This document shows positions 1 through 64,000 of a DNA stretch of 64,000 bases, one piece after another (within the stretch, counting starts at the first letter, position 1; each line of letters begins with the position of its first letter). The notes beneath the pieces were generated by a model. That model was not told the origin of the DNA. It saw only the letters and a list, made by a program, of their open reading frames with translations, and did no database searches. This DNA is from an uncultured Acidimicrobiaceae bacterium (lineage in GTDB: Bacteria > Actinomycetota > Acidimicrobiia > Acidimicrobiales > UBA8592). The translations under genes and the position numbers were made by a program. The stretch covers positions 754,069 to 818,068 of the forward strand of contig CAVQUE010000015.1 of the NCBI GenBank assembly GCA_963716795.1. The letters run 5' to 3'.

Positions 1-701
1 CGCGGGGCGAAGGCTTCGGTGTCGATACCGATCGGCACCACGCTGATGCGGTCGAGATCGACCTCGTGGTCGGTGGCGATGTCGCGCTTGGACGACTCCG
101 AGACCGTCACGAACCGGCGGATATGGCGGCACACCCGCGTCTGCATGCGGCAGAACGCATACCAGCGGCGCTTGCCGAAGCGCTCGAAGACGGTGCGGGC
201 ACTCTCCAGCTCGAGGCGACGGTCGACGGTGATGGGGTGATGGATGACCCCGAGTACGGGCAGACCGAGCTTGCGTTGGATGGCCAGATCGCCGTAGCCC
301 AGGCATCCGTTGTCGATGACCAGATCGAACGCACCCGGTCGCTCGGCGAGGGCCCGGTAGGACCGGTAGGAGAACGCCACGGGTTCGGAGAAGTTGCCGG
401 TCATGAATGATCCGAGCTCGACGAGATCCGGCAGATCGTTGATCTCCCAGAAGCCCGGGATGCGGCCCGGATGGTGGTCGTTGTAGATCTCGAGGCTGGG
501 GAACTCGTGCAACGGCACCCGGGGGTCGAGGTCCGGGTACGGCGGGCCGCCGAAGACCTCGACATGGTGGCCGAGCTCGGTCAACGCCTTGCTCATCTCG
601 CGGACATACACGCCCTGGCCGCCCACGTGGGGTTTGCCCCGGTAGGCCAACATCGCGATGCGCAAGGGCGTATCAGCGTCGAGTGACGCAGTATCGGACA
701 T
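1..701 (-). CDS. Glycosyltransferase family 4 (GT-B fold), N-terminal part; 3' end runs off the window
   Basis: Own translation of the minus strand from ATG at 701-699: MSDTASLDADTPLRIAMLAYRGKPHVGGQGVYVREMSKALTELGHHVEVFGGPPYPDL... This is a typical GT4 N-terminal domain. The frame stays open to position 1, so it is absent from the ORF track. Confidence 0.75.
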   Translation of the reverse strand, partial: MSDTASLDADTPLRIAMLAYRGKPHVGGQGVYVREMSKALTELGHHVEVFGGPPYPDLDPRVPLHEFPSLEIYNDHHPGRIPGFWEINDLPDLVELGSFMTGNFSEPVAFSYRSYRALAERPGAFDLVIDNGCLGYGDLAIQRKLGLPVLGVIHHPITVDRRLELESARTVFERFGKRRWYAFCRMQTRVCRHIRRFVTVSESSKRDIATDHEVDLDRISVVPIGIDTEAFAP

Positions 702-890
702 GGCGTTCGGGTCCTCCCCGTCGGGGCGCCTCCGTCGGGGGCAATCGCGCTTAGAAAGATACCTGGCGGTAGGGCCAACGGCGACCGCCGCTCCCCGGTG
801 TCCGCCCCGTGCGCGGCACGGGTCTCGATGCTGCGACGGCGTCGTCGCGGCGATGTGCGCCGCGCGACCGAGGAGCGCTAGACCGGCGAT

Positions 891-1334
891 GTGCGAGCGT
901 TGGTGCAACGGGTGCTTCGAGCGTCGGTCCGTGTGGACGACGCCGTCGTCGGTGAGATCGGGCCGGGACTGTGCGTGCTGGTCGGTGTCACCCACGACGA
1001 CGACGCCGGGGTCATCGGCCCCATGGCCACCAAGCTCGCCAATCTGCGGATCTTCGACGACGACGCCGGCGTCATGAATCGGTCCGTGCTCGATGTGGGC
1101 GGTGCGATGCTGGTCGTGTCGCAGTTCACGCTGTACGGCGATGTCCGCAAGGGCCGCCGACCCTCGTGGACCGCAGCTGCGGCGCCCGAGGTAGCGGAGC
1201 CGTTGATCGATCAGTTGGTCGAGGCGCTAGCCGACACCGGGCTCACCGTCGCCACCGGTCGCTTCCGGGCCGACATGGCCGTCGAGCTGGTCAACGACGG
1301 GCCGGTCACCCTGCTGGTCGAGATCGATCCCTGA
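891..1334 (+). CDS. dtd: D-aminoacyl-tRNA deacylase
   Basis: 147 aa: MRALVQRV..SV...[11 protein letters not shown]...[16 protein letters not shown]...[19 protein letters not shown]...[10 protein letters not shown]. Full-length match to the Dtd signature. Confidence 0.95.
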
Positions 1335-2894
1335 TCCGTCCGGCGTCGCCACGCCGGATCCGCCCTCGGGTGGCGCCGCGGCGGTGTCCTGGTCGTCGGG
1401 GTCGCGCCGCTGTCGGCGGCTCATCGCCCACGCGGCCGCCAAGGCGATGATCGCGCCCAGCAGCATCGGTGTGGGTCCGAGACGGGTCGCCAGCGTGGCG
1501 CCGCTGCGGAGTTCCACCGTGTCGGCCAGGACGGCTTGTTCGCTCACCGCGGTCCGTTGCAGCACGTTCCCGTCGGGATCGACCACGGCGCTGAATCCGG
1601 TCGGGGCGGCCTGGAGTACCCACCGGCCGGTCTCCATCGCTCGCAGGCGCGACGATGCGACCTGTTGGGTCTGCAGGATCGTGAGCCAGTAGCTCGAGCC
1701 GTTGGTCGGGTTGAGCAGGATCTCGGCGTCGTTGCCCATCGCGGCTCGGGCGCGGTCCTCGAAGAAGATCTCCCACGAGATCGACACGCCCATGGTCACG
1801 GGGCGGCCGTCGATCTCGATCGCGAGTTGGGCCGGTTCGGTGCCGGGCCGGGTGTCTCGTGCGGGCAGGTACGCCGGCGCCAGTGGTTCGATGAGGCTGC
1901 GGAGCGGGACGAACTCGCCGAAGGGGACGAGGCGGACCTTGTCGTAGCGTGAGACGGCCTCGCCTTCCGGCGAGAACGCGACCGACGCATTGGCGTTGGT
2001 GGTGGGATCGAGGCGCTCGAAGATCCCGGCGATCAGCCAGGCGTCGAGGTCCCGGGCCAGCTCCTGGAGCTCGTCCCATTCGCGGGTGCCCTCGACCAGC
2101 GTCGTGGTGTTGACGACGTCCTCGGGCCAGAGCACCAGGTCGACGGGGGTCTCGACCAGCTCCGACGCGGCGAGGTGGCGTTCGAACACGACCCGCTCGT
2201 CGGTGTTGATCGCACGGGTGCCCTGCGGTCCGCCGCCCTGGACGATGGCGATGTCGATGGTCTCGATCACCTCGCCCTTGGGGGCGACGCGAGCGAGGCC
2301 ACCGACGAGGACCACGCCGATCAGGATGGCAGCCCCCGTCGCCAACCGGCGCTCCCACAACGCCGAGAGAGCGATCCCGCCGGCCACCACGAGCGCTGCG
2401 AGGAGCAGCGGACCGAGGATGCGGACGGTCACCCCCAGCGGCGCATCGGACTGGCTCATCGGCAGCGTCGCCAGGGGCACGCCGCCGAATGGCCACCGCC
2501 ACCGGAGCGCCTCGACGAGCACGAAGGTCGCAGGTAGCGCCAGCCACCGCCAGCGGTCCGGAGGCACCGCCACGGTGGCGAGCCCGAAGAACGCGGTGAA
2601 GATCAGACCCTGCGCGAAGTAGCCCGGCAGGGTCAGGTCGATCATCCAGAACGTCGACGGGAACAACCAGCCCGCCGCGAACCCGCAACCGATCGCCGCC
2701 CGGCTTCTCGCCGGGCGCCCTGCGATCAGTCGATCGAGCAGCGCAAAGGCCACGAACGCCAGGGGCCACCAGCCCCATGGGGGCATCGAGAAGGCGAGCA
2801 ACGCACCCGCACCGAGCGGGGCGAGCAGCGCACGAACGCGGGACGTGGCGGTCACGGCCGCCAATGCTGGCAGGCCCGTCCCCGAATTACTCAT
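1227..2894 (-). CDS. lnt: Apolipoprotein N-acyltransferase homologue (multi-TM N-terminus plus CN-hydrolase domain); the catalytic Cys position reads Ser
   Basis: C-terminal CN-hydrolase motifs [20 protein letters not shown] and [11 protein letters not shown], with hydrophobic N-terminal helices. Start placed at the internal ATG 2894 (MSNSGTGLP...) because the upstream part of the 620-aa ORF overlaps the SDR start region. The 3' end overlaps dtd by 108 bp, convergent. Confidence 0.8.
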
Positions 2895-2964
2895 CGAGAC
2901 TCCCTGCGGCCTGGTCCGACCCGGTGGATTGCCGAGACGGGGCCGAGCACTACGCTCGCCGGGC

Positions 2965-3726
2965 ATGGTGCGACTCGATGGCAAGGTGTTCGTGATCACG
3001 GGCGGCAACGGGGGCATCGGCCTCGGCATGGCCGAGGGGATCGCCGATGCCGGCGGCACCCCGGTGGTGTGGGGCCGTCGCGAGGACAAGAACGCCGAGG
3101 CGCTCGAGCGGCTCCGTGCCCGCGGCGCGATGCAGGCCCGGTCCTACGTCTGCGACGTCAGCGAGCCCGCCCAGGTCACCGAGGCCATGGACCGCACCAT
3201 CGCCGAGGCCGGGCGCCTCGATGGACTGTTCGCCAACGCCGGACGTGGCGGAACCGGGACCTCGTTTCTCGACCTGTCGCTCGACGAGTGGCGCGCCGTC
3301 ATGGCGGTCAACCTCGACGGGGTGTTCCTGTGCCTCCAGGAAGCGGCGCGTCGCCTGGTCGCCCAGGGCGAGGGCGGCAGCCTGGTCGGCGTCTCCTCGA
3401 CGTCGGCGATCCACGGGGCGGCGGGCAACGAGGCCTACGGGACCGCGAAGACCGCTGTCGTCGGCCTGGTGCGCGCGTTGGCCGTGGGCCTCGCCCGTCA
3501 CCAGGTCCGCGTCAACGCCCTGCTGCCGGGCTGGACCGTCACCGAGCTCGCGACGCCGGCGTTCGAGAACGACCGCTTTCGCGACGTGACGACGCGCCGG
3601 ACGCCGGTGCGACGATGGGCCGACCCGTCGGAGTTCCGCGAGATCGGCGCCTTCCTGGCCGATCCGAGCCTGACGTTCCACACCGGCCAGGAACTCACCG
3701 CCGACGGCGGCTACACGGTCTTCTGA
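2965..3726 (+). CDS. Short-chain dehydrogenase/reductase (FabG-like)
   Basis: MVRLDGKVFVITGGNGGIGLGMAEG (TGxxxGxG), NAG, SS..A..G....AYGTAK (YxxxK). Start at ATG 2965 inside the 2845 ORF. Confidence 0.9.
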   Translation: MVRLDGKVFVITGGNGGIGLGMAEGIADAGGTPVVWGRREDKNAEALERLRARGAMQARSYVCDVSEPAQVTEAMDRTIAEAGRLDGLFANAGRGGTGTSFLDLSLDEWRAVMAVNLDGVFLCLQEAARRLVAQGEGGSLVGVSSTSAIHGAAGNEAYGTAKTAVVGLVRALAVGLARHQVRVNALLPGWTVTELATPAFENDRFRDVTTRRTPVRRWADPSEFREIGAFLADPSLTFHTGQELTADGGYTVF

Positions 3727-5228
3727 CCCTCCGGGCCACGGGAGCTCGGCTCACCGGTCGGCGAGGTAGCCGGCGCCCAGGTCGCGTGGGTTCCGCAGCT
3801 GATGCGCTCGGGCAGCGCCACCGTGGCCACCGGCCCTGCGAGCGGCTCGGCCGCGTCGAAGATCATGCACGCCGAGCTGTCGGTGTTCATGTCCATGGTG
3901 TACGTCAGCAGGTACCCGTCGTCCTCGGCGGTCGATCCCGCTCGCGGGGCCATGACCGTCTCCGAGGCGAACACCCCGTCCGGGCAGCTCGATCACGTCT
4001 TCGCGGCCGGTCTCGACGTCGTGCTTCACGAAGCCGCCGAACCCGAACCACCCCTGCTCGGGCAGGGCGTTGTAGGCGTAGCGGTGGCGGCGCCCTCCGT
4101 GGCGGCCGTTGATCATCCCGAACTCCATCACCCGATCGGACAGCGGCGTCTCGGTGGTGGCGCCGGTGCGCAGGTCGAAGCGCCACCGGCGAGCCTCGGC
4201 CCCCATGGCGTGGAGGTCGAGGTAGCGGTAGAGGCTGGTCTGGAGATCGTCGCCGGGCTGGCGGTGCGGGCGACGGGTTGTGCTGGAAGAACCCGTCGAG
4301 GACGATCTCGTCGCCGTCTTCGTAGGCGTTGATCCAGTGCAGGACATAGGTCGGTTCGGCCTCGAACCAGCGGATCTCGTCGGTGGTGCCCCGGCGGGGC
4401 ACGATCGCGAATCGGTTCGGTTCGTCGGCGAAGAACCGCGGTGCGTAGGCGCCGGCTCGCAGTGCCTCGGGGTCCCAGAACATCGACGGCGGCGTTGAGG
4501 ATGGCGAAGTGCTCGGTGAAGGCCATGTCGTGGGGGAGCCGTGGCCCCGGCAGCGGCACGTCGATGTAGTGGACGAGCTCGCCTGCCCGGCGACACGACG
4601 CCGTAGTGCATGAACGGCGCGTCGGTGGAGTAGTTGAAGAACAGCAGCTCGCCGGTGTGCTCGTCGACCTTGGTGTGCGCCGATACGCCCTCGGCCGGGA
4701 AGCGGCCGTCCCAGGTCTCGGTGCCGAGGGTCTCGAGGGTCACCGGGTCGAGCCGGTAGAGGTCGCCGCACTGGTAGAAGCTCGTCAGCGCCACGCCGTT
4801 GTGCACCACGACGTCGGTGCTCGATGCATCCTTCATGCGGGTGCGCGCACCCCAGCCGTCGCGCCGTTTGGCCAGGCTCGGGCGCTCGGCCAACCCCGCC
4901 CACAGCGCCTCGCCCGGCCTCGAGTTCGGCCGTGAGCCCGGCCGTGCGCACGAAGCGATTGTGGTAGACGGCCTCGCCGCCCCCGAACGACAGCGAGTGC
5001 ACCATGCCGTCGCCATCGAAGGGGTGGTAGGTGCGAATCGATTCGAGCAGCGGGTTCTCGGTGTTGCGGAGGTACACGCCGTCGAGGTCGCTCGGGGATG
5101 GCCCCGTCGACATCGAGGTCCCAGGCCCGACGTTCGACGGTCTGCGGGCGCCACGGACCGCTGCGGTAGGGGTTCGTGTCGTCGTCGGGCAATGCCGACG
5201 GCAACTCGTCGAGGATCTCGACCTTCAC
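3711..5228 (-). pseudogene. Carotenoid cleavage oxygenase (RPE65/CCO family) broken by at least 5 frameshifts; either a pseudogene or uncorrected indels
   Basis: Family-typical segments lie in three different minus frames: VKVEILDELP..NPYRSGPWRPQTVE; DGVYLRNTENP..HPFDGDGMVH; VVVHNGVALTSFYQCGDLYRLDP..ELLFFNYS; LPHDMAFTEHFAILN; YVLHWINAYEDGDEIVLDG; MEFGMINGRH..GGFVKHD; EDDGYLLTYTMD..MIFDA..PVATVALPERI..GTHATW. GTG start at 5228 sits behind GGAGG. Confidence 0.85.
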
Positions 5229-5329
5229 GATGCGCCTCCGGTGGTCGGCTACGGCCGCCGGACAGTCGCCGGCCGTCCCGCCAGTGTTGCCGACCGGCGG
5301 TGTCGGGTGCACGGAGCATCGCGGACGTC

Positions 5330-5650
5330 TCAGAGTTCGCAGGCGTCGCCGTCTCCGGAATCGGCGCTCGCGTCGGAGAGTTCGACGGTCAGCTTCTTGC
5401 GCAGACCTCCGCCGGTGGTGATGACCATGCGCGAGGCCAGCCCCACGAGCTTCGGGGTCACGAGCACGCGTACGCCGTCGACGTCACTGGTCACGCGGCG
5501 GTACGGCTGGAGGTTCTTGCCCTTGACGTTGGTGTCGACCGACACCTCGGCGACCTTGCCTCAACCGGTGGGACGGATGTAGTCCACGGTCATCGTGCCG
5601 CCGCGCTTGCGCAGCAGCGAGGCAGCTTCGTCGGTCAGTTCGATACGCAT
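5330..5650 (-). CDS. Small (106-codon) protein with an in-frame TGA at codon 30; candidate selenoprotein, otherwise a nonsense-interrupted gene
   Basis: ATG 5650 is preceded by GAGGA (4-nt spacer). MRIELTDEAASLLRKRGGTMTVDYIRPTG-TGA-GKVAEVSVDTNVKGKNLQPYRRVTSDVDGVRVLVTPKLVGLASRMVITTGGGLRKKLTVELSD... The track ORF 5330..5545 is the in-frame continuation. TGA is at 5563-5561. Confidence 0.5.
5531..5546 (-). other. SECIS-like hairpin 14 nt downstream of the in-frame UGA
   Basis: The minus strand reads GGUGUC-GGUC-GACACC: a perfect 6-bp stem with a GGUC tetraloop. The apical loop is 20 nt from the UGA. The GGUC loop is also the apical loop of the E. coli fdhF SECIS. Confidence 0.4.
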
Positions 5651-5731
5651 GGGTTCCTCGTTGGATCGGCGGGGGTCTCCGGCCGATCGGCCGGTGAGCG
5701 TGGATGTCCTCAACCCGCAGCGGGGCGACTG

Positions 5732-7257
5732 TCATTCCGATGCGGGTCGGCTCGGTGGTGCGGCGTCGGCGGGGTCGCCGCCTCGGCCCTGCTCGTAGGT
5801 GGGCACGCGTTCGGAGTGCGGCGACGCGCGCCTGATGCGTGCACAGGCCGGCAGCCCCAGGCCTCGGTAGGCGGCTCCTGCGACGAAGAGGCCGGGTGCG
5901 TCGTCCTCGAGGATCTCGTCGATCGCGCCGACCCGATCGAGGTGGCCGGGGCGGTACTGCGGGAACGACGCAGGCCAGCGGGTGATGCGGGTCTCGACCG
6001 GGACGGCCTCGACGCCGGCGGTGGCCGCGAGCTCGTCCAGGAGCGTGGTGATGAGGGCGTCGTCGTCGAGCGCGAGGGCTCGTTCGTCGTCGGCGTGGCC
6101 GGCGGAGCACACGAAGAAACGTCAGGTCTTCGCGTGCGAGGTGGGGCCATTTGGCCGATGCCCACGAACACGCCGTCATCGTGAGGCCGGCCTGGCGAGG
6201 GACGAGGAAGCCGCTTCCGGTGAAGGGCGGCATCGAGCGCGCCGGGAAGGCAAAGGTCACCATGACGACCGAGGCGTAGGGGATGCCCGCGAGCAGCGTC
6301 GCGGCATCGGGCGACACGCCCCGGACCAGATCGGCTGCGGCGAAGGACGGGGTGGTCAGCACCACCGCGTCGGCGTCGAAAGGTGGGTGACCGTCGGCGT
6401 GGACCAGCCAGGCGCCCTCGTGTCGCTCGAGCGAACGCACCGGCGTGTGGGTGCGCAGCGCCGGTCCGAGCCGCAGCGGCGAGGGTGTCGATCACCCGGC
6501 CGACACCATCGGGATGGGTCAGAAAGATCGGCGAATCCGCAGGTCGGGCGTTGCGGGCCAGGTGGCCGTTGATCGAGCGGACGAGGCTCGGATCGTGGCC
6601 GATCGCGGCTGCGAGCTGGGGGAGTCCGGCGGCCAGGCTCAGCTGGTCGGGGTCGCCTGCGTTGATGCCGCCGAGCAGCGGGGCGACCAGGGTGTCCATC
6701 ACCGCGTCGCCGAGGTGGCGGCGGATGACCTCGCCGACGCTCTCGTCGTCGGGCTCTTCGTCGACCCAATCGTCGGCGTCACCGTCGTCGAGGTGGTCGA
6801 CCGGCGGATCGTCCGCGCTGCGGTCGGTGACGTCGTGCTCGCCGTCACGAGGCGTCCGGGCCCCGATGCCGTCGAGATCGCGGCGCGCACGGGCGATGCC
6901 CTCGGGATCGAGGATCCCGGTGGCTTCGAGCTCGTCGAGGTCCAGCGGCACACCGAGGTACTGGCGGCGAGGGAGCGGCACGAGCGCGTCGTCGAGCCAC
7001 AGCGACGCCTGTCCGGTGGCAGGCGGGACGAGTGCGTCGGCGAGGTGCAGCTCGGTGGCCAGGTCGGTCATGTGCTTCTCGCGCACGAGGAACGCGTCGG
7101 GCCCGGCGTCGATGCGCACGCCGGCGACCTCGGTGGTCAGGACCTTGCCGCCCGGGCGGTCGGACGCTTCGAAGACGATGACGTCGACGCCGTGGGTCTG
7201 GAGGGTGTGTGCGGTCACGAGGCCGGTGATGCCGGCGCCGATGACGGCGACCGTCAT
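5732..7257 (-). pseudogene. hemY: Protoporphyrinogen/coproporphyrinogen III oxidase (HemY/CgoX type), interrupted by 2 frameshifts
   Basis: MTVAVIGAGITGLVTAH..VFEASDRPGGKV (FAD fold) in the 5710..7605 frame. It continues as MRSLERHEGAWLVHADG..VVLTTP..ASVVMVTFAF..GSGFLVP in the 5484..6440 frame, and as ...RWPASFPQYRPGHLDRV..GLFVAGAAYRGLGLPACI in the 5732..6112 frame. One shift lies near 6470-6475. Confidence 0.85.
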
Positions 7258-7330
7258 GGTCGGACGCTCTGGCGCCGAGAATGGTCGCTGTGGCGACCAT
7301 CCATGGCGCCGACCGGCGGTTTGTGCGGGC

Positions 7331-8380
7331 TCACGAGACTGCGCCTGCGACCGGATGGGCGTGCACGGTCTCCACCACCCGTTCGAGCACCGTCGGATCG
7401 ATGTCGGGGGTGACGCCGTGACCCAGGTTGAACACGTGCCCGGGATGACCGTTGTTGCGGGCCAACACATCGAGCACCTCGGCCTCGACCGCAGGCCACG
7501 GCGCACCCAGCACCGCGGGGTCGAGGTTGCCCTGCAACGCAACGTCCGGGCCCAGCCGCTCGCGCGCCGAATCGAGCGGCACTCGCCAGTCGACCCCGAC
7601 GACATCGGCGCCGGCGTCGCGCATGAGCTCGAGCAGCTCGCCGGTGGTCACTCCGAAGTGGATCCGGGGCACGCCGAAGGCGTCCAGGCGCTCGAACAGA
7701 TGCTGAGCCCAGGGCATCACGAAGCGCTCGTACTGGGCCGGGCTGAGCGCCCCCGCCCAGGAGTCGAACACCTGCACCGCCGACGCACCGGCCCCGATCT
7801 GACTCGCGAGCGACGCGAACGCGATGTCGGTGAGGCGCTCCATCAGCAGCGACCACAGCGCGGGGTCACCCAACATCAACGCCTTGGTCTTGTGGTATGT
7901 GCGTGACGGGCCGCCCTCGATCAGGTAGCTCGCGACCGTGAACGGGGCACCGGCGAACCCGATCAGCGGCACGTCGAGCTCCGCGACGAGCGATCGCACC
8001 GTCTCGATCACATAGGGAGTGTCGGCCTCGGGGTCGAGGGGTCGCAGGCGCTCCAGGTCCTCGGGACCCGCAAAGGGCCGTTCGGCGACGGGGCCGACAC
8101 CGGGCACGATGTCGACACCGAAGCCGATGGCGTGGACCGGCACGACGATGTCGGAATAGAGGATCGCGGCGTCGACGCCGTAGCGACGCACCGGCTGCAG
8201 CGTGATCTCGGTCGCCAGGTCGGGCACCTTGATGGCGTCGAGGATGCTGCCCGTGCCCCGGATCGCTCGATACTCCGGCAGCGAACGGCCGGCCTGGCGC
8301 ATGAACCAGACCGGGACCCGTTCGGGGACCTCGCAACGGCACGCGCGCAGGAACGGACTCTGGGACAGGTCGGCGGTCAC
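7331..8380 (-). CDS. hemE: Uroporphyrinogen decarboxylase
   Basis: [31 protein letters not shown] signature; full length. Start set at GTG 8380 because the longer ORF overlaps the upstream P450. Confidence 0.93.
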
Positions 8381-8405
8381 CCGACCAACGGTATTGGCAA
8401 CAGAC

Positions 8406-9713
8406 TCAGTCGCGGGCGCCGTAGCCGTGATCGCCGGATGCGCCCGCCGCCGAACCCAGCCGGTCCATCGGGATCGTGCCGAGCGACGGCGTCGGCGTGA
8501 ACCGCACCGGCATCGACTTGACCCCACCGATGAAGTTGGACCGCAGGTACGACGGGTCGCCGTCGAGGGCCAGGTCGGGCATCCGCTTCGCGAGCTCCCG
8601 GAACATCAGGCGAATCTCCATCCGGGCCAGGTTGGCGCCCAGACAGAAATGGGGGCCACCGCCACCGAAACCCACGTGCTCGTTGGGCTTGCGGGTGATG
8701 TCGAAGGTCCAGGGATCATCGAAGGCTCGGGGATCGCGATTGGCGGCGATGTGCCACATGACGACCTTGTCGCCGGCCTTCATCTGCACGCCGCCGAGCT
8801 CGTAGTCCTCCATGCACTGGCGCCGGAAGTTCAACACCGGCGTGGCCCAGCGCACGACCTCTTCGACCATCGTGTCCATGTGCGCCTCGGGGTCGGCGAC
8901 GAAGAGCTCCCACTGATCAGGGAACTCGAAGAAGCCGTGCATACCCCGGGTGATGGAGTTGCGGGTGGTCTCGTTGCCCGCAACACACAACACCAGGAAG
9001 AACATGTCGAACTCGGTCTCGGTCAGCTGCTCGCCGTCGATGTCGGCGTTGAGCAGCGTCGTGATGATGTCGTCGGCCGGCTTGTCGCGTCGCTCCTGCT
9101 GCAAGGCGTGGGAGTAGGCGTAGAGCTCGCCGAACGCAGCGCCGATCTCGTCGTGGCTGGTGACGAAGTCGGGGTCGTCGGTCCCGATCATGGTGTTGGT
9201 CCAGTCGAAGATCCTCGACCGGTCCTCCAGCGGGATCCCCAGCATCTCGGCGATGGCCTGGAGCGGCAGTTCGGCGGCGATGTCGGTGACGAAGTCCGCA
9301 CGGCCCGACTCGCAGACTGCGTCGAGGATCATCGCCGTGCGATTGTCCAGGTAGTCCTCGAGCAGCGCGATCATGCGCGGCGTGAAGCCCCGGTTGACGA
9401 GCTTGCGATAGCGGGTGTGGCGAGGCGGGTCCATCGACAGCAGCAGGTTGTCGCGCTGGAACTCGTCGACGGCACTGTCGGGGGCAGGTTCTTGCATCTG
9501 GGTGCCGCCGGCGTTCGACGAGAACAGGTTGGCCTGGCGGTTGACCTCTTTGAGATGGGCGAGCCGGGTGATCGCCCAGAAGCCCGGTCCGTGGTCGCCC
9601 TCGTCGACCCAGTGAATGCCGGGATCGGTGTCGCGCAAGCGGCCGAGGAACTCGTGGTGTTCCTGGCGCTGGAAGGCGTCCATGTCCCACAGGTCGATGT
9701 CGGTCAGCGTCAT
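8406..9713 (-). CDS. Cytochrome P450
   Basis: 435 aa with the haem-binding loop [16 protein letters not shown], an ExxR region and the I-helix AGNETT. Confidence 0.93.
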
Positions 9714-9873
9714 GATTCCCCCTGGTCCGGTCCTGCGATCGTATCTGACGGCCTGTCAGGGCGCAGTCGGATCATCGGGCTGGTTGACACGGCCCCGTGC
9801 GCCGCTCCATCGACGATCACCCCGCTACAGCCGACGACGTGCCCCCGGCTGGGAGGCGCTCGATCTGGTCCCG

Positions 9874-10059
9874 GTGTCGTGGGCCGTCGCGATCGCCGAC
9901 GACTACGACGACGCCGAGCCACGGGTGGTGCTGATCGTCGAAGAGATCAGCCGACCGGGCACTGCATTCGCCGCCCACCTCGATCCGGCCCTCGCGCGAC
10001 GGCCGCGGTCGGCCCTGCGGGACGCGCTCGTCGAGTTCGGCGAAGCCCCCGGCGGCTGA
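9874..10059 (+). CDS. Possible small ORF (61 aa) upstream of helD; hypothetical
   Basis: GTG 9874: VSWAVAIADDYDDAEPRVVLIVEEISRPGTAFAAHLDPALARRPRSALRDALVEFGEAPGG. High third-position GC looks coding, but there is no good RBS spacing and no recognisable family. Confidence 0.2.
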   Translation: MSWAVAIADDYDDAEPRVVLIVEEISRPGTAFAAHLDPALARRPRSALRDALVEFGEAPGG

Positions 10060-10174
10060 AGAAGACCACGGACCAGCCGATAGAATTCACCCTCCCCTGT
10101 GGCGCAGCTGCAGGCAGAGACCCCCCAGGCCCGAACCCCCCGTCGGGCCCGCAGGCCGGCACCTGGCGCCGGCG

Positions 10175-12274
10175 ATGGAGGCAATGGCGATCCACCCCGA
10201 GTTCGAGGCCGAGCAGCGCTACATCGACCACGCCTACGACACCCTCGTGTCGGCCACCGAGCGCGCCCGCAAGCTCCACGCCGTCGTCGAGTCCGGCGCC
10301 GGCGGTACCCATCAGGCGCGCTTCGAACGAGACGTCATCGTCGAGTCCGTGAACAGCCGGGTGTCCGAACTCGACATCGGCGACGCATCGTTGGTCTTCG
10401 GTCGACTCGACCTGGGCGCCGAGCGCGCCGGGGAGACCTTCTACATCGGTCGCGTGGCGGTGTGGGACGACGACCAGGAGCCCATCACCGTCGACTGGCG
10501 GGCGCCGGTCGCCGAGCCGTTCTACCGCGCCACCGTCAGCGATCCCATGGGCCTCGCCCGCCGCCGGCACTTCGCCTCCCGGAGCAGGACGCTGCTCGGC
10601 ATCGAGGACGAATACTTCGGTGACGGTCCCGTCGCCGACGACGCCCCCATGGCGGTCAAGGGCGCCGCGACCCTCGCACTCACCATGGAACAGGCCCGCA
10701 CGGGCCGCCTCGGCGACATCATCGCCACCATCCAGGGTGAACAGGACGAGATCATCCGAGCGCCGCTGTCTGGCATCGTGGTGGTGCAAGGTGGCCCCGG
10801 AACCGGCAAGACCGTCGTGGCGCTCCACCGCGCCGCGTATCTGCTCTACACCCACCGGTTCCCGCTCGAGGGTCAGGGCGTGCTGGTCATCGGGCCCAAC
10901 CGGGTGTTCCTGACCTACATCGAACAGGTGCTGCCCTCGCTCGGCGAAGCCGGCGTCCAGCTGGCGGTGCTGAGCGACCTCGTGCCTCGGGTGCGGGTGC
11001 GCGGCTTCGACACCGAAGACGTCGCCTCGGTCAAGGGCGACCCGCTCATGTCGCTGGTGCTGCGCAACGCGATCCGAGATCGAGAGCGTCCGCTACGCGA
11101 GGACCTCGTCATCGGCTACGGGCTCCAGCGCTTGCGTCTGACCGTCGACGAGAGCGCTCGCATCGTCACCGAGGCCCGCCGCCGCTTCACCAAGCACAAC
11201 GCGGCACGGGCCTTCGTCCGTCGCTCGGTCCTGGAGCGACTCACCGCCAGCGCCCGAGACGAGCTCGAGGTCGCCGAGGTCGACGAGCGCATCGGCCGGT
11301 CGCTCGACATCCGCATGGCGCTCGATTGGATGTGGCCGACCCTCACCGCCGAGCACCTCGTCCACGACCTCTACGGCTCCTCGGCCCTGATCCACAGTGC
11401 GACCGCCGGTCTGCTCAGCCGCCGGCGCCGGGCCCTGTTGCACCGCCCCCGCAGCGAGCACGTGCACGACGTCGTCTGGACCGTGCACGACGTGCCGGTG
11501 CTCGACGAGGCCCGGGCGGTGCTCGGGCCCCGACCCAAGCACAAACGCGAGGACGAGATCCGCACCTACGGCCACATCGTGGTCGACGAGGCACAGGACC
11601 TCTCGCCGATGCAGCTGCGCATGCTGGCACGCCGGTCCCTCAACGGCTCGATGACGCTCGTCGGCGACATCGCCCAGGCCACCGGGGCGTGGGCGCACGA
11701 CGACTGGTCCGAGATCCTCGACGAACTCCCGCAGCGCAAACCGGCCCAGATGCGTGAGCTGACCATCGGCTACCGGCTACCCCAGCCGACGATGGACGTC
11801 GCGGCGCGCGTGTTGCGCGTCGCCGCGCCGCAGTTGGCGCCGCCGCGCTCGGTCCGGGCCGACGGCGACGAACCCCGGTTCGTGCCGGTCGAGACGCCGG
11901 CGAGGCTGGCAGCCACGGTGGCTGCGGTGGTCGCCCCGGAACTCGACGCCATCGGCAACGGCAACCTGGCGATCATCACGCCCGACGCCTACGTCGAGGC
12001 GATGTCGGCGTCGTTGCACGCCTCCGGCATCGACCACGGCCGCATCTACGACGGTGCACTGCACAGCAGCGTGACGCTGGTGCCGGTCGGGCTCGTCAAG
12101 GGCCTCGAGCTCGATGCTGCGGTGGTGGTCGAACCCGCACGCATCGTGTCCGATGAACGCAACGGGCTCCGAGCGCTGTACGTGGCGCTGACCCGGGCGA
12201 CGCGACGACTCACCATCGTGCACGCAGAGGATCTCCCCGCCGCGCTGCGCCAACCAGTCACCAGCGACCGCTGA
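10175..12274 (+). CDS. helD: HelD-type (UvrD/Rep superfamily 1) helicase-like RNA polymerase-associated ATPase
   Basis: N-terminal EFEAEQRYIDHAYDTL coiled region, Walker A VVQGGPGTGKTVVALHRAAYLLY, Walker B HIVVDEAQDLSPMQ, and the C-terminal motif GLELDAVVVVEP...LYVALTRATRRL. Confidence 0.88.
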   Translation: MEAMAIHPEFEAEQRYIDHAYDTLVSATERARKLHAVVESGAGGTHQARFERDVIVESVNSRVSELDIGDASLVFGRLDLGAERAGETFYIGRVAVWDDDQEPITVDWRAPVAEPFYRATVSDPMGLARRRHFASRSRTLLGIEDEYFGDGPVADDAPMAVKGAATLALTMEQARTGRLGDIIATIQGEQDEIIRAPLSGIVVVQGGPGTGKTVVALHRAAYLLYTHRFPLEGQGVLVIGPNRVFLTYIEQVLPSLGEAGVQLAVLSDLVPRVRVRGFDTEDVASVKGDPLMSLVLRNAIRDRERPLREDLVIGYGLQRLRLTVDESARIVTEARRRFTKHNAARAFVRRSVLERLTASARDELEVAEVDERIGRSLDIRMALDWMWPTLTAEHLVHDLYGSSALIHSATAGLLSRRRRALLHRPRSEHVHDVVWTVHDVPVLDEARAVLGPRPKHKREDEIRTYGHIVVDEAQDLSPMQLRMLARRSLNGSMTLVGDIAQATGAWAHDDWSEILDELPQRKPAQMRELTIGYRLPQPTMDVAARVLRVAAPQLAPPRSVRADGDEPRFVPVETPARLAATVAAVVAPELDAIGNGNLAIITPDAYVEAMSASLHASGIDHGRIYDGALHSSVTLVPVGLVKGLELDAAVVVEPARIVSDERNGLRALYVALTRATRRLTIVHAEDLPAALRQPVTSDR

Positions 12275-12379
12275 GGCCCAGCAGGCTGGTTGCTTCGCGA
12301 TGTCCGATCGCATCGGGCGATGGAGCTGTAGCATCTCTGACCCAACAACGGCGGTTGGAACGGGAGCGGAACGAAGCTG

Positions 12380-14038
12380 GTGGCGGAGAGCACCGACGAG
12401 CCGACGGCGGCACTCGGCGAGGAGCTACGGACACTGGCTCGGGCGCGCTCGCCGCTCGGCGTGGCTCAGGGGTCGCTGCCGAGCCTCGAGGCTCTGGCCG
12501 AGGTCGGCGTCGGTACGGGAGACCTCGACGGTGTCCACACGATCATCGACCGGGCCCGGTCGTCGCTGCCACGTCGCGAGGCCGTTGCGGTGGCGCTGTT
12601 GTTCGCCGACGACGACGCCCGGTGGCAACGAAATCTGACCGAACGCATGACCCTCGCCGGGGCCGAGCTCGGCTTCCGGTACGACACCTTTCGCCGCCGG
12701 TCCGGTAACCACCGTCCCGACAGCCACTACGACCGCCTGCTCACGTTGCTCGCCGAGGCGATCGTCGAGGTCGCAGCTGCGGGTCTGTTCGATGACGAGC
12801 AGCCAGCTGCGCCGCACGATGGAGGTGTCGATCGGACCGGTGATCGACTCGAGCCGGACGGCCTTGGCGTCGCAGCATCCCGAGCGGTCGCGACTCCCGG
12901 GTCGGTACCCGACAGCGAGAAGCCGACAGCGACTGCTCCTTCCGCGTCCGGGGCCGTGCAGGACTCGTCCGGCTCCGACGGTGACCGGGAGGCGGTTGCC
13001 GGCCGAGCAGGAGCATCGCGAAGACTGCTGATCGGCCTCGCCATCGCCGTGGGCGTGGCCGCGCTGGCATGGGCCATCGTTGCGGGGAACGACGACGACG
13101 GCTCGACCGAGCCAGGCGATGCCGGCGGCGCGAGCTCGGTCGCCGAGGGGACCGACGTCGATGCCACCGACGACGACACCGAGGCCACGGCGACGCCAGA
13201 CGACGCGACCCCCGGCCGGACCCTCGACGTCCTCGAGAGCGAGCCGGTCGACGGGTGCGACATACCGCTCGGCGGTTCGATGAATCCCGTGGCGTTGCCC
13301 GTTGGTCTCGAGGCGCTCGTCGGCGATGCCTTCGCCGACACCGGAGGCGTGGCGGCGCTCGGGTGTCCGCTGCGCACCGTCGAGGTGTGGGATCAGCTCT
13401 GGTACCAGGAGTTCGCAGGCGCCGGCCTGCCTCCGGGGCGCATCCTCGCGGATCCGGTCGGTGGCGTCGCGATCTGGATCGACGAGACCATGTTCTTCCA
13501 CTACGAGCGCTCGGGCGGGGGCGGACTCCAGACGCTCGGCGGGCTGCCGGTCGCCACCGACTACGACGACGATCATCCTCGGTTGCTGCTGTCGGGCGGC
13601 GGAGCGATCGTCGCCCACTACCTCGGTGGCCCCGCGCACTGGGTTCCCGTCGAGGGAATCGAGGCATGGGAGCAGTTGGGTGGTGCCGACGGACGGCTCG
13701 GCCTGCCGATGGCCGACGTGAACTTCTTCGATGGCCGACCCGGTCAGGAGTGGTCGGGTGGGTACGGCGAGCGCCGAGACGACGGCACCGTTGCGGTCGA
13801 CCTGGTCGATCAGGCCGACATCGACGCAGCCGTCGCCGATCTCCCGCGCCGGCGCAACGGGATCCTGCGCCTCTACGACGAGACGGCCTACTGGATCGAC
13901 GACCAGGGGCGCCGGCGGTGGATCCCCGACGGCCAGACCTGGGAGTGCCTCGGCGGCGCCGATGCGTTGATCGAGCTCGAGACCCGTGGTTGGGTGGTCG
14001 GCGCCTTTCCGCCGGGACCCAACGCCGTCTGCCCATGA
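12380..14038 (+). CDS. Hypothetical single-pass membrane protein: about 200-aa cytoplasmic domain, acidic linker, extracytoplasmic domain with W-x-x-LGG/LGxP-like repeats
   Basis: GTG start. TM segment LLIGLAIAVGVAALAWAIVAG. Repeated motifs VEVWDQLWYQEFAG, IEAWEQLGGADGRLGLPMADV and GQTWECLGGADALIE. Coding-like codon bias. Confidence 0.65.
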   Translation: MAESTDEPTAALGEELRTLARARSPLGVAQGSLPSLEALAEVGVGTGDLDGVHTIIDRARSSLPRREAVAVALLFADDDARWQRNLTERMTLAGAELGFRYDTFRRRSGNHRPDSHYDRLLTLLAEAIVEVAAAGLFDDEQPAAPHDGGVDRTGDRLEPDGLGVAASRAVATPGSVPDSEKPTATAPSASGAVQDSSGSDGDREAVAGRAGASRRLLIGLAIAVGVAALAWAIVAGNDDDGSTEPGDAGGASSVAEGTDVDATDDDTEATATPDDATPGRTLDVLESEPVDGCDIPLGGSMNPVALPVGLEALVGDAFADTGGVAALGCPLRTVEVWDQLWYQEFAGAGLPPGRILADPVGGVAIWIDETMFFHYERSGGGGLQTLGGLPVATDYDDDHPRLLLSGGGAIVAHYLGGPAHWVPVEGIEAWEQLGGADGRLGLPMADVNFFDGRPGQEWSGGYGERRDDGTVAVDLVDQADIDAAVADLPRRRNGILRLYDETAYWIDDQGRRRWIPDGQTWECLGGADALIELETRGWVVGAFPPGPNAVCP

Positions 14039-14376
14039 CGCCGCGCAGGTAGCGGCCCCTGCTCGGCGCGCCACCGGTCGGGATCCTTCCCACTGCTTCC
14101 CAGCCTTTCCCCCGGATGCGGCGTCGATGATCGTGTCGGCGGGTGCGGCGGCTCCTACCGTCCGCTGGGGCGGCGGACCCAAGGGCGGAACCGGACGGCC
14201 ATCGCCACAAGCGCACCACCCCCGGTGCTGCGCTGGTCGCACGGGACAGTGGTCGGATGGTGGCGTCGGGCGGCCCACCATCCGACCCGCGCCGTTGCCG
14301 CACTACCGCAGCCGACCGTTCGAGCCGGCCGGCCACGACCCGGTCGGGCGCCAGAGGCCGCGGGTAGCGTTGAGCC

Positions 14377-17300
14377 GTGGACGCCCTCGATGGATTCTCC
14401 GCTCCGGCGCGGGCGTGGTTCTCGACCACCTTCGTCGAGCCCACGGCAGCCCAGGCCGGGGCCTGGCCCGCCATCGCGTCCGGCGACCACACGCTCGTCC
14501 TCGCACCCACCGGCTCGGGCAAGACCCTGGCCGCCTTCTTCTGGGCACTCGACGCGATCATGACCGCACCGCCGCCCGAGGATTCGTCGAGGCGGACGCG
14601 GGTGCTCTACATCTCGCCGCTGCGCGCGTTGGCCGTGGACGTCGAGAAGAACCTGCAATCGCCCCTGCGAGGCGTGCAGCTGGCAGGCGAGCGTCTCGGC
14701 GAACCGGTGCAGCCGGTCACGGTTGCGATCCGCAGCGGCGACACCCCGGCCGATCAGCGTCGCAAGCTGATCCGCAACCCGCCCGACGTATTGATCACGA
14801 CACCCGAGTCGCTCTACCTGATGCTGACCTCGAAGGCGCGCGAGACGTTGCGATCGGTCACCCACGTGATCATCGACGAGATCCACGCCATGGCTGCCAC
14901 CAAACGTGGCGCCCACCTCGCACTCACCCTGGAACGACTGGCCGAGATCTGCGAGGTCGAGCCCCAACGCATCGGGCTCTCTGCGACCCAACGTCCCCTC
15001 GAGGAGATCGCTCGCTTCCTCGGGGGGCACACCGCGACCGGACCGCGACCGGTGACCATCGTCGACGCCGGTGCCGCACCCGACCTCGATCTCGAGGTCG
15101 TCATTCCCGTCGAGGACCTCGGCGCCATGGGAGACATCGTCGACGAGCCCACCAGCGGACCCCTTGCAGCCGGGCCGGTCCGTCGGTCGATCTGGCCCGC
15201 CATGCACCCGCGTCTGTTGGAGCTCATCCGCGAACACCGCTCGACGCTCGTCTTCGTCAACTCGCGTCGTCTCGCCGAGCGCCTGGCCATCCGCCTCAAT
15301 GAACTCGAGGCAGCCGACGAGGAGCGTCGACGCCTCGATGCGCTGAACGCAACCGAGCGTGCCGAGGAACTGGCCCGGACCCACGGGCTGCCGCCACCGG
15401 CGGTCGACCTCGTCCGTGCCCACCACGGGTCGCTCAGCCGCGAGAAGCGCCTCGAGATCGAAGACCGCCTCAAACGCGGGGACCTCGCCGCCTTGGTGTG
15501 CACCAGCTCGCTCGAGCTCGGCATCGACATGGGCGCCGTCGATCTCGTCGTTCAGGTCGAATCGCCTCGCTCGGTCGCGAGCGGTCTCCAGCGCGTCGGA
15601 CGCGCCGGCCACCAGGTCGGCGAGACCAGCAAGGGCAAGGTCTTCCCGAAGCATCGCAGCGACCTGGTGGAAGCCACCGTCGTTGCCCGCCAGATGCGGC
15701 GCGGCGCCATCGAGGAGACCCACATCCCGCGCAACCCGCTCGACGTGTTGGCCCAACAGATCGTCGCCATGACCGCGATGGAGGACTGGTCGGTGCCTGC
15801 CCTGCGGGATCTCGTGCGGCGGTCGGCCAACTTCGCAGAACTCTCCGACGACGTGTTCGCAAACGTGCTCGACCTGTTGTCGGGCCGCTACCCGTCCGAA
15901 GCCTTCGCCGAACTCCGCCCCCGCATCGTGTGGGACCGCATCGAGGACACGGTCCGCGCCCGCGCCGGGGCCCAGCGTCTCGCCGTCACCAGCGGCGGGA
16001 CGATCCCCGACCGCGGCCTCTTCGGGGTGTTCCTGCCCGACGGCACCCGGGTCGGCGAACTCGACGAGGAGATGGTCTACGAGAGTCGGCCCGGCGAGAC
16101 GTTCCTGCTCGGTGCGAGCACCTGGCGCATCGAGGACATCACCTTCGAGCGCGTGGTCGTCACCCCCGCCCCCGGCGAACCGGGCAAGATGCCCTTCTGG
16201 CACGGCGACGGTCCCGGCCGCCCGTTCGAGCTCGGTCGAGCCATCGGCGAATTCCTGCGAAGCGCCCGCACCACGGACCTGCGCGACCGGCTCCTGGACG
16301 AGTACTGCCTCGACGAGATGGCCGCCGACAACGTCATCGGCTACCTCGAGGAGCAGATCGAGGCCACCGGTGTGCTGCCCGATGACCGGACCATCGTCGT
16401 CGAGCGCTTCCCCGACGAGATCGGCGACTGGCGCATCTGCATCCTGTCGCCCTTCGGAGCCCAGGTCCACGCTCCGTGGGCGATCGCGCTGCGCGCATCG
16501 CTCAACGAATCGCTCGGCCGCGACGTCGAGCTGATGTGGAGCGACGACGGCATCGTGATCCGCCTCCCCGAAGCGGTCGACGACATCCCACTCGACGCGC
16601 TCGTGCCCGACGCAGGCGCCGTCGAGGACCTCGTGATCGAACAGCTCCCTTCCACTGCGATGTTCAGCGCTCGCTTCCGCGAATGCGCCGCTCGGTCACT
16701 GCTGTTGCCTCGCCGTCGGCCCGACCAGCGCACCCCGCTGTGGCAACAGCGCCAACGCGCCGCCGACCTGTTGGCGGTCGCCGCCGATCACCCCGACTTC
16801 CCGGTGCTGCTCGAGACCACCAGGGAATGCCTCAACGACGTGTTCGACCTCCCCGGCCTCAAGACGCTCTTGGCCGATGTCGCCCGCCGGGTGGTGCGCG
16901 TCGTCCCCGTCGAGACCCCGAAGGCGTCGCCCTTCGCGCAGTCGCTGGTTTTCGGGTGGATCGCCGTCTACATGTACGAAGGCGACGCGCCCCTCGCCGA
17001 GCGGCGAGCGACGGCGCTGTCGCTCGACCGCGACCTGCTGCGCGACCTTCTCGGCGCCGAAGAACTGCGCGAGCTCATCGACGCCGACGTCCTGGCCGAT
17101 CTCGAACTCGAACTGCAGCGCCTCGTCGACGGCCGCCGCGCCCGCGACGGCGATGAGGTGCACGATCTGCTCCGGACGCTCGGCCCGCTCGACCGCGTGG
17201 CGCTCGGGGTGCGGGTCACCGACGACGACCAGCTCGACGAGTGGCTCGCCGAGCTCGCCGTCGAACGACGCATCATCGACGTGACGGTCGCCGGCGCCCG

Positions 17301-18897
17301 ACGATTCGCTGCCGTCGAGGATGCCGCCCGCCTCCGCGACGCACTCGGCGTCGCCCTCCCCCCGGGGCTGCCGGCTGCCTTCACCGAGCCGGTCGACCGG
17401 CCTGTCCACGACCTCGTCGCCCGCTACGCCCGGACCCACGGACCCTTCACCGAACGAGAGGTCGCCGGCTGGTTGGGTCTCGGCATGGACCGCGTCCACA
17501 CCGTGCTCAACGATCTCCAGAGCGACGCAGTCGTCACCTCCGGGGAGTTCCGTCCGGGAGGCAGCGAACGCGAATGGTGTGATGAAGACGTCCTCCGTCG
17601 CCTCCGACGTCGGTCGCTGGCCGCGCTGCGCCACGAGGTCGAACCCGTCGACCCCGATGCGTTCGCCCGGTTCCTGCCGCTGTGGCAGGGCGTCGGCCGA
17701 AACCGGCGCGGCACCGACGCCGTCGCCGAAGCCCTGACCGCCCTCGAGGGCGCCCCGCTGGTGGCCTCGTCGCTCGAGCGCGACGTGCTCGCCGCACGCG
17801 TGGTCGACTACCGGCCATCGATGCTCGATGAGCTGTGCACCAGTGGCGAGGTCATCTGGACGGGCGCGGGAGCCCTCGGCACCCGCGACGGGCGGGTCCG
17901 GGTCGTGTTCCGCGACCACCTCGCGCTCGTCGCCCCGACCGCCGATGACACCCCCGACGGACTCGATCACCAGGCAATCCTCGACCATCTCGCCATAGCC
18001 GGCGCCTCGTTCTGGCCCGACGTGCTCGCAGCCGTGACGACCGCGGTCGGCCACATCGACGAAGCCGCTGCGCTCGCTGCCCTGTGGGATCTCGTGTGGG
18101 CGGGGCTCGTGACCAACGACTCGCTCGGCGCGCTGCGGTCCCGCATCGCGGGATCGGGCCGCGGCGCCCGCAAGCGGTCGGGCCGACCCCGCCCCGGGCA
18201 ACTGCGTCGAGTCGGACCACCATCGGCGTCGGGTCGCTGGTCGCTCGTCTCGTCGCTCGCCGGACGCGACGTCGACCCGACCATCGCCGCACACACCCGG
18301 GCCATGCAACTGCTCGAACGTCATGGTGTCGTGACCCGTGAAGCGGTACTGGCCGAGGGCGCACCCGGCGGCTTCGCCGGCGTCTATCCCGTCCTCAAGG
18401 CGCTCGAGGAACAGGGCAAGGTCCGTCGCGGCTACTTCGTCGCGGGCCTCGGCGCCGCCCAGTTCGCCCTGGCCGGGGCCGTCGATCGGCTCCGCGACCA
18501 GCGAGAGTCCGGTCTCGACGAGGTCACCTTGTTGGCGGCAACCGATCCCGCGCAGCCCTACGGCGCGGCGCTCGCCTGGCCGCCATCGGCGGGTCGTCCC
18601 GCCCGGAGCGCCGGCGCCCACCTCGTGCTCGTCGGCGGACATCCCGCCGCCTTCGTCGAGCGTGGCGGGCGCAGCATCGCCACCTTCGGTGACGTCGCGA
18701 CCGAGGCCTGGGCAGCACCGCTGGCCGAGGCCGTCCTCAGCCGTCGTCTCGGGCCGCTCGAGGTCTCCCGCATCGACGGAGCACCGGCTCCCGAAGCCGC
18801 CGCCGCCGAGGCCCTGTTGGGTGCCGGGTTCGTGCGCGGCTACAAGGGACTGGTGCTGCGCCCGGGTCGCGCCGCTGCCGACGCCGCGTCCCGCTGA
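14377..18897 (+). CDS. lhr: Large ATP-dependent helicase Lhr
   Basis: 1506 aa. AQAGAWPAIASGDHTLVLAPTGSGKTLAAF, DEIH box (VIIDEIHAM), HHGSLSREKR, plus the long Lhr-specific C-terminal extension. GTG start. Confidence 0.95.
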   Translation: MDALDGFSAPARAWFSTTFVEPTAAQAGAWPAIASGDHTLVLAPTGSGKTLAAFFWALDAIMTAPPPEDSSRRTRVLYISPLRALAVDVEKNLQSPLRGVQLAGERLGEPVQPVTVAIRSGDTPADQRRKLIRNPPDVLITTPESLYLMLTSKARETLRSVTHVIIDEIHAMAATKRGAHLALTLERLAEICEVEPQRIGLSATQRPLEEIARFLGGHTATGPRPVTIVDAGAAPDLDLEVVIPVEDLGAMGDIVDEPTSGPLAAGPVRRSIWPAMHPRLLELIREHRSTLVFVNSRRLAERLAIRLNELEAADEERRRLDALNATERAEELARTHGLPPPAVDLVRAHHGSLSREKRLEIEDRLKRGDLAALVCTSSLELGIDMGAVDLVVQVESPRSVASGLQRVGRAGHQVGETSKGKVFPKHRSDLVEATVVARQMRRGAIEETHIPRNPLDVLAQQIVAMTAMEDWSVPALRDLVRRSANFAELSDDVFANVLDLLSGRYPSEAFAELRPRIVWDRIEDTVRARAGAQRLAVTSGGTIPDRGLFGVFLPDGTRVGELDEEMVYESRPGETFLLGASTWRIEDITFERVVVTPAPGEPGKMPFWHGDGPGRPFELGRAIGEFLRSARTTDLRDRLLDEYCLDEMAADNVIGYLEEQIEATGVLPDDRTIVVERFPDEIGDWRICILSPFGAQVHAPWAIALRASLNESLGRDVELMWSDDGIVIRLPEAVDDIPLDALVPDAGAVEDLVIEQLPSTAMFSARFRECAARSLLLPRRRPDQRTPLWQQRQRAADLLAVAADHPDFPVLLETTRECLNDVFDLPGLKTLLADVARRVVRVVPVETPKASPFAQSLVFGWIAVYMYEGDAPLAERRATALSLDRDLLRDLLGAEELRELIDADVLADLELELQRLVDGRRARDGDEVHDLLRTLGPLDRVALGVRVTDDDQLDEWLAELAVERRIIDVTVAGARRFAAVEDAARLRDALGVALPPGLPAAFTEPVDRPVHDLVARYARTHGPFTEREVAGWLGLGMDRVHTVLNDLQSDAVVTSGEFRPGGSEREWCDEDVLRRLRRRSLAALRHEVEPVDPDAFARFLPLWQGVGRNRRGTDAVAEALTALEGAPLVASSLERDVLAARVVDYRPSMLDELCTSGEVIWTGAGALGTRDGRVRVVFRDHLALVAPTADDTPDGLDHQAILDHLAIAGASFWPDVLAAVTTAVGHIDEAAALAALWDLVWAGLVTNDSLGALRSRIAGSGRGARKRSGRPRPGQLRRVGPPSASGRWSLVSSLAGRDVDPTIAAHTRAMQLLERHGVVTREAVLAEGAPGGFAGVYPVLKALEEQGKVRRGYFVAGLGAAQFALAGAVDRLRDQRESGLDEVTLLAATDPAQPYGAALAWPPSAGRPARSAGAHLVLVGGHPAAFVERGGRSIATFGDVATEAWAAPLAEAVLSRRLGPLEVSRIDGAPAPEAAAAEALLGAGFVRGYKGLVLRPGRAAADAASR

Positions 18898-19269
18898 GGC
18901 GTCCTGACCAGGGGTTTTCTGCTCGGCTGGGTGCGGTCACCCGCAACCGTGGCGAGACCGCTGAGCCGTTCGACCCAACTCGTCAGCGTGCGCTCACATC
19001 GCCCAGGCCGGCTCCGATTGCTGTTCCATCGCCGGAGCGATCCGGTGTTGACAACAAGGGTCGACCACGTCTGTGAGGTTCGCACAGGCGGGTTTCTGCC
19101 AATCCGCCGCGGTGTGTGACGGTTCGTCGCCAGCCGCGGGGAGTCCCCACGGGACTCGATCGACATCGATCGATGACTCAACGGGAGCCGGCGGCTGCCG
19201 ACAGCGTGAAGGCCCGGAGCAATAGCAAGCAACACAACCCGACACACACTGAAAAAGGGGCTTCCCACA

Positions 19270-19467
19270 ATGGACACCATGCTGAACACCTACGTCAAGC
19301 TGACCAGCGCTCTCGCCGCAATGCGTGAGCAGGAGCGTGGCGCCACCGCCGTCGAGTACGGCCTGATCGTGGCGCTCATCGCCGCCATCATCATCGGCGT
19401 CGTCGCCACCCTGGGCACCAAGGTCAACGACAACTTCCAGAAGGTCGCCAACAACATCCCCGACTGA
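19270..19467 (+). CDS. flp: Flp family type IVb pilin (prepilin)
   Basis: 65 aa. The leader ends ...REQERG, followed by ATAVEYGLIVALIAAIIIGVVA (Flp motif G/ATAVEYGL). AAGGGG sits upstream of the ATG. Confidence 0.9.
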   Translation: MDTMLNTYVKLTSALAAMREQERGATAVEYGLIVALIAAIIIGVVATLGTKVNDNFQKVANNIPD

Positions 19468-19507
19468 TCGAGATGTGACGACCGGAGGCACAGCCTCCAC
19501 CACTCGG

Positions 19508-19546
19508 AGCCGGGTCCTCTTCGGAGGGCCCGGCTTTGGTGGTTTT
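19508..19546 (+). terminator. Intrinsic terminator-like hairpin after flp
   Basis: AGCCGGGUCCUC-UUCG-GAGGGCCCGGCU: a 12-bp stem with one G-U pair and a UUCG tetraloop, followed by UUGGUGGUUUU. Confidence 0.6.
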
Positions 19547-19796
19547 CGGTTCGAGAGGAAACCGAACCTCTCGAACCGAGTTGGATTCGAGCGGCTGACG
19601 CCGCGCTGTGGCTTTCGGTTCGAGAGGAAACCGAACCTCTCGAACCGAGTTGATCGGAGCGGCTGACGCCGCGCTGTCTTGCGTGAACCGACCGAGCAAG
19701 TAGCTCGGTTCACGCTGGGGGAACCGCCGGAGGCCGTCCCCCCAGGCCCCCTCGCTGGCGGCCTCCAGGCCTCCGCGGGAACACGCCGAGCGCCCC
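19541..19796 (+). repeat. Leader modules of a composite repeat element: two 69-bp direct repeats each carrying hairpin H1, then hairpin H2 and a GC-rich connector
   Basis: Copies at 19541-19609 and 19610-19677. H1 is UCGGUUCGAGAGG-AAACCGAA-CCUCUCGAACCGA (13 bp), at 19546-19579 and 19615-19648. The conserved GAGCGGCTGACGCCGCGCTGT follows. H2 is GTGAACCGACCGAGC-AAGTA-GCTCGGTTCAC at 19683-19713. Confidence 0.8.
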
Positions 19797-20538
19797 GAGC
19801 AGGGCCGTAGTGGCCCGGGACAGGTCGGCGCTCTCCGCTGCTCCCGAGACGGCTGGGCATCCCGGTGGAGGGTTTCGGTATCCCCGTGGCCGTCTCGGCT
19901 GGTCGCTGCTGCTGCGCAGCACGCCGACACCGGCCGGCGACGTGCGCCCCGGCTCGAGCGTGCGACGAGGCCGAGCCAGGGGATCCCGGCGCGTGGGAGC
20001 CGGAGACGAGCCGGCCCAGCAACATCGCGCACCGTCCAGGGCCGCAGTGGCCCGGGACAGGTCGGCGCTCTCCGCTGCTCCCGAGACGGCTGGGCACCCC
20101 GCCAAAGGGTTTCGGCACCCCCGAGCCGTCTCGGCTGGTCGCTGCTGCTGCGCAGCACGCCGACACCGGCCGGCGACGTGCGTCCCGGCTCGAGCGTGCG
20201 ACAACCACAAACGGGGGATCCCGGCGCGTGGGCGCCGGAGACGAGCCGGTCCAGCAACACCGGGGGATCCCGGCGCGTGGGCGCCGGAGACGAGCCGGCC
20301 CAGCAACACCGCGTACCGTCCAGGGCCGCAGCGGCACGGGACAGGTCGGCGCTCCGCGCCGCTCCCCGAGACGGCTGGGCACCCCGGTGAAGGGTTTCGG
20401 TACCCCCGAGCCGTCTCGGCTCGACGCTGCTGCTGCGCAGCACGCCGACACCGGCCGGCGACGTGCGCCCCGGACAGGGCGTGAGACGAGGTCGAGCCGG
20501 GGGATCCCGGCGCGTGGGAGCCGGAGACGAGCCGGCCA
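19797..20538 (+). repeat. Tandem array of three about 235-bp GC-rich units, one carrying a 49-bp internal duplication; non-coding
   Basis: Phase markers GGATCC at 19981, 20216, 20265 and 20502. Each unit contains CCGAGACGGCTGGGCACCCC-N6-GGGTTTCGGnACCCC..GCCGTCTCGG (10-bp inverted arms), then GCTGCTGCGCAGCACGCCGACACCGGCCGGCGACGTGCG and GGATCCCGGCGCGTGGG(A/C)GCCGGAGACGAGCCGGCCCAG. Confidence 0.85.
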
Positions 20539-20655
20539 GGAGACTAGGCACTCCTTCCCATTCGGCGGGTCCGATGGCTCAACTACACCCACCGACTGCC
20601 GATTGAGGGCCCGGATGCGATGCGGGTCACGGCGACGTGCCTGCCCTCGGAGAGG

Positions 20656-21489
20656 ATGCAGATGAGACGAAGAGTGATTGCGCTCGTGGCGGCGGTTCTG
20701 CTCGCCGGCGTGGGGACGATGGTGCTGGTGGGTTTCGTGCAGAGCGCCGAAGAGCGTGCGGTCGCGGGCCAAGAGCTCGTGGCCGTCCTCCAGGTCCGTG
20801 CGGATGCGACGGTTCCCCAGGGCACATCGTCCGAAGAGATCGCCCCGTTGATCGAGGTGGTCGAGGTTCCGGCCCAGGCCAGAGCGGTCGGAGCGATCAC
20901 CGATCTGGGCGAAGTGGCCGGACTGGCCACCGCAGTGGACCTCGTGCCCGGTGAACAGCTCATCGCAGCCCGGTTCGTCGAGGCTGCAGAGGTCCAGGCC
21001 GATCGCCGTGAAGACCTTCCTCGTCGCCGGGTCGCCGTGCCCGACGGCATGCTCGAGGTGCCGATCCGCCTCGATGCCGTCAGCGCGCTGGGCGGCATCA
21101 TCGATGTCGGCGACACCGTTGCGATCGTCGCCTCGTTCGCCAACTACACCGGCGACACCCAGGGCACGGTCACCGTCGACGATCAGGTCGTCGCCGTGCC
21201 CCAGAGTGCCGGTGAGGGAGGCGCAGGCCAGGCCACCAAGATGCTGATCGAGAACGCATTGGTCATCGAGGTGCAGGCCGACACGGCACCGACGTTCGTC
21301 GACGACGCCTCTGGCGAGGTCGTCTTGGCACCTGCGTCGAACTTCCTGGTCACGTTTGCCCTCGAGCCCAACGACGTCGAGCGCCTGATCTTCGCCACCC
21401 AGTACGGCACGCTCTACCTGGCGCAGCAGACCCCCGACGATGTCGGCGAGGGCAGCATCGTCACCATCGAGAACATCTTCCGGGACTGA
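20656..21489 (+). CDS. cpaB: Flp pilus assembly protein CpaB/RcpC (SAF domain)
   Basis: N-terminal TM RRRVIALVAAVLLAGVGTMVLVGFV, then a SAF-like region (AVDLVPGEQLIAARF) and the CpaB C-terminal domain. The start may be ATG 20656 or 20662; GGAGAGG lies upstream. Confidence 0.85.
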   Translation: MQMRRRVIALVAAVLLAGVGTMVLVGFVQSAEERAVAGQELVAVLQVRADATVPQGTSSEEIAPLIEVVEVPAQARAVGAITDLGEVAGLATAVDLVPGEQLIAARFVEAAEVQADRREDLPRRRVAVPDGMLEVPIRLDAVSALGGIIDVGDTVAIVASFANYTGDTQGTVTVDDQVVAVPQSAGEGGAGQATKMLIENALVIEVQADTAPTFVDDASGEVVLAPASNFLVTFALEPNDVERLIFATQYGTLYLAQQTPDDVGEGSIVTIENIFRD

Positions 21490-21493
21490 TCCG

Positions 21494-22675
21494 ATGATCC
21501 TCCTGCTCACGCCAGAAGAGAGCTTCGTCCCGTTCCTCCAGGGTCTGGTGGGCAACGGGGTGGAGATCTCGCGCAAGTGGGATCCGGGATGGCGCGACGC
21601 GCAGCCGATCGACGTCGTGCAATCGACGGTTCATCCGCTGCCGGACATCGTCATCATCGGCCCCACGGTGCCCGAGGCCGTGGCACTCGAATGGGCCGGT
21701 GCCTTCGATCGCGAGCAGCCCGAGGTCGGGCGGCTCATCATCGCTCCCGCCACGCCGGACCTGTTGATGGGTGCGATGCGGCTCGGTGTGCGCGAGGTCG
21801 TACCGCCGAACGCGGCAGCCGATCAGATTCGCGAGGCGGTCGACCGCCTCCTCGGTGCTGCGGCACGGCTGAAGACGTCGCGTCCGGCCAGCGAAGAATC
21901 CCATCCCACGAACCGGGTCATCACGGTGCTGTCCGCCAAGGGCGGTAGCGGGAAGACGGTCGTGGCCACCAATCTGGCGCAGGGACTCAATGCCGAGTTC
22001 CCGGGGCAGGTCGTGCTCGTCGACATGGACATCCAGTTCGGCGACTGCGGCGCCACGCTCAACCTCGAGCCGGAGCAGACGCTCGCCGACGCTGCGCTGA
22101 ATGCGTCGGTGCTCGATGCGACGACGCTCAAGGTCTTCTTGACGCCCCACCCCAGTGGCTTGTTCCTGATGGGTCCGCCGCAGTCGCTCGTCGACGCGGC
22201 CGAGATCACCACCCAGCAGGTCAAGGCGATCCTCGACCTGTTGACGGGAATCTTCGACTACGTCGTCATCGACACCGCATCGGGCATCGATGATCACGCC
22301 ATCACCTCCATGGAGTTCTCGACCGATCTGGTCCTCGTGACCTCGTCGGAGGTGCCGAGCGTCAGGGCGCTGCGGCGCCAGGTCGAGACGCTCGACACCA
22401 TCGGCATGACCCGTCAAGCCCGTCATTTCGTCGTGAACCGTGCCGGAACCCGGGTCGGTCTGCGCACGAGCGACATCGAGGACACGGTGGGAATCGAGGC
22501 CGAGATCGAGATCCCGAGCTCGCGCCAGGTCGTCCTGTCCACCAATCAGGGCAGCCCGATCGTGATGAGTTCACCGAAGGACCCTGCGGCCCGCGCGCTG
22601 CAGGAGTTGGTCGATCTGTTCCTACCCGACAAGCCCGAGGATTCTCGGGGTCGGCGAAAGAGAGGGAAGCGATGA
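21494..22675 (+). CDS. cpaE: CpaE/TadZ-type pilus assembly ATPase (receiver-like N-domain plus MinD/ParA ATPase)
   Basis: Deviant Walker A VITVLSAKGGSGKTVVATNLA, with VLVDMDIQFGD. Start at ATG 21494 (MILLLTPEE), 5 nt after the cpaB stop. Confidence 0.85.
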   Translation: MILLLTPEESFVPFLQGLVGNGVEISRKWDPGWRDAQPIDVVQSTVHPLPDIVIIGPTVPEAVALEWAGAFDREQPEVGRLIIAPATPDLLMGAMRLGVREVVPPNAAADQIREAVDRLLGAAARLKTSRPASEESHPTNRVITVLSAKGGSGKTVVATNLAQGLNAEFPGQVVLVDMDIQFGDCGATLNLEPEQTLADAALNASVLDATTLKVFLTPHPSGLFLMGPPQSLVDAAEITTQQVKAILDLLTGIFDYVVIDTASGIDDHAITSMEFSTDLVLVTSSEVPSVRALRRQVETLDTIGMTRQARHFVVNRAGTRVGLRTSDIEDTVGIEAEIEIPSSRQVVLSTNQGSPIVMSSPKDPAARALQELVDLFLPDKPEDSRGRRKRGKR

Positions 22676-24078
22676 AGCTCGGAGCCATGCTTCGCCAGGC
22701 GGGACAGGACGGCAACCTCCCTGCGCAGCCGACGCCGGTTGCGCCCGCCGAACGTATCGACGAGGACGACGAGCCGATCCATCGCGTCCTCGACCCGATG
22801 CAGATCCTCAAGACCCGGGCACAGGAGCAGCTGTTCCGGCGGCTCGGGTCGCGTCTGTACGACTCGTCGATGAGCCAGGAGCAGCTCCAGACCCTGGTGG
22901 CCCAAGAGCTCGACGAGGCGATCAAGTCCGAGTCCACGCCGCTGAGTCCCGAAGAGCGGCAGCGTCTCGTCACCGCGGTCCGCGATGACATATTGGGCTA
23001 CGGCCCCATGGAGCAGTTCCTCGCCGATCCGTCGGTGTCAGAAGTCATGGTCAACGGCGACGATGCGATCTACATCGAGCGCAGCGGCAAGCTCCAGCTG
23101 ACCGACGCCCGTTTCGTCTCGAACGACCATCTGCGTCGCGTCATCGAGCGCATCGTCTCCAAGGTCGGACGCCGCATCGACGAGTCGTCGCCGATGTGTG
23201 ACGCCCGCCTGCCCGATGGCTCTCGCGTCAACGCGATCATCCCGCCGCTCGCCGTGCGCGGCCCTGCCCTGACGATTCGTAAGTTTGCAAAGAAGAAGCT
23301 CACAGTCGAGGACCTGATCGAAAAGGGCGCCTTCACCCGTCAGACCGGCGAGTTCCTCGAGGCATGCGTGCTCGGTCGACTCAACATCATCGTCTCGGGT
23401 GGTACCGGTACCGGCAAGACGACGATGCTCAACCTGTTGTCGGGCTTCATCCCCGATGACGAACGCATCGTGACGATCGAGGACTCCGTGGAGCTCCAAC
23501 TCCGCCAGCGCCACGTCATCACGCTGGAGACCCGTCCGCCGAACGTCGAAGGCAAGGGTGCAGTCGAGATCCGTGACCTGGTGAAGAACTCACTGCGTAT
23601 GCGCCCCGATCGCATCGTGGTCGGCGAGTGTCGTGGCGGCGAGACCCTCGACATGTTGCAGGCCATGAACACCGGCCACGAAGGATCGTTGTCGACGGTC
23701 CACGCGAACAACGCCCGCGACACCTTGTCCCGTATCGAGACCATGGTGCTCATGGCCGGTATGGACCTGCCGGTGCGGGCGATCCGCGAACAGGTGGCCT
23801 CCGCGGTCGACATGATCGTGCAGCTGAGCCGCCTTCGTGACGGCAGCCGCCGAGTCACCCAGATCACCGAGGTGGTCGGCATGGAGGGTGATCGCATCAC
23901 CATGGCCGACCTGTTCAAGTTCGACTTCTCGGCCGGGTTCACCCCCGAGGGCCACTTCGCCGGCGGCCTCGAAGCCACCGGCGTCCGGCCGATGTTCACC
24001 GAGCGTCTCGCGGACCACGGCATCGAGTTGCCCGCCGAGATGTTCGCCATAGCGAACGATCCCTTCGGACGGCGGTGA
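22672..24078 (+). CDS. cpaF: CpaF/TadA secretion ATPase
   Basis: 468 aa. SPMCDARLPDGSRVNAIIPPLA..GPALTIRKF, Walker A IVSGGTGTGKTTMLN, and the RIVVGECRGGE box. ATG overlaps the cpaE stop (ATGA). Confidence 0.95.
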   Translation: MKLGAMLRQAGQDGNLPAQPTPVAPAERIDEDDEPIHRVLDPMQILKTRAQEQLFRRLGSRLYDSSMSQEQLQTLVAQELDEAIKSESTPLSPEERQRLVTAVRDDILGYGPMEQFLADPSVSEVMVNGDDAIYIERSGKLQLTDARFVSNDHLRRVIERIVSKVGRRIDESSPMCDARLPDGSRVNAIIPPLAVRGPALTIRKFAKKKLTVEDLIEKGAFTRQTGEFLEACVLGRLNIIVSGGTGTGKTTMLNLLSGFIPDDERIVTIEDSVELQLRQRHVITLETRPPNVEGKGAVEIRDLVKNSLRMRPDRIVVGECRGGETLDMLQAMNTGHEGSLSTVHANNARDTLSRIETMVLMAGMDLPVRAIREQVASAVDMIVQLSRLRDGSRRVTQITEVVGMEGDRITMADLFKFDFSAGFTPEGHFAGGLEATGVRPMFTERLADHGIELPAEMFAIANDPFGRR

Positions 24079-26243
24079 CGATGACGGCCCCGGCCCCGAC
24101 CACGTTGGGTCGGCGTCGCCGAATCCTGGCGTTGCTGCTGGGGCTCGCGGTGTCGATCGCCATGGTGACCCCTGCCGTCGCGCAGGACCGGCCCGGCCCT
24201 GCCCCCGGAGACGGGGGCGAGACCGTCGCGGTCGAGGTCGACGAATCGGGTGACACCTTCGTCGACACCGCTCCGTCGGTGCCGGTCGACACCGGACCCG
24301 CCGCGTCCGTCGACGGTGGCGGTGCCGACGTGGCAGATCCCGCCGGAACGCAGGCATCGACGGACGGTGTTGCGGCCGGTGCGGTCGACGACGGCGACCG
24401 CACCATCCAGATCCTCGAGAGCGACGTGGCCGGGTATCCCTCGGTATCGCTGGTCGCGGCGGTGCCGCCTGCGCTCGCAGGCGATCTCCGCAGCGACTCG
24501 TTCGGCCTCACCGAGAACGGCAACTCGCGCTTTCTCGATGTCGTGAAGCTGCGCGACACCATCGAGGTCGTCGTCGTCATCGACACCTCCGGCTCCATGG
24601 CCGGTGCGCCGATCGATGCAGCCACGGCTGCGGCGTCGGACTTCGTGTCCTCGCTCGATCCCGAGACGCGGGTTGCCGTCATCGGCTTCGGCGCCGACGT
24701 CGAGACCGCCGCGGGCTTCGACTCGACCCGGCGTGCCACCAACGCCGCCATCGATGGCCTCGAAGCCGGAGGCGAGACGGCGCTCTTCGACGCGCTCACC
24801 GCGGCCGCGCAGGCCTTCGGTCCCGGCGACAGCCGTCGGTTCGTCGTCGTGCTCTCCGACGGCACCGATACCGCGAGCTCCGCAACGCTCGAGGAGGCAG
24901 CGGCTGCGCTGGAGGCCAGCACCGCTTCGCTCTATGCGATCACCCTCCAGTCCGACGAAGCGGACTTCCGCGGCATTCGCGACCTCGCAGGTCGCGTCGA
25001 CGGCCAGGTCGTCGGCGCCAACGATGCCGAGTCGCTCGACGAGGTCTACGCCGCCATCGCCAGCCGGTTGACCAACCAGTATCGGGTCAGCTACGAGTCG
25101 CGCGCCACCGATGTCGCGTCGGTGGTGCTCTCCGTCGAAGCCGGCGGTGTCCTGGCAACCGCCGCAGACGAGATCGACCTCGGTGTGGCCTCGCCCAGCA
25201 CGTCTGCAGACGGCGACACCGCTGCCTCACCGGTCATCGCAATCGGCGAACCGACCGTCGTGCAGGCTCCCGAGACCGGCTTCTTGCAGTCCTCCATGGC
25301 GCTATACCTTGGCGGCGCGGTGCTGTTCTTGTCGATCGGCCTCGTCTTGTTCATCGCGATGTCGGTCGAGCCCAAGGGCCCGTCGGCCATGGAGCGGCTC
25401 AACAAGAGTCGCCAGTCGGTGAAGGCGGACCGAACCAGCGGATTGTCCTCGCTCGCCAACCGGGCCAGCTCGGTCGCCGAGCGGGTACTCGAGAAGCAGT
25501 CCAGACGGGGCGCACTCGACGCGAATCTCGAGAAGGCCGGCATGGACATGCGGCCCGGCGAATACATCGTTGCGTCGATGGGTGCTGCGCTCGGCGTCGC
25601 GGCGCTCGGCTTCGTGATGATGGGCGCGCTCCCTGGTCTGATCGGTCTGGTCGTCGGCTTGCTGGGGGGCCGGATGGTCCTCAAGCGCAAGGTGTCGAAG
25701 CGCCAGAAGAAGTTCGGCGAGCAGCTCGGGGACACGTTGATGATGATCGCCGGCAGCCTGCGTGCCGGTCACGGCATCGCCGAGGCGCTCGACGCCATCG
25801 CCAACCAGGCCGACTCGCCCACCGCAGAGGAGTTCAGTCGTGCCGTTTCGGAATCGCGCATCGGGCGCGACATGGTCGATTCGCTCTACGACATCGCCGA
25901 CCGGACCGGCAACGAGGACTTCGTGTGGGTGGTGCGGGCCATCTCGATCAACCGGGAGCTCGGCGGCGACCTCGCCGAGATCCTCGACAACGTCGGCGAG
26001 ACGATTCGCGACCGCAATCGGCTTCGTGACCAGGTCCGGGCGCTGTCAGCAGAAGGCAAGGTCTCGGCGCTGATCCTGTTCGCCATGCCCGTCCTCGTCG
26101 CGATCTGGGTCCAGATCTCGAACCCGGAGTACATGGCGTCGATGACCGACGAGACGGCCGGCAAGTTCGTCGTCGGCTTCGCCGTGATGTTGCTGGTGGT
26201 CGGCGGGGCCTGGCTCAAGAAGCTCGTGAACGTGGAGTTCTGA
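24075..26243 (+). CDS. tadB: Fusion protein: signal peptide plus von Willebrand factor A domain plus TadB (T2SS-F family) membrane platform domain
   Basis: Signal-like RRRRILALLLGLAVSIAMVTPAVAQ. vWA MIDAS VVVIDTSGSMAG...ETALFDAL...VVLSDGTDT. The C-terminal half has TM helices and the T2SSF motif FGEQLGDTLMMIAGSLRAGHGIAEAL...DFVWVVRAISINRELGGDLAEILD. GTG overlaps the cpaF stop. Confidence 0.85.
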   Translation: MTMTAPAPTTLGRRRRILALLLGLAVSIAMVTPAVAQDRPGPAPGDGGETVAVEVDESGDTFVDTAPSVPVDTGPAASVDGGGADVADPAGTQASTDGVAAGAVDDGDRTIQILESDVAGYPSVSLVAAVPPALAGDLRSDSFGLTENGNSRFLDVVKLRDTIEVVVVIDTSGSMAGAPIDAATAAASDFVSSLDPETRVAVIGFGADVETAAGFDSTRRATNAAIDGLEAGGETALFDALTAAAQAFGPGDSRRFVVVLSDGTDTASSATLEEAAAALEASTASLYAITLQSDEADFRGIRDLAGRVDGQVVGANDAESLDEVYAAIASRLTNQYRVSYESRATDVASVVLSVEAGGVLATAADEIDLGVASPSTSADGDTAASPVIAIGEPTVVQAPETGFLQSSMALYLGGAVLFLSIGLVLFIAMSVEPKGPSAMERLNKSRQSVKADRTSGLSSLANRASSVAERVLEKQSRRGALDANLEKAGMDMRPGEYIVASMGAALGVAALGFVMMGALPGLIGLVVGLLGGRMVLKRKVSKRQKKFGEQLGDTLMMIAGSLRAGHGIAEALDAIANQADSPTAEEFSRAVSESRIGRDMVDSLYDIADRTGNEDFVWVVRAISINRELGGDLAEILDNVGETIRDRNRLRDQVRALSAEGKVSALILFAMPVLVAIWVQISNPEYMASMTDETAGKFVVGFAVMLLVVGGAWLKKLVNVEF

Positions 26244-26286
26244 TGCCGCGACCACACGCCACCACATCTCACCGGGAGTCGCGCTG

Positions 26287-27207
26287 ATGGGTATCGAGAT
26301 CTATCTCGCAGCCTTTGCGATCATCGTCGCGATTCCGATCGCGCTGATCGGCATCGCGGGCCCGGATCGGCTCAGCTCGACCGGCTCGTCGGCATCGGGT
26401 CGGCTCCGTCCGAGCGGTCCGTTGAGCATGCGCGACATGCGCCTGCAGCAACGCACCTCGGATCGGCTGCTGGCGCCGATGGTCAACGGGGTGGCCGGCA
26501 GGATGCGCCGGTTCACGCCCACGGGCGCCATCGAGGAGATGGAGCGCCGGATCAACGTCGCCGGCATGGCCTCCACGTGGACCGTCGAACGTCTGCTCGC
26601 CACCAAGCTCGGCTTCGCGACGGTGGGTGCGGCGGTGGCGTTGTACCTGCTGGTGTCGAACTTCTCGTTGCGCCAGATCGTCCTGTCCGGCCTCATCGCG
26701 GCCGGCTCGTACCTGTTGCCCGACATGAGCCTCGATCGTCGGGCGAAGGACCGGGCCAAGCTCATCGAACGCGAACTCCCGGATGTCTTGGACCAGATGA
26801 CGATCGGTGTGGAGGCCGGCCTCGGATTCGATGCGGCCCTCGCCCGCGTGGCGCGTGAGAACGAGGGCCCCCTCGCCGAGGAATTCGGTCGGATGATGCA
26901 GGACCGCCAGCTCGGCATGTCACGCGAAGAAGCGTTCGAGCGGGTCACCGTCCGCAGCGAATCGGCTGACCTGAAGCACTTCGTGCTGGCGTTGACCCAG
27001 GCCGACAAGCACGGCATGCCGCTCGCCACGGTGTTGCGGGTCCAGGCCGACGAGATGCGCCAGAAGCGTCGCGTCCGCGCCGAGGAGAAGGCGTTGTCGC
27101 TGCCCATCAAGCTCGTGTTGCCGCTGGTGCTGTGCATCTTGCCGGCGCTGTTCACCGTGATCATCGGCCCGGCGGCGTTCCGACTGATGTCGGGCGGCCT
27201 GGCCTGA
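26287..27207 (+). CDS. tadC: TadC (T2SS-F family) pilus platform protein
   Basis: 306 aa. ELPDVLDQMTIGVEAGLGFDAALARV...LKHFVLALTQADKHGMPLATVLRVQADEMRQKRR...PIKLVLPLVLCILPALF. Confidence 0.88.
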   Translation: MGIEIYLAAFAIIVAIPIALIGIAGPDRLSSTGSSASGRLRPSGPLSMRDMRLQQRTSDRLLAPMVNGVAGRMRRFTPTGAIEEMERRINVAGMASTWTVERLLATKLGFATVGAAVALYLLVSNFSLRQIVLSGLIAAGSYLLPDMSLDRRAKDRAKLIERELPDVLDQMTIGVEAGLGFDAALARVARENEGPLAEEFGRMMQDRQLGMSREEAFERVTVRSESADLKHFVLALTQADKHGMPLATVLRVQADEMRQKRRVRAEEKALSLPIKLVLPLVLCILPALFTVIIGPAAFRLMSGGLA

Positions 27208-28418
27208 TGGCACCGGGCCCACAGACGGCTGCGGTGACCTCACCCTGGGTCGCCGCGCCAACCGGCGAGCCGTCTGGCATGCCGGTGACGGCCGCGCAGC
27301 GTCAGACGACGATGCAGCCACAGCCGCAGGCGCAGTCGGCCGCTGATCGAGTTCGACCATCTGTGCCCGTCGCCTCTCCTGCTCACGCCGCGGCGCTGCC
27401 AGGCTCCATGCCCGATTCGGTGCGGGCCGGCCTGGTCAGCGCCTCCCCGCGTACCTCGCGCGATGTCCTGGCGGGCATCATCCATCGCCGCGCCGCCATC
27501 CCCGGCGTCGATGGTCGTCTCGCGACCTCCTTCGATCCGCTCGACGCCGTGTTGGGCGGCGGGTTCGTTCCCCAGGATCTGGTCCTGCTCGGCGGTAAGC
27601 CCGGTGTCGGCAAGACGATCGCATTGGTCCAATGGGCACGCAGCTTCGCGGTCGCAGGCCATCGCGTGGTGTTCGCGAGCTACGAGCTCAGCGAATCGAA
27701 TTTGCTGGGTCGCCTGTTGACCTCCGAGATCGGGACACGAAGCCGGCACCTGCCCGAAGAGGATCGCCGCAGCGTCACCCGCGTCATCCGGGATTCGGTC
27801 CGGTCGGGTTCGGTGTCCGACGATCCGATGGTGCGATCGGTGATCCGCCAGGCATACGACTCGATCGACGACTACGCCGACCGGCTCCTGTTGCAGCGGG
27901 TGTCGGGCCATCACACCGGCCCGGCAGAGCTCGCTGAACTGGCAGCCGAGTGGGTGGGCCCCGGCGGGGTCCTGGTGGTCGACTATCTCCAGAAGGTGCC
28001 GGTCAAAGGGGCCAAGGACGACAGCGACCGGGTGCTCACCGTCGCCGAGAGTCTGAAGGAGACGGCGTTGACCCACGATGTGTGCGTCGTCGCCGCAGCA
28101 GCGGTCAGCGCCGATGGCCTGGGTCATCGCCGGCTGCGTCTCGAGCATCTGCGCGGGAGCGCCCTGCTCGCACACGAGGTCGATCTCGCGATCGCGATGA
28201 ACGAAAAGCACACCGCGCTGTCGAAGACGCACCTGGCCTATGACCCGCACCTGTTCGAGTCGGCCCAGCACCAGGTCGTCTTCTCGATCGAGAAGAACCG
28301 TGAGGGCCCCGCCAATGTGCACCTGGAGTTCTCCAAGCAGTTCGAGGACTATCGCTTCGACCCCGATGGCGGGTACGTCATGCAGCGGCTGACCGACGAC
28401 GTCTTCGACGAGAGTTGA
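27207..28418 (+). CDS. RecA-superfamily ATPase (DnaB C-terminal / KaiC-like core) with a disordered about 130-aa N-terminus
   Basis: ATG 27207 overlaps the tadC TGA (TGATG). Walker A LVLLGGKPGVGKTIALVQWA, Walker B GVLVVDYLQKV, then LKETALTHDVCVVAAAAVS...LRGSALLAHEVDLAIAMNEK...SIEKNREGP. The N-terminus is Pro/Ala/Gln-rich. Confidence 0.8.
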   Translation: MAPGPQTAAVTSPWVAAPTGEPSGMPVTAAQRQTTMQPQPQAQSAADRVRPSVPVASPAHAAALPGSMPDSVRAGLVSASPRTSRDVLAGIIHRRAAIPGVDGRLATSFDPLDAVLGGGFVPQDLVLLGGKPGVGKTIALVQWARSFAVAGHRVVFASYELSESNLLGRLLTSEIGTRSRHLPEEDRRSVTRVIRDSVRSGSVSDDPMVRSVIRQAYDSIDDYADRLLLQRVSGHHTGPAELAELAAEWVGPGGVLVVDYLQKVPVKGAKDDSDRVLTVAESLKETALTHDVCVVAAAAVSADGLGHRRLRLEHLRGSALLAHEVDLAIAMNEKHTALSKTHLAYDPHLFESAQHQVVFSIEKNREGPANVHLEFSKQFEDYRFDPDGGYVMQRLTDDVFDES

Positions 28419-28520
28419 CGCAGCGCGGCACGCCCATGGCGGTGACCGTGGTCGCCTCATCGCGACCGACGCGCACCCGATCGATCGGGTCCGGCCAACG
28501 GCGGCCGGTCCGGTCCGTTC

Positions 28521-28560
28521 GTCGGGGTGGGGCGCCCGGGCGGGGCTGCCCCACCCCGAC
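28521..28560. terminator. Bidirectional terminator-like hairpin between convergent genes
   Basis: GTCGGGGTGGGGC-N14-GCCCCACCCCGAC, a 13-bp perfect stem, between the stops at 28418 (+) and 28575 (-). Confidence 0.55.
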
Positions 28561-28574
28561 GGAACAGCCGAGGG

Positions 28575-31289
28575 TCACTCGTAGCTGATGGCCTCCAACA
28601 CGTTGAGCTTCGCAGCTCGGCGTGCAGGGAAGTAGGCGGCGATGAGGCCGGCGACCGCGGCCACGATCAGGTAGGTGATCATCGATCCCCACGGGATCGA
28701 CAGGGTGTCGACGAAGTCGTCGGGGATGATCTGCACGCAGGCGGCGCCGAAGATCACGCCGAGGCCCACACCCAGAACGCCACCGAAGAGGGCGACGATG
28801 ACGCCTTCGCCGCGCACCATGCGCTTGACCTGCCTGCGGGTACCGCCGACGGCGCGGGTCAGGCCGATCTCGCGTGTGCGCTCGAACACCGACAGGGCCA
28901 GGGTGATGGCCACGCCCAACAGGGCGAGAATGACCGACACGAACAACAGCACGTTCACCACCGTGAGCGTCTGGTCGATCTGGCTCTCCTGTTCGGCCTG
29001 GAACTCGTCTTTGGTGAACGTGTCGAGTTGGGCGAACGAGGCGATGGCCTCTTGCACAGCGACTTGTGCGTCGGCGGTGTCGACACTCTCGGCGGCGATG
29101 GCGGTGACGAACAGGTCCACGGGATCGACCGTGGTGGTCGAGCCCCGCAGCAACTCGGTGTCGACGACCCAGCCGGTGTCGAAGATGGCCAGGTTGTCGA
29201 AGATGCCGGCAACGGTGAGTTCGGTCGTGCTGCGGTCCACCAACTCGATCTCGAACCTCGATCCGACGCCGACCCCGAGGTCGTCGGCCTCGTCGGTGTG
29301 CAGCAACACGGCGTCGGGACCGAACAGCGATGGGTCGACCTCGACGATCTCGGGATCGAAGTGCGCTTCGACGGTCGCGAGTTCGGTTGCGTAGGCGCTG
29401 CGGGCATCGCCGTCGACGGTGGTGGCGAATTGATCGGGGAGGAACTGGACCGACAGCACCGAGGAGATCTCCGGGAGTGCGCCGATGGTCTCGGCGACCT
29501 CAGGGCTGAACCCACCGGTTCCGGGGGGTCCGTTGGTGTCGCCGAGCACGATGAGATCGGCGGATACCGAGTCGTTCAAGACGTCGGCGAAGGTGGCCTT
29601 GAACGACGCGGCAATCACGGCCACGGTGGTCACCAACGCGAGGCCGATCATCAGCGCCGACGCTGCCGTGGCGGTGCGTTGCGGGTTGCGGCCGGCGTTC
29701 TCGCGAGCGAGACGGCCGGGCACCCCGAGACGTCCGATGGGTGCGCCGAGGAACCGCGCTGCGGGGGTGGCGAACGTCGGGCTGATGAGATTGAGCCCGA
29801 GAAACGCAGTGAGCGCAGATGCGCCGAGCAGGGCGAGCAGCATCGACGCCCGCAGGTCTGCCGTCATCGCGATACCGATGAGCACGGCGGCCATGGCGAC
29901 CAACGAGAATCGGCCGTAGCGGTCGTTGAGTCGCATGGTTCCCAGGTAGATCAGGATCGAGGCAACGACGGTGAGGATGAGCAACAGCAGGTACTCGTCG
30001 AGGACGAATCCCATGACCACCGCCAGGATGCCCACCAGGGTGAGGATCGTGCCGAGCACCGGATTGGGTGCGGTCCCTTGGTCCGGCTGGACGTCGGCAC
30101 GCAGCGCCGCCATGGGCGAGACCTGCCGGGCGCGCAGCGCCGGCCAGATCGCCGCAGCCATGGTGAGGCCGATGCCGAGGATGGCACCCACGATGATGGT
30201 CGTCGGGCGCAGGGGCGTGGACAGGTTGTCGGGCCCGAAGTCGAGTGCTGCGAGCAGGGCCTGGAGTCCCGCTGCGATCGGGAGCCCCAGCAGGATCCCG
30301 ACCACGGTGGCGAACACGCCGACGAGGAACGCTTCGAGCGCGATCGACTGGGTGACCTGCTTGCCGGTGGCGCCCAGCGCGCGGAGCAGGCCGATCTCCT
30401 GGATCCGCTGGCCCACGACGATGGAGAAGACGTTGTAGATGATGAACGCGGCGACCAGCAGGATCACGAACGCGAACACCAGCAGGATCGTCCGGAAGAT
30501 GTCGATGAACTCGTTGAACTCCGCAGCTTGTTCGCCCGCAACCTCCTCGACCGGGACGACCTCGAGCCCGTCGGGAACCGCATCACTGACGGCTGCCGAC
30601 ACGGCATCGCCGTCGGCGCCCTCGGCGAAGGTCACCGTGATGTCGTCGTAGCCGACGCCCTGATTCAACAGGCGCGTCGCCGTCTCGGTCTCGAAGGCGA
30701 CCAGCACCGCGCCGGCGATGGCGGTCTCCTCGGGGTCCGCGAAGTTGAGGGTGCCCACCAGGGTGAAGTCGTCGGTACCGGATCTGGTCTGCACCGAGTA
30801 GGTGTCGCCGATGACCAGGTCGTTCTCCTCGGCGATGATCGCCTCGATGGCGAACTCCGACTCGGTCGCCGGCGGGCGGCCCTCGTTGAGGAACAGCGTC
30901 GGATCCGGTGTCGCCTCATCCCAGTTGACCCCGATGTTGGGGCCGGTACCGGTGATCGGCTCACCGTCGGAGTCCTTGGGCAGGACGCCGATGTCGAAGA
31001 TGCGGGGCTGTACTCGTGCGACACCGTCGATGCCTTCGAGGGTCTGGCGGACCTCGATGGGAACCGGCGCCGCGTTCTCGCGTTCGCCGAAGGGGATCTC
31101 GGAGCGAACGGCGACGTCGTAGCCGGTCTCGATGTCCTGGCTGAGGTCGCCGAAGGTCTCGCGCAGGCTGTCGGTGAAGACGAAGACCGCAGAGGTGAGC
31201 GCCACGCCGACGAGGACGGCGAGGGAGGTGAGCAGGAAGCGACCCGGCCGGGCCCGGACGCCGCGCAGAGCGAGCTTGAAGAGGGTCAT
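28575..31289 (-). CDS. ABC transporter permease, double FtsX-domain (MacB-like) type
   Basis: 904 aa. MTLFKLALRGVRARPGRFLLTSLAVLVGVAL. Two FtsX modules, each with LLRALGATGKQV / LTRAVGGTRRQV motifs, and large extracytoplasmic domains. Confidence 0.92.
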   Translation of the reverse strand: MTLFKLALRGVRARPGRFLLTSLAVLVGVALTSAVFVFTDSLRETFGDLSQDIETGYDVAVRSEIPFGERENAAPVPIEVRQTLEGIDGVARVQPRIFDIGVLPKDSDGEPITGTGPNIGVNWDEATPDPTLFLNEGRPPATESEFAIEAIIAEENDLVIGDTYSVQTRSGTDDFTLVGTLNFADPEETAIAGAVLVAFETETATRLLNQGVGYDDITVTFAEGADGDAVSAAVSDAVPDGLEVVPVEEVAGEQAAEFNEFIDIFRTILLVFAFVILLVAAFIIYNVFSIVVGQRIQEIGLLRALGATGKQVTQSIALEAFLVGVFATVVGILLGLPIAAGLQALLAALDFGPDNLSTPLRPTTIIVGAILGIGLTMAAAIWPALRARQVSPMAALRADVQPDQGTAPNPVLGTILTLVGILAVVMGFVLDEYLLLLILTVVASILIYLGTMRLNDRYGRFSLVAMAAVLIGIAMTADLRASMLLALLGASALTAFLGLNLISPTFATPAARFLGAPIGRLGVPGRLARENAGRNPQRTATAASALMIGLALVTTVAVIAASFKATFADVLNDSVSADLIVLGDTNGPPGTGGFSPEVAETIGALPEISSVLSVQFLPDQFATTVDGDARSAYATELATVEAHFDPEIVEVDPSLFGPDAVLLHTDEADDLGVGVGSRFEIELVDRSTTELTVAGIFDNLAIFDTGWVVDTELLRGSTTTVDPVDLFVTAIAAESVDTADAQVAVQEAIASFAQLDTFTKDEFQAEQESQIDQTLTVVNVLLFVSVILALLGVAITLALSVFERTREIGLTRAVGGTRRQVKRMVRGEGVIVALFGGVLGVGLGVIFGAACVQIIPDDFVDTLSIPWGSMITYLIVAAVAGLIAAYFPARRAAKLNVLEAISYE

Positions 31290-31297
31290 GTCGGTTC

Positions 31298-32062
31298 TCA
31301 GTCGCCCAGGGTCTTCATGCGGTCGAAGACGGCCTCGCTCGTGGGCTCGAGCATCTCGTCGATGATCCGGCCGTCGGCCAGGAACACGACCCGGTCGGCG
31401 TAGCCCGCCGCGACGGGATCGTGGGTGACCATGACGATGGTCTGGCCGAGTTCACGAACGGCGCGGCGCATGAAGTCGAGGATCTCGGCGCCGGTGCGGC
31501 TGTCGAGGTTGCCGGTGGGTTCGTCGGCGAAGATGATCTCGGGTCGGCTCGCCAGCGCACGCGCGACGGCGACGCGCTGTTGCTGGCCGCCGGAGAGTTC
31601 GTTGGGGCGGTGACCGATGCGGTCGGCCAGGCCGACGGTGGTGACGACCTGGTCGAGCCATGCCTCGTCGGGCGATGCGCCGGCCAGCGACATCGGCAGC
31701 GTGATGTTCTCCATGGCCGTGAGGGTGGCGATCAGGTTGTAGGCCTGGAAGATGAAGCCGACACGCTCGCGGCGAAGCAGCGTGAGATTGCGTTCGGAGA
31801 GCGTGGTGAGGTCGACGTCGCCGATGAACACCTGTCCGGAGGTGAGCTCATCGAGACCCGCCATGCAGTGCATCAGCGTCGACTTCCCCGAGCCCGACGG
31901 GCCCATGATCGCGGTGAACTGACTGGTCGCGAAGTCGATGTCGACGCCGTCGAGCGCTCGGACCTCGGTGTCGCCGGCGCCGTAGATCTTGGAGGCGCCG
32001 ATGGCGCGGGCGGCCACGCCGGCAGCCGGTGGCGCGTGGGGAGCGTCGGGGGAAATGGTCAT
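31298..32062 (-). CDS. ABC transporter ATP-binding protein (MacB/LolD type)
   Basis: Start at ATG 32062 behind GAGGAG. GPSGSGKSTLMHC, LSGGQQQRVAVARAL, IFADEPTGNLD, VMVTHD. Confidence 0.93.
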   Translation of the reverse strand: MTISPDAPHAPPAAGVAARAIGASKIYGAGDTEVRALDGVDIDFATSQFTAIMGPSGSGKSTLMHCMAGLDELTSGQVFIGDVDLTTLSERNLTLLRRERVGFIFQAYNLIATLTAMENITLPMSLAGASPDEAWLDQVVTTVGLADRIGHRPNELSGGQQQRVAVARALASRPEIIFADEPTGNLDSRTGAEILDFMRRAVRELGQTIVMVTHDPVAAGYADRVVFLADGRIIDEMLEPTSEAVFDRMKTLGD

Positions 32063-32257
32063 CGTGGGGGTCTCCTCGTTCTCGATGGTCACGCTAGGAC
32101 GGTCGGGTCGCTCCGGCGTCCATCTCCGGGGTGATCGTGGGCTCCGTCGTGCGGGGGACCCTCGGGAGCGGCTCGTCCCACCGTAGGTATGAGCGGCGCG
32201 GTTGGCCATCGGTGATGACCCTGACGGGGCCCTGACGTCGGGACGCTTCGGCGACGC

Positions 32258-32920
32258 TCACGGTGTGGGACGGACCAGGCCGCTCTCGTAGGCGGCCACC
32301 ACGGCTTGGACCCGGTCGCGTACAGCGAGCTTCATCAGCACTCGGCTGACGTGGGTCTTCACCGTCGCTTCGCCCACGATCAGCGATTCGGCGATCTCGG
32401 CGTTCGACAACCCTCGCGCCATCAGGCGCAGGACGTCGAGCTCTCGCTCGGTGAGGGCATCGAGGCTCGCCGGGGGAGCCGTGTCGCCGGGGTCCTGCGC
32501 TGCGAAGGCCTCGATGAGGCGTCGGGTGACCGACGGAGCGAGCAGCGCATCACCGGACGCGACGACACGGATGGCGGCGACCAGATCCTCCGGCGGCGTG
32601 TCCTTGAGCAGGAAGCCGCTGGCGCCGGCCCGGACGGCCTCGAAGACGTACTCGTCGAGGTCGAAGGTGGTCAGGATCAACACCTTCGCGTCGATGTCGT
32701 CGGCTTCGATGCAGCGGCGCGTCGCGGCGATGCCGTCGAGCTCGGGCATGCGGATGTCCATGAGCACGACGTCGGGGCGCGTGCGCTGACACAGCTCGAG
32801 GGCTTCTCGACCGTTGGTGGCCTCGCCGACGACCTCGATGTCGGCCTCGGCGTCGAGGATCATCGAGAAGCCCGCTCGCATCAGCGCCTGATCGTCGACC
32901 ACGGCCACCCGCAACGTCAT
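32258..32920 (-). CDS. NarL/LuxR-family response regulator
   Basis: MTLRVAVVDDQALMR..DVVLMDIRMPELDG receiver domain. C-terminal HTH LTERELDVLRLMARGLSNAEIAESLIVGEATVKTHV. Confidence 0.93.
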   Translation of the reverse strand: MTLRVAVVDDQALMRAGFSMILDAEADIEVVGEATNGREALELCQRTRPDVVLMDIRMPELDGIAATRRCIEADDIDAKVLILTTFDLDEYVFEAVRAGASGFLLKDTPPEDLVAAIRVVASGDALLAPSVTRRLIEAFAAQDPGDTAPPASLDALTERELDVLRLMARGLSNAEIAESLIVGEATVKTHVSRVLMKLAVRDRVQAVVAAYESGLVRPTP

Positions 32921-34191
32921 GCGTTCACCTCGGTGCCGAGGGTTGCGACCGGTGGGCTCGCCACCGGGAGCTCGGCCCTGACCGCGAACCCGCCACCGCG
33001 CCGTGGACCAGCGGTGAGCGTGCCGCCGTAGAGCCCGATGCGTTCGCGCATGCCGACCAGGCCGTGTCCGCCCTCGCTGTCGAGCGCTGCCGACGCGCCG
33101 CGGCCGTCGTCGACGATGTCGAGCGCCAGCGTTCGCTCGTCGACGGTGATGGTGACCTCGGTGGAGGCACGACCGGCGTGTTTGAACACGTTGGTGAGCG
33201 CCTCCTGGACGATCCGATAGGCCGTCAACGCGAGGCCTGCGGGGACGGCGTCGGTCGCGCCCTGGCGATGCAGCTGGACCTCCATGCCGGCGGCACGGCA
33301 TCGGGCGACGAGGTCGTCGATGCCGTCGAGGCCGGGTTGGGGTTCGAGGCTGTGGTGATCGTCGCTCCGCAGGACGCCGACGATGCGGCGCATCTCGGTC
33401 AATGACTCGCGGCCGGTGTCCTCGATGGTCTGCAGGGCCTCGGTCGCGCGAGCGGCATCGATCGACACCATGCGTCGGGCCGCGCCGGCCTGGACGACCA
33501 TCACGCTCATCGAGTGAGCGACCACGTCGTGGAGTTCGCGCGCAATACGAGCACGCTCGTCGAGGACTGCTCGCTGCGCGTCGCTGCGGCGTTCGGACTC
33601 TGCGAGCTCGGCGCGTGCCTCGACCTCGGCGAGATACGCCCGGCGGTTCCACATGCTGTCGCCGATTGCCGTCGCCACCGACAGGACCGTCACGATCGCC
33701 GCGAGTGAGCCGAAGCCGATGTCGTCGACGTCGCTGATGATCCCTGACACGACGACGAGCACCGAGACACCGATGAGGGTTCCCGCTGCCATCCAGGCCC
33801 GGCGCCGGTTGGGTTCGTTGGCCATGACCGAATAGAGCGCGACCAGCAGCGCAGCCTCGAAGGTCGTGGCGTAGTCGCCGACCCAGAACAGCCAGCTGCA
33901 GGTGGCCACGAAGGCCATCACGGCGACCGGCCAACGGCGTCGGAAGGCCAGCGAGAGGTGCGCGGCGCAGGCCAGGGCAATGCTGGCGACGCCCGCGTCT
34001 TGTTCCGAACCCGTCGGCGTGGCTGCGATGTGGCCGACGACGGCCAACATGGTCAACAGCAATGCGAAGAGGGTGTCGGTCAGCAGCGGCCGACCAGAGA
34101 ACCAGTCGGTCAGGTTGGTGACGAATCGCCCGTAGGTGGCGGTCGGAGCGAGGCCGGTGCGGGTGCGACGCGACGAGTTCATCGGTGCCAC
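32917..34191 (-). CDS. Sensor histidine kinase (HisKA_3 / DesK-LiaS type)
   Basis: Multi-TM N-terminus, H-box RARIARELHDVVAHSMSVMVVQAGAA, and an HATPase region NVFKHAG...DDGRG...GHGLVGMRER. Its stop overlaps the response regulator start (ATGA). Confidence 0.9.
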   Translation of the reverse strand: MAPMNSSRRTRTGLAPTATYGRFVTNLTDWFSGRPLLTDTLFALLLTMLAVVGHIAATPTGSEQDAGVASIALACAAHLSLAFRRRWPVAVMAFVATCSWLFWVGDYATTFEAALLVALYSVMANEPNRRRAWMAAGTLIGVSVLVVVSGIISDVDDIGFGSLAAIVTVLSVATAIGDSMWNRRAYLAEVEARAELAESERRSDAQRAVLDERARIARELHDVVAHSMSVMVVQAGAARRMVSIDAARATEALQTIEDTGRESLTEMRRIVGVLRSDDHHSLEPQPGLDGIDDLVARCRAAGMEVQLHRQGATDAVPAGLALTAYRIVQEALTNVFKHAGRASTEVTITVDERTLALDIVDDGRGASAALDSEGGHGLVGMRERIGLYGGTLTAGPRRGGGFAVRAELPVASPPVATLGTEVNA

Positions 34192-34292
34192 GCTAGCGAA
34201 GCGGATGGTGCCGGTCGTCCCCCACGCAGCGGATGGGGGGGTCCGCCGTCAAGGGGACCCGCCAGTGATCATGCGTCGGGCACGACAGCCGA

Positions 34293-34925
<633 letters not shown>

Positions 34926-34988
34926 GATGATGCTCCTCGTGGATGGGCCTCTGTGATGAGAGGCGCGTGGTGCGGAATGGGCGGGACA

Positions 34989-35015
34989 CAATCCCGACTT
35001 GCTGAGTCGGGATTG
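34989..35015. promoter_or_regulatory. Perfect 11-bp inverted repeat in the divergent peroxiredoxin/SGNH promoter region; candidate operator
   Basis: CAATCCCGACT-TGCTG-AGTCGGGATTG, 64 bp upstream of the Prx ATG. Confidence 0.35.
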
Positions 35016-35132
35016 GTCGTCACCCTAGCCGCCCAGCATGTGAGCGCAAGGCCTGCGCCGCGAGGCCTTCCGAACACGCGCAGTGTCCGGGGCGACATCA
35101 TCGCCGGACTCGGCGTCGGTACGGTTGACGCC

Positions 35133-36500
35133 GTGTCCGCTTCCCGCCCTGCGCTTCGCGCCGGTCTCCGCCGCGCCCTCGGAGGCGTCGTCGTTGCCGC
35201 CGTCGCGCTGCTGGCTGCGTGTGGAGGTGGGCCGGACATCTTGTCGCCCGGCGAACGCGACGGAGCTGCTGGCCGAGAGTCCGACAACGGCGACGCTGCG
35301 GCCGACCCCACCGGCACCCCGGGCGTCGACACCTCGGCCGGACCCGGCGAATCCACATCGCCGGAGCCGACCGTTGCGCCCACCCTGTCGGAGCTGACCG
35401 TCACCGTCGACGACGTCAGGGCAACGGTCGGTCAGCCGGTGGCCGTGACCGTCGACGTCGACACCGCCGGCACGGTTGCGGTGACCTCGACCGAACTCGT
35501 CGGGGAGCCCGCCGGCGTCAGCGAGGACGGCACCTGGACGCCCGAGACCGCCGGGACCTGGGACGCGACGTTGCGGGTCATCGATGATCTGGGCAGAACC
35601 AGCGACCACCCGATCCGATTCATCTCCCGGTACCCGGCGAGTCCCGACACGCTGGTGGGCATCGGCGACTCCATCGCCAGCGGCCACGGGCTGCAGGTGA
35701 GCGACTATCTGGGTCGCGACCCATGCTTTCGCTCCGACGATGGCTACCCCCACCTGGTGACGTCCGGGTTGATCGAACGCGGCATCTTCGGCGCCGGTGG
35801 CCGTACCTACGTCGTGGCGTGCAGCGGCGCGGGCGTCGACGAGGTCTCGAGCGCACTCGTCTCGGGCGGCTCGCCCAACTGGGCCCCGTCGGGCGTCGAC
35901 GCACTCACCCAACTCGATTGGGTCATCCGTGCCAATCCCGCCGTGGTGACCGTCACGGTGGGCATCAACGACATCGGCTTCGTCGAACCCGCAGATCTGA
36001 TCGTCGGTGCCCGCCTCGACGACGCAGTGTTCGACGCTCGGGTCGCAGCGATGGCCGACGGACTCGACGCACTGGTCGACCGCATCGTCGACACGACCGA
36101 CGCGACCGTCGTGGTCACCGGCTACTACAACCCGGCTGCAGCTCGACCACAAGGGGTCGAGGGCTGTCGCCTCGACTGTTTCCGCGCCCTCACCGACGAA
36201 GCCGTAGATCGCCTCGACGCCGCCATCGCCGATGCCCTGCCGGACGACCCGCGGGTGCGATTCGTCACGCTCAGCGACTCATTCGCCGACCACGGTGCGC
36301 CGAACGGGCTGGGACTCGACAGCGCACGCGCCGGCGACGGTGTGCTGGGGGAGCTCTTCGGTGGGCCCTTCGTCGGGACGCAGTCCTACTGCGCCCGGGG
36401 CGACACGGTCGGCGAGTCGTGGGTCAACGCTCTCGACTGCGTGCACCCCGACGACGAAGGGCACCGTCAGATCGCCGCAGCCGTGCTCGGTGCGCTCTGA
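35133..36500 (+). CDS. Secreted lipoprotein with a beta-rich middle domain and a C-terminal SGNH/GDSL hydrolase domain
   Basis: GTG 35133. Lipobox VVVAAVALLAAC-GGG. SGNH blocks VGIGDSIASGHG, VTVGINDIG and DCVHPDDEGH. The upstream part of the 723-aa ORF is antisense to Prx and was discarded. Confidence 0.8.
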   Translation: MSASRPALRAGLRRALGGVVVAAVALLAACGGGPDILSPGERDGAAGRESDNGDAAADPTGTPGVDTSAGPGESTSPEPTVAPTLSELTVTVDDVRATVGQPVAVTVDVDTAGTVAVTSTELVGEPAGVSEDGTWTPETAGTWDATLRVIDDLGRTSDHPIRFISRYPASPDTLVGIGDSIASGHGLQVSDYLGRDPCFRSDDGYPHLVTSGLIERGIFGAGGRTYVVACSGAGVDEVSSALVSGGSPNWAPSGVDALTQLDWVIRANPAVVTVTVGINDIGFVEPADLIVGARLDDAVFDARVAAMADGLDALVDRIVDTTDATVVVTGYYNPAAARPQGVEGCRLDCFRALTDEAVDRLDAAIADALPDDPRVRFVTLSDSFADHGAPNGLGLDSARAGDGVLGELFGGPFVGTQSYCARGDTVGESWVNALDCVHPDDEGHRQIAAAVLGAL

Positions 36501-36534
36501 CGGGCCGAGCACTCCAACGCGGCGCGGGGCTGTG

Positions 36535-37062
36535 TCAGCTGACCCGGTCGCCGAGCGGCGGCACCGCACGCCGACGCAGCATGGCCAGGCGTTCGGTGTC
36601 GGCGGGGAACTGCCACAGCCGCTCGAGCCACGCCTCCCGATACGCGAGATAGACGCGCTGCTGGTCCGCCGCGGTTTCCCGGTCATTGCGCTCGGCTGCG
36701 CTGCGCATCGATGCCGCCGAGGCCCGCAGGGCGCTCAGTTCGCCGCGCATCTCCACGAAGGGGTGCTCGTCGGTGGCCACGACCAATGCCGCGTCCACCT
36801 GCTCGAGCGATGCCGGTTCGACGGTGCGTGGCACGGGACCGCCGATCTCGTCGTGGAGGTCGATGAAATCGACGAGCGCTGCTCCGTACTCGAGATGCCA
36901 GTTCGCCAGGGCCACGCGATGGTTCGCATTGGTGTCGGGTCGGTGCCGCGTGGGGAGCTCGAGGTCGTCGGCGCTCGGGCGCGGCCGGGTCGCCAGGTGG
37001 ATGACGGCCGCGATCGCGATGCACCCGAGGATGATCAAGGCGGGATAGACGACATCGGTCAC
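36535..37062 (-). CDS. Hypothetical membrane-anchored protein
   Basis: 175 aa. N-terminal TM VVYPALIILGCIAIAAVIHL. Coding-like bias, no recognised family. Confidence 0.55.
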   Translation of the reverse strand: MTDVVYPALIILGCIAIAAVIHLATRPRPSADDLELPTRHRPDTNANHRVALANWHLEYGAALVDFIDLHDEIGGPVPRTVEPASLEQVDAALVVATDEHPFVEMRGELSALRASAASMRSAAERNDRETAADQQRVYLAYREAWLERLWQFPADTERLAMLRRRAVPPLGDRVS

Positions 37063-37385
37063 AGCCCAGAGGCTACTCGGTGCGCACGTGCTGTCCGAAC
37101 GGGGCAGGTGGCGCAGCCGGTGATCGAAACCCCCCGGAGATCACCGGCTGCGTCAATGCCACCCGTGGACTCCCTCGCCGCTACAGCTGCCCCCCGGTCA
37201 TCTGCTCGGGCGACGGAGTCGGTGTGTCGAATGGCACAGTACACAGCGGCGCGGGCATGGGCAAGGTCGCCACGAAAACGTCATGCACTTGACGCGGAGG
37301 CGACATCGGCATGACGCGAGTCAGGCCAGGAGATGGCGTCGGATCGGCAGGCCGCGGTTGACGCCCGCCAGCCCGGGACTGCCCG

Positions 37386-37559
37386 TCAGGAGACGACCTT
37401 GACCTGCGGCGGGGGTGCTTCCATCGTGCGATGCCCGCCACAGTGCCAACACGCGTCGCGCAACGTCCCGCGCCAGGTGACATCGCAGTCGGGACACGCC
37501 ACCGTGAGTTTCTGGGGACGTAGCCGCGTGACCTTGCTGGCGCGGCGGGGACGGCTCAT
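37386..37559 (-). CDS. Small zinc-ribbon protein (57 aa), hypothetical
   Basis: MSRPRRASKVTRLRPQKLTVACPDCDVTWRGTLRDACWHCGGH..., with paired CxxC motifs. ATG at 37559. Confidence 0.4.
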   Translation of the reverse strand: MSRPRRASKVTRLRPQKLTVACPDCDVTWRGTLRDACWHCGGHRTMEAPPPQVKVVS

Positions 37560-37657
37560 GGACGGGATCGTACGACCACCCGCAGTGGCCACTGGTGGAT
37601 GGTGCCCCGGCCGGTAAGGTGGCCCGACCCGTGTCAGCCACCCGAAAGAACCACGCC

Positions 37658-38215
37658 ATGGCCGCCCCCGAATGCCCCGCAGCCGACGGATCCAGCCCCC
37701 GTCAGACCTCGTTCTCGGGCCCACCGCCGATGTGCATCGATCCCTCGAAGACCTACTCGGCGACGATGGACACTTCGCTGGGCGAGATGGTCATCCACCT
37801 CGATGCCGCCGGCGCACCCCAGACGGTCAACAACTTCGTGTTCTTGTCCCGCTACCACTACTACGACGGCCTCATCTTCCACCGCATCATCAACGGTTTC
37901 ATGTGCCAGGGCGGCTGCCCCGACGGTCGCGGCACCGGTGGCCCCGGCTACCGGTTCGCCGACGAGCTGCCCGCCAAGGGTCGCTACGAGATCGGATCGT
38001 TGGCGATGGCCAATGCCGGACCCGACACCAACGGCAGCCAGTTCTTCATCATCACCGGGGCCAGCGGTGTCGGTCTGCCACCGAGCTATTCGCTGTTCGG
38101 CAAGGTCGTCAAGGGGCTCGATGTCGCGGACGCCATGCAGCGTGTGGCGACGGGGTCCGGTGACAAGCCGGTGGAAGACGTCACGATCAACTCGGTGACG
38201 ATCACCGAGAGCTGA
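37658..38215 (+). CDS. Cyclophilin-type peptidyl-prolyl cis-trans isomerase
   Basis: TVNNFVFLSRYHYYDGLIFHRIINGFMCQGGCP.GRGTGGPGYRFADE...LAMANAGPDTNGSQFFI. Start taken as ATG 37658. Confidence 0.9.
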   Translation: MAAPECPAADGSSPRQTSFSGPPPMCIDPSKTYSATMDTSLGEMVIHLDAAGAPQTVNNFVFLSRYHYYDGLIFHRIINGFMCQGGCPDGRGTGGPGYRFADELPAKGRYEIGSLAMANAGPDTNGSQFFIITGASGVGLPPSYSLFGKVVKGLDVADAMQRVATGSGDKPVEDVTINSVTITES

Positions 38216-38221
38216 GCTCGC

Positions 38222-38644
38222 TCAGTTGTCAGGAATGGTCGAGTCGTCGCCGGCTGCAGGGTCGTCCTCGACACCACCCGCAGCGGGCGGCTCGGCCGGA
38301 ACCTGCTCGCCGCTCGACTCCGGAATGGTGACCACGTCGCCGACCTGAATCGTGTTGGGGTCGGTGATCTGGGGATTCGCCGCCAGCAATTCGTCGAGGC
38401 TCAGGCCGAAACGCTGTGCAACCGTGCTGAGCAGGTCGCCGGCCTCGATCGTGTAGCTGAGTTCTTCGGGTTCGATGACCACCGGAACCGCGGTCGGGGT
38501 GGGGACGACGATCTCGGCGAGCACCTCCGGTGTGACGTCTTCGGGACGCTCGGCGTTGGTGGGCTCGTCATCGCCCCCGCAACCGGCCCCGATCGTGGCC
38601 ACGACCAGTGCACCTGCCATCACCAGCGCGCTGCCCTTGCGCAT
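38222..38644 (-). CDS. LysM-domain lipoprotein
   Basis: Lipobox LVVATIGAGC-GG. LysM YTIEAGDLLSTVAQRFGLSLDELLAANPQITDPNTIQVGDVVTIP. Confidence 0.88.
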   Translation of the reverse strand: MRKGSALVMAGALVVATIGAGCGGDDEPTNAERPEDVTPEVLAEIVVPTPTAVPVVIEPEELSYTIEAGDLLSTVAQRFGLSLDELLAANPQITDPNTIQVGDVVTIPESSGEQVPAEPPAAGGVEDDPAAGDDSTIPDN

Positions 38645-38719
38645 CGAACCAACCCCTGTAGCCGTCGAGCGACGGCATGGTAGCCCACGACGGCGCGCCG
38701 CCGCCGGGCTCGGATGTCC

Positions 38720-39079
38720 TCACGCGGTACCGGACGGGATGCGGTCCTTCGGCCACACCGCACCTGCCCCCTCCATGGCATCGATCAGCTCCTCGAGCGG
38801 GTCGCTGCCCGCGCCGAACCCATCGGTGGCGGCGAGGTGGTCGAAGAGCACCCGCATCGCCGTGGCGAGCCCCGCAGGTTGCGGGACGTTGCGGTGCACG
38901 CACCACTCGGACAGCTCGATCCACCACAGGCGCCAGACGTCCTCCTCGGTGAAGGTCGTCGGTCCCCTGCGGACGTCGGCACACGCCAACACGACCGTCA
39001 TCGCGTCGAAGTCGCAGCACACCCCGGTGCGCAGCGCCCACCGTGCCACCGCCGGCGCGGGTGGTCCGGGCATCGACAC
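38720..39079 (-). CDS. Hypothetical protein
   Basis: 119 aa. ...TTFTEEDVWRLWWIELSEWCVHRNVPQPAGLATAMRVLFDHLAATDGF.... Coding-like bias, no family recognised. Confidence 0.45.
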   Translation of the reverse strand: MSMPGPPAPAVARWALRTGVCCDFDAMTVVLACADVRRGPTTFTEEDVWRLWWIELSEWCVHRNVPQPAGLATAMRVLFDHLAATDGFGAGSDPLEELIDAMEGAGAVWPKDRIPSGTA

Positions 39080-39203
39080 TCAACCGGGCGACATCGCGCG
39101 CTCGTCGCGCGGACGCACCCCGGGTCGGAGCGTCACCAGTGGGAACCGGGCGAAGATGTGTCGTCGTCATGGTCCCGAGTATGCGGAGGGGGTGTGACAC
39201 TCG

Positions 39204-39700
39204 TTTCTGGGCCGGCTCGTCTCCGGCGTGCTCGCGCCGGGATCCTCGGTCTGGTGACGTCGCACGGTTGGTCCGGTGTGTACGTCGCCGGCTGGTGTCG
39301 GCGTGCTGCGCAGCAGCGGCGCCGGCCGAGACGGCCACGGGGGTGCGGAAACCCTTTGTCGGGGTGCCCAGCCGTCTCGGGTGGGGCGGGAGCGCCGACG
39401 TGTCTGGGGCCGCTGTGGTGCTGGTGGTGCGCGGTGTTTCTGGGCCGGCTCGTCTCCGGCGTGCCTGGCGCCGGGATCCTTCGGGTTGGTGACGTCGCAC
39501 GGTTGGTTCCTGCTGTACGTCGCCGGCTGGTGTCGGCGTGGTGCGCAGCAGCGGCGCTGGGCCGAGTCGGCCACGGGGGTGCCCAGGTGACCCACCGGGG
39601 TGCGTCGCCGTCTCGGGGGAGGCGGGTGCGCCGACGGGTGCCGCCCGGCGGCGGCGGCCTGGCTTCGAGCGCTGTGTCCGGGCACGCGGTTGCCTGGGAG
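39204..39700 (-). repeat. Second copy, in inverted orientation, of the about 235-bp tandem unit array (about 2 units)
   Basis: GGATCC phase markers at 39240 and 39474 (234-bp period). The reverse complement aligns block-for-block with 19797-20538: GGATCCCGGCGC, CCGGAGACGAGCCGGCCCAG, CCCGAGACGGCTGGGCACCCC, GGGTTTC, CCGTCTCGG, GCTGCTGCGCAGCACGCCGACACC. The array ends at the same unit position as the left array. Confidence 0.85.
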
Positions 39701-39850
39701 CCGCCAGCGAGGGGGTCCGGGGGACGGCCTCCGGCGGTCCCCCCGGCGTGAACCGAGCTACGTGCTCGGTCGGTTCACAAGAGACAGCGCGGCGTCAGCC
39801 GCTCCTTCAGAAAACTCGCTTCGAAAGGTTCGTTTTCCTTTCGAAGCGAA
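39701..39850 (-). repeat. Leader modules of the inverted copy: connector, H2, and a single H1 hairpin
   Basis: H2 at 39748-39778, H1 at 39816-39849. On the minus strand H1 reads UCGCUUCGAAAGG-AAAACGAA-CCUUUCGAAGCGA (13 bp), followed by GUUUUCU. It starts 8 nt after the stop of the upstream minus-strand gene. Confidence 0.8.
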
Positions 39851-39857
39851 ACCCCCC

Positions 39858-40851
39858 TCAGTCCGCCGCGGCGAGTTCGTAGACATCGGGGGCGACGGCG
39901 CCGATCAGTTCGCCTTCGACGACGACATCGACCTGATCGACGGCGAAGGACGCCCGGGCCAGGGTCACCGTCATGGCGGCATCGGTGTCCGGCCCGGCGA
40001 AGGTCAGACTGCATCGGCCGGCCCGGCGCAGGTGGGCGCCGGTGATCGTCGATGGATGCGGGCGAGCGCGCCGTTCCACGGCGAGCCCGATCCCGACCTC
40101 GGCCACGCGGCAGGGCTTGTCCGGGTCGAGGCGTTCGAGCTCGAACCGCAGCGTGTCCGCGTCGGCGTTGTCGCCGAGGAGGTCGACGACCCGTCCGCTC
40201 GACACCTCGAGGCGGACCGGCGACCGCACGACGGTCGCCTCGAGCAGGTCGCCCGGCATCAGGACCACGGTGCCGTTGACGATGTCGGCGCGAGGCTCGC
40301 AGCCACACGAGGCCGCCCGGCCAGACACCGTGGTCGCCCGTCTCGGTGGCGATCACCGCCGGGGCGCTGCTGGTCGCACCCGTGAGGCCGATGTCGACGA
40401 TGGTGCCGGCGGCGGACGACAACACAGCCGACCCGCCGTCTGCGACGAGTTCGGCGGCACGCTCGATGCGACGCATCGAGCCCGGATGCGCCACGAGCGT
40501 GTCGAGATCGGTCGTCGTCGGGCATCGATGGACAACAGGCGTGCCACCTCGAGGATCGCCTCGCGGGCCGACGAGGCCGCGACACGACCGGTCAGGTCGA
40601 TGACCAGTGCCGCACTGGTCAGGGCCGCCCGCATCACCGGCGCTGCGATGGGATCGTCGCGATCGATCGCCCCGTGCGGGGTCGACACCGGTGTGAGCGA
40701 GGCACCCAGACGTTCGCCGACGATGACGAACACCTCGGCAACCGAGGGGTCGACGCCGATCGTCGAGGACGAGGGCGATCTGCTCGCCCGGGGTCACCGC
40801 GCACAACTCCAGCTGTCGGGTGACCGTTTCGATACGCCGCCAGGTGCTGAT
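39858..40851 (-). pseudogene. M29-aminopeptidase / NicX-like family protein, interrupted by at least 2 frameshifts; family call tentative and start uncertain
   Basis: Pieces lie in three minus frames: WRRIETVTRQLELCAVTPGEQIALVLDD; FVIVGERLGASLTPVST..VMRAALTSAALVIDLTG; ...LVADGGSAVLSSAAGTIVDIGLTG; NGTVVLMPGDLLEATV..RVAEVGIGLA..VVVEGELI. GAGGAGG precedes an ATC at 40851, and no clean ATG is present. Confidence 0.5.
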
Positions 40852-41002
40852 GGTCGGCCTCCTCGTCGCCGGGTCAGGCCTCTCCGAGAAGGCCGATCGC
40901 GCCTCACCGTACCGTCGCGTCGGTTCGCCGTGGCTCCATCCGTTGTTCACCAACTCGTGGGCTGTAGCGTCGTGGTCGGTGGAGTCGGTTGGCTGTGGTC
41001 GC

Positions 41003-41851
41003 ATGGGGTGCTCAGAACCCTCGGTGTCGGTCCTGCTCATCGCGCCCCAGGACCAACAGGCCTGGCTCGTCGGACCCGGCCACGAGGCCGCACTCGATGG
41101 CGTCCCGCTGTGCGCGGCACACGCAGATCGCGTCACCGTTCCCTTCGGCTGGCAGCTGCATGATGACCGCCCGGCTGCTCAAGCCCCGCCGACGTCGCAG
41201 GAGCACGCCCCGTAAGGCGAAGGCCGACGCCCGAGCCGGATCAGTCCGACGGCGACGCGTCGGGCCCCGATGCGGATTCGTCGGCCACGGGCGGTGGCTC
41301 GCGCAAGGTCGACGCCGGTCGAGCCGGCGAAGCCGGCATCCACAGTGGGCGATGATGCCCCTCGACGAACCCCTGCCGGCAAACTCCCTCCGACACACGC
41401 CAGGCCGACAAACCCTCGGTCGAGGAACAGTCGCCCGATCCTGCGGTCGTCGACCCGGTCGCGGCGGCCACGTCTGCGGCGTCCGACGACACCGATTCGG
41501 CGGTCGCGGCGTCGCCGGACACCGGTGCCGAGTCCGACGCACCGCCGGCCCGGCCCGACAGCGACGGGCCACGCGCCGCCGACGGCGCCGGTCACGGCCG
41601 AGCCGCACGCCGGCGTTCGCCACCATGCCCCCGCCGATGTTCCGGTCCACGCCGACGAGGTCGCCGCAGCCGTCGCCGGCTCCGGGGTCCGTCTGTCGGT
41701 CGTGCCGGGTGATGACGACCCGACCAAGACCTTCAGCGTCGAGGCCGATGGGCAGACGTCGCTGTGGGCCGAGAGCCACCGCGACGACCACGATCCGAGC
41801 GACGAGACGCCGCTGCTCAAGCGCGCCTTTCGCGTCGTGCGCGAAGACTGA
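41003..41851 (+). pseudogene. DUF3499-family protein, interrupted by an in-frame TAA at 41213 and frame changes in the acidic linker
   Basis: N-terminus MGCSEPSVSVLLIAPQDQQAWLVGPG....LCAAHADRVTVPFGWQLHDDR matches the DUF3499 pattern. The C-terminus ends ...DETPLLKRAFRVV. The middle segment reads sensibly only in another frame (ADKPSVEEQSPDPAVVDPVAAATSAASDDTDS...). Confidence 0.55.
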
Positions 41852-41924
41852 GCGTCCGACGGCACAAACGGGCGCCTGGCCGATGATCCGGCCACCCGGT
41901 GCGGTCAGCACTACCATCGCTGCC

Positions 41925-42722
41925 ATGCCAACGACCAGCAGCGACGAGGGTGGCGTCACCACCGAGGTGCGGGATCGGATCCTCCTCATCGGTCTGGATC
42001 GGCCGGCGAAGTACAACGGCGTCACCCCGCACATGATGGATGAGCTCATCGATGCCTACACACGGCTCGACCGCGACCCCGAGTTGTGGGTCGGTGTGCT
42101 GTTCGGTCACGGCGACCACTTCACCGCCGGGTTGGACCTGCCCAAGTGGACCGAGCGGATGGCCGACAACGAGCGCCGAGAGGACGACCACGACCGCGTC
42201 GATCCTGCGGGCCTCGGTCGGAGCTGCTCGAAGCCCATCGTCACTGCGGTGCACGGCATCACCTTCACGCTCGGGATCGAGGTCGCACTGGCAGGCGACA
42301 TCGTCGTCGCCGCCGACGACTGCCGCTTCTCCCAGCTCGAACCGGCGCGCGGTATCCACGCCACCGGCGGGGCGACCTTCCGGTTCGTCGAACGCGGCGG
42401 CTGGGGCAACGCCATGTACCACCTGCTCACTGCCGACGAGTTCGACGCCGCAGAGGCCCATCGCATCGGCCTGGTCCAAGAGGTCGTCCCTGCGGGTGCG
42501 CAGCTCGATCGGGCGATCGAGATCGCCGAGCGCATCGCGTCGATGGCGCCCCTCGCGGTGCAGGCCACCAAGGCTTCGGCGCGCCGTTGGCTCGACGAAG
42601 GAGTCGAGGCGTGCGTGCGTGCGCTCGGCCCGACCCAGGCACAGCTGATCGCATCCGATGACGCCACGGAAGGGGTGGCGTCGTTCGTCGAACGTCGCAG
42701 CGCCACCTTCACCGGTCGCTGA
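41925..42722 (+). CDS. Enoyl-CoA hydratase/isomerase (crotonase) family protein
   Basis: 265 aa. ILLIGLDRPAKYNGV...GDHFTAGLDL...KPIVTAVHGITFTLGIEVALAGDIVVAA..CRFSQLE. Intact. Confidence 0.9.
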   Translation: MPTTSSDEGGVTTEVRDRILLIGLDRPAKYNGVTPHMMDELIDAYTRLDRDPELWVGVLFGHGDHFTAGLDLPKWTERMADNERREDDHDRVDPAGLGRSCSKPIVTAVHGITFTLGIEVALAGDIVVAADDCRFSQLEPARGIHATGGATFRFVERGGWGNAMYHLLTADEFDAAEAHRIGLVQEVVPAGAQLDRAIEIAERIASMAPLAVQATKASARRWLDEGVEACVRALGPTQAQLIASDDATEGVASFVERRSATFTGR

Positions 42723-42736
42723 CCATCGCGGGCCCA

Positions 42737-44410
42737 TGACAGACAGCCCCGAGCCGGCGCGCACCGGCGCACGCCCGCAGCCAGACGACCGACGAGGCAC
42801 GACCGCTGTGGCTGGTGGCGCTCATCGCCGTCGTGGCGATCGCCGTCGTCGGTGTCGGTACCTTCGCCTCGCTGCGCAGCGACGACAGCGACGAGCCCGT
42901 GGAGACCGCTGTCGGTGCGCGCCGGGACCGTGGCCGAGGCGGACAGCGGTGATGGTGCATGCCGGCCAGGGGGTCGACGCCGGGGGCGATGATGCGACTG
43001 CCACCGCCGCGCCCGAGCCCACCGCTGCGCCCGAGCCCACTGCGACCTCGAACCGGAGCCGACGCCCACGCCGTTCGCCGGCCTCGTCGACCCGGCCTCG
43101 GTCGGACGCCCGTACGGCGACACCGTCGACGGGCTCCTGACCTTCCGCGGCAATCCGACCCGGACCTTCTACGGCATCGGCCCGGTGCCCGCCTCGCCGT
43201 CGTTGCAGTGGTCCTACCCACCCGGTGGCGGGCTGTGTGGCCCGTCGACCGTCGGCGGCGAGACCACCCAGTGGTGCGGAACCGGCTGGACGGGCCAGCC
43301 CGCGATCTTCGAACGCGACGGCCGCACCTGGGCGGTCTTCGGTGCCTACGACCACGACGTCCACTTCCTCGATGCCGACACCGGCGAGCAGATCCTGCCG
43401 CCGTTCCCGACCGGCGACATCATCAAGGGCAGCGTCACCGTCGATCCCGACGGCTACCCCATCGTCTACTCGGGGTCGCGTGACGACTACTTCCACCTGA
43501 TCGCCATCGACCGTGACGAACCGGTCGAACTCTGGCGTCTCGACGCCGACGCCCCCGGGGCCGAGTGGAACAACGACTGGGACGGCTCTGCGCTGATCCT
43601 CGACGACTACCTGTTCCAGGGCGGCGAGAACTCGGTGTTCCACGTGGTGAAGCTGAACCGGGGCTACGACGACGACGGGCTTCGTCACGGTCGACCCCGA
43701 GGTGGTGTTCACGGCACCGGGCTACGACGCCGACCTGCTCGCCGCCGTCGGACCCAACGTCTCCATCGAGAACTCGGTGGCCGTCAGCGGCAACGTCGTC
43801 TACTTCGCGAACTCGGGCGGTCTCGTGCAGGGCTGGCGCGTCGGGGGCCTCGATCGGGGCCGCGAACCCAAGCGGGTGTTCCGCTACTGGGTCGGCGACG
43901 ACGTCGACGCCTCGATCGTCGATCGACGACGAGGGCTTCCTCTACGTCGGCGCCGAGTACGAGCGGGGCAACAGCCGCTCTCAAGAGATCGGCCAGCTCG
44001 TCAAGCTGAACCCGCGCAAGAAGAACGACCCGCTCGTGTGGTCGGTGTTCGACACCGGCGCGCTCCCCGGTGGTATCTGGGCCACACCGGCGCTACACGA
44101 GGACCTGATCATCGCCCCCACCGACTCCGGACGCCTCCTCGGCGTCGACCGCGCCACCGGCGACATCCGTTGGGAGTTCCGGCTGCCCGGACCGTTGTGG
44201 AGCTCGCCGGTCGTCGTCGACGACGTGCTGCTGCAGGGCGACTGCGAGGGCGCCCTCCATGCCTACGACCTGAGCGACACCACGGTCGAGCCGCCACCGC
44301 TGTGGACGGTGTCGCTGACCGGTTGCATCGAGTCGACGCCTGCGGTGTGGGACGGCCGCATCGTCTTCGGAACGCGGGCGGGTCAGGTCCACATGCTGGG
44401 CGATTCATGA
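42737..44410 (+). pseudogene. Membrane-anchored PQQ-like beta-propeller repeat protein, interrupted by at least 4 frameshifts
   Basis: TM segment LWLVALIAVVAIAVVGVGTF, a PEPTAAPEPT linker, then propeller segments in three frames: GWTGQPAIFERDGRTWAVFGAYDHDVHFLDADTGE; VVFTAPGYDADLL..VYFANSGGLVQGW; IDDEGFLYVGAEY..LLGVDRATGDIRWEF..VLLQGDCEGALHAYD..GRIVFGTRAGQVHML. Confidence 0.7.
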
Positions 44411-44477
44411 GCGGTGCGCACGAGCGGACCGACGGCGATCAGCGGAACTCGATCGGTGCGTCACTATCCTCGGCGCC

Positions 44478-45615
44478 GTGCTGCTCGCCGCCCGTGAGGT
44501 CCTGCGCTCGAAGCTGCGCTTCTCGCTGCTGAGCGGCGCCGTCGGCCTGCTCGTCTTCCTCATCTTGTTCCAGCAGGCGCTGCTGGGCGGTCTGATCACC
44601 GACTTCATCGGAGCGGTCGAGAACCAGGACAGCCCGATCCTGGTGTTCAACGACCAGGCGCGCAGCAACGTCGAAGGCAGCTTCTTGACGCCCGATCAGG
44701 TGGTGGCGATCAGCGAGGTCGATGGTGTCGCCGAGTCGGCGCCGATCGGCCAGGCGACCTACACCGTCGAAGCCGGCGACGAGATCACCGACGCCGTGCT
44801 GTTCGGCTACACCCTCGACGGTCTCGGGGCGCCGACCTCATTGACCGATGGGCGTCTGCCCGAGGGCCCCGACGAGGCCGTTGCGTCGTCCGCTGACGCC
44901 GACGCAGGCTTCGGCATCGGCGATGTCGTGCAGATCCTCGGCGCCGACGGCGCCGCCGGGCCCGAGATCACCGTGGTCGGCCTGGGGGACAGCCTCCGTT
45001 GGAGTGTCGCGGCCACCTTGTTCGTGTCCTACGAGACCTACGAGCGGGCCCAGCGCGCCGTCAATCCCGACGCCGAGGTCGTGTTCCCGTCGCTGGTCGC
45101 CGTGCGTCCGGCCGAGGGCGTGGCGGCCGGCGACCTGACCGCACGCATCGATGTCGAGGTCGACGGGGTCGAGGCGCTCACCAACGACGAGGCGGTCGAC
45201 AACAACCCCGGCGTCCAGGGAGTGAATCAGTCGTTCCAGATCATCCTGGCGCTGGCGTTCCTGGTCGTGACGCTGGTCATCGGGTTCTTCTTCTTGATCC
45301 TCACCGTGCAGAAGACCGGCGCACTCACGCTGTTGCGGGCCATCGGTGCCCCGACGAGCTACCTGATCAAGAACCTCGCTGCTCCAGATCCTGCTCGTGC
45401 TCGGCGGCGGGGCGATCATCGGCATCGCGCTGACCGTGCTGGTGGTCTACGGCTCCCCGCCGGGTGGACTCACCATCTCGCTCGAACCGGCCACGGTGGC
45501 CGCGACGTTGCTGGGATTGGCCGTGCTGTCGCTGATCGGTGGGATCGCATCGATCCGGCGCGTCACCCGTGTCGATCCGCTCAGCGCCACGACGACGGTG
45601 GGGGCGACGCGATGA
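44478..45615 (+). pseudogene. ABC transporter permease (FtsX family), one frameshift near 45379
   Basis: MLLAAREVLRSKLRFSLLSGAVGLLVFLILF...LLRAIGAPTSYLIKNL, then it continues in the 45397..45615 frame (LGGGAIIGIALTVLV...IRRVTRVDPLSA). Confidence 0.8.
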
Positions 45616-45642
45616 GCCGGCGCGTCGACGAGCGGGCGTCCG

Positions 45643-46748
45643 ATGAGACTGGCCTTGCGCGAGCTCTTCCGCCGCCCGGGCCGCTTCTCGGTGGCCGGGG
45701 GTGCGTTGACCCTGCTGGTGCTGCTGCTGTTGTTCCTGGGCGGGCTGCTCGACGGTCTGTTCCTGGGCTCGACCGGCGCCATCCGGGCCAACGAAGGCGA
45801 TGCCGTCGTCTTCTCCGATGACGCCCGTGAGTCGTTCCTGCGGTCGTCGATCGATGCCGACCTCGAGGACCAGATCGCGGGCATCGATGGTGTCGCAGAG
45901 GTCAGTGGCGTCGGCTTCACCCTGTTGGGGGTCGAGATCCCGGGCGAGTCCGAGATCGCCGACGCCGCGATCGTCGGCTACGAGATCGCCACCGACGTGC
46001 TCCCGGATCCTCCCGGCTCCGGGCCAGGCCTACGCCGACGATCGCCTCGAATCGCTCGGTGCCGACATCGGCGACGTGCTGCTCGTCGGTCCCGCGCAGA
46101 CGCCGGTCGAGATCGTCGGGTGGGTCTCCGACACCAACTATCTCGGCCAGAACGGCATCTGGGTCGAGCCCGGCACGTGGCGCGAGATCCAGAACGCGAA
46201 CCGACCCGACGCGATCGTCGCCGACGGTGAGTTCCAGGCCGTGTTCGTGCGCGGCGACGACGGCGTCGACCCGGCGGCCCTGCGCGAGCGCATCGACGCG
46301 ACGACCGGTCGCACGGTCAGCCTCAGCGAGGACGAGGCCGTCCAGGCGATTCCCGGGGTGCCCGAGCAGAACTCGACGTTCACGGCGGTCATCTACGTGA
46401 CGCTGTTCGTCGTGGGGCTGGTCGTCGCCTTGTTCTTCGCGTTGTTGACGCTCGAACGTGTCGGTCTCTACGCAGTCCTCAAGGCGGTGGGGGCGAAGAA
46501 CCGGACGCTGATCGTCGGGGTCATCGTGCAGGCGCTGGTCGGTGGCCGTCGGTGCCTTCATCATCGGCGCCGTGCTGACGTTCCTGTTGGCGCAGGTCAT
46601 CCCGCCCGAGGTCCCCGTGCAGTTCGAACTCGGCCGGGCCCTGTTCACCCTGGTCGCCGTCGCGATCACCGCGATCGTCGGCGGCTTGGTGTCGCTGCGG
46701 CGCATCATCCGTGTCGACCCGGCCAGTGCCATCGGCACCGGCATCTGA
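45643..46748 (+). pseudogene. ABC transporter permease (FtsX family), two frameshifts
   Basis: MRLALRELFRRPGRFSVAGGALTLLVLL.., then the 45800 frame (GQAYADDRLESLGADIGD...LKAVGAKNRTLIVGVIVQAL), then the 46542..46748 frame (AVGAFIIGAVLTFLLA...LRRIIRVDPASA). Confidence 0.8.
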
Positions 46749-46768
46749 TCTCCCGAGAGGTTCCTCCC

Positions 46769-47442
46769 ATGGCTGCCCTGGCGCTCGCCGATGTCCGCAA
46801 GGTGTACCGATCCGGCGACGACGAGGTCGTCGCGCTCGATCACGCCACGCTGACCGTCGGCGACGACGAGATCATCGCCCTGGTCGGCCCGTCGGGGTCG
46901 GGCAAGACGACGCTGCTTGTCGATCGCCGGGGGTCTGTTGGCGCCGACCGAGGGCACGGTCACGGTGGCGGGCAAGGAGATCTCGGGCTACACCGACAAG
47001 CAACTGACGGCGTTCCGGGGCGCGAGCGTCGGCTTCGTGTTCCAGGCGGTGAATCTGGTGCCGTTCCTGACCGCCAAGGAGAACCTGCTGATCGTCTCGG
47101 AGATGAACGGCAGGCTCGACGCCGCGGCGAAGAAGCGTGCGGCGGCGCTGCTCGACGAACTCGGGCTCGGCCACCGCATGAAGAACCTGCCCGGTCAGCT
47201 GTCGGGTGGTGAGCGTCAGCGGGTCGCGATCGGGCGGGCGCTGATGAACGAACCGGCGCTGGTGCTTGTTCGACGAACCGACCTCGGCGCTCGACACCGA
47301 GCTCGGCGAACAGGTGATGGAGCTGATCCGCGCAGAGGTCAAGGGCCGCGGCGTCGCCGCAGTGATCGTCACCCACGACACCCGCATGACCGACTACGCC
47401 GACCGCACCGTGAAGATCCTCGACGGTCAGCTGATCGCCTGA
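46769..47442 (+). pseudogene. ABC transporter ATP-binding protein, two single-base insertions
   Basis: MAALALADVRKVYRSGDDEVVALD..LVGPSGSGKTTLL / SIAGGLLAPTEG...LSGGERQRVAIGRAL..PALVL / FDEPTSALD...VIVTHD. The frame breaks at 46916-46919 and 47265-47268, both reading GCTTGT where GCTGT restores the protein. Confidence 0.85.
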
Positions 47443-47559
47443 ACCTCACCCACGGCAAACCGGCACGGGTTCCGGCGCCGAGAATGGCGCAGAGCGACCG
47501 TCTAGGCGCCGCCCACGGGATGGACTGGCGCCGATGGCCGCGGAGCGGTCCGGCGCCGG

Positions 47560-49106
47560 TCAGCGGTGCAGGTCGACGATGATCGCTTCGTCGGGGCGAG
47601 GATGGCGCCGTCGCCGGCTGCCGATCGCTCCGAGCGGGTCGTCACCACGAAGAGACGAGATCAGTCGCTCGCCCGCCAGGTCGACCGACTGTGGCTCCGA
47701 CGTGAAGTTCACGGCCACCACCAGCCGGTCGTCGCCGTGGACCCGCTCCCAGGCCACGACGCCATCGGGACTCTCGAGCAGGTGCTGTGCGCCGCTGCCG
47801 CAGCGCTGGACGCTCGCGTCGGAGCTGCACCAGCGAGCGGTACAGATGCAGCGTCGAATACGGGTCCTGGCGCTGGGCCTCGACGCTCAGCGCGGCGGCG
47901 TCGTCGACGAACGGCAGCCACGGGTCCGGTCCCCACCCGTGGGTGGGGTCGATCGTCCACGGGATCGGCGCGCGACAGCCATCGCGTCCGCCGGGGTCGA
48001 CGACCCGGTCCGGTGGGATCTCGGCGTCGGGTAGGCCCAGTTCCTCGCCGGCGTACAGATACGGCGTGCCCCGCTGAGCGAGCAGGAACACCGCCCCGGC
48101 ACGGGCACGGGCGTCGCTGCCCCAGCGGGTGCGCTGGCGAGCGACGTCGTGGTTGCCGAGCACCCACGTCGGCCAGGTGTCGGCCCCGTACTCCTCGTCG
48201 ACTTCGACGATCCGACGCCGGAACTCCGCCGCCGTCCACGGCGAGTACGTGGGGCGGAAGTTGAACACCAGCGACAGCTCGTCGTCGTCGCCGTGGTAGC
48301 TGCGGACCTGGCCGGGCCCGAACAGGTTGACCTCGCCGACCATCATCGGGCGGTGCGGGTACGAGTCGAGCAGCGCCCGGATGCGGCGCAGGTGCTCGTG
48401 CGTCGAGGGGTGGTCGTTGCTGATGATCGGCGTCCCCGGCACCGCCAGGTCGGGGAGCGCCGGGTCCTTGCCGATGAGGTGCACGACATCGGCGCGGAAT
48501 CCGTCGACGCCCCGGTCGAGCCAGAACCGCAGCGTGTCGAGCATCGCCGTCTGCACGTCGGGGTTCGCCCAGTTCAGGTCGGGTTGTTCGGGAAGGAACA
48601 GGTGCAGGTAGTACTGGCCCGACGCCTCGTCGAAGGTCCACGCCGGGCCGATGTCCCAGCACGCATCCCAGTTGTTCGGGCAAGCCGCCGTCGGGGGCCG
48701 GATCGCGCCACACGTACCAGTCGCGCTTGGCGGCGTCGCGCCCGGACCGGGAGTCGAGGAACCAGGGGTGCTGGTCAGAGGTGTGGTTCGGGACCCAGTC
48801 GAGCGTGATCCGCATGCCGAGGTCGTGGGCGTCGGCGACCAGTCCGTCGAGCTCGGCGAGGTCGCCGAAGGTGGGGTCGACGTCGCAGTAGTCGGCAACG
48901 TCGTAGCCGAAGTCGGCCATCGGCGACGGGTAGATCGGCGACAACCACAGCGCATCGACGCCGAGCCAGCGGAGATGGCTCAGCTGAGAGCGGATGCCGG
49001 CGAGGTCGCCGATGCCATCGCCATCTGCGTCGGCGAACGAGCGCGGGTAGATCTGGTAGAAGACTGCGGTCTCCCACCATCGATCGTCAGCGGCGTCGTC
49101 GGTCAT
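47560..49106 (-). pseudogene. GH13 alpha-glucosidase / oligo-1,6-glucosidase-like, two frameshifts
   Basis: WWETAVFYQIYPRSFADADGDGIGDLAGI...TLDWVPNHTSDQHPWF / NNWDACWDIGPAWTFDE..YYLHLF..QPDLNW..GVDGFRADVV...MVGEV...LGNHD..R / C-terminal MAWERVHGDDRLVVAVNF. One insertion lies near 48677. Confidence 0.88.
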
Positions 49107-49132
49107 GGGTTCCCCCTCGTCTTCGTTCGGCG

Positions 49133-49907
49133 TCAGCTGGTTCGGTCGGCGAGGAACGGGAAGCGGGACCGCACGTCGGTGACCATGGTCGGATCGACGT
49201 CGGCCACCAGCACGGTCTCGGTGTTCTCGGGCGCGTCGGCCACCACCTGGCCGAGGGGATCGATGATCGCACTGTCGCCCGCATAGGCGAGCCCGCCGCC
49301 GTCGCCGATCCGGTTGACACCGATCATCCACGCCTGGTTCTCGATGGCACGCGCCCGCAGGAGGGTCCGCCAGTGCTCCCGCCGCACGGCCGGCCAGTTG
49401 GCGACGACCAGATAGGCGTCGACGTCGGGAGCGAGACCCCAGAAGTCCGGCGCGAAGCGCAGATCGAAACACACGAACAGGCCGAGGCGAACACCGCCGA
49501 TCGTCACCGCCGTCAGCGACGATCCCGACGGCGAAGTGCTCGGTCTCGCCGCCGATGGAGAATCGGTGCATCTTTGCGTAGCGGTGCACCGATCCGTCGG
49601 GTCCGGCCAACACGAGGGTGTTGTGCGGCTTGTCCTCGCCGGGAGCGAGGATCGGAATCGACCCGCACACGTGCGCGCCGGTGCGGGCCGCCTGCGCGAC
49701 CAGGAACGCAGTGCTCGGGCCGTCGGCCGGCTCGGCGGTCGCGCTCGGTGTCGCATCGAGAACCCCACGGCGAACATCTCGGTCAGGGCGATCAACTCGG
49801 CGCCCTGGTCGACGGCCGCATCGATCATCGGGCTCGACGTGCGCCATCGTCGCGGCCCGGTCCTCCCACACGATGTCGTGCTGCACTGCGGCCACCCGGA
49901 GCGTCAT
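49133..49907 (-). pseudogene. Carbon-nitrogen hydrolase (nitrilase/omega-amidase-like), at least 3 frameshifts
   Basis: MTLRVAAVQHDIVWED / AELIALTEMF / NTLVLAGPDGSVHRYAKMHRF / GVRLGLFVCFDLRFP..ANWP..R..HW..LLRARAIENQAWMIGVNRIG. Pieces lie in two or three frames. Confidence 0.75.
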
Positions 49908-49911
49908 GACC

Positions 49912-51087
49912 TCAGCCCTTCAGCGTTGCGAGGCGTGCGACGGCCTCGTCGAGAACGGACAACTGCTTGCAGAAGGTGAACCGGACGAGGTGACGGCCTG
50001 CGGCCTCGTCGTCGTAGAACACCACGTTGGGAACGGCGACCACGCCGCAACGCTCGGGCAGCGCCAGACAGAACGCACGACCGTCCTCGGTGCCGAACGG
50101 GGTGATGTCGGCGGTGACGAAGTAGGTGCCCTGGGGCCAGTAGGTCACGAACCCGGCCGACTCGAGACCCGTACACAGCCGCTCGCGCTTCACCGCCATG
50201 TCGGCAGCGAAGTCGTCGTAGTAGGAGCGGGGCAGCTCGAGCGCGGCGGCGATGGCGTACTGGAACGGGGCGCCGTTGACGTAGGTCAGGTACTGCTTGG
50301 CGGTGCGGGCCGCGGCGAGCAGGGCCGGCGGCGCGCAGATCCAGCCGATCTTCCAGCCGGTGTAGCGAGAACGTCTTGCCGGCCGAGCTGATCGAGCACG
50401 GTGCGCTCGCGCATGCCGGGCAGGGTCGCGAGCGGGACGTGGCGTGCCGTCGAAGACGAGGTGCTCGTAGACCTCGTCGGTGATGGCGATGAGGTCGTGC
50501 TCGATGCACAGCTCGCGCGATGCAGGCGAGCTCGTCCTCGGAGAAGACCTTGCCGGTGGGGTTGTGCGGGCTGTTGAGCAGGATGGCCTTGGTCGCGGGC
50601 CCGATCGCCGCCGCGAGCTCGTCGGGGTCGAACGAGTAGTCGGGCGCGCGCAGGGTCACGACCCGTGCGGGTGGCGCCGCTCATGGCGATGGTGGCGGCG
50701 TAGGAGTCGTAGTAGGGCTCGAAGGTCACGACCTCGTCGCCCGGACCGCAGATCGCGAGCAGGGTCGCCGGCGATGGCCTCGGTGGCGCCGGCGGTGACG
50801 AGCACCTCGGTGTCGGGGTCGTAGTCGAGGCCGTAGAAGTCGCGTTGGTGGCGGGCGATGCCCTGGCGCAGCTCCGGGATACCGGGACCGGGCGGGTACT
50901 GGTTGTGCCCGGCTCGGATCGCTGCGATCGCGGCCTCGGCGATCTCGGGCGGGCCGTCGGTGTCGGGGAAGCCCTGTCCGAGGTTGATCGCGCCGGTTCG
51001 TACGGCCAAGGCGGACATCTCGGCGAAGATCGTCTCGCCGAACTCGCGCAGACTCGCCTTCACGTAGGGGTCGCCGGGGTGACTCAT
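49912..51087 (-). pseudogene. Class I/II PLP-dependent aminotransferase, at least 4 frameshifts
   Basis: INLGQGFPDTDGPPEI..NQYPPGPGIPELR / FEPYYDSYAAT / ILLNSPHNPTGKVFS / ITDEVYEHLVFDG / GWKIGW / C-terminal VAVPNVVFYDD...VRFTFCK. Pieces are spread over three minus frames. Confidence 0.8.
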
Positions 51088-51219
51088 CGCACGCACGGTA
51101 CCCGCCGTCACCCGACCAGAGCGGGAGATCGCGGCGTCGGATCGGTCGACTCGCTCCAGCCGCGCACGACCGGCGAAGGGGTACCTGCAACGAGCGGACC
51201 CACCAGCCAAGATGGCGCC

Positions 51220-52170
51220 ATGGACGACGCAGCGCTCGCCATCGACATCGGCGGCACCAAGGTCGCAGCGGGAGTCGTGACCTCCGACGGCGCGATCGTC
51301 GCCCGTCGTCGCCAGCCCACCGATCACTCCTCGGCCGAGGCGCTGTATGCGCAGGTGCTCGGTCTCGCCCGGGCAGTGCGTGCGGAGCTGTCCACCTCGG
51401 GCGACCACGGAGCCGTGGGCAGCGGCACCGGTTCGGTCGACGCCCGCGTCGCAGCACGCATCGTCGTGTGCGGCGTCGGCTGCGGCGGCCCCGCTCGCGA
51501 CCACCATCGGCTGATGTCGCCGCTCAACATCGCCGTGTGGCGTGACTTCCCCCTCCGGGACCGGCTGGGTGCCGATCTCGGCCTCGCGGTGCACGTCGAC
51601 AACGACGCCAAGGCGTTCACCCTCGCCGAGGGTTGGTTGGGCGCTGCGGCCGGCGTGGACGATTACCTGGCGATGGTCGTGTCGACAGGGGTCGGAGGGG
51701 GCATCGTCTCGGGCGGACGCCTCCTCGAGGGCGCCGACGGCAACGCTGGTCACATCGGGCATCTGTTCGTCGATCCCGATGGCGGCCCTGATGCGCTGGG
51801 TGTCCACGGCCTGCTCGAGGGCTCGGCGTCGGGGACGGCATCGCGCGAGCGACGGGTCGACCGGCGTCGGAGGCCGACGCATGCCGTACGTCGCCGAACC
51901 GGTGAGCTCGTCGGGCGGGCCGTGGCCGGCGTGGCGAATCTGTTGGATCTGCGCCTGGCGGTCGTCGGGGGCTCGGTGGCGCTGGGATTCGGTGACGACT
52001 TCTTCACCGCAGCGCAGGAGACGCTCGACGCCTTGTGCCGACTCGACCACTCCCGGGGCGCACGCATCGTGCCGGCCGGCCTGGGAGCCGATGCGCCGCT
52101 GGTCGGCGCAGCGGCGGTCGGCTTCTCCGGCTCGGCGATCTCGACGGCATGCGCCATCCCGCGGCGGTGA
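51220..52170 (+). CDS. ROK-family sugar kinase/regulator; may contain a compensated double frameshift around 51830-51890
   Basis: ALAIDIGGTKVAAGVV, VDNDAKAFTLAEGW, VVSTGVGGGIV..G....GADGNAGHIGH. The usual CxCGxxGCxE zinc motif and the following ASG..I segment are not readable in the annotated frame. Confidence 0.8.
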   Translation: MDDAALAIDIGGTKVAAGVVTSDGAIVARRRQPTDHSSAEALYAQVLGLARAVRAELSTSGDHGAVGSGTGSVDARVAARIVVCGVGCGGPARDHHRLMSPLNIAVWRDFPLRDRLGADLGLAVHVDNDAKAFTLAEGWLGAAAGVDDYLAMVVSTGVGGGIVSGGRLLEGADGNAGHIGHLFVDPDGGPDALGVHGLLEGSASGTASRERRVDRRRRPTHAVRRRTGELVGRAVAGVANLLDLRLAVVGGSVALGFGDDFFTAAQETLDALCRLDHSRGARIVPAGLGADAPLVGAAAVGFSGSAISTACAIPRR

Positions 52171-52209
52171 GCGTGCGCGACCACCGGCGCCTGCCCGGTC
52201 CGGGTCACC

Positions 52210-52945
52210 TCAGGTGAGGCGGCGATGGCCCTCGGTGAGAAACGCGACCGCTGTGGCCCGTGGGTCGTCGCTGGCTCGCAGCGCTCGGTAGCTCAGCTCG
52301 GCCCCGGCGAACCCAGCTGCGTTCCAATAGGGGTCGTCATCGATCTCGCCCCAGGCCCCCACGTACAGGTAGGGCTCGTCGTGGTCGGCGTCGCCGGGAG
52401 ATCCGCCGTAGGTGGCTCGCCGGCCGCTCGCTGCGTCACCGCTCTCGAGCGCCGGATCGAAGTGGCCTGGCCACAGCGTGATCGTGCTCGTGGCGTCCGC
52501 TGCCGTCGTCGTCGCAGCCAGATCGGCCAGGACGGTGGTCGCGAAGGCGAACCAGTCGGCGAGGAAGGTCGCGCTCGCATCGTCGACTGCGAGCGTCCGG
52601 TCGACGTCGCCCAGCGAACGGGCTGTCGTGTTCGGCCAGGGCACCGTCGAGCGTCACCCCGGCGAACGCTGCGGCCGCGGCCAGCGTCGACACGGGGCTG
52701 CGTCGGTGCTCGCTGCCATGTTCGACGACCAGCGAGGTCCCCTCGACCCGGACGCGCTGGGCGTCGCCGAAGGTCGGCGTGGCGAAACCCCCGGGCGCGG
52801 CCTCGAGGCCGATGCGGTCCGTCGCCGCCTGCCGTGCGGGCGCGACGACCCCGTAGGCGAGCCGGTGGAAGTCTTCTCGAGCGTCGCGGTAGCCATGGGG
52901 AACCGGCGACAACTCCGCAGGTGGCGTGACGGCGGGAGTGGTCAT
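52210..52945 (-). pseudogene. Hypothetical protein, one frameshift near 52640
   Basis: The 52436..52945 frame (MTTPAVTPPAELSPVPHGYRDAREDFHRLAYGVV...) continues into the 52210..52644 frame (...LADWFAFATTVLADLA..ITLWPGHFDPA...DEPYLYVGAW...). Confidence 0.5.
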
Positions 52946-52955
52946 GGGGAGCCTC

Positions 52956-53801
52956 TCAGTCCTCGTGGCGACGATCGCGAAGGAACGCTTCGAGTTCGGC
53001 AGCGATGTCGTCGCCGGTGGGGAGGATCTCGGACCGGTCGACCTCGGCCTCGAGACGCTGGACGTAGGCGGTCAGCTCCGGCGTCGTCGGCCGACGACCG
53101 CATCGATGCGCCGACGCCAGTCGTCGGCGGCGTAGGCCAGCGCGATCCGTGGTCGGTCACGATGCCGGTGACCAGCTCGAGCCGGGCCAGCAGCGACCGG
53201 GTGGCCTCGGGGTTCGGCGGGTTGGGGACGTAGTGCGGCATCGACACCCGAAGCGACACGACCGGCACGCCGGCGTCGTCGAGGCGGGTGTGCAGGGCGC
53301 CGACGAGTCCGGTCGGTCCCTCGTAGCTCGGGCGCCCGAGCCCGAGGCGATCGGCGACATCGCGTCGGCGGCGCTGCCGACCACACCGAGCGGCGCGGGT
53401 GTGCGGCGCCAGGCCGACCATCGCGCCGAGGGTGATGACCAGCTCGGCGCCGGTCGTCTCGGCGAGCTCGAGCAGGGCGTCGGCGAAGGTCCGCCAACGC
53501 AGGTGCGGCTCGACGCCCCGCACCAGCACCAGGTCGTGGGTGCCGCCGGGCGACGTCGGCGCGCGTAGGCGGTGGTGACGGGCCAGTCGATGACCCGGCG
53601 GCCGTCGTCGTCGAGACGGACGGTGGGCGGCGCCTGGGTGAAGTCGAAGAACACCTCCGGGTCGATGTCGGCGAACGGTACGGCTCGTGGCGGCGCACCA
53701 GCTGATCGACGGCGGCGGTGGCGGCCCCGGCGGCGTCGAACGAGCCCTTCGAGGGCGACGATGACCAGGGGTCGTACGCAGATCGACGGATTCGCTGCCA
53801 T
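52956..53801 (-). pseudogene. PAC2 (proteasome assembly chaperone 2-like) family protein, at least 4 frameshifts
   Basis: RPLVIVALEG / SFDAAGAATAAVDQLV / ADIDPEVFFDFTQAPPTV..DDGRRVIDWP / LVRGVEPHLRWRTFADALLELAETTGAELVITLGA / PSYEGPTGLVGALHTRLDDAGVPVVSLRVSMPHYV / ELTAYVQRLEAEVDRSEILPTGDDIAAELEAFLRDRRHED-stop at 52956. Confidence 0.65.
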
Positions 53802-53857
53802 CGGAGCTGGGTCATGAGCGACAGCTTCCCACATCGGCCGAGGTAGCCTCGGCCGCC

Positions 53858-54805
53858 ATGTCGTCAGCGCAGGTCCCGACGATCGCACCGCCGTCGACGA
53901 ACGGCCGCCGGCCCCGATGGTCGGTCATGATCCCGACCCACCAGTGTGCGGCGTACCTCGGCTCCGTGTCTCGAGAGCGTGCTGGACCAGCTCGGCGACC
54001 CAGGCTTCGAGTGCCGACGACGTCGAGATCGTCGTCGTCGACGACTGTTCCGACGATGCCCCCGAGGCCGTGGTCGAAGCCGAGTCGGGGACGGCCGGGT
54101 CCGACTTCTGCGCAACGAACGCAATCTCGGCGCGATCGGCAACTTCAACGCCTGCCTGGCAGCGGCGCAGGGTGAGATCGTGCACCTGCTCCACGGCGAC
54201 GACCTGTCGGCGCCGGGGTTCTACGCCGCGGCCTCCCGGGTGTTCTCCGAGCACGGTGAGGTCGGGAGCGTTCGTCGCTCGCACGACCTACATCGACGAA
54301 CACGGCGTCGCCGCCGAGACGACCCGCAGCGAGCGTGTCGGCTCCGGCCGCTGGCATGACGCCCTCGCGGTGCTGGCGGTGTCGAATCGGGTCCGGCCGC
54401 CCGGCGTGGCCGTCCGGCACTCGGCACTCGAGGCCGTCGGCGGGTTCCGCACCGATCTTCCCCACGCGGCCGATTGGGAGATGTGGGCCCGCCTCGCCGC
54501 TCTCGGCCCGGTGTGGTTCGAGGATCGGTCGCTGGCCCGTTACCGCCGCCACTCGGCGTCGGATACTGCCGGGCGGGTGCTCTCGGGCGAGAACATCACC
54601 GAACGGCTGCGGTGCATCGACATCGTCTCCGAATCCGTCGACGCGGACCGCCGTGCGTCGCTGGCGCGTCGGGCGCGGGGCTATTCGGCTCTGTTCGCCG
54701 CGGCGTACGGGGGTCGGCCTCGTGCGCAGCGGCCACGTCGCCGGCGCAGGGCACCAACTGGCCGCCGCGGCCCGCAGCCTGGCGGCGGCCGTGACGACCC
54801 GCTGA
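53858..54805 (+). pseudogene. Family 2 glycosyltransferase, at least 4 frameshifts
   Basis: WSVMIPTHQCAAYLG / LESVLDQ / DVEIVVVDDCSDD / LRNERNLGAIGNFNACLAAAQGEIVHLLHGDD / ...FRTDLPHAADWEMWARLA..RYRRH. Pieces alternate among three plus frames. Confidence 0.7.
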
Positions 54806-54827
54806 CCGGGTCCGGCACCGCCGGCCC

Positions 54828-56540
54828 TCACCAGTCGACGGGGCGGTCCGGCGCACCCACGTAGAGCACCGACTCGGTGCGCTCGCGGTCGAAGGCCCAG
54901 TGATAGTAGGGCTCGTCGGTGAGTTCGTCCCGGCGTCTGCTGGCGAGTCGGTCCCACTCGTCGGCCGACCAGGTGGTCGGGTCGAAGCCCGTTGCGTCGG
55001 TGACGAAGGTCGCGAGTGGGGCGTAGACGGTTCGGGCGATCGGGGTGACGGCGATCGACGCGTCGATCATCGCGATCGGACCGGCGAGGGTGTCGGTGAG
55101 TCCGCCGGCCCTGCGGAGATCGTCGATTCGCCACGCACAGGCGTGGGGATGCACGAGGCTGACATTGCGGTGGGTGACGGTGAGCGCGAGGTAGCCCGGC
55201 GTGTCGCGTCGGGCGCCCTCGTAGACCGACACCGGCGGCCCGGTGGGGGACCGCACCAGTCCGGCGTGCCGCAGCCATCCGCCCGACGAGACGACCCGGC
55301 CGGTCACCGCAGCGATGTGGGGGAGCGCGAACCAGGCGAGCAGTTCGTCGATGCATCCGTCGTCTTCGGGTTCGACCCCGGGACCGAGCACGACGAGGAA
55401 GTCGGCGTCGGAGCCGTCGACCGCAGCCGCGACCTGCTCGCGATAGCGGGTGTCGTCGTCGACCCGCACGATCTCGGACCGGACGTCGTGGCGGGCCAGC
55501 CGGACGCGGTAGCTGCCGCGCCACGCCAGGGGGTTCTCCTCGGCCACAGCGTCGATGCCCCGTCGCTCGAGCGCCTCGGCGAGCGCGGCCACACCGGCAG
55601 CGAAGATCTCGGGTTTGGCCTCGGGCAACAGGGCCATCGAGCCCTCGTGCTGGCGCCAGTGGTAGAGAACCCGCGGGATCTGCGCGACGTTGGCTGTCTG
55701 TTCGCTCGCCCGCAACGCCAGGTCGAAATCCTGGGAGCCCTCGAACGCAGGCCGGTACCCGCCGAGCGCCACCGCCAGCGTGCGCCGGTACACGGTGAAG
55801 TGGAACAGGTAGTTGCCGGCGAGCAGGGTCTCGGGTGCCCAGCCGGGCTTCAGCGTGTGGTTGCACCGCACGTTCTTCGGCGAGAGCATGTCGCGATCGC
55901 TGTAGACGAGGTCGACGGTGGGGTCGTTCGAGACCACCGCCGCCACGTGATGCAGCGCGTCGGGCGACAACCGGTCGTCGTGGTCGACGAAGCCGACATA
56001 GTCACCCACCGCCATCTCGATGCCGGCGTTGGTGGCCCCGCAGATCCCCTGGTTGGTGTCGAGCCGCTCGAGGCGGATACGGGGATCGGCGGCGACGACG
56101 CCTTCCAACTCGGCGAGGGTCTCGGGGTCGGTACTGGCGTCGTCGACGAGACACAGTTCCCAGTACGGGTAGCTCTGGGCCCGGATGCTGTACACGCACT
56201 CGCGCAGGAAGTCCGTCGGGGTGTCGTGGACGGGGGTGACGATGCTGAGCAGCGGCCGATCGTCCTCGGGGCGCTCGAGCGCCTGGCGGCGCTGGTCGAG
56301 CCAGTCGTCGCGGGTCACGAAGGAATGATGGAAACACCACGCCTGGTAGTCGAGGGGCGTGGCCACGGCCCAGGCGCGCAGTTGGTCCTCCGACGGCACC
56401 GCGTCGCCCAGCGAGCCGGCCAGGTCGATGCGGTCGCGCACCGACTCCGGCAGCGCCGCGGCACGCATCCCGAGGGCACGGATGGTCTCACGGCGAACCT
56501 GGAACAGCGTCTTCTTCAGGGCATCCTGCGGTCGGGCCAC
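54828..56540 (-). CDS. Large glycosyltransferase: GT2 catalytic domain plus a second GT-A-like domain
   Basis: LLSIVTPVHDTPTDFLRECVYSIRAQSYPYWELCLVDDAS...NQGICGATNAGIEMAVGDYVGFVDHDD...GSQDFDLALR. Start tentatively GTG 56540, because the 5' part of the 660-aa ORF overlaps sufT. Confidence 0.8.
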   Translation of the reverse strand: MARPQDALKKTLFQVRRETIRALGMRAAALPESVRDRIDLAGSLGDAVPSEDQLRAWAVATPLDYQAWCFHHSFVTRDDWLDQRRQALERPEDDRPLLSIVTPVHDTPTDFLRECVYSIRAQSYPYWELCLVDDASTDPETLAELEGVVAADPRIRLERLDTNQGICGATNAGIEMAVGDYVGFVDHDDRLSPDALHHVAAVVSNDPTVDLVYSDRDMLSPKNVRCNHTLKPGWAPETLLAGNYLFHFTVYRRTLAVALGGYRPAFEGSQDFDLALRASEQTANVAQIPRVLYHWRQHEGSMALLPEAKPEIFAAGVAALAEALERRGIDAVAEENPLAWRGSYRVRLARHDVRSEIVRVDDDTRYREQVAAAVDGSDADFLVVLGPGVEPEDDGCIDELLAWFALPHIAAVTGRVVSSGGWLRHAGLVRSPTGPPVSVYEGARRDTPGYLALTVTHRNVSLVHPHACAWRIDDLRRAGGLTDTLAGPIAMIDASIAVTPIARTVYAPLATFVTDATGFDPTTWSADEWDRLASRRRDELTDEPYYHWAFDRERTESVLYVGAPDRPVDW

Positions 56541-56617
56541 ACCACATCTTGGCCCATGGCCGCCGCCATCTGGCGCAGGGACGCTGGTGCCCGGCCGTCG
56601 TGGGGCGGTGGGCTCGC

Positions 56618-57202
56618 CTACATCATCCCCAGTTCGAGCCGGGCCACGTCGGAGAGACGAGAGGCGTCCCACGGCGGATCGAACACCAGCGAGACGCTCA
56701 CCGCATGGACACCGGGAATGGCGGCGACGGCATCGTGGAGGTCTTGGCGCAAGATGTCGCCCATGCCGCAGAACGGAGCCGTGACCGACATGTCGATGTC
56801 GACGACCCATCCCCGGTCGGGGAGCTCGTCGGCGTCGACGCGGTAGACCAGGCCGAGTTCGACGATGTCGACGGGGATCTCGGGGTCATAGACGGTGGCT
56901 GCGGCTTCCCACACCTTGTCGATGTGGAACGGCGTCGCGTCGCCGTCGGCGCTCGTGGCCGGGGCCTCCACCAGGCCGAAATCGACCGAGTCCGCCGGGG
57001 TGAGGCGCGCCATCTCGCCGTCGGCGGTGGTGACGGTGGCGGTTCCGCCCAGCGCCTGGAGCAGCGTGACTCGTGTGCCGGCGGCGAGGGTGGTCTTGTG
57101 TCCGGCCGGCACGATGGTCACGTCGCAGTCGCGCTCGAGCACGAACACCCGCGACGAGCCGATGCTCACCTGTTGTTCGGACACGGGGCGCTGATCAGCC
57201 AT
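56618..57202 (-). CDS. sufT: SufT-type Fe-S assembly protein (N-terminal domain plus DUF59/MIP18)
   Basis: ATG 57202 behind GGGAGA. ...VWEAAATVYDPEIPVDIVELGLVY...DMSVTAPFCGMGDIL.... Confidence 0.85.
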   Translation of the reverse strand: MADQRPVSEQQVSIGSSRVFVLERDCDVTIVPAGHKTTLAAGTRVTLLQALGGTATVTTADGEMARLTPADSVDFGLVEAPATSADGDATPFHIDKVWEAAATVYDPEIPVDIVELGLVYRVDADELPDRGWVVDIDMSVTAPFCGMGDILRQDLHDAVAAIPGVHAVSVSLVFDPPWDASRLSDVARLELGMM

Positions 57203-58441
57203 CGTGGTCTCCCAGCCGGTGGGCGATCCATGCCTGCACGACCTCGTTGTCGACGGTGCCGACGGCCTCGTCGGCGAAACCGCGAATGAGCAGCTGCCGT
57301 GCCGTTGCCTCGCCGATACCGCGGGTCCGGAGGTAGTACAGGGCGGTCTCGTCGAGCTGGCCGACGGTGGCGCCGTGTTTGCAGCTGACCTCGTCGGCGA
57401 GGATCTCCAGTCGCGGCTGGGTGTTGGCCTCGGCTCGGTCGGACAGCAACAGGTTGTCGTTGGCCTGCTCGGCATCGGTGCCGTCGGCGCCGGGGCGCAC
57501 GTCGATGCCTCCGTTGAACACGCCGGTGCTCTCGTCGTCGAGGACGCTGCGGAAGCGTTGGCGACTCACGCAGTTCGGGGCAGCGTGGACGATGGTGATC
57601 TGGTGATCGAGGGTCTGCGAGCCGGTTCCGAAGCACAGCCCCGACAGTTCGGCGCGGGCGCCGTCGCCGGCGAGTTCGACGTCGTAGACGATGCGGCCGT
57701 AGGCGCCACCGAGGTTGAACGACTGTGACCGAAACGTCGACCCCGACTCCTGGGTCGCGGCGATCCGTCCCAGATGGACCTGGTTCGCGGCAACGTCCTG
57801 GAGTACGACGTGGTCGAGTGAGGCATCGGCGCCGAGGATGACCGTGGTCCGGTTGTTGGTACCGCCGGCGGTGCCGTCGCCGATGCTCGTCTCGACCACC
57901 GAGGCCGATGCCCCGGCACCGAGACGGATGACGACGCCGCTGCACGAGGTGCGTTCGGAGCTGTCGGCCGATGCGATGTGCACCACGTGGACCGGCGCGT
58001 CGAGCGTGACGTCGGCGGCCACATCGATGACGGCGCCGTCATGGCCGAAGGCGGCGTTGAGGGCCGAGAACGCGTCCGGGGCATCGTCGGTGCCGTGGTC
58101 GTGATGCGCTGCGACCAGCTGTGGTCGTTCCTGCGCAGCGATGGCGAGGCTGGAGAGGACCAGACCAGCAGCTGCGCCATGGAGGTCCGAGAGCGCGGCG
58201 TCGACGACGCCGTCGACGATCACGATCCGTGGACCATCGAGGGCAGGAATCGCGTCGACCAGCGCGGGTGCCGGCGATGCCGGTGACTGCGGCGATGGCC
58301 CGAACGACAACCCACCCAGCAGCGCATGCGGGGCATAGCGCCACGCTTCGTCGCGCCTGGTCGGGTAGACGAGCGACGCCACCGGGTCCGTGGGATCGGG
58401 TTCTGCGGTGTCGGGACGATGAGCCGTCGAGGAGCCGGCGC

Positions 58442-58445
<4 letters not shown>
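57195..58445 (-). CDS. sufD: Fe-S cluster assembly protein SufD
   Basis: 416 aa. ...HAAPNCVSRQRFRSVL...ANTQPRLEILADEVSCKHGATVGQLDETALYYLRTRGI. Confidence 0.9.
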
Positions 58446-60669
<2,224 letters not shown>

Positions 60670-60761
60670 CGGGTGTCCGTTCCTTCAGCGGTGTTTGATC
60701 GCAGCAGCCGTGTCGTGCCCACGGGTCTCGGTGGGCGGAGTGCCCTGTTCGTTGCGGGCAT

Positions 60762-61025
60762 CTAGGCGACGTCGATGAAGATGCATTCGCCGGGGCATTC
60801 CTCGGCGGCCTCGATGACCCGTTCGATCCCGTCGTCGGGGATACGGGCCATACCTTCGGAGCCGGCAGGGTTGGCAGCTCCGTCGAAGAGCTTCTCGGTG
60901 ACGAAGTTATCCGCCGATTCCTTGACGTAGAACAGTCCGTCGTCCATGCCGAAGAAGACGTCTGGGGCGATCTCCTCGCAGAGGCCGTCTCCGGTGCACA
61001 GATCCTGGTCGATCCAGACTTTCAC
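60762..61025 (-). CDS. Small ferredoxin (single-cluster, Cx2Dx2C...CP type)
   Basis: GTG 61025 behind GAAGGA. VKVWIDQDLCTGDGLCEEIAPDVF...AAEECPGECIFI. Confidence 0.8.
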   Translation of the reverse strand: MKVWIDQDLCTGDGLCEEIAPDVFFGMDDGLFYVKESADNFVTEKLFDGAANPAGSEGMARIPDDGIERVIEAAEECPGECIFIDVA

Positions 61026-61099
61026 AGTGGTCCTTCGGCTCGTCGGCGCTCGGCTGGTGATCGCCGAGTCGGCACGCAACGGTCGATGCCGTCACGAGG

Positions 61100-61150
61100 A
61101 TGCACTGTACCTGCGTTATGCCAGATACGCATTGCGAAACTACCGAAATC
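61100..61150. promoter_or_regulatory. Relatively AT-rich divergent promoter region between ferredoxin-suf and sufR, with short palindromes; candidate SufR operator
   Basis: GCGTTATGCCAGATACGC (61113-61130, GCGT-N10-ACGC) overlaps CGCATTGCG (61128-61136). Called on position and dyad symmetry only. Confidence 0.25.
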
Positions 61151-61175
61151 GGTCGTTCGCTGCTAACCTCCGATC

Positions 61176-61820
61176 ATGCACGCCACGGCCCCAGCGCCTT
61201 CGCCGACCCAGCGACGGGTTCTGGTCGCGCTGAAGCGGTTGGGCGAGGCGACCGCCGACGAGTTGGCGGCCGCCCTGGAGATCTCCTCGAGTGCCGTCCG
61301 CCAACACATGGGTGCGCTGCGCTCCGCCGGTCTCGTCGCTGCCCACAAGGACCGCGGCCAGCCAGGACGCCCCGCCGATCGCTATCACGCCACCGAACTC
61401 GCGGAGACGTTGTTCGTCACCAGCGGCACCGACCTCGCGATCGAGATCCTCCGAGACGTCGAAGACGAGGACCCGGCGATCGTCGACCGCATCTTCGACC
61501 GACGCCGCCGGCGACTGGTCGAGGACGCAAGCGCATCCGCGACAGGCCGCTCGATCGAGGACCAGGTCCACTTCGCGACCCGACTCCTCGACAATCAAGG
61601 CTTCCTCGCGGATCTCGAACGCGTCGACGACGACCGGTACCACCTGCACCTGCACAGCTGTGCCATCTGGCCCGTCGCCAGCCGCTACCGCCAGGCCTGT
61701 ACCACCGAACTCGAGTTCCTCCGCGCCCTGATCCCGGACGGAACCGTCGAACGGGTCACGCACAAGACATCGGGCGCCCACACCTGCACCTACGTGATCA
61801 GCACTGCCCCGACCGAGTGA
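61176..61820 (+). CDS. sufR: SufR-like ArsR-family transcriptional regulator of the suf operon
   Basis: N-terminal wHTH RRVLVALKRLGEATADELAAALEISSSAVRQHMGALRSAGLV. C-terminal Cys triad (HSCAIWP...ACTTELEF...HTCTY). Divergent to the suf operon. Confidence 0.85.
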   Translation: MHATAPAPSPTQRRVLVALKRLGEATADELAAALEISSSAVRQHMGALRSAGLVAAHKDRGQPGRPADRYHATELAETLFVTSGTDLAIEILRDVEDEDPAIVDRIFDRRRRRLVEDASASATGRSIEDQVHFATRLLDNQGFLADLERVDDDRYHLHLHSCAIWPVASRYRQACTTELEFLRALIPDGTVERVTHKTSGAHTCTYVISTAPTE

Positions 61821-61852
61821 GCGGGCTGCCCGCCCGATGACGGGGCCGGGGC

Positions 61853-63742
61853 TCAATCCGGCAGCGGTGCAGTGCTGGGTGCATCGCCCGAGGGCCGATG
61901 TCGTTCGTCCTGTTCGGCGAAGGTGGCGTCCCAGAACGGCTGCCACGGCCGCTCGCCCTGACCTTCGAGGACGCGGAGTTCGTCGTTGGGGCCGATCCGC
62001 GCCCACGCCTTCGTGAACCTGCGCCACAGGTCGCGCTCGACGTCGGGGCGTCGTTCGAGCTCCGCGATCTGGCCGTCCGCGACCACGACGTGGTACCGGT
62101 CGAGCGCCGCGAGCGACCACGCGGGGTCGTTGGCCTGGCGCACGGTCGCGTCAGCATCGGGCGCGGGGGAGCGACGCATCCGCTCGGCCATCACGCGGGC
62201 TCGTTTCGGTGCCCGCGCCGCCGCTGCGATCCTCGATGGCCGTGCGGGGGCCTTGGTGGCCGTCCCCGACCGCCGCTCCGGCTCGGGCGCGACGCCGGGT
62301 TCGTGACGCATGACCGGGCCGATGTCGTCTGTGACCTCGCGGCATCGTCGCAGTTCGGCATCGGTGGTGGCCACGCAGGCCTCGGCGCCCGACAGGTAGT
62401 CCTCCATGGCCATCACCGTGAAGGCAGCGGAGTGATAGCGCGACCGGACGATGTTGCCGAAGAATGATCGCAACAGATGCTGGCGCAGGGCGGGCCAGGT
62501 CGCGACCTCGCGCAGCGATGCCATCGCCAGCAGGTTCCGATTCTCGAAGTACTGCTGCCAACCGCCGAGCTTCGCATAGAAGGGCTCGTGCCAGACGCCG
62601 ATGCCGGTGACGGTGACGGTGCGTACGCCCCCTTGTCGGAGGCGGATCCCGTATTCGATGTCGTCGCCCCGGATGAAGCAGGGGAGCGGGAGGCCGACCC
62701 GGGCGATGTCGTTCGCAGCCACGGCGAAGAACCACCATCCGTTGTAATCGGGCTCTGGTCGATCCATGAGATCGGTCATCGAGTCCGGATCGGCGAGATC
62801 GAGGTCGTGCAGGATCGGTCGCGGCAGCAGGTTGGCGGCATCGAGCTGGGCGCCTGCCTCATAGAGATGCGTCGGGTGGAACAGATCGAGCATCGCCCCG
62901 CCGAGGGCCACGCCATCGTGGGCGTGGCCCAGGAAGGCGATTGCCCGGGCCAGCGATTCGGCGTGGAGTTCGATGTCGTCGTCGAGCAGCACCACATGGG
63001 TCAGTTCCGGCGAACGGTTCGTCTCCCACATGCCGCGGCTGAAGCCACCGCAGCCCCCGAGGTTGTCCTGGTGGATCAGCTGCAGACGCGACTCGAGCGC
63101 CGAACCGGCGACCTCCGGGAACGCCGACAGATCGAATGGATCGCCCTGGTTGACGATCGTCACCCGGGCCACGGTCTCGGCCAGCGTCGGGTGCTCGACG
63201 ATCGCCGCAAGGATGGGGCGCAGGTAGGCGAGGCGGTTGAACGTGCAGAACACGACGTTGGCGGCGACCTCGGTGCAGCCGTCGGGTGTCGTCCATGCGG
63301 CCTCGACGATCTCGAGATCGTCGACTGCCTCGACCTCGAACCACACGCGCCCGGCTTCAGCACGGAAGGCGTCGCCGCGGCCGAACGCGACGACGACGGT
63401 GTCGTCGGTCGCAACGGTGTCGAACAGCTGGTACTCGTCGAGCTGGGGGGTTTCTCGCTTGACGACGAGGCGTCCGGTGCCGCGCCACCGAATCCGGAGC
63501 TCGACGTGGTCGATCGAGGTGTGCGCGAACCAGGACCGTTCGGGGAAGACCGAGAACCAGGTGTCAAACGATGCGATGACCCCACGGGGTACCGCGAGCG
63601 ACGCACCGTCGTCGCTGACGAGGGCGACGAGTTCCTCGCCGAGCAGACCCTGGTGGAAGAGCGCGGCGCGAGCGGGATCGGTGGCGAACTCGATCCGTTG
63701 CAACACTCGCAGGTCATCCGAGCTGTGCTGATCAGCGGTCAT
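61853..63742 (-). CDS. GlfT2-like polymerising glycosyltransferase (galactofuranosyltransferase-type GT2)
   Basis: ...VVFCTFNRLAYL...IVNQGDP...IHQDNLGGCGGFSRGM...VVLLDDDIE...NGWWFFAV...PCFIRGDDIEYGIR...WHEPFY. Start at ATG 63742 or 63754. Confidence 0.8.
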   Translation of the reverse strand: MTADQHSSDDLRVLQRIEFATDPARAALFHQGLLGEELVALVSDDGASLAVPRGVIASFDTWFSVFPERSWFAHTSIDHVELRIRWRGTGRLVVKRETPQLDEYQLFDTVATDDTVVVAFGRGDAFRAEAGRVWFEVEAVDDLEIVEAAWTTPDGCTEVAANVVFCTFNRLAYLRPILAAIVEHPTLAETVARVTIVNQGDPFDLSAFPEVAGSALESRLQLIHQDNLGGCGGFSRGMWETNRSPELTHVVLLDDDIELHAESLARAIAFLGHAHDGVALGGAMLDLFHPTHLYEAGAQLDAANLLPRPILHDLDLADPDSMTDLMDRPEPDYNGWWFFAVAANDIARVGLPLPCFIRGDDIEYGIRLRQGGVRTVTVTGIGVWHEPFYAKLGGWQQYFENRNLLAMASLREVATWPALRQHLLRSFFGNIVRSRYHSAAFTVMAMEDYLSGAEACVATTDAELRRCREVTDDIGPVMRHEPGVAPEPERRSGTATKAPARPSRIAAAARAPKRARVMAERMRRSPAPDADATVRQANDPAWSLAALDRYHVVVADGQIAELERRPDVERDLWRRFTKAWARIGPNDELRVLEGQGERPWQPFWDATFAEQDERHRPSGDAPSTAPLPD

Positions 63743-64000
63743 CGTTCGAACCATCGGTCGGGAATCGCTCGTGCCAGTACGTGCGCCATCCGTCGGCGAA
63801 GTCGGCTGCCACCGGCTCGGTCCACGCGGCATCGACCGACAGGCCACGGAGCGCAGCACCGAAGCCGCGCCACAGCCGCCACTCGGTGGCGGCGTCGTGG
63901 CGGTAGCGCCGGACGGTGGCGCCCCCGGGCTCGCGGACGTCGTAGACCGGTGACTCGGCCAAGATGGCCTTGTCGTAGTCGGCGGCATCGAACACCGGCA
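63732..64000 (-). CDS. C-terminal end of an upstream gene running off the window; hypothetical
   Basis: ...FDAADYDKAILAESPVYDVREPGGATVRRYRHDAATEWRLWRGFGAALRGL...WHERFPTDGSNDDR-stop at 63732. Overlaps the GlfT2-like start by 11 nt and is open at the window edge. Confidence 0.5.
   Translation of the reverse strand, partial: PVFDAADYDKAILAESPVYDVREPGGATVRRYRHDAATEWRLWRGFGAALRGLSVDAAWTEPVAADFADGWRTYWHERFPTDGSNDDR

Follow-up and report, generated by a model that had tools for sequence, protein, structure and literature searches.

Bacterial selenoproteins that carry an intragenic SECIS are already known, and so is the CC/Se motif superfamily. The latter is represented by the models NF041239 (Moor_selen_rel) and PF28096 (CC_Se_fam), which describe small proteins of ~100 aa, and the motif that gave the family its name is CxxU (PMC13188914 Table 1). 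A second group of small selenoproteins is formed by the HesB-like selenoprotein TIGR01911, a long-known prokaryotic family with the motif UxGP (PMC13188914 Table 1) that is present in 86 organisms (PMC5029168 Table S3). This family provides a precedent for selenocysteine (Sec) in a small HesB/IscA-related protein. In the fdhF gene of E. coli, the SECIS is a hairpin within the coding sequence directly 3′ of the UGA, and its apical GGUC loop begins 18 nt past the UGA (NC_000913.3). The Sec trait has also been reported close to the lineage studied here. Ilumatobacter coccineus and I. nonamiensis were scored as SelD+ SelA+ SelB+, with 15 and 10 selenoproteins, respectively (Peng et al., 2016, PMC5029168 Tables S1, S2), and selA/B/C/D were reported throughout the Actinomarinales of the same class (2026 preprint, bioRxiv 10.64898/2026.04.03.716425).

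Gene Structure

In the window (the whole 64-kb stretch of DNA that was analysed), a reading frame on the minus strand comprised 29 codons, a UGA as codon 30, 76 further codons and the stop TGA at 5332-5330. The UGA at codon 30 is very probably decoded as selenocysteine, which would make this a single gene of ~106 residues. The features of the locus were as follows.

5330..5650, minus strand: complete predicted selenoprotein gene, from sequence and frame; the architecture is common to 62 intact homologues
5655..5659, minus strand: GAGGA, Shine-Dalgarno-like, 4-5 nt before ATG 5650-5648; read from the sequence
5561..5563, minus strand: in-frame UGA, predicted Sec codon, residue 30; TGA in 67 of 67 loci
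5531..5546, minus strand: SECIS-like hairpin GGUGUC-GGUC-GACACC with a 6-bp stem and a GGUC loop, inside codons E-V-S-V-D-T
5339..5341, minus strand: codon of the invariant C-terminal Cys, C104 (...DACEL); the column is invariant in two homologue alignments

The predicted product of 106 aa was MRIELTDEAASLLRKRGGTMTVDYIRPTG-U-GKVAEVSVDTNVKGKNL...GDGDACEL. The frame after the TGA read GKVAEVSVDTNVKGKNLQPYRR...GDGDACEL, and the predicted peptide across the UGA was ...IDFIRPTG-U-GKVAEVSVDTNVK. An earlier sequence-only reading of this DNA had described a GAGGA motif with ATG 5650, followed by TGA 5563-5561 after 29 codons and then 76 sense codons, and all of these were found on the minus strand at the same coordinates. 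Purine-rich motifs of the Shine-Dalgarno type occurred at the equivalent place in many homologues. The N-terminal features that it had pointed out (an M-x-I-E-x-T start and a GG at about residue 17) also stood, and the homologue consensus was M.IEITDEA..LL.KKGGTM.IDFIRPTG. The invariant C104 is the likely partner of Sec30. When the whole window was scanned for other coding frames interrupted by TGA, no convincing further candidate was found.

Conservation of the In-frame TGA

When a single genome of each species was scanned, 67 homologous loci were found. The hosts were nearly all Acidimicrobiales / Ilumatobacteraceae MAGs, together with Ilumatobacter nonamiensis YM16-303 and one Chloroflexota MAG. 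The stop at the equivalent codon was TGA in 67 of 67 loci, and each of the 62 intact genes had a start codon exactly 29 codons before this TGA (ATG in 56 and GTG in 6). The final stop was also TGA in 47 of the 62 intact genes, including the gene in the window, which indicated that TGA is an ordinary stop in these organisms. On both sides of the in-frame TGA, the amino acids were conserved and synonymous change was free. The proposal that the UGA encodes Sec was thus supported by the invariant TGA, by coding conservation across it and by the Cys found at this column in distant homologues (see below).

In the public records examined, the complete genome of Ilumatobacter coccineus among them, the gene was invariably missed or split at the UGA. 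When the Cys-substituted product was searched against 5.8 billion proteins, all matches were fragments of 63-71 aa, corresponding to the last two thirds of the protein. Of the 405 matches to the full-length profile, 120 were listed, and with the single exception of P0035 these were C-terminal pieces 60-77 aa long. For the N-terminal profile there were 211 matches; almost all of the 120 listed were short peptides (29-34 aa) that had been called as genes in their own right. P0035, the sole "full-length" entry among the matches listed, was a mistranslation of locus L050 with TGA read as Trp, and it ran past the real stop of that gene as well. No paper describing this Acidimicrobiia clade was found among the literature searched.

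Some variation was observed at the C-terminus. In place of the C-terminal Cys, the Chloroflexota homologue (L065) had a second in-frame TGA with a hairpin after it, which suggested that the two positions work together. Some Ilumatobacter members carried a C-terminal C-x-x-C rather than a single Cys. The sequence C-TGA-NH in locus L046 was considered as a second Sec codon and rejected; this TGA is probably a real stop, as in the sister sequences the same Cys is the last residue before a TAG or TAA.

The SECIS-like Hairpin

The sequence-only reading had reported a perfect 6-bp hairpin with a GGUC loop, lying 14 nt downstream of the UGA and placing the loop at 20 nt. This was confirmed: the 14-nt spacer between the UGA and the stem was GGCAAGGUCGCCGA, and the loop began 20 nt past the UGA. 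Taken alone, the hairpin in this single sequence was not significant. The window contained two perfect 6-bp hairpins with a GGTC loop vs. ~0.8 expected in composition-matched simulated sequence, and the MFE z-score of the hairpin region was only -1.0. The significance of the hairpin arises instead from its position and from its conservation across loci. The second GGTC-loop hairpin, on the plus strand at 26108, sat within an ordinary ORF and was regarded as a chance occurrence.

Loss of the hairpin from orthologues that carry the TGA had been named beforehand as an observation that would count against a selenoprotein. The TGA and the hairpin were both present in 67 of 67 loci. The hairpin core, GUGUCGGUCGACA, was invariant among the homologues, including at five synonymous sites. 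The spacer measured 14 nt in 38 intact genes and 17 nt in 24, so that the loop was found at 20 or 23 nt. The codons GAG, GTG, TCG, GTC, and GAC showed zero synonymous variation across 62 distinct gene sequences. Among 20 well-conserved degenerate codon columns, zero synonymous entropy was observed in four, and these were the V, S, V, and D of the hairpin only; the Glu codon preceding V-S-V-D was GAG in 42 of 42 cases. In contrast, the synonymous entropies of the Ala9, Gly18, and Pro27 codons were 1.6-1.8 bits. The codon preceding the UGA was GGT in 58 of 61 genes.

In the homologue alignment, 99.7% of the stem cells were paired, and RNAalifold independently predicted the identical helix. The closing pair covaried (G-C 30, C-G 19, G-U 1, and U-G 1). 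The switch was made by a change of Glu GAG to Asp GAC together with a synonymous change of Thr ACC to ACG, or with a change of Thr to Met ATG. Covariation was limited to this one pair; the remaining five pairs were never broken and were either invariant or varied on one side. The changes at the closing pair probably reflect few evolutionary events. The SECIS-like character claimed for the hairpin was borne out by the helix from RNAalifold, the five codons without synonymous change and the covarying closing pair, and this pattern of substitutions argues that the hairpin is under RNA-level selection. A bulged nucleotide was seen by eye in the alignment only as a possible extension of the stem in one subgroup.

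The consensus of the bSECISearch type places the apical loop about 16-37 nt from the UGA, with G/U in the loop. Both the loop distance and the GGUC content of the present hairpin agree with it. Rfam gave no SECIS or other meaningful match, either for the whole window at gathering thresholds or for positions 5480-5600 in E-value mode. The element resembles the fdhF SECIS in being a hairpin within the coding sequence directly 3′ of the UGA with an apical GGUC loop, although the loop begins at 20 or 23 nt here vs. 18 nt in fdhF. It differs from the fdhF SECIS in its short, perfect stem of 6 bp and in matching no Rfam model.

Cysteine Homologues

When 1.84 billion cluster representatives were searched exhaustively with a profile, 89 relatives were detected, which were mostly C-terminal fragments. 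Five of them (P0333, P0336, P0342, P0343, and P0346) were continuous proteins of 100-102 aa. All five had a Cys (G-C-G) aligned to the TGA column, and the second Cys of each aligned with the invariant C-terminal Cys. The codons equivalent to the TGA were TGC in the DNA of P0346 and TGT in that of P0342. An alignment of homologues had been recommended to see whether Cys or Sec falls at the TGA, and the distant full-length homologues indeed have Cys there.

The GUGUC-GGUC-GACAC hairpin was absent from the genes of P0346 and P0342, the two Cys genes that were read. At the hairpin site, the P0342 gene had a different, weaker possible 5-bp stem (GAGGU...ACCUC). The VSVD peptide was degenerate in the five Cys homologues (EIALD, EVVAD, EAAID, EVSVS), which fits an RNA element, and not the protein, imposing VSVD in the Sec forms. 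Sec forms far outnumbered Cys forms among the relatives detected, whereas the GOS study reports the reverse Sec/Cys balance for most families (PMC2398784).

Relationship to the CC/Se Motif Family

The sequence-only reading had likened the product to the "CC/Se motif family (seleno)protein" group. This likeness was confirmed, although below the curated cutoff: NF041239 was the only NCBIfam match, and it was obtained over the full length for 34 of 34 members (lowest E-value, 7.8e-11). The window protein scored 24.4 bits, below the cutoff of 40, and ten further members of the clade scanned singly scored 22-34 bits against the same cutoff. The alignment was collinear, with residues 1-90 matched to positions 1-89 of the 91 in the model. 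At 40.1 bits, the bridging Cys homologue P0346 reached the cutoff, and both P0346 and P0342 bore the precomputed label PF28096:CC_Se_fam.

The NF041239 model was probed with point variants. The variant C30A lost 5.0-5.3 bits, which shows that Cys is conserved in the model at the column matching the TGA. Scores were gained when a Cys was introduced at -3 (+2.2 bits) or at +1 (+3.7 bits). The window protein has Pro at -3 and Gly at +1 (local motif P-T-G-U-G-K), so the naming motif CxxU is only partly present; we infer the exact Sec position in the NF041239 family itself.

The clade and the family have in common the small size of ~100 aa and a Cys-favouring column at Sec30. The clade differs from NF041239 in that it is overwhelmingly of the Sec form with its own invariant SECIS-like hairpin, and in that the Cys of CxxU and the +1 Cys are missing. 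Judged from these profile matches, the protein represents a diverged lineage, from Acidimicrobiia, within the CC/Se motif family, a known selenoprotein family.

Predicted Fold

An AlphaFold2 model was built on the homologue P0035, as a full-length stand-in for the window protein, from 59 aligned fragments. The model (pLDDT 77.9, pTM 0.67) comprised an N-terminal strand-helix-strand followed by a beta-rich body; there was no alignment depth over the N-terminal 35 residues, and the C-terminal tail was of low confidence. The best Foldseek matches in the PDB were SufA 2d2a, IscA 1x0g/1r94/1s98, HI1723, AQ_1857, a Lactobacillus "Fe-S biosynthesis" protein, YneR, and DsrR. Ten HesB/IscA-type chains stood at the top, with probabilities of 0.77-1.00 and TM values of 0.44-0.60, and nothing credible besides HesB/IscA-type structures was found in the PDB by Foldseek.

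Sequence comparisons pointed in the same direction. An hhalign comparison with IscA/SufA/ErpA gave an E-value of 1.3e-4 with a probability of just 53%, and it paired ...IRPTG-U-GK with ...RTSG-C-SG, in which the Cys is IscA Cys35, the first cluster-ligand Cys. P0346 weakly matched PF01521 Fe-S_biosyn (18.7 bits vs. the threshold of 26.3) and the N-terminal, A-type-carrier-like domain of NfuA. In Pfam, neither the window protein nor any clade member had a match, and none reached the PF01521 threshold. A sequence-profile search of the PDB returned a single entry, 3t90, which was a chance match.

The fold and sequence matches together indicate that the family is a divergent HesB/IscA-fold protein. 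The link to IscA is structural: on the evidence of the model, the family is predicted to adopt the HesB/IscA/SufA (A-type carrier) fold. It resembles IscA/SufA/ErpA (PF01521) in the predicted fold, in the Sec aligned to Cys35 and in the Cys on the C-terminal tail. It differs in having a single C-terminal Cys (or CxxC in some Ilumatobacter) where those proteins have CGC and, as predicted, selenium for sulfur at the first ligand. The three-Cys ligand pattern C-X(n)-C-X-C was not found, as only the Sec position and one C-terminal Cys were conserved. The gene also differs from those of IscA/SufA in that, in the neighbourhoods examined, it was not found in isc or suf operons.

No member of the clade matched TIGR01911 at E <= 1, and the motif here is G-U-G-K vs. 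U-x-G-P in that family. The relation to TIGR01911 would be one of functional analogy only and not of membership.

Genomic Context

Neighbouring genes were assigned by tblastn of named neighbours. Two arrangements were found. Thirty-one loci, that of the window among them, showed the order hemE-hemY-(small cyclase-like gene)-gene-lnt-dtd-GT4; 25 Ilumatobacteraceae loci showed the order rne-gene-rplU-rpmA. This indicated that the selenoprotein gene is an independent unit in housekeeping regions. The gene had been said to occupy the place where hemQ/chdC usually follows hemY in actinobacterial haem operons. Adjacency to hemY stood, as seen in the 31 loci, but a haem link was unsupported: the selenoprotein gene was on the opposite strand in 8 of the 31 hemY-lnt loci and lay beside rne/rplU in the 25 others. 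The gene neighbourhood gave no functional clue. In the window, the neighbours hemY and a carotenoid-oxygenase-like gene were broken by frameshifts (indels).

Selenocysteine Machinery

None of selA, selB, selC, and selD was detected within the 64-kb window by tblastn with E. coli SelA, SelB, and SelD and by ARAGORN. Neither the window nor any of the 67 loci yielded a tRNA-Sec with ARAGORN, and the window was without any tRNA. Over the window and all loci, tblastn with the same three proteins found only one selD, in locus L048, 8.6 kb downstream of the homologue and 42% identical to E. coli SelD. This selD carried a TGA at the Cys17 site (SHGAG-TGA-GCK), as is classic for SelD in its selenoprotein form. 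A homologue of the selenoprotein gene was carried by both Ilumatobacter coccineus and I. nonamiensis, the two species with the documented Sec trait. The Sec trait is evidenced for relatives and is unproven for the window's own genome, because no sel gene lies in the 64-kb window.

Decoding of the UGA Codon

Three other explanations of the interrupted frame were weighed. The first is that the UGA is read through without Sec, either by a near-cognate Trp or Cys tRNA or under an alternative code in which TGA means Trp or Gly. The database entry P0035 was translated in just this way, with TGA as Trp, and no Sec machinery was seen in the window. However, P0035 runs past its own real stop, and TGA serves as the terminator in 47 of the 62 homologues. 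The position holds Cys in the homologues and not Trp or Gly. The SECIS-like hairpin is conserved where TGA occurs, whereas it is absent from P0346 and P0342 has only a different, weaker stem; the Sec trait is also documented in carrier genomes. We regard such read-through as very unlikely.

The second explanation proposes two small genes, a 29-codon leader ORF and a 71-codon ORF starting at a GTG in the hairpin, with the hairpin regulating initiation or coupling. Public gene calls do list "hypothetical proteins" of 29 aa and 64-71 aa, and a GTG start codon is present in the 5′ arm of the hairpin. Nevertheless, the two ORFs share one frame in 67 of 67 loci, with the TGA and the GTG 15 or 18 nt apart, that is, by whole codons only, and in that frame the intervening residues (GKVAE / GRTKxD) show conservation at the protein level. 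The Cys-form homologues are continuous, with the Cys at the TGA position. The predicted fold takes strand 1, helix 1, and strand 2 from the "leader," and NF041239 aligns across the junction from residue 1 to about 89. A two-gene arrangement is on these grounds less probable again than read-through. The last explanation, that the TGA stems from faulty sequencing or assembly or that the gene is a pseudogene decaying in a poor region, has the frameshifted hemY and carotenoid-oxygenase-like neighbours in its favour and a next to negligible probability, as the TGA recurs in 67 independent assemblies from various studies, two isolate genomes included, frame and amino-acid conservation are intact on either side of it, and the errors in the neighbours are indels and not substitutions, which would not create a conserved TGA.

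Under the preferred explanation, that of a single gene with Sec at codon 30, the hairpin within the coding sequence would act as a bacterial SECIS and would recruit SelB with Sec-tRNA(Sec) to the ribosome paused at UGA30. Sec30 would take the place of the first cluster-ligand Cys of IscA (Cys35), and the invariant Cys three residues from the C-terminus would stand in for the C-terminal CxC ligands. Most probably, Sec30 and the C-terminal Cys would form a ligand or redox pair based on Se and S. Such a pair could serve in the binding or transfer of metals, Fe-S clusters or chalcogens, or could undergo selenenylsulfide cycling. Binding of SelB, the insertion of Sec itself and the biochemical function are put forward here as predictions.

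A bolder and rather doubtful proposal would go further. The clade might be a near obligate-selenium branch of the A-type-carrier fold, serving as a Se-ligated Fe-S/metal carrier or as a selenium/persulfide relay, with a SECIS that dictates VSVD. In that case, the protein might be a housekeeping factor conserved among Acidimicrobiia of marine and fresh waters and overlooked by every annotation pipeline.

Implications

The current understanding of selenocysteine decoding is not overturned by this locus. What is new is an Acidimicrobiia clade that lies below the curated cutoff, is unannotated in the public records examined and is described in none of the literature searched. The IscA-fold link has, as far as we have seen, not previously been stated for the CC/Se family. 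If the clade were added to the family model, hundreds of selenoproteins would be recovered in an abundant aquatic lineage. The locus is also a clean natural case in which an RNA element appears to freeze five codons, while the Cys forms show the peptide once that constraint is lifted. The predicted HesB/IscA fold, with Sec at the first-ligand position, offers a testable hypothesis for the uncharacterised CC/Se family, namely that its members may use a Se/S ligand or redox pair that includes the C-terminal Cys.

Genomic Setting of the Predicted Selenoprotein Gene

Two genes flanking the predicted selenoprotein gene were broken in the window:
5843-7251, minus strand, hemY, spread across three reading frames (-2, -3, -1)
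3711-5113, minus strand, carotenoid-cleavage-oxygenase-like gene downstream, scattered across several frames
The hemY orthologue was one uninterrupted frame in the closest relative (L001). The frame breaks in both genes pointed either to indel errors from long reads in the window assembly or to pseudogenisation.

In eight of the homologous loci (L030, L035, L041, L046, L047, L052, L058, and L059), the selenoprotein gene was inverted with respect to the hemE-hemY and lnt-dtd-GT4 blocks on either side, and it still filled the same intergenic slot between them.

Database Entries of the Family

The gene call by JGI at locus L050 treated TGA as Trp and read past the real TGA stop, which made its product, P0035, the sole "full-length" database entry of the clade. 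Two distant homologues with Cys at the Sec column carried the precomputed label PF28096:CC_Se_fam:
L076, 5001-5303, Cys-form homologue
L078, 2300-2608, Cys-form homologue
The PF28096 model was absent among the results of the Pfam library search.

Sequence Context of the Sec-UGA

The Gly codon directly 5′ of the Sec-UGA (window 5564-5566 and equivalent positions) was GGT in 58 of 61 sequences, whereas the remaining Gly codons varied freely in these GC-rich genomes. Such a preference for GGT in a GC-rich background suggests that the UGA context is under constraint. A second perfect hairpin with a GGTC loop was located elsewhere in the window:
26102-26123, plus strand, 6-bp hairpin within an ordinary membrane-protein-like ORF
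There was no TGA near this hairpin, and its occurrence agreed with chance, which would yield about 0.8 such hairpins per window.

Additional In-frame TGA Codons

Two further in-frame TGA codons were found at the homologous loci:
L048 (Acidimicrobiales MAG), 18655-18657, TGA in selD at the Cys17-equivalent site (SHGAG-TGA-GCK)
L065 (Chloroflexota), about 5571-5573, second TGA of the homologue, close to the gene's 3′ end (HAPT-TGA-AH-TAA)
The selD gene of L048 was 8.6 kb away from the homologue of the selenoprotein gene, and its TGA was followed by two strong hairpins. The second TGA in L065 coincided exactly with the conserved C-terminal Cys position, and a GUU-loop hairpin of 8 bp began 18 nt 3′ of it, past the stop. 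The Chloroflexota homologue may be a two-Sec form of this protein.

Follow-up and report, generated by a model that had tools for sequence, protein, structure and literature searches.

What is the block of about 1 kb that separates the pilin gene flp from cpaB in this uncultured Acidimicrobiaceae bacterium, and does it serve the tad pilus locus or belong to something wider? The window (the whole stretch of 64,000 nucleotides that was analysed) contains the two genes 1194 nt apart, measured from the flp stop (19467) to the probable cpaB start, in agreement with the 1.19 kb given in the initial annotation. That annotation had described the intervening DNA as a non-coding, highly organised composite of no recognised repeat class, placed where the ratio of pilin to assembly machinery is normally set. 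The description and the implied role were followed up separately, and they fared differently.

Architecture of the array between flp and cpaB

The features of this region, in which the repeat array is designated copy A, are listed below.

19270..19467, plus strand: flp (Flp/Fap pilin, 65 aa; Pfam PF04964, E = 1.2e-16), upstream neighbour of copy A
19504..19549, plus strand: intrinsic terminator of flp, a 16-bp stem followed by a T-rich tail (terminator scan)
19541..19609, plus strand: head module 1, with H1 arms at 19546-19558/19567-19579 and the 21-mer hairpin at 19589-19609
19610..19677, plus strand: head module 2, with H1 arms at 19615-19627/19636-19648 and the 21-mer at 19657-19677
19683..19713, plus strand: hairpin H2, GTGAACCGA..CCGAGCAAGTAGC..TCGGTTCAC, with arm GTGAACCGA at 19683 and arm TCGGTTCAC at 19705
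19715..19790, plus strand: hairpin H3 (arms 19715-19724/19736-19745) and GC-rich connector
19790..20026, plus strand: unit 1, comprising P0, P1, 35-nt core, variable stretch, P3 and tail (nhmmer E = 6e-69)
20027..20260, plus strand: unit 2 (nhmmer E = 1.5e-66)
20259..20309, plus strand: solo tail module, P3 hairpin and GAGACGAGCCGG tail, equivalent to the 49-bp duplication of the initial annotation
20311..20546, plus strand: unit 3 (nhmmer E = 2e-64)
20577..20606, plus strand: cpaB-proximal motif GCTCAACT-N13-GCCGATTGA, outside the repeat, a putative promoter/operator of the tad machinery operon
20662..21489, plus strand: cpaB/rcpC (Pfam PF16976), probable start ATG 20662, with GGAGAGGA before it

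The layout that had been proposed was recovered in every part. The two 69-bp direct repeats, each with a perfect 13-bp hairpin, correspond to head modules 1 and 2 (19539/19541-19609 and 19608/19610-19677) and are 94% identical, and the 21-mer GAGCGGCTGACGCCGCGCTGT (at 19589 and 19657), H2 and the GC-rich connector follow in the order claimed. The three tandem units, put at about 235 bp, have a period of 236-237 nt with 90% matches, and the 49-bp duplication is 98% identical. The phasing hexamer GGATCC was found at 19981, 20216, 20265 and 20502, the inverted arms CCGAGACGGC at 19844, 20081 and 20366 and GCCGTCTCGG at 19889, 20125 and 20410, and the palindrome GCTGCGCAGC at 19911, 20147 and 20432. 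Shuffles of the window gave a chance expectation of 0.0-0.2 matches for the module patterns. The unit alignment showed that units begin with GTCGGCGCTC... and end with ...GAGACGAGCCGGCCCAG. Modules are in direct orientation throughout copy A, throughout the second copy described below (copy B) and at the orthologous locus L028, and copy A is co-oriented with flp and cpaB, directly 3' of the flp terminator.

The element is crossed on both strands by open reading frames, 224-375 aa long apart from one that reaches 860 aa, and public assemblies contain such ORFs as called genes, as would be expected if the element were a repetitive protein-coding gene. However, the G+C content across 19640-20420 is 0.72-0.83 and the same in the three codon phases; the flanking genes flp, lhr and cpaB show a strong third-position bias in a genome of about 69% G+C. 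The absence of codon-phase asymmetry indicates that the long ORFs are spurious and that the region is non-coding, as first described. In addition, no reading frame survives the spacing of 236/237/285 nt and the indels of one base that distinguish the copies, and independent assemblies carry the family in differing copy numbers. Taken together, these data make it scarcely credible that the element is a coding gene or an assembly artefact.

A dispersed family and its history at the tad locus

A pattern search with the P1 arm gave an extra exact match at 39365 on the minus strand, and thereby located copy B, with the following features.

39203..39857, minus strand: copy B, composite element (blastn 79% identity over 658 nt to copy A)
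39816-39828/39837-39849, minus strand: arms of the single H1 module of copy B
39748-39778, minus strand: H2 of copy B
39434-39672 and 39201-39432, minus strand: the two units of copy B

This second composite in the same window had been missed by the initial annotation. It lies 19 kb from copy A, with a NicX-like gene on one side and a DNA-damage-type gene on the other, and its order is one H1 module, a 21-mer identical to that of copy A, H2, H3 with connector, and two units. Copy B begins directly after the stop codon of the NicX-like gene; some 30 nt separate its end from ATG 39170, where the next gene probably had its original start. Two genes beside copy B look frameshifted compared with their orthologues in the related genome introduced below; single-base indel errors may be present in this assembly, and they would leave the architecture described here unaffected.

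When one genome per prokaryotic species was scanned with the 24-nt unit core, a single genome was matched, that of Acidimicrobiales bacterium Ske_MAG14, with 12 exact core matches in 9 stretches. The genomes of the window and of Ske_MAG14 are syntenic, and their proteins are mostly about 70-94% identical. A profile HMM (nhmmer) built from the window's units was run on the Ske_MAG14 loci. The results showed units at nine loci, single, tandem, inverted or truncated, 81-87% identical to those of the window, in both orientations relative to the neighbouring genes and all outside ORFs with the codon-phase G+C signature. One Ske_MAG14 locus, the third of its kind, holds a degenerate head-plus-units composite that is antisense to both neighbouring genes, and heads followed by one to three units are found at three distinct loci. 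Solo tails recur in L009, L003 and L001, indicating that the 49-bp duplication is a family trait and not an artefact. The copy number is estimated to be low, at tens per genome; three copies of H1, a 34-nt perfect hairpin, were seen, and the exact unit core occurs 12 times in the MAG, counts that are to be read with the tendency of MAG assemblies to lose repeats.

Comparison of site B, which is filled in the window and empty in Ske_MAG14, showed that the NicX-like gene and the downstream orthologue are 73 nt apart in the MAG, and that between TGAGG and GAGTGTCACACC there are 46 nt in the MAG and 655 nt in the window. No target-site duplication was found at this site. The 46 nt resemble a tail motif and a P0-type hairpin, suggesting that a deletion in the MAG is as likely as an insertion in the window.

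Spurious ORFs across the element were used as probes of protein collections. They retrieved four related 'proteins' among 5.8 billion sequences, three of the four extending into head-like sequence, and, among 1.84 billion cluster representatives, the window's own ORF together with three more that repeat the translated core (AAAAQHADT.RRR) and tail (AGDEPA). Core and tail were found in spurious ORFs of at least seven other assemblies, and such ORFs were all that the 1.84 billion representatives yielded. A metagenome scan with a 21-nt core gave 11 matches, which were discarded as chance matches inside coding sequence. The viral, plasmid and phage collections searched gave no match to the element, and a literature search found no published description of this repeat family. 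In Rfam 15, the whole window gave no match at gathering score; under permissive settings the best sub-threshold match was asX4 (25 bits against a gathering score of 100), and copy B and L028 gave only weak miRNA-like hairpin matches. These sequence comparisons show a real family that is found repeatedly in independent assemblies and only within a narrow lineage. The view that this repeat belongs to no recognised class is thus upheld, with no Rfam match at gathering score and no plasmid or phage record matched; that it is special to the flp-tad junction is not, the repeat being a dispersed family.

An orthologous series for the flp-cpaB site was assembled from CpaF homologues and their contigs.

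Window: CpaF 100%, spacer 1194 nt; two H1 modules, H2, H3, three units and one solo tail
L028 (Ske_MAG14): CpaF 98%, spacer 1062 nt; 21-mer, H2, H3 and two units
L021: CpaF 97%, element present, with a short-read break that cuts the contig off within a unit tail
L029 (carrying a CpaF protein identical to that of L028): CpaF 98%, element present, contig likewise cut off within a unit tail by a short-read break
L030: CpaF 96.6%, spacer 476 nt; degenerate H1/21-mer module and one unit
L024, L025, L031 and L032: CpaF 87-88%, spacers 140-412 nt; no element

The series showed that the element is present at flp-cpaB only in close relatives (CpaF 96.6-98%), with one, two or three units. In L025, L031 and L032, whose contigs are long enough upstream, a second pilin gene, flp2, lies between flp1, the orthologue of the window's flp, and cpaB; in L024 the one flp visible is of the flp2 type. 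No flp2 was detectable in the element-bearing clade, and its presence in the sister lineages shows that the array occupies the flp2 slot. The flp terminator is kept at all loci, its hairpin being conserved in L028 and L030, and the cpaB start at ATG 20662 is conserved among orthologues. The motif GCTCAACT-N13-GCCGATTGA lies 55-85 nt upstream of this start; six orthologous loci carry it without change while the rest of their spacers has diverged, and L031 and L032 have it too. Given the flp terminator and the conserved cpaB motif at all loci, the array lies in the gap between two probable transcription units.

Pairing and conservation within head and units

The secondary structure of the unit was assessed in an alignment (A5) of 18 near-full-length units. 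The result showed that 95.8% of cells were paired, compared with at most 46% when the partners were slid, and that six pairs were changed on both sides, four of them in P1 (CCCGAGACGGC/GCCGTCTCGG) and two in P3. The covariation observed was reached by none of 500 shuffles. P3 of L030 and L004 has a different stem, GTCCCTGT..ACAGGGAC. In the head, H1 of copies A and B differs by two compensatory pairs, H2 of the window and L028 by three (GTGAA/TTCAC to GTCTG/CAGAC), and H3 of copy B has one compensatory change (CTGG..CCAG to CCGG..CCGG). Judged by these compensatory changes, which keep the pairing, H1, H2, H3, P1 and P3 are under structural constraint.

The 35-nt core GCTGCTGCGCAGCACGCCGACACC.GCCGGCGACGT and the 12-nt tail GAGACGAGCCGG are nearly invariant in copies that otherwise differ by 15-30%. 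RNAalifold proposed two long-range helices, one between the left half of the core and GTCGGCG, the other between GCCGGCGACGT and the tail sequence ACGAGCCGGC, which would close two domains; all four strands are invariant and hence neither helix has covariation support. Compared with shuffles, the folding of the head was strong (z = -6.95) and that of a single unit was not exceptional (z = -1.2). Forward and reverse folding energies showed no consistent strand preference, and the wobble tally (G.T 10 vs A.C 5) was not significant. Two further ideas about these sequences were set aside. Rho utilisation was considered on account of the C-rich unit strand of copy B and of the MAG units, and was dropped because that of copy A is balanced; the reverse complement of the core, compared by eye with a RecA-NDp-type promoter, differs from it in spacing and in the -10 hexamer.

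Affinities of the repeat and alternative explanations

BOX elements of Streptococcus pneumoniae, which are restricted to streptococci, consist of boxA, a variable number of tandem boxB modules and boxC (Croucher et al., 2011, PMC3049150). The present element resembles them as a composite repeat of intergenic dispersal in which conserved end modules surround a variable tandem internal array, in its extensive predicted secondary structure, in a copy number that varies between strains and in its limitation to close relatives; an influence on neighbouring genes, probably via co-transcribed structure, would be a further likeness. However, the two have no sequence similarity, with no homology of the present element to boxA, boxB or boxC, and the present element is GC-rich. 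Its repeated module is about 235 nt, compared with about 45 nt for boxB, the inverted repeats that pair head with tail are absent from copies A and B, conservation lies in the central 35-nt core and not in the ends, and the estimated copies per genome are far fewer.

The second comparison is with REP/BIME sequences and their RAYT transposases (Nunvar et al., 2010, PMC2817692; Delihas, 2011, review, PMC3184786). Short GC-rich extragenic hairpins, mosaic clusters after genes and stems kept by compensatory change are common to both, the REP likeness being seen in the H1 modules and in the 62-bp hairpin repeats of the related MAG. In contrast to REP/BIME, the hairpins here are direct and not of alternating orientation, the 235-nt units are far larger than REPs, and copies are estimated at tens and not hundreds. 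REPs are imperfect palindromes of 20-40 nt that occur more than 100 times per genome. REPs are known to protect mRNA 3' ends and to cause attenuation (PMC3184786, PMC2817692), and by analogy such effects would be expected of the present repeats. Because terminal inverted repeats are absent, orientation is direct, homology is lacking and the unit is much larger, the family falls outside both BOX and REP on the membership features tested; it is a family of interspersed mosaic intergenic repeats whose closest architectural and functional analogues are BOX and REP/BIME.

Other known systems are less close in their defining features. Mosaic intergenic units of 50-150 bp, use as recombination substrates and frequent location near surface-structure genes, including pilin loci, make the Neisseria intergenic mosaic elements (NIME; RS units plus dRS3) and Correia elements similar to the present one. 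In NIME, 20-bp inverted repeats of dRS3, at which phages integrate, delimit each unit, and in Correia elements a TA duplication accompanies the terminal inverted repeats (PMC1797815). The present element has neither bounds of the dRS3 type nor terminal repeats with TA duplication. MIRUs (mycobacterial interspersed repetitive units) are actinobacterial tandem repeats of 46-101 bp in spacers between co-directional genes; their copy number varies between strains, and they contain short ORFs that are in frame with, and coupled to, the adjacent genes. The lineage, the tandem arrangement, the spacer location between co-directional genes and the strain-variable copy number are similar here, whereas the organisation into hairpins and core is not known from MIRUs.

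CRISPR, attC and IS ends had been excluded by the initial annotation, and the defining features of all three were looked for and not found. The units are contiguous 235-nt homologous blocks, not short repeats with unique spacers; the 'semi-variable core' has two or three variants only, common to several loci; and there was no Cas domain in the genes tested and no Rfam CRISPR match. No coding cassettes lie between the units, and no integrase domain was found in the window genes tested. As to type III toxin-antitoxin systems, the units are 235 nt, compared with repeats of about 36 nt, and the gene downstream is cpaB or an unrelated small gene, not one for an endoribonuclease toxin.

If the array set the pilin-to-machinery ratio, as had been implied, it would be a dedicated cis-acting flp-tad RNA, located in a structured 3'UTR or between the cistrons, that terminates, processes or stabilises flp mRNA. 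Its co-orientation with flp and cpaB right after the flp terminator, its retention at the orthologous site in four assemblies, the preservation of H2 and H3 pairing by compensatory changes between orthologues and the strongly structured head (z = -6.95) are all consistent with such a role. However, the same composite stands between the NicX-like and DNA-damage-type genes, a degenerate version is antisense between two other genes of the MAG, and units occur at nine loci in both orientations. Furthermore, tad loci at 88% CpaF identity lack the element, near-identical loci have from one to three units, and cpaB keeps a conserved upstream motif of its own, placed beyond the array. With the same composite at unrelated loci or in antisense, and with sister lineages lacking it, a dedicated role in flp:tad stoichiometry is unlikely, and the idea of a dedicated cis-acting RNA is doubtful. 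Alternatively, each unit might be a structured non-coding RNA gene of a multi-copy sRNA family, in which the core would be the functional or seed part and P1 and P3 the scaffold. The invariance of the core in units that diverge by 15-30%, the covariation of P1 and P3, an orientation independent of neighbouring genes, the wobble pairs that slightly favour the given strand (G.T 10 vs A.C 5) and two G.U pairs in H2 of L006 would fit this reading. Set against it are the absence of any promoter-like site or terminator within or between units, the unexceptional fold of a single unit (z = -1.2) with neither strand consistently better, the many truncated copies and the solo tails, the lack of an Rfam match and the invariance of the long-range helices, which leaves them without covariation support; an sRNA family is therefore quite improbable.

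One refuting case named by the initial annotation was that the modules are pieces of an IS or MITE already known, bounded by terminal inverted repeats and flanked by target-site duplications. The element is intergenic, multi-copy and hairpin-rich, short-read assemblies break at its copies, and site B is polymorphic for presence and absence, all of which would suit fragments of such an element. However, inverted-repeat searches of copies A and B gave internal hairpins only and none that were terminal, and at site B 655 nt replace 46 nt without duplication. Since neither defining feature is present, the reading as a classical MITE or IS fragment was rejected. The GC-rich and not AT-rich composition, the internal and not terminal conservation, the lack of matches in plasmid, phage or viral collections and the lack of a transposase domain in the window genes tested likewise make this origin highly improbable.

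The explanation that we favour, and hold to be probable, is that the element is one copy of a family of REP/BIME- or BOX-like mosaic interspersed repeats that is restricted to a small Acidimicrobiales clade and whose effects on flp/tad are incidental. Such repeats would behave as selfish or near-neutral DNA. A trans-acting protein recognising the invariant core and the hairpins would drive their dispersal, as RAYT transposases do with REPs, and by this analogy dispersal probably proceeds via a factor that recognises the core. Dispersal could also occur by recombination alone: neither terminal inverted repeats nor a target-site duplication at site B point to transposition, and the 20 window genes tested showed no domain of a transposase, an integrase or a reverse transcriptase. 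Arrays would change length by slippage or by unequal recombination between repeated tail motifs. Upon read-through from flp into the array, the stacked GC-rich hairpins would form a 3'-exonuclease barrier and a transcriptional insulator, roles reported for REP, BIME and BOX (PMC3049150, PMC3184786, PMC2817692), and this would be a side effect common to these elements and not the work of a dedicated pilus regulator. Two findings count against the reading as a dispersed repeat: tens of copies per genome are unusual for REP-like elements, and the array is kept at flp-cpaB in four assemblies with structure-preserving substitutions. Such persistence and such substitutions may leave room for a host function.

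The unit itself offers a more speculative possibility. The 35-mer core is complementary to both the 5' end of the unit (GTCGGCG/CGCCGAC) and its 3' end (GCCGGCGACGT/ACGAGCCGGC), so that a folded single strand would bring the termini onto one conserved platform beside the two covarying hairpins. This layout would be closer to IS200/IS605 substrates, REP-RAYT substrates or a structured guide RNA than to classical MITEs. It is unlikely, though conceivable, that Acidimicrobiia have an undescribed system, either RNA-guided or for single-strand-specific mobilisation, that uses the unit as its substrate.

Read as a dispersed mosaic repeat, the finding adds an undescribed repeat family to an actinobacterial order that is poorly studied and largely uncultured. 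In practical terms, short-read assemblies break at sites of the family, and its spurious ORFs have entered public databases as 'hypothetical proteins'. The block at the tad locus would be a passenger of genome-wide repeat dynamics and would, in one clade, have replaced a second pilin gene, and the invariant core and covarying hairpins point to a sequence-specific partner.

The flp-cpaB interval

In relatives whose tad loci show about 88% CpaF identity and that lack the repeat array (the hairpin-rich block between flp and cpaB), the interval between flp1, the orthologue of the window flp, and cpaB holds a divergent second pilin gene, flp2. This gene is lost from the clade with the repeat array.

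L025 7660-7839: flp2
L031 3347-3562: flp2
L032 3521-3703: flp2
window 19468-20576: slot equivalent to flp2
window 20577-20606: GCTCAACT-N13-GCCGATTGA motif upstream of cpaB, invariant across orthologous tad loci

The GCTCAACT-N13-GCCGATTGA motif was unchanged 5′ of cpaB at each of the eight orthologous tad loci compared, in a spacer that is divergent around it. It is probably a promoter or operator, still putative, for the operon that encodes the tad machinery. In cpaB, translation start ATG 20662 is the conserved one, whereas ATG 20620 belongs to a longer ORF.

Genes around copy B

Both genes flanking copy B, the second composite repeat copy, are apparently split across reading frames when compared with their orthologues in the related Acidimicrobiales genome Ske_MAG14, which encode the 149-aa protein P0122 and a 361-aa NicX-like protein. 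The split frames represent either pseudogenes or assembly errors (single-base indel).

window 38723-39170, minus strand: flanking gene, apparently split
window 39858-40920, minus strand: flanking gene, apparently split
window 39199-39178, minus strand: TGTCACAC-N8-CATACT before the gene downstream of copy B
L026 (comparison locus) 5974-5996: leader site of this type
L009 (Ske_MAG14) 6308-6352: leader site of this type

TGTCACAC-N8-CATACT stops 7-8 nt short of the start codon (ATG) of the gene that follows copy B and resembles the actinobacterial RecA-independent DNA-damage (PafBC-type) promoter with a leaderless mRNA. The paralogous leader of L009 additionally contains a LexA-box-like GAAC-N4-GTTC. 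A LysM protein is the product of the next gene.

Other repeats and repeat-derived database entries

A second repeat family was frequent among the Ske_MAG14 loci sampled, with units of about 62 bp, two to three in tandem, each consisting of a 12-bp hairpin (GGCGCCGAAAAC...GTTTTCGGCGCC) followed by a TTGGAT-like sequence. These repeats recall the H1 modules of the window as well as REP clusters; none was seen in the window. Self-comparison of the window also returned two isolated imperfect palindromes, unrelated to the repeat family.

L002 3701-3897 and 4444-4697: 62-bp family
L009 4713-4847 and 5428-5560: 62-bp family
L001 7823-7956: 62-bp family
window 28520-28561: palindrome, 43 nt
window 43892-43956: palindrome, 70 nt

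The Rfam comparison gave a sub-threshold match of the Xanthomonas sRNA asX4 to the unit tail (window 20182-20252, minus strand; 25 bits, E = 1e-4, gathering score 100), probably a GC-rich hairpin look-alike. In public protein collections, the 'hypothetical proteins' P0142-P0149 (185-300 aa) are repeats called as genes in several public assemblies, P0146 coming from the window's own genome. Miscalled by gene callers, the repeats are a source of spurious database entries.

Follow-up and report, generated by a model that had tools for sequence, protein, structure and literature searches.

What role could a stand-alone RecA-fold ATPase have at the end of a Tad pilus operon? The question is raised by a 64,000-nucleotide stretch of the genome of an uncultured Acidimicrobiaceae bacterium (here called the window), in which such a gene directly follows tadC. 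Tad (type IVc) pili have been described as having one motor, TadA/CpaF, and one positioning ATPase, TadZ, and the minimal Tad set of monoderm bacteria consists of TadA, TadB, TadC, Flp, and TadZ (PMC11300603). A full-text literature search yielded no description of such an ATPase gene in Tad loci. A first-pass annotation of the window had described the product as a RecA/KaiC/DnaB-C-like ATPase and had compared it to ArlH (FlaH), the KaiC-like ATPase of the archaellum.

The Tad locus begins with a flp prepilin gene, the translation of which was read directly, and ends with the ATPase gene (Table 1). TadZ matched the NCBIfam model CpaE_hom_Actino (2.9e-16, under the model cut-off), and the top NCBIfam match of TadA was TIGR03819, "conjugal transfer-associated ATPase" (349.5 bits, under the 373-bit cut-off). 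The same genome has a second Tad locus without the ATPase gene. An Lhr helicase gene is located directly upstream of flp.

The ORF at 27207-28418 translates to 403 amino acids with no internal stop. Direct reading of the sequence confirmed that the ATPase gene starts on the tadC stop codon, as had been annotated: the TGA of tadC (27205-27207) and the ATG of the ATPase gene (27207-27209) overlap by 1 base in TGATG, base 27207 belonging to both codons. The longest ORF for the gene begins earlier, with a GTG at 27132; the start at ATG 27207 is backed by the homologue P0002 (92% identity), the N terminus of which aligns from residue 1. No promoter-like or terminator-like sites were found on the + strand between tadC and the ATPase gene. 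No downstream partner gene is conserved, the 3' neighbors being unrelated housekeeping genes, and the ATPase gene is thus taken as the last gene of the operon.

Table 1. Features of the Tad locus and of its terminal ATPase gene (coordinates are those of the window)
Feature	Coordinates	Strand	Remarks
flp prepilin gene	19270..19467	+	First gene of the locus; 65 aa; G/ATAVEYGL processing motif
rcpC/cpaB	20620..21489	+	Pfam RcpC, 2.7e-12
tadZ/cpaE, ParA/MinD-type ATPase	21440..22675	+	Pfam ParA/AAA_31/CbiA
tadA/cpaF, secretion ATPase	22672..24078	+	Pfam T2SSE, 6.8e-69
vWA domain fused to tadB platform protein	24075..26243	+	Pfam VWA and T2SSF
tadC platform protein	26287..27207	+	Pfam T2SSF, 1.1e-22
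ATPase gene, DnaB C-terminal type, stand-alone	27207..28418	+	403 aa; last gene of the operon
Predicted disordered Pro/Gln/Ala-rich N terminus, residues 1-78	27207..27440	+	pLDDT <50; missing from most homologues
Helix, residues 84-93, aligned to the DnaB linker region	27456..27485	+	Helix in the predicted model; profile alignment
Walker A, G129-GKPGVGK-T137	27591..27617	+	K136 and T137 in 118/118 family rows
E160, equivalent of the DnaB H1a catalytic Glu	27684..27686	+	118/118 rows
Walker B/DnaB H2, V255-LVVDYLQ-K263	27969..27995	+	D259 in 118/118 rows
Basic loop, R309-LRLEHLRG-S318	28131..28160	+	Aligns to DnaB "KRPMLSDLRESG"; R309 in 118/118 rows, R316 in 106/118
KxRxG motif, DnaB/RadA type, E362-KNRE-G367	28290..28307	+	Presumed arginine finger; K363, R365, and G367 in 118/118 rows
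GC-rich hairpin	28518..28563	.	Between the convergent ATPase and FtsX-permease genes

By profile and predicted fold, the protein is of the DnaB C-terminal type, comprising a linker helix and a RecA motor domain. The Pfam DnaB_C match (2.5e-20, 73 bits) spans positions 2 to 253 of the 255 domain positions, AAA_25 was matched at 7e-7, the best single-domain PDB match in the profile search was DnaB (2e-22), and the top 50 Foldseek hits of the predicted model were all DnaB-family proteins. The predicted fold is common to the DnaB family (SF4; PF03796), including the Geobacillus protein (4esv/2r6a) and G40P of phage SPP1 (3bh0/3bgw), with a TM score of 0.80 for the G40P ATPase domain. In an alignment including the genome's own DnaB, the Walker A motif, the H1a Glu, the "VDYLQ" Walker B motif, the "LR.S...E.D" loop, and KxRxG are shared. 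However, the collar/primase-binding N-terminal helical domain of DnaB (PF00772) is missing, as a Pfam search for it gave no match and residues 1 to 78 are predicted to be disordered. In addition, the DnaB H3 motif "SQLSR" is altered: its glutamine, which in DnaB links the ATP site with DNA binding, gives way to Ala or an aliphatic residue in the aligned columns of the 118 family rows. The ATPase scores 64.1 bits against TIGR00665, the equivalog cut-off of which is 385.25 bits, and it falls likewise far under the cut-offs of all other DnaB models. The genome has its own canonical dnaB (494 aa, 359 bits, at G000:C15:120089-120856), and the context of the ATPase gene, in contrast to that of DnaB helicase genes, is a pilus operon.

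The lack of the N-terminal domain, the scores far below the curated cut-offs, and the presence of a separate true dnaB rule out the replicative helicase. Consequently, the clear DnaB helicase profile that the first-pass annotation had associated with an unrelated neighboring gene was found at the level of the fold only. A phage or plasmid helicase was also rejected, with no plasmid match at 1e-10 and a single weak phage match (33% identity); PHROG_19 matches the protein as a generic DnaB-like family. A component of an anti-phage defense system was rejected because PADLOC gave nothing meaningful (mad8 only, E = 0.003).

The DnaB_C part of the original description stands, whereas KaiC-like descent is not supported. 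The Pfam KaiC "ATPase" match (6e-7, 29.5 bits) covers the N-terminal half of the profile only, KaiC ranks under DnaB in the PDB profile search, and ArlH/FlaH is absent among the listed NCBIfam, PDB-profile, and Foldseek hits. Profiles and predicted fold thus argue against kinship with ArlH, which belongs to another branch of the RecA superfamily. The likeness lies in the context: in both cases, one operon encodes a single RecA-fold ATPase along with a secretion ATPase of the TadA family and a platform protein of the TadB/C family, the gene order in the window and in 55 of 65 loci being tadA, tadB, tadC, and ATPase, comparable to the operon of ArlH with ArlI and ArlJ. FlaH binds FlaI and is required for motor assembly (PMC4858521). 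The two differ in occurrence, ArlH being universal in archaella and the ATPase gene being present in ~12% of the Tad-bearing genomes of the class. By analogy of operon context, the ATPase is possibly a counterpart of ArlH in role. The joint occurrence of a vWA module, a RecA-superfamily ATPase, and a TadA/TadC-type core is a theme shared with archaeal type IV pilus loci, whose KaiC-family ATPases have been predicted to be regulators (Makarova et al. 2016, PMC4858521). Unlike in those loci, the vWA domain is here fused to TadB and the ATPase is of DnaB origin.

Two further NTPases invite comparison. RadA/Sms, which works in recombination during transformation, is similarly a DnaB-like ring ATPase with a "KNRxG" motif and without the DnaB N-terminal domain. 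However, neither the zinc finger nor the Lon-like C-terminal domain of RadA was found in the ATPase by Pfam, the RadA match is confined to the Walker A region (TIGR00416 covers residues 103 to 166 only), and the genome's own radA is located elsewhere. TadZ/CpaE resembles the ATPase in being a cytoplasmic accessory NTPase encoded in the tad operon but differs in having a ParA/MinD fold and a localization role. As TadZ is also encoded in this operon, the ATPase adds a third NTPase instead of replacing one.

The Walker A (GGKPGVGKT) and Walker B (VLVVDYLQ) sequences named in the first-pass annotation were both located (nucleotides 27591 to 27617 and 27969 to 27992, respectively). The long N terminus reported there is indeed predicted to be disordered (residues 1 to 78, pLDDT <50), but it is not conserved in the family, most homologues being proteins of 320 to 350 aa without the 78-aa stretch. 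The profile alignment to DnaB begins at approximately DnaB residues 154 to 157, i.e., in the linker region, which in DnaB joins adjacent ring subunits. Residues K136, T137, E160, D259, K363, R365, and G367 are invariant in 118/118 rows, and the catalytic and loop residues are identical across all genomic contexts in these rows. Based on the invariant catalytic set and on the DnaB match including the linker region, the ATPase is expected to be active and oligomeric. Compared to DnaB, there are three additional elements: (i) a helical insert of ~20 aa; (ii) an 8-aa insert with the invariant K334; and (iii) a conserved 20-aa C-terminal beta-tail. The Tad-linked proteins (~330 aa) are characterized by LQWAR, YE, VDYLQK, R-x6-LRGS, EKNRxG, and a C-terminal FRFxPxG.

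In Actinomycetota, tadC was found directly upstream of the ATPase homologue in 55 of 65 GTDB species-level loci (38% to 76% identity), and a further 6 of the 65 have a divergent flp-tad cluster nearby, in which arrangement a NarL/LuxR response regulator gene adjoins the ATPase gene. The class sample gave a similar result, with tadC directly upstream in 17 of 19 loci, and three contigs inspected directly all agreed. Translational coupling to tadC recurs in homologous loci. The gene is thus a conserved companion embedded in the operon and not a chance neighbor. It does not follow Tad everywhere: among 301 genomes of the class, TadC was found in 132, the ATPase in 17, and both in 16. As the gene is present in only 16 of the 132 TadC-bearing genomes, the ATPase is an accessory of a subset of Tad systems. 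In one Acidimicrobiia clade, the ATPase copies are orphaned yet intact. The hits are all metagenome-assembled genomes. A mirror-tree analysis of 38 loci gave a hint of co-evolution: the ATPase distances correlated most closely with the TadA distances (r = 0.83), for which the partial r of 0.43 was the matrix maximum, and the partial r between the ATPase and TadC was 0.03. Shared phylogeny confounds this signal, as does the fact that TadA evolves slowly and cleanly.

The family also reaches beyond Tad loci. The window ATPase scores 498.6 bits against the family profile (alignment A1), which includes the window protein as a row, and the family consists of 292 clusters at E<=1e-30, well apart from 30,715 background hits at 1e-10. 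In the tree, it forms one clade with respect to DnaB C-terminal domains (support, 100/100). With an outgroup branch of 4.48 substitutions per site and long-branch attraction flagged, the rooting is unreliable, and neither Tad nor another context is claimed as ancestral. The linkage to tad genes, strong in Actinomycetota, does not extend to all phyla: in the sampled Chloroflexota, tad genes were absent within 8 kb of the ATPase gene in 19 of 20 loci, and in 17 of 20, the ATPase gene is directly downstream of ftsH. The ftsH-adjacent clade is apparently Limnocylindria, with Tad encoded elsewhere; in the Chloroflexota sample, TadA was present in 35 of 38 carriers and in 142 of 263 noncarriers (odds ratio, 9.9; the genomes are related and not independent). 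Relatives of ~500 aa, which keep the DnaB N-terminal domain, are found among housekeeping genes in contexts unrelated to Tad, and the distant members P0181 and P0186 retain PF00772. In Chloroflexi CFX3, the family member adjoins dnaB and genes for a helicase loader, a DnaD-like protein, a bifunctional nuclease, and ComEC, and one full-length relative is near a RecD2-type helicase gene. These relatives outside Tad loci make it less likely that being a Tad part is a property of the entire family.

Since the gene is kept with Tad genes in many uncultured Actinomycetota, the pili in question probably have an extra ATP-driven part. As to its nature, we tentatively favor, with somewhat less than even confidence, a hexameric ring ATPase that is made with the platform proteins and acts on the TadA/TadBC base, in a role like that of ArlH but with another ancestry. 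The protein would be produced together with the platform proteins and would form a hexamer through the DnaB-like linker helix, with the ATP sites between subunits. The ring may dock on the cytoplasmic side of the Tad motor, i.e., on the TadA ring, on the TadB and TadC cytoplasmic domains, or on both, and by binding and turning over ATP it would tune how the pilus motor assembles, in which direction it runs, or how active it is. A DnaB paralogue, rather than KaiC, would thus have independently given rise to a protein with the same job as that of ArlH for ArlI/ArlJ in the archaellum. The ATPase would be an optional add-on, as most Tad systems of the class run without it. Several observations count against this model: family members occur outside Tad loci, some Acidimicrobiia copies are orphaned, and the gene is absent from most TadC-bearing genomes of the class and from the second Tad locus of this genome. 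In addition, the DnaB-like basic loop (R309 and R316) is kept in every context, which a motor handling DNA or another polymer would fit at least as well as a regulator.

Such a motor, a ring that retains the translocation machinery of DnaB, threads single-stranded DNA, and drives or processes DNA taken up or transferred via the Tad pilus, would be a functional analogue of ComFA or RadA at the pilus base, and we consider it the main, though somewhat unlikely, alternative. The DnaB-like fold and motifs point to descent from a DNA helicase, as does the N-terminal domain retained in relatives within the clade, and the loop aligned with DnaB "KRP...LRESG" is basic and conserved across the 118 rows in any genomic context. 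The TIGR03819 match of TadA, the Lhr helicase gene upstream of flp, and the neighbors of the CFX3 member and of the full-length relative near RecD2 are also consistent with DNA handling, and natural transformation that depends on Flp-pilus biogenesis is reported for Actinobacteria in PMC4322843. However, DNA binding by the loop is deduced from alignment, the H3 glutamine is gone throughout the family, and the N-terminal collar domain is missing; no helicase function is known for isolated DnaB C-terminal domains. The coupling is to tadC rather than comEC or comEA, none of the competence genes recurs among the 80 loci, and the CFX3 and RecD2 contexts were each seen once. A broader version, which we regard as unlikely, is that these Tad pili of Actinomycetota may be DNA uptake or transfer machines with their own single-stranded DNA pump, derived from a paralogue of the replicative helicase DnaB and docked at the platform. 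The pump would be the bacterial equivalent of ComFA or of the archaeal Ups/Ced pairing, and the non-Tad relatives (ftsH-adjacent and full-length) would represent the ancestral DNA-handling enzyme that was recruited as the pump.

The contexts outside Tad could also mean that the protein is a housekeeping paralogue with a Tad-independent job in replication restart, repair, or quality control, and that its place in the tad operon of Acidimicrobiia reflects convenience of expression or chance fixation. The ftsH-adjacent genes, the orphan Acidimicrobiia copies, and the full-length forms would fit, as would the like catalytic and loop residues in all contexts and the absence of the gene from most Tad systems. 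Such a hitchhiker is nevertheless quite improbable, given a Tad linkage that is maintained across 38% to 76% identity in two arrangements (behind tadC and divergent from flp), the recurring translational coupling, the presence of TadC in 16 of the 17 carriers of the class sample, and the TadA-rich carriers in Chloroflexota. Highly improbable, in our estimation, is a KaiC-like autokinase or signaling switch, i.e., an autophosphorylating timer or regulator of tad expression or pilus cycles that would not itself be a mechanical partner. The weak, partial Pfam KaiC match, the predicted KaiC-family regulators of archaeal type IV pilus loci (PMC4858521), and the NarL/LuxR response regulator gene in the divergent arrangement suggest it, but the ATPase is of the DnaB and not the KaiC type, no conserved KaiB-type or kinase-type partner is encoded nearby, and a cursory look revealed no conserved Ser/Thr pair at the position of the KaiC phosphosites.

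If the ATPase at the Tad base is indeed a third ATPase built into the operon, a large group of environmental Actinomycetota would run the Tad machine differently, and this would be a second independent recruitment of a RecA-fold ATPase to the motor of a type IV filament, after that of ArlH in the archaellum. What a ring ATPase adds to the core of secretion ATPase and platform proteins thereby becomes a testable question. If the protein handles DNA, Tad pili would be tied mechanistically to gene transfer in a phylum with poorly known competence machinery. The wider family of DnaB paralogues, whose extension beyond Tad is new, is entirely uncharacterized, and its members are routinely misannotated as "replicative DNA helicase."

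Strict pairing of the ATPase with the vWA-TadB fusion was rejected, the fusion being common in the class without the ATPase. In five carrier genomes of one genus (g68), the ATPase occurs together with a plain TadB; the fusion and the ATPase thus occur independently within the class. The GC-rich hairpin at 28518-28563 (RNA fold, -57.8 kcal/mol; z = -4.0) was not flagged by a terminator scan based on T runs and is likely a bidirectional terminator without a U tract.

The ATPase gene is translationally coupled to tadC in a Tad (Flp pilus) operon of which it is the terminal gene, since the genes downstream of it are not conserved. The positions of the tadC TGA and the ATPase ATG (see the table) make the ORF begin with the final base of the stop codon, as the first-pass annotation had reported, and no promoter-like or terminator-like site was found between the two genes. 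An alternative in-frame GTG at 27132 would lengthen the ORF; the ATG is favored because the alignment with P0002, a protein 92% identical to the ATPase, begins at residue 1 of the ATG form. The hairpin located 3' of the gene, just ahead of the convergent permease gene, is probably a bidirectional terminator. The genome (G000) is of high GC content, 5.26 Mb in size, and 73% complete, and its closest relatives are Acidimicrobiia/Acidimicrobiales MAGs. The best NCBIfam match of TadA was TIGR03819 (349.5 bits, just below the 373-bit cut-off), a family originally called "helicase/secretion neighbourhood ATPase" and since renamed "TadA family conjugal transfer-associated ATPase." A 1,506-amino-acid Lhr-type helicase (14377 to 18897) is encoded directly upstream of flp, as it is in the related contig L007. 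Spurious long ORFs at 19541 to 20538 and ~38568 to 39850 expose repeated peptide-like units, which represent a hairpin-rich intergenic repeat family.

Features of the Tad locus and its 3' boundary
Feature	Coordinates	Strand	Remarks
flp	19270-19467	+	
Repeat block	between flp and rcpC	+	
rcpC	20620-21489	+	Pfam
tadZ	21440-22675	+	Pfam
tadA	22672-24078	+	Pfam
vWA-tadB fusion	24075-26243	+	Pfam
tadC	26287-27207	+	Pfam; TGA stop 27205-27207
ATPase ORF	27207-28418	+	403 aa; ATG 27207-27209
GC hairpin	28518-28563		Very stable, without U-tract; between convergent ATPase and FtsX-permease genes; -57.8 kcal/mol, z = -4

The product carries a motor domain of the DnaB type in which the catalytic set is complete. 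Among the Pfam profiles proposed for it earlier, DnaB_C matched across the full domain (2.5e-20), whereas AAA_25 and KaiC, the latter over its N-terminal half only, were each barely over threshold. The NCBIfam DnaB, RadA, and KaiC models all scored far under their cut-offs (TIGR00665, 64 bits versus 385). When PDB sequences were searched with a profile built from 20 members of the family (the Tad-linked relatives having only the DnaB C-terminal domain), the top single-domain match was DnaB (2vye, 2e-22); G40P (3bgw) was matched over profile positions 13 to 314, KaiC and RadA were found at 1e-16 and 2e-12, respectively, and no FlaH/ArlH entry was among the matches listed. The core of the AlphaFold2 model was confident (pLDDT mostly 85 to 97 from residue ~100). 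In a Foldseek search of the PDB with this model, each of the 50 top-ranked matches was a DnaB-family helicase, and the ATPase domain of G40P on its own gave a TM score of 0.80. Kinship with the KaiC-like archaellum ATPase ArlH, to which the first-pass annotation had likened the protein, is thus not supported. The Walker A (GGKPGVGKT) and Walker B (VLVVDYLQ) motifs that the annotation listed were recovered at the same positions, and its disordered N terminus corresponds to residues 1 to 78, which are predicted to be disordered and are absent from most homologues. Residues K136, T137, E160, D259, R309, D326, K334, K363, R365, G367, and G388 were invariant in all 118 aligned family rows, and therefore an active ATPase with sites completed between subunits is predicted. 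Source databases label the homologues "replicative DNA helicase" or "DnaB-like helicase C-terminal domain-containing protein."

G000 carries a canonical 494-amino-acid DnaB as well as RadA at other loci, and this DnaB was used as the reference for motif comparison. Both proteins share the linker-helix region, Walker A, the H1a glutamate (E160), and the "VDYLQ," "E.D," and "KNRxG" motifs, and the basic loop "RRLRLEHLRGS" of the ATPase aligns with "KRPMLSDLRESG" of DnaB. However, the ATPase lacks the DnaB N-terminal domain and the glutamine of the H3 motif "SQLSR," and it has gained a ~20-amino-acid helical insert, an 8-amino-acid insert, and a structured C-terminal tail. A helicase of a defense system or mobile element was rejected, as PADLOC, plasmid, and phage searches with the ATPase returned nothing pointing to either.

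The linkage to Tad genes in Actinomycetota is deep and occurs in two arrangements. The three homologues inspected on long contigs (42 to 70% identity) all directly follow tadC in rcpC-tadZ-tadA-(vWA)tadB-tadC operons. In a sample of 301 genomes (136 genera) of the same class, the gene was present in 17 genomes (10 genera), and tadB-tadC lay immediately upstream on the same strand in 17 of their 19 loci, the other two being an intact orphan and an N-terminally truncated remnant. When each GTDB species was represented by a single genome, a scan yielded at least 540 relatives, and of the best 80, which were examined, 65 loci had upstream sequence of 1.3 kb or more. These homologues were mostly syntenic with tad genes: tadC was directly upstream in 55 of the 65 loci, and a divergent flp-tadE/G-rcpC-tadZ-tadA-tadB cluster adjoined the gene in 6, giving 61 Tad-linked loci (94%); no tad gene was seen in the fetched flanks of the remaining 4. 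The divergent arrangement belongs to one Actinomycetota clade (L059, L067, L069, L071, L081, and L049), in which a NarL/LuxR-type response regulator gene is convergent and immediately downstream. Acidimicrobiia-type tad-ATPase loci were also borne by MAGs labeled Bifidobacterium breve, Bifidobacteriaceae, and Acidobacteria (L057, L078, L058, and L105), labels that are probably binning or naming errors.

The ATPase is an optional rather than a core part of Tad systems, because TadC homologues occurred in 132 of the 301 class genomes and the ATPase in only 17 (both in 16). The second Tad locus of G000 (C3:267391-273290, L107) comprises rcpC, tadA, a plain tadB, and tadC, and it lacks both the vWA fusion and the ATPase; its TadA was matched as two pieces that overlap, suggestive of a frameshift or misassembly. 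A strict pairing of the ATPase with vWA-TadB was ruled out: the fusion occurs widely across the class in genomes that have no ATPase gene, and five carriers of genus g68 combine the ATPase with plain TadB, so the two features are independent. Most TadB matches in the class sample have alignments that begin at about residue 100-165 of the fusion, with or without the ATPase.

The family is not restricted to Tad loci. A profile search of the whole library at E ≤ 1e-30 recovered 292 representatives of clusters formed at 50% identity, clearly apart from 30,715 generic matches at 1e-10. The DnaB N-terminal domain is kept in two family members, P0181 and P0186, and a search from P0181 gave more than 2,000 relatives at E ≤ 1e-40, many of 490 to 590 amino acids. 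Such paralogues (P0181, P0186, P0274, and P0289) combine the C-domain hallmarks of the family with the DnaB N-terminal domain and are uncharacterized. Three long-contig relatives of P0181 (L128 to L130) lie among unrelated housekeeping genes, one near a RecD2-type helicase gene, with no tad genes in their flanks; their hosts are apparently diderm bacteria. Among 301 Chloroflexota genomes there were 38 carriers, and 19 of the 20 loci fetched had no tad gene within 8 kb. The dominant arrangement, found in 17 of the 20 (L108 to L124 and L126; G323, G461, G359, and others), was ftsH, the ATPase gene, and a LigT-like 2H phosphoesterase gene, in a high-GC clade that is apparently Limnocylindria and whose genomes encode Tad systems elsewhere. 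TadA was present in 35 of the 38 carriers versus 142 of the 263 noncarriers (odds ratio, 9.9; Fisher p = 2e-6), a test that overstates independence because most carriers belong to one clade. In Chloroflexi bacterium CFX3 (L099, 1 to 8428), a 436-amino-acid member is divergent from a block encoding a bifunctional nuclease, canonical DnaB, a DnaD-like protein, and a DnaC/IstB-like loader, with ComEC adjoining; the layout could reflect descent from a duplicated dnaB or point to a role related to DNA.

The 118 family rows and two DnaB C-terminal domains were placed in a maximum-likelihood tree, in which the family formed one clade (100/100), as did the Chloroflexota rows including DnaB_N-bearing forms (100/100), the divergent-tad arrangement (96/80), and the Acidimicrobiia orphans. 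Rooting on DnaB placed the Chloroflexota clade inside a Tad-linked Actinomycetota grade, but the outgroup branch was very long and long-branch attraction was flagged; a root among full-length forms, with loss of the N domain and then recruitment to tad, is no less plausible. Pairwise distance matrices from 38 loci with all six genes showed that ATPase distances correlate best with TadA (r = 0.83). The partial correlation with the other four proteins controlled was the highest in the matrix for this pair (0.43) and 0.03 for TadC, a weak hint, confounded by shared phylogeny and clean TadA evolution, that the ATPase tracks TadA.

We infer that the ATPase would form a hexamer via its linker helix, dock on the TadA/TadB-TadC base from the cytoplasmic side, and modulate the Tad motor. 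The principal alternative is a DNA motor. Conservation of the DnaB-like basic loop holds across all genomic contexts, relatives retain the helicase N domain, an Lhr helicase adjoins flp, and TadA best matches a "helicase/secretion neighbourhood" family; however, the H3 glutamine is lost, the collar domain is missing, and the gene is coupled to tadC, not to competence genes. Natural transformation dependent on Flp pilus biogenesis, reported for Actinobacteria (PMC4322843), also favors a DNA motor. A housekeeping paralogue merely hitchhiking with tad genes, which the relatives in housekeeping contexts would suit and the two-arrangement linkage would not, is less likely, as is a KaiC-like switch, given marginal KaiC matches outranked by DnaB.

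A full-text literature search found no description of a DnaB-type ATPase gene in Tad loci, and the minimal monoderm Tad system as described has no such ATPase (PMC11300603). Modulation of the Tad motor by the ATPase would parallel the action of ArlH on ArlI and ArlJ and the role of the KaiC-family ATPases that occur in archaeal pilus loci (PMC4858521), although the ATPase has its origin in another branch of the RecA superfamily.

Follow-up and report, generated by a model that had tools for sequence, protein, structure and literature searches.

A dispersed and modular intergenic repeat family of gene 3' ends in a genus-level clade of the Acidimicrobiales

The segment 39204-39850 is one copy of a dispersed, modular and lineage-specific family of intergenic repeats that occurs in a genus-level clade of the Acidimicrobiales. 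All positions refer to the window, i.e., the whole stretch of 64,000 nucleotides that was analysed, whose base composition is characterized by a high GC content of about 70%. The family consists of mosaic repeats of the REP/BIME/BOX kind located at the 3' ends of genes and, judging from its arrangement in the genomes, it probably serves at the RNA level as a terminator or as a protector of the 3' end, a reading to which a probability of about 0.6 is assigned. Intergenic repeats of this kind are familiar, but the family is new, and it is not a switch dedicated to pilus genes. The element is not specific to a locus, because many copies occur per genome and because the genes found upstream of the copies in Acidimicrobiales Ske_MAG14 (MAG14 hereafter) are unrelated.

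Two copies of the element occur in the window, in opposite orientations (Table 1). When 39171-39860 is reverse-complemented, it can be aligned collinearly to 19545-20540, each module of the right copy matching its left counterpart in the shared order H1, exact 21-mer GAGCGGCTGACGCCGCGCTGT, H2, H3, C-rich tail or connector and units of about 235 nt. The preliminary description of this DNA, which had recognized a second, inverted copy reproduced module by module and stopping at the same position of the unit, is borne out by this alignment; the unit size of 234 bp that it proposed has to be replaced by 237 and 233 nt for the two units of the right array. Three occurrences of the 21-mer are present, two in the left copy (19589+ and 19657+) and one in the right copy (39784-), for a chance expectation of 0.01 in the window, and the motif CCGGAGACGAGCCGGCCCAG which ends the units occurs six times for an expectation of 0.07, closing the left array at 20521-20540 and the right array at 39207-39226. 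According to TRF and nhmmer, the left array is made of three units and a 49-nt partial duplicate, the right array of two units. The stretch of 87 nt covering H2 and H3 is 93% identical between both copies. The H1 arms read TCGGTTCGAGAGG/CCTCTCGAACCGA on the left and TCGCTTCGAAAGG/CCTTTCGAAGCGA on the right, each pair forming a perfect stem of 13 bp. Relative to the left copy, the right one has C instead of G at position 4 of the 5' arm and A instead of G at position 10, and the 3' arm exhibits the corresponding changes C to T and C to G, so that the two stem differences are both compensated, exactly as first described; one additional change is located in the loop. The frame plot is flat over 19470-20560 and 39200-39850, with no codon periodicity, and the genes flanking both elements display GC3 values of 0.85-0.97.

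Table 1. Coordinates of the two copies of the element and of their neighbouring genes in the window.
Locus	Feature	Position	Strand	Basis and remarks
Left	flp pilin gene, precedes the element	19270..19467	+	Pfam Flp_Fap, E 1.2e-16
Left	flp's own terminator-like hairpin and T-tract, outside the repeat	19504..19549	+	hairpin 19504-19539; conserved in L022 and L023
Left	two tandem copies of module A	19546..19677	+	68-nt period; H1 19546-19579 and 21-mer 19589-19609; H1 19614-19647 and 21-mer 19657-19677
Left	module B	19683..19782	+	H2 19683-19713, H3 19715-19745, tail and connector
Left	module C	19783..20540	+	units 19783-20019, 20020-20254, 20304-20540; 49-nt partial duplicate 20255-20303; TRF
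Left	cpaB, gene after the element	20662..21489	+	Pfam RcpC; P0001 100% identical over 275 aa
Right	gene preceding the element, 3' part	39858..40328	-	GC3 periodicity, translation, protein P0044, ortholog P0045 (68% identical)
Right	module A, H1 and U-rich tail GAGUUUUCUGAAG	39805..39850	-	arms 39816-39828 and 39837-39849; 13 bp perfect, 8-nt loop
Right	module A, exact 21-mer GAGCGGCTGACGCCGCGCTGT	39784..39804	-	mini-hairpin GCGGC-TGAC-GCCGC; exact copies in other Acidimicrobiales
Right	module B, H2 (GTGAACCGA...TCGGTTCAC)	39748..39778	-	alignment; stem covaries between genomes
Right	module B, H3 (CCGGGGGGAC C GCC GGA GGC C GTCCCCCGG)	39717..39746	-	pairing; core CCGCCGGAGGCCGTCCC conserved
Right	module B, tail and connector (ACCCCCTCGCTGGCGGCTCCCAGGCAACCGCG...)	39677..39716	-	alignment
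Right	module C, unit 1	39440..39676	-	237 nt; nhmmer and alignment
Right	module C, unit 2, ends in CCGGAGACGAGCCGGCCCAG	39207..39439	-	233 nt; nhmmer and alignment
Right	gene after the element	38720..39170	-	ortholog in L028 458-907; frame analysis

The two inverted copies do not bound a composite transposon or an island, since no mobility genes occur in the intervening 19 kb and the left half is syntenic in relatives. This interval comprises tad genes, an ABC/FtsX pair, a two-component system and genes for a peroxiredoxin, a cyclophilin and a LysM protein, and no integrase or transposase was found in it. No inverted repeat links the 39850 end of the right copy to its 39204 end, all inverted repeats being internal hairpins, and a MITE with terminal inverted repeats was similarly discarded, such terminal repeats being absent. 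Elsewhere in the window, the small open reading frames at 42815, 46542 and 47266 were tried as extra Flp pilins and received no Pfam support.

The dispersal of the family was explored by scanning one genome per species with the exact 21-mer, which gave 16 loci. Ten of them belong to different contigs of a single metagenome-assembled genome, MAG14, in which at least 11 further copies of the element occur, and other loci were found in Aquihabitans sp. McL0605 and in Acidimicrobiales RYN_37. Four matches (L004, L013, L015 and L016) look like chance or unrelated occurrences, one of them, for example, being located inside a GGDEF gene. Depending on the locus, three modules A, B and C are combined into a mosaic. 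Module A consists of H1, a U-rich GAGUU tail and the 21-nt mini-hairpin, and is present in one or two copies, the doubled form occurring in the left copy of the window and in L002, L003 and L012. Module B is made of H2, H3 and the tail, and module C comprises zero to five tandem GC-rich units of about 235 nt ending at CCGGAGACGAGCCGGCCCAG. The MAG14 copies share the same H2-H3-tail and contain 0 to 5 units by locus, some of them being reduced to the head, and a different, palindromic head precedes some of the MAG14 unit arrays. In Aquihabitans and RYN_37, module A is common to the rest of the family and the continuation is different; the 21-mer is thus exactly conserved across genera within differing flanks. 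The search of plasmids (PLSDB, blastn) gave no match, the 21-mer is absent from the viral contigs of IMG/VR, and the five matches found in JGI metagenomes all consist of unrelated coding or alphaproteobacterial sequence. Scanning the whole window with Rfam 15 yielded nothing at the gathering thresholds, the best sub-threshold hit being asX4 with 25 bits for a threshold of 100, and a full-text search of the literature retrieved no intergenic repeat family for the Acidimicrobiia.

The position of the copies relative to genes follows a strict rule. With genes called by a codon-usage model trained on the family loci, a co-oriented gene precedes the head at each of the 11 independent sites, among which the orthologous flp-cpaB copies are counted once. 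L010, an apparent exception, possesses a co-oriented Cof/HAD-like reading frame upstream which had been missed by the gene caller, and two copies reduced to module A obey the same orientation rule. In L012, two copies separated by 300 bp point toward each other, each oriented like its own gene of a convergent pair, and the orientation bias therefore tracks transcription and not the direction of replication. Thirteen junctions were read, and at nine of them the first module begins 0-3 nt past the stop codon. About half of the sites have a co-directional gene downstream and the others a convergent one; at convergent sites the array extends up to the stop codon of the other gene, and the copies fill the spacer to the next gene, whichever direction that gene has. 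One unit array with a palindromic head (L009 of MAG14, 3430-3817) is antisense to both neighbouring genes. This pattern of position and orientation is the signature of a 3'-end element and not of an intercistronic device. The earlier statement that the element points with transcription toward the next co-directional gene consequently holds for the upstream gene, with which the copies are always aligned, but not for the downstream one, about half of the copies facing a convergent gene. Similarly, a start a few nucleotides after a stop codon had been claimed for both loci and applies to the right one, where the element starts 6 nt after the TGA, but not to the left one, where it starts 78 nt past the flp stop, behind a separate and conserved terminator hairpin.

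The left locus illustrates how the element came to lie between two genes of a tad operon. At the syntenic loci of L022 (CpaB 90% identical) and of contig 38 of MAG14 (88%), the flp-cpaB spacer measures 0.87-1.06 kb and contains the element, and this copy is retained in every close relative examined. In the more distant L025 and L027 (CpaB 56% identical), which keep the order Lhr-flp-cpaB-tadZ-tadA, a second flp gene occupies the spacer and the element is missing. A hairpin nevertheless follows the first flp gene of these two element-free relatives at the same place, and a motif of about 33 nt upstream of cpaB is likewise present with or without the element. Because both signals are independent of it, the element at flp-cpaB is a lineage-specific insertion between pre-existing signals.

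At the right locus, the upstream gene ends with the C-terminus ...VYELAAAD*, its TGA stop codon occupying 39858-39860, and the same C-terminus is found in L028, the sole ortholog of this locus that was found. In L028, the product of the upstream gene is 68% identical, and the same two genes are separated by an 85-nt spacer without the element. In the window, the downstream gene begins with an ATG at 39170, 33 nt past the array, a start deduced from the L028 ortholog, and its frame changes near 39080. The sequence GTGTCACACCCC...ATGACGACGACA upstream of this gene is conserved between the window and L028, and the 56-nt part of the L028 spacer that precedes the conserved GTGTCACACC is unrecognisable in the window, where only 6 nt are left on each side of the element. 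No target-site duplication is visible in this comparison of a filled and an empty site, whose divergence (68% amino-acid identity) is too high for one to be seen.

The hairpins of the heads are maintained as structures, a view supported by their pairing in the different genomes. Among 13 heads (mini-hairpin, H2 and H3), 95.4% of the cells are paired, versus 37-55% in controls with slid partners. The count made on these heads reveals 6 pairs changed on both sides versus 1.6 +/- 1.0 in shuffles, none of the 500 shuffles reaching 6. Three versions of H2, two versions of the mini-hairpin and several versions of H1 occur, each of them without a mispair. The stem of H2 reads GTGAACCGA/TCGGTTCAC in both copies of the window, GTCTGCCGA/TCGGCAGAC in all the MAG14 copies and TCGGTCGA/TCGACCGA in L022, and the mini-hairpin GCGGC-TGAC-GCCGC becomes the covarying CGGCC-TGAC-GGCCG in L022, with an unchanged TGAC loop. 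The core CCGCCGGAGGCCGTCCC of H3 is found in 14 of 14 heads. H1 exists as the perfect palindrome of the window, as a short stem around a pyrimidine-rich loop of about 29 nt, and as the 12-bp stem of L022, its versions having the conserved frame TTCG...CGAGUU. The allele TCGCTTCGAAAGG of the right copy is encountered again in L009 and L012, and the two H1 versions of the window are thus family alleles occurring at other loci and not local compensatory mutations. Of the selection on structure initially read from H1, what stands is that the hairpins stay paired in several versions among the 13 heads; the argument drawn from the two H1 alleles does not.

Each genome has its own versions of the hairpins, and this also applies to the orthologous flp-cpaB locus. 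It follows that the copies of one genome undergo concerted evolution or replacement, and that the compensations correspond to few independent events, essentially three versions. Perfect palindromes can, in addition, be regenerated by template switching within the hairpin or by gene conversion, without any selection at the level of RNA. The asymmetry between G-U and A-C pairs gave no signal for the choice of the strand, the stems being almost entirely of the Watson-Crick type, and the three imperfect copies of H3 would pair better on the opposite strand. Folding energy was discarded as a guide to the strand, since the G-rich complement is more stable merely from its composition.

The units of module C are most alike within an array, where they are homogenised (87-88% identity, 87% in the left array); they are 67-79% identical between the two loci of the window and 72-80% identical between loci and genomes, and possess invariant blocks tens of nucleotides long. 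Four-fold degenerate sites of the window genome and of MAG14 are only 58% identical; the units exceed the identity of silent sites and are therefore either constrained or homogenised. Their lengths of 232-238 nt are not multiples of three and differ by indels, which, together with the lack of codon periodicity, led to the rejection of a protein-coding tandem repeat. Nearly all the invariant blocks are mutually complementary, viz. GTCGGCG/CGCCGAC, CCGAGACGGC/GCCGTCTCGG, GCTGC/GCAGC, GCCGGC..ACG/CGA.GCCGGC and CCGGC/GCCGG, and the variable stretches are located in predicted loops. Compensation is observed in only 1-2 of the 33-49 predicted pairs, and the L009 lineage of units contains two compensated changes, in two stems. 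The consensus fold obtained with RNAalifold for the 235-bp unit, another analysis proposed at the outset, proved unstable: it differs by the set of sequences, is equally good on either strand and has almost no covariation, so that it was not retained.

With respect to function, transcription of the upstream gene would include the element as a 3' UTR, and the hairpins, in particular H1 and the U-rich tail behind it, may act in the RNA as a terminator and/or as a barrier to 3' exonucleases, a role which would explain why the copies occur in the sense orientation. The strict sense orientation argues that the element is either read as RNA or selected through transcription, and this bias is the one observation from which a role at the RNA level is suggested. 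The H1 of the right copy passes a terminator scan, 14 pairs being followed by TTTTCTGAAG (UUUUCUG tail) in the orientation of the upstream gene, and the H1 of L022 is also followed by GAGTTTTCTGTT, a similar tail. The two left copies of H1 and most of the MAG14 heads display only GAGTTGGATT or GAGTTTGATT behind the stem and fail the scan. Since the left H1 copies lack a T-tract and stand behind the terminator of flp itself, termination cannot be their main role at this locus. A scan for promoter-like sites found none. The arrays of units would grow and shrink by unequal recombination. A more elaborate form of the same idea, namely a 3'-UTR system domesticated by the host, appears rather unlikely; in such a system module A would serve as a portable cassette for termination or processing, recognized by a specific protein, and the units of about 235 nt would represent a new two-domain structured RNA, arranged in tandem behind certain genes (that of the flp pilin, for instance) as possible exonuclease-resistant stabilisers or as sponges for protein or RNA.

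The same observations have to be confronted with a selfish mobile element acting at the DNA level and devoid of any host function, the hairpins of which would be recognition structures, on single-stranded or cruciform DNA, for a transposase (as in IS200/IS605 and RAYT-REP) or for another enzyme. The sense-only orientation and the abutment to stop codons would then reflect the choice of the target or selection against harmful insertions, and copies lying 0-3 nt past stop codons do suggest a target preference. Many near-identical copies in a single genome, together with the concerted evolution or turnover of their hairpins, the 21-mer which resembles a recognition site by its exactness within differing flanks, the variable presence of the element among relatives and the perfect Watson-Crick stems without a strand-specific G-U signal are all in keeping with such an element. 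However, no transposase, RAYT or integrase gene occurs near any copy in the 64-kb window or in the 8-20-kb pieces of relatives, terminal inverted repeats are lacking and no target-site duplication is visible at the diverged L028 site. Moreover, the convergent copies of L012 follow transcription rather than replication, and the flp-cpaB array with its conserved blocks persists at a divergence that nearly saturates silent sites. A purely selfish element is regarded as the main alternative, but as an unlikely one.

Two further explanations, both present in the preliminary description, fare worse. An intercistronic RNA device specific to the locus (attenuator, processing or stability module) would set the ratio of flp to cpaB, and likewise that of the genes of the right locus. 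Each copy of the window is indeed flanked by co-directional genes and oriented along their transcription, the flp-cpaB array is kept in all close relatives and the right H1 is terminator-like; but the element stands behind unrelated genes throughout MAG14 and faces convergent genes about half of the time, both the flp terminator and the motif upstream of cpaB are also found in element-free relatives with the same tad operon, and the right locus of L028 functions without the element. The attenuator-type interpretation is largely refuted by this dispersal and is now considered very improbable. The structured ncRNA array, in which every unit would constitute a structured ncRNA or RNA domain of its own, and the arrays would be ncRNA genes in tandem or scaffolds of several RNA domains, agrees with the complementarity of the invariant blocks, with the location of variable stretches in predicted loops, with the two compensated changes of the L009 lineage and with a conservation well above the level of silent sites. 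Against it, covariation backs no defined fold for the units, the predicted fold depends on the set and is indifferent to the strand, neither an Rfam match nor promoter-like sites occur in the sequences scanned, one array is antisense to its neighbours, and many copies of the family are devoid of any unit; there is accordingly little reason to credit it.

The 3'-end repeat thus favoured invites comparison with several repeat systems. The REP and BIME sequences of Enterobacteria and Pseudomonas stabilise the upstream mRNA and aid termination. Like the present family, they are dispersed, extragenic and hairpin-forming, occur at the 3' ends of transcription units as mosaics of several types of motifs, and occupy intervals that separate co-directional or convergent genes, but not promoter regions. 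They differ by the short REP unit of about 35 nt with its conserved GT[AG]G head, linked to RAYT transposases; the family described here shows no sequence similarity to them, has larger modules and a tandem unit of about 235 nt, adopts a strict sense orientation from the stop codon, and is accompanied by no RAYT (IS200-like TnpA) gene in the annotated parts, i.e., 64 kb of the host genome and the 8-20-kb pieces of relatives. Instead of an imperfect palindrome of 20-40 nt with a 5' GT[AG]G, its hairpins measure 31-46 nt and the module starts with (T)TTCG.... The BOX elements of Streptococcus pneumoniae similarly consist of three modules, the middle or terminal one being tandemly repeated a variable number of times, and are dispersed in intergenic regions with predicted stable RNA structures, but boxB measures about 45 nt versus about 235 nt for the present unit, the host belongs to the Firmicutes, the sequences are unrelated, and BOX elements often lie near the 5' ends of genes in either orientation. 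No equivalent of the units of about 235 nt is known from REP, BIME or BOX elements.

Among actinobacterial systems, the mycobacterial MIRU are also tandem intergenic repeats located in operons, oriented with transcription and variable in copy number between strains. They differ by their size of 46-101 nt and by short reading frames overlapping the neighbouring stop and start codons, whereas the present units are preceded by hairpin heads and contain no reading frame, and hence no short one in phase with neighbouring stop or start codons. TRIT, a conserved terminator-like repeat of mycobacteria reportedly described together with RNIE and proposed as an intrinsic terminator, comes close, being a sequence-conserved structured motif that a high-GC actinobacterium carries in sense orientation behind many of its genes. 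It is a single short motif without modules or tandem units; the comparison of sequences consisted of the Rfam scan, which was negative.

Several features are unusual for REP- or BOX-like repeats, namely the strict sense orientation from the stop codon, the 21-nt core invariant across genera, hairpins whose sequence shifts between genomes with perfect pairing, and the long tandem units of about 235 nt conserved in blocks. High-GC Actinomycetota are believed to possess few canonical intrinsic terminators, and the family offers a clean system to ask whether such repeats are portable terminators or 3'-UTR stabilisers in these bacteria. In practice, the element breaks short-read assemblies, as seen in four short-read contigs from similar populations whose ends fall within the array immediately before cpaB, and it causes gene callers to predict spurious open reading frames across it, e.g., a call of 275 aa in L022.

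The repeat element inserted between flp and cpaB is bordered by signals of the neighboring genes. A strong terminator-like hairpin with a T-tract, belonging to flp itself, is conserved in L022 and L023, the flp-cpaB loci of close relatives that carry the element, and a hairpin occurs at the same place after the first flp in L025 and L027, the corresponding loci of more distant relatives without it. On the cpaB side, the GGCTCAACTACACCCACCGACTGCCGATTGAGG motif is kept in all relatives, L025 and L027 included; it probably represents a leader or operator of cpaB, independent of the repeat element.

Coordinates of the features associated with the element, its arrays and its flanks
Feature	Locus	Position	Strand	Remark
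Terminator-like hairpin + T-tract	window	19504-19549		flp's own, 3' of flp
49-nt partial duplication of unit end, GGGGGATCCCGGCGCGTGGGCGCCGGAGACGAGCCGG.CCAGCAACAC	window	20255-20303		left array, between units 2 and 3
~33-nt motif GGCTCAACTACACCCACCGACTGCCGATTGAGG	window	20577-20609		close upstream of cpaB
Palindromic head of unit arrays	L009 (Ske_MAG14)	3262-3335
Palindromic head of unit arrays	L010 (Ske_MAG14)	4047-4093
Array-internal contig ends	L024, L029, L030, L031	first 150-490 nt
Public gene call spanning element	L022	9089-9916	minus	275 aa

Within the arrays themselves, the partial duplication of the unit end found in the left element is echoed by similar short duplications of GAGCCGGCCCAGAAAC, which close the arrays in L010, L022, L023 and the short-read contig L030. 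Some unit arrays of Ske_MAG14 follow a head of a second type, which is a perfect palindrome of 24 bp (GTTTGTGACGAGTTTGCACAGCCG...CGGCTGTGCAAACTCGTCACAAAC), and the L009 array bearing this head lies antisense to both adjacent genes. In L010, a Cof/HAD-like ORF (about 3240-4348) has no stop codon ahead of the element and runs into it for ~100 codons, reflecting either a native stop displaced by the element or an assembly error. Inspection by eye places at L009 262-824 (minus strand), directly behind a head-only copy, an ORF resembling ParD/RHH antitoxins and another small one that may encode the partner toxin; further units lie beyond them.

The repeat also leaves its mark on assembly and annotation. 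All four short-read contigs, derived from four related populations, end within the unit array upstream of cpaB, which is the behavior expected of a multi-copy repeat in assembly. The 275-aa public gene call spanning the element in L022 has no Pfam match and lies in high-GC repeat DNA poor in stop codons; this ORF is almost certainly spurious, and similar ORFs occur in the window at 19424-20551 and 38714-39751. Both minus-strand genes flanking the right element (38720-39170 and 39858-41136) show an internal frame change, located near 39080 and near 40330 by comparison with the element-free ortholog L028 and by the GC3 signal, which corresponds either to indel errors of a long-read assembly or to pseudogenes. 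Split genes are present in L022 and L025 too.

An exact copy of the 21-mer mini-hairpin of the element's head also lies between genes of a Rhodobacteraceae MAG (L015, 547-721), and a JGI metagenome contig carries it in apparently identical sequence (L017, 1390-1564). Weak additional similarity to the tail of the element is seen (nhmmer E 2e-5), and the match is probably due to chance.
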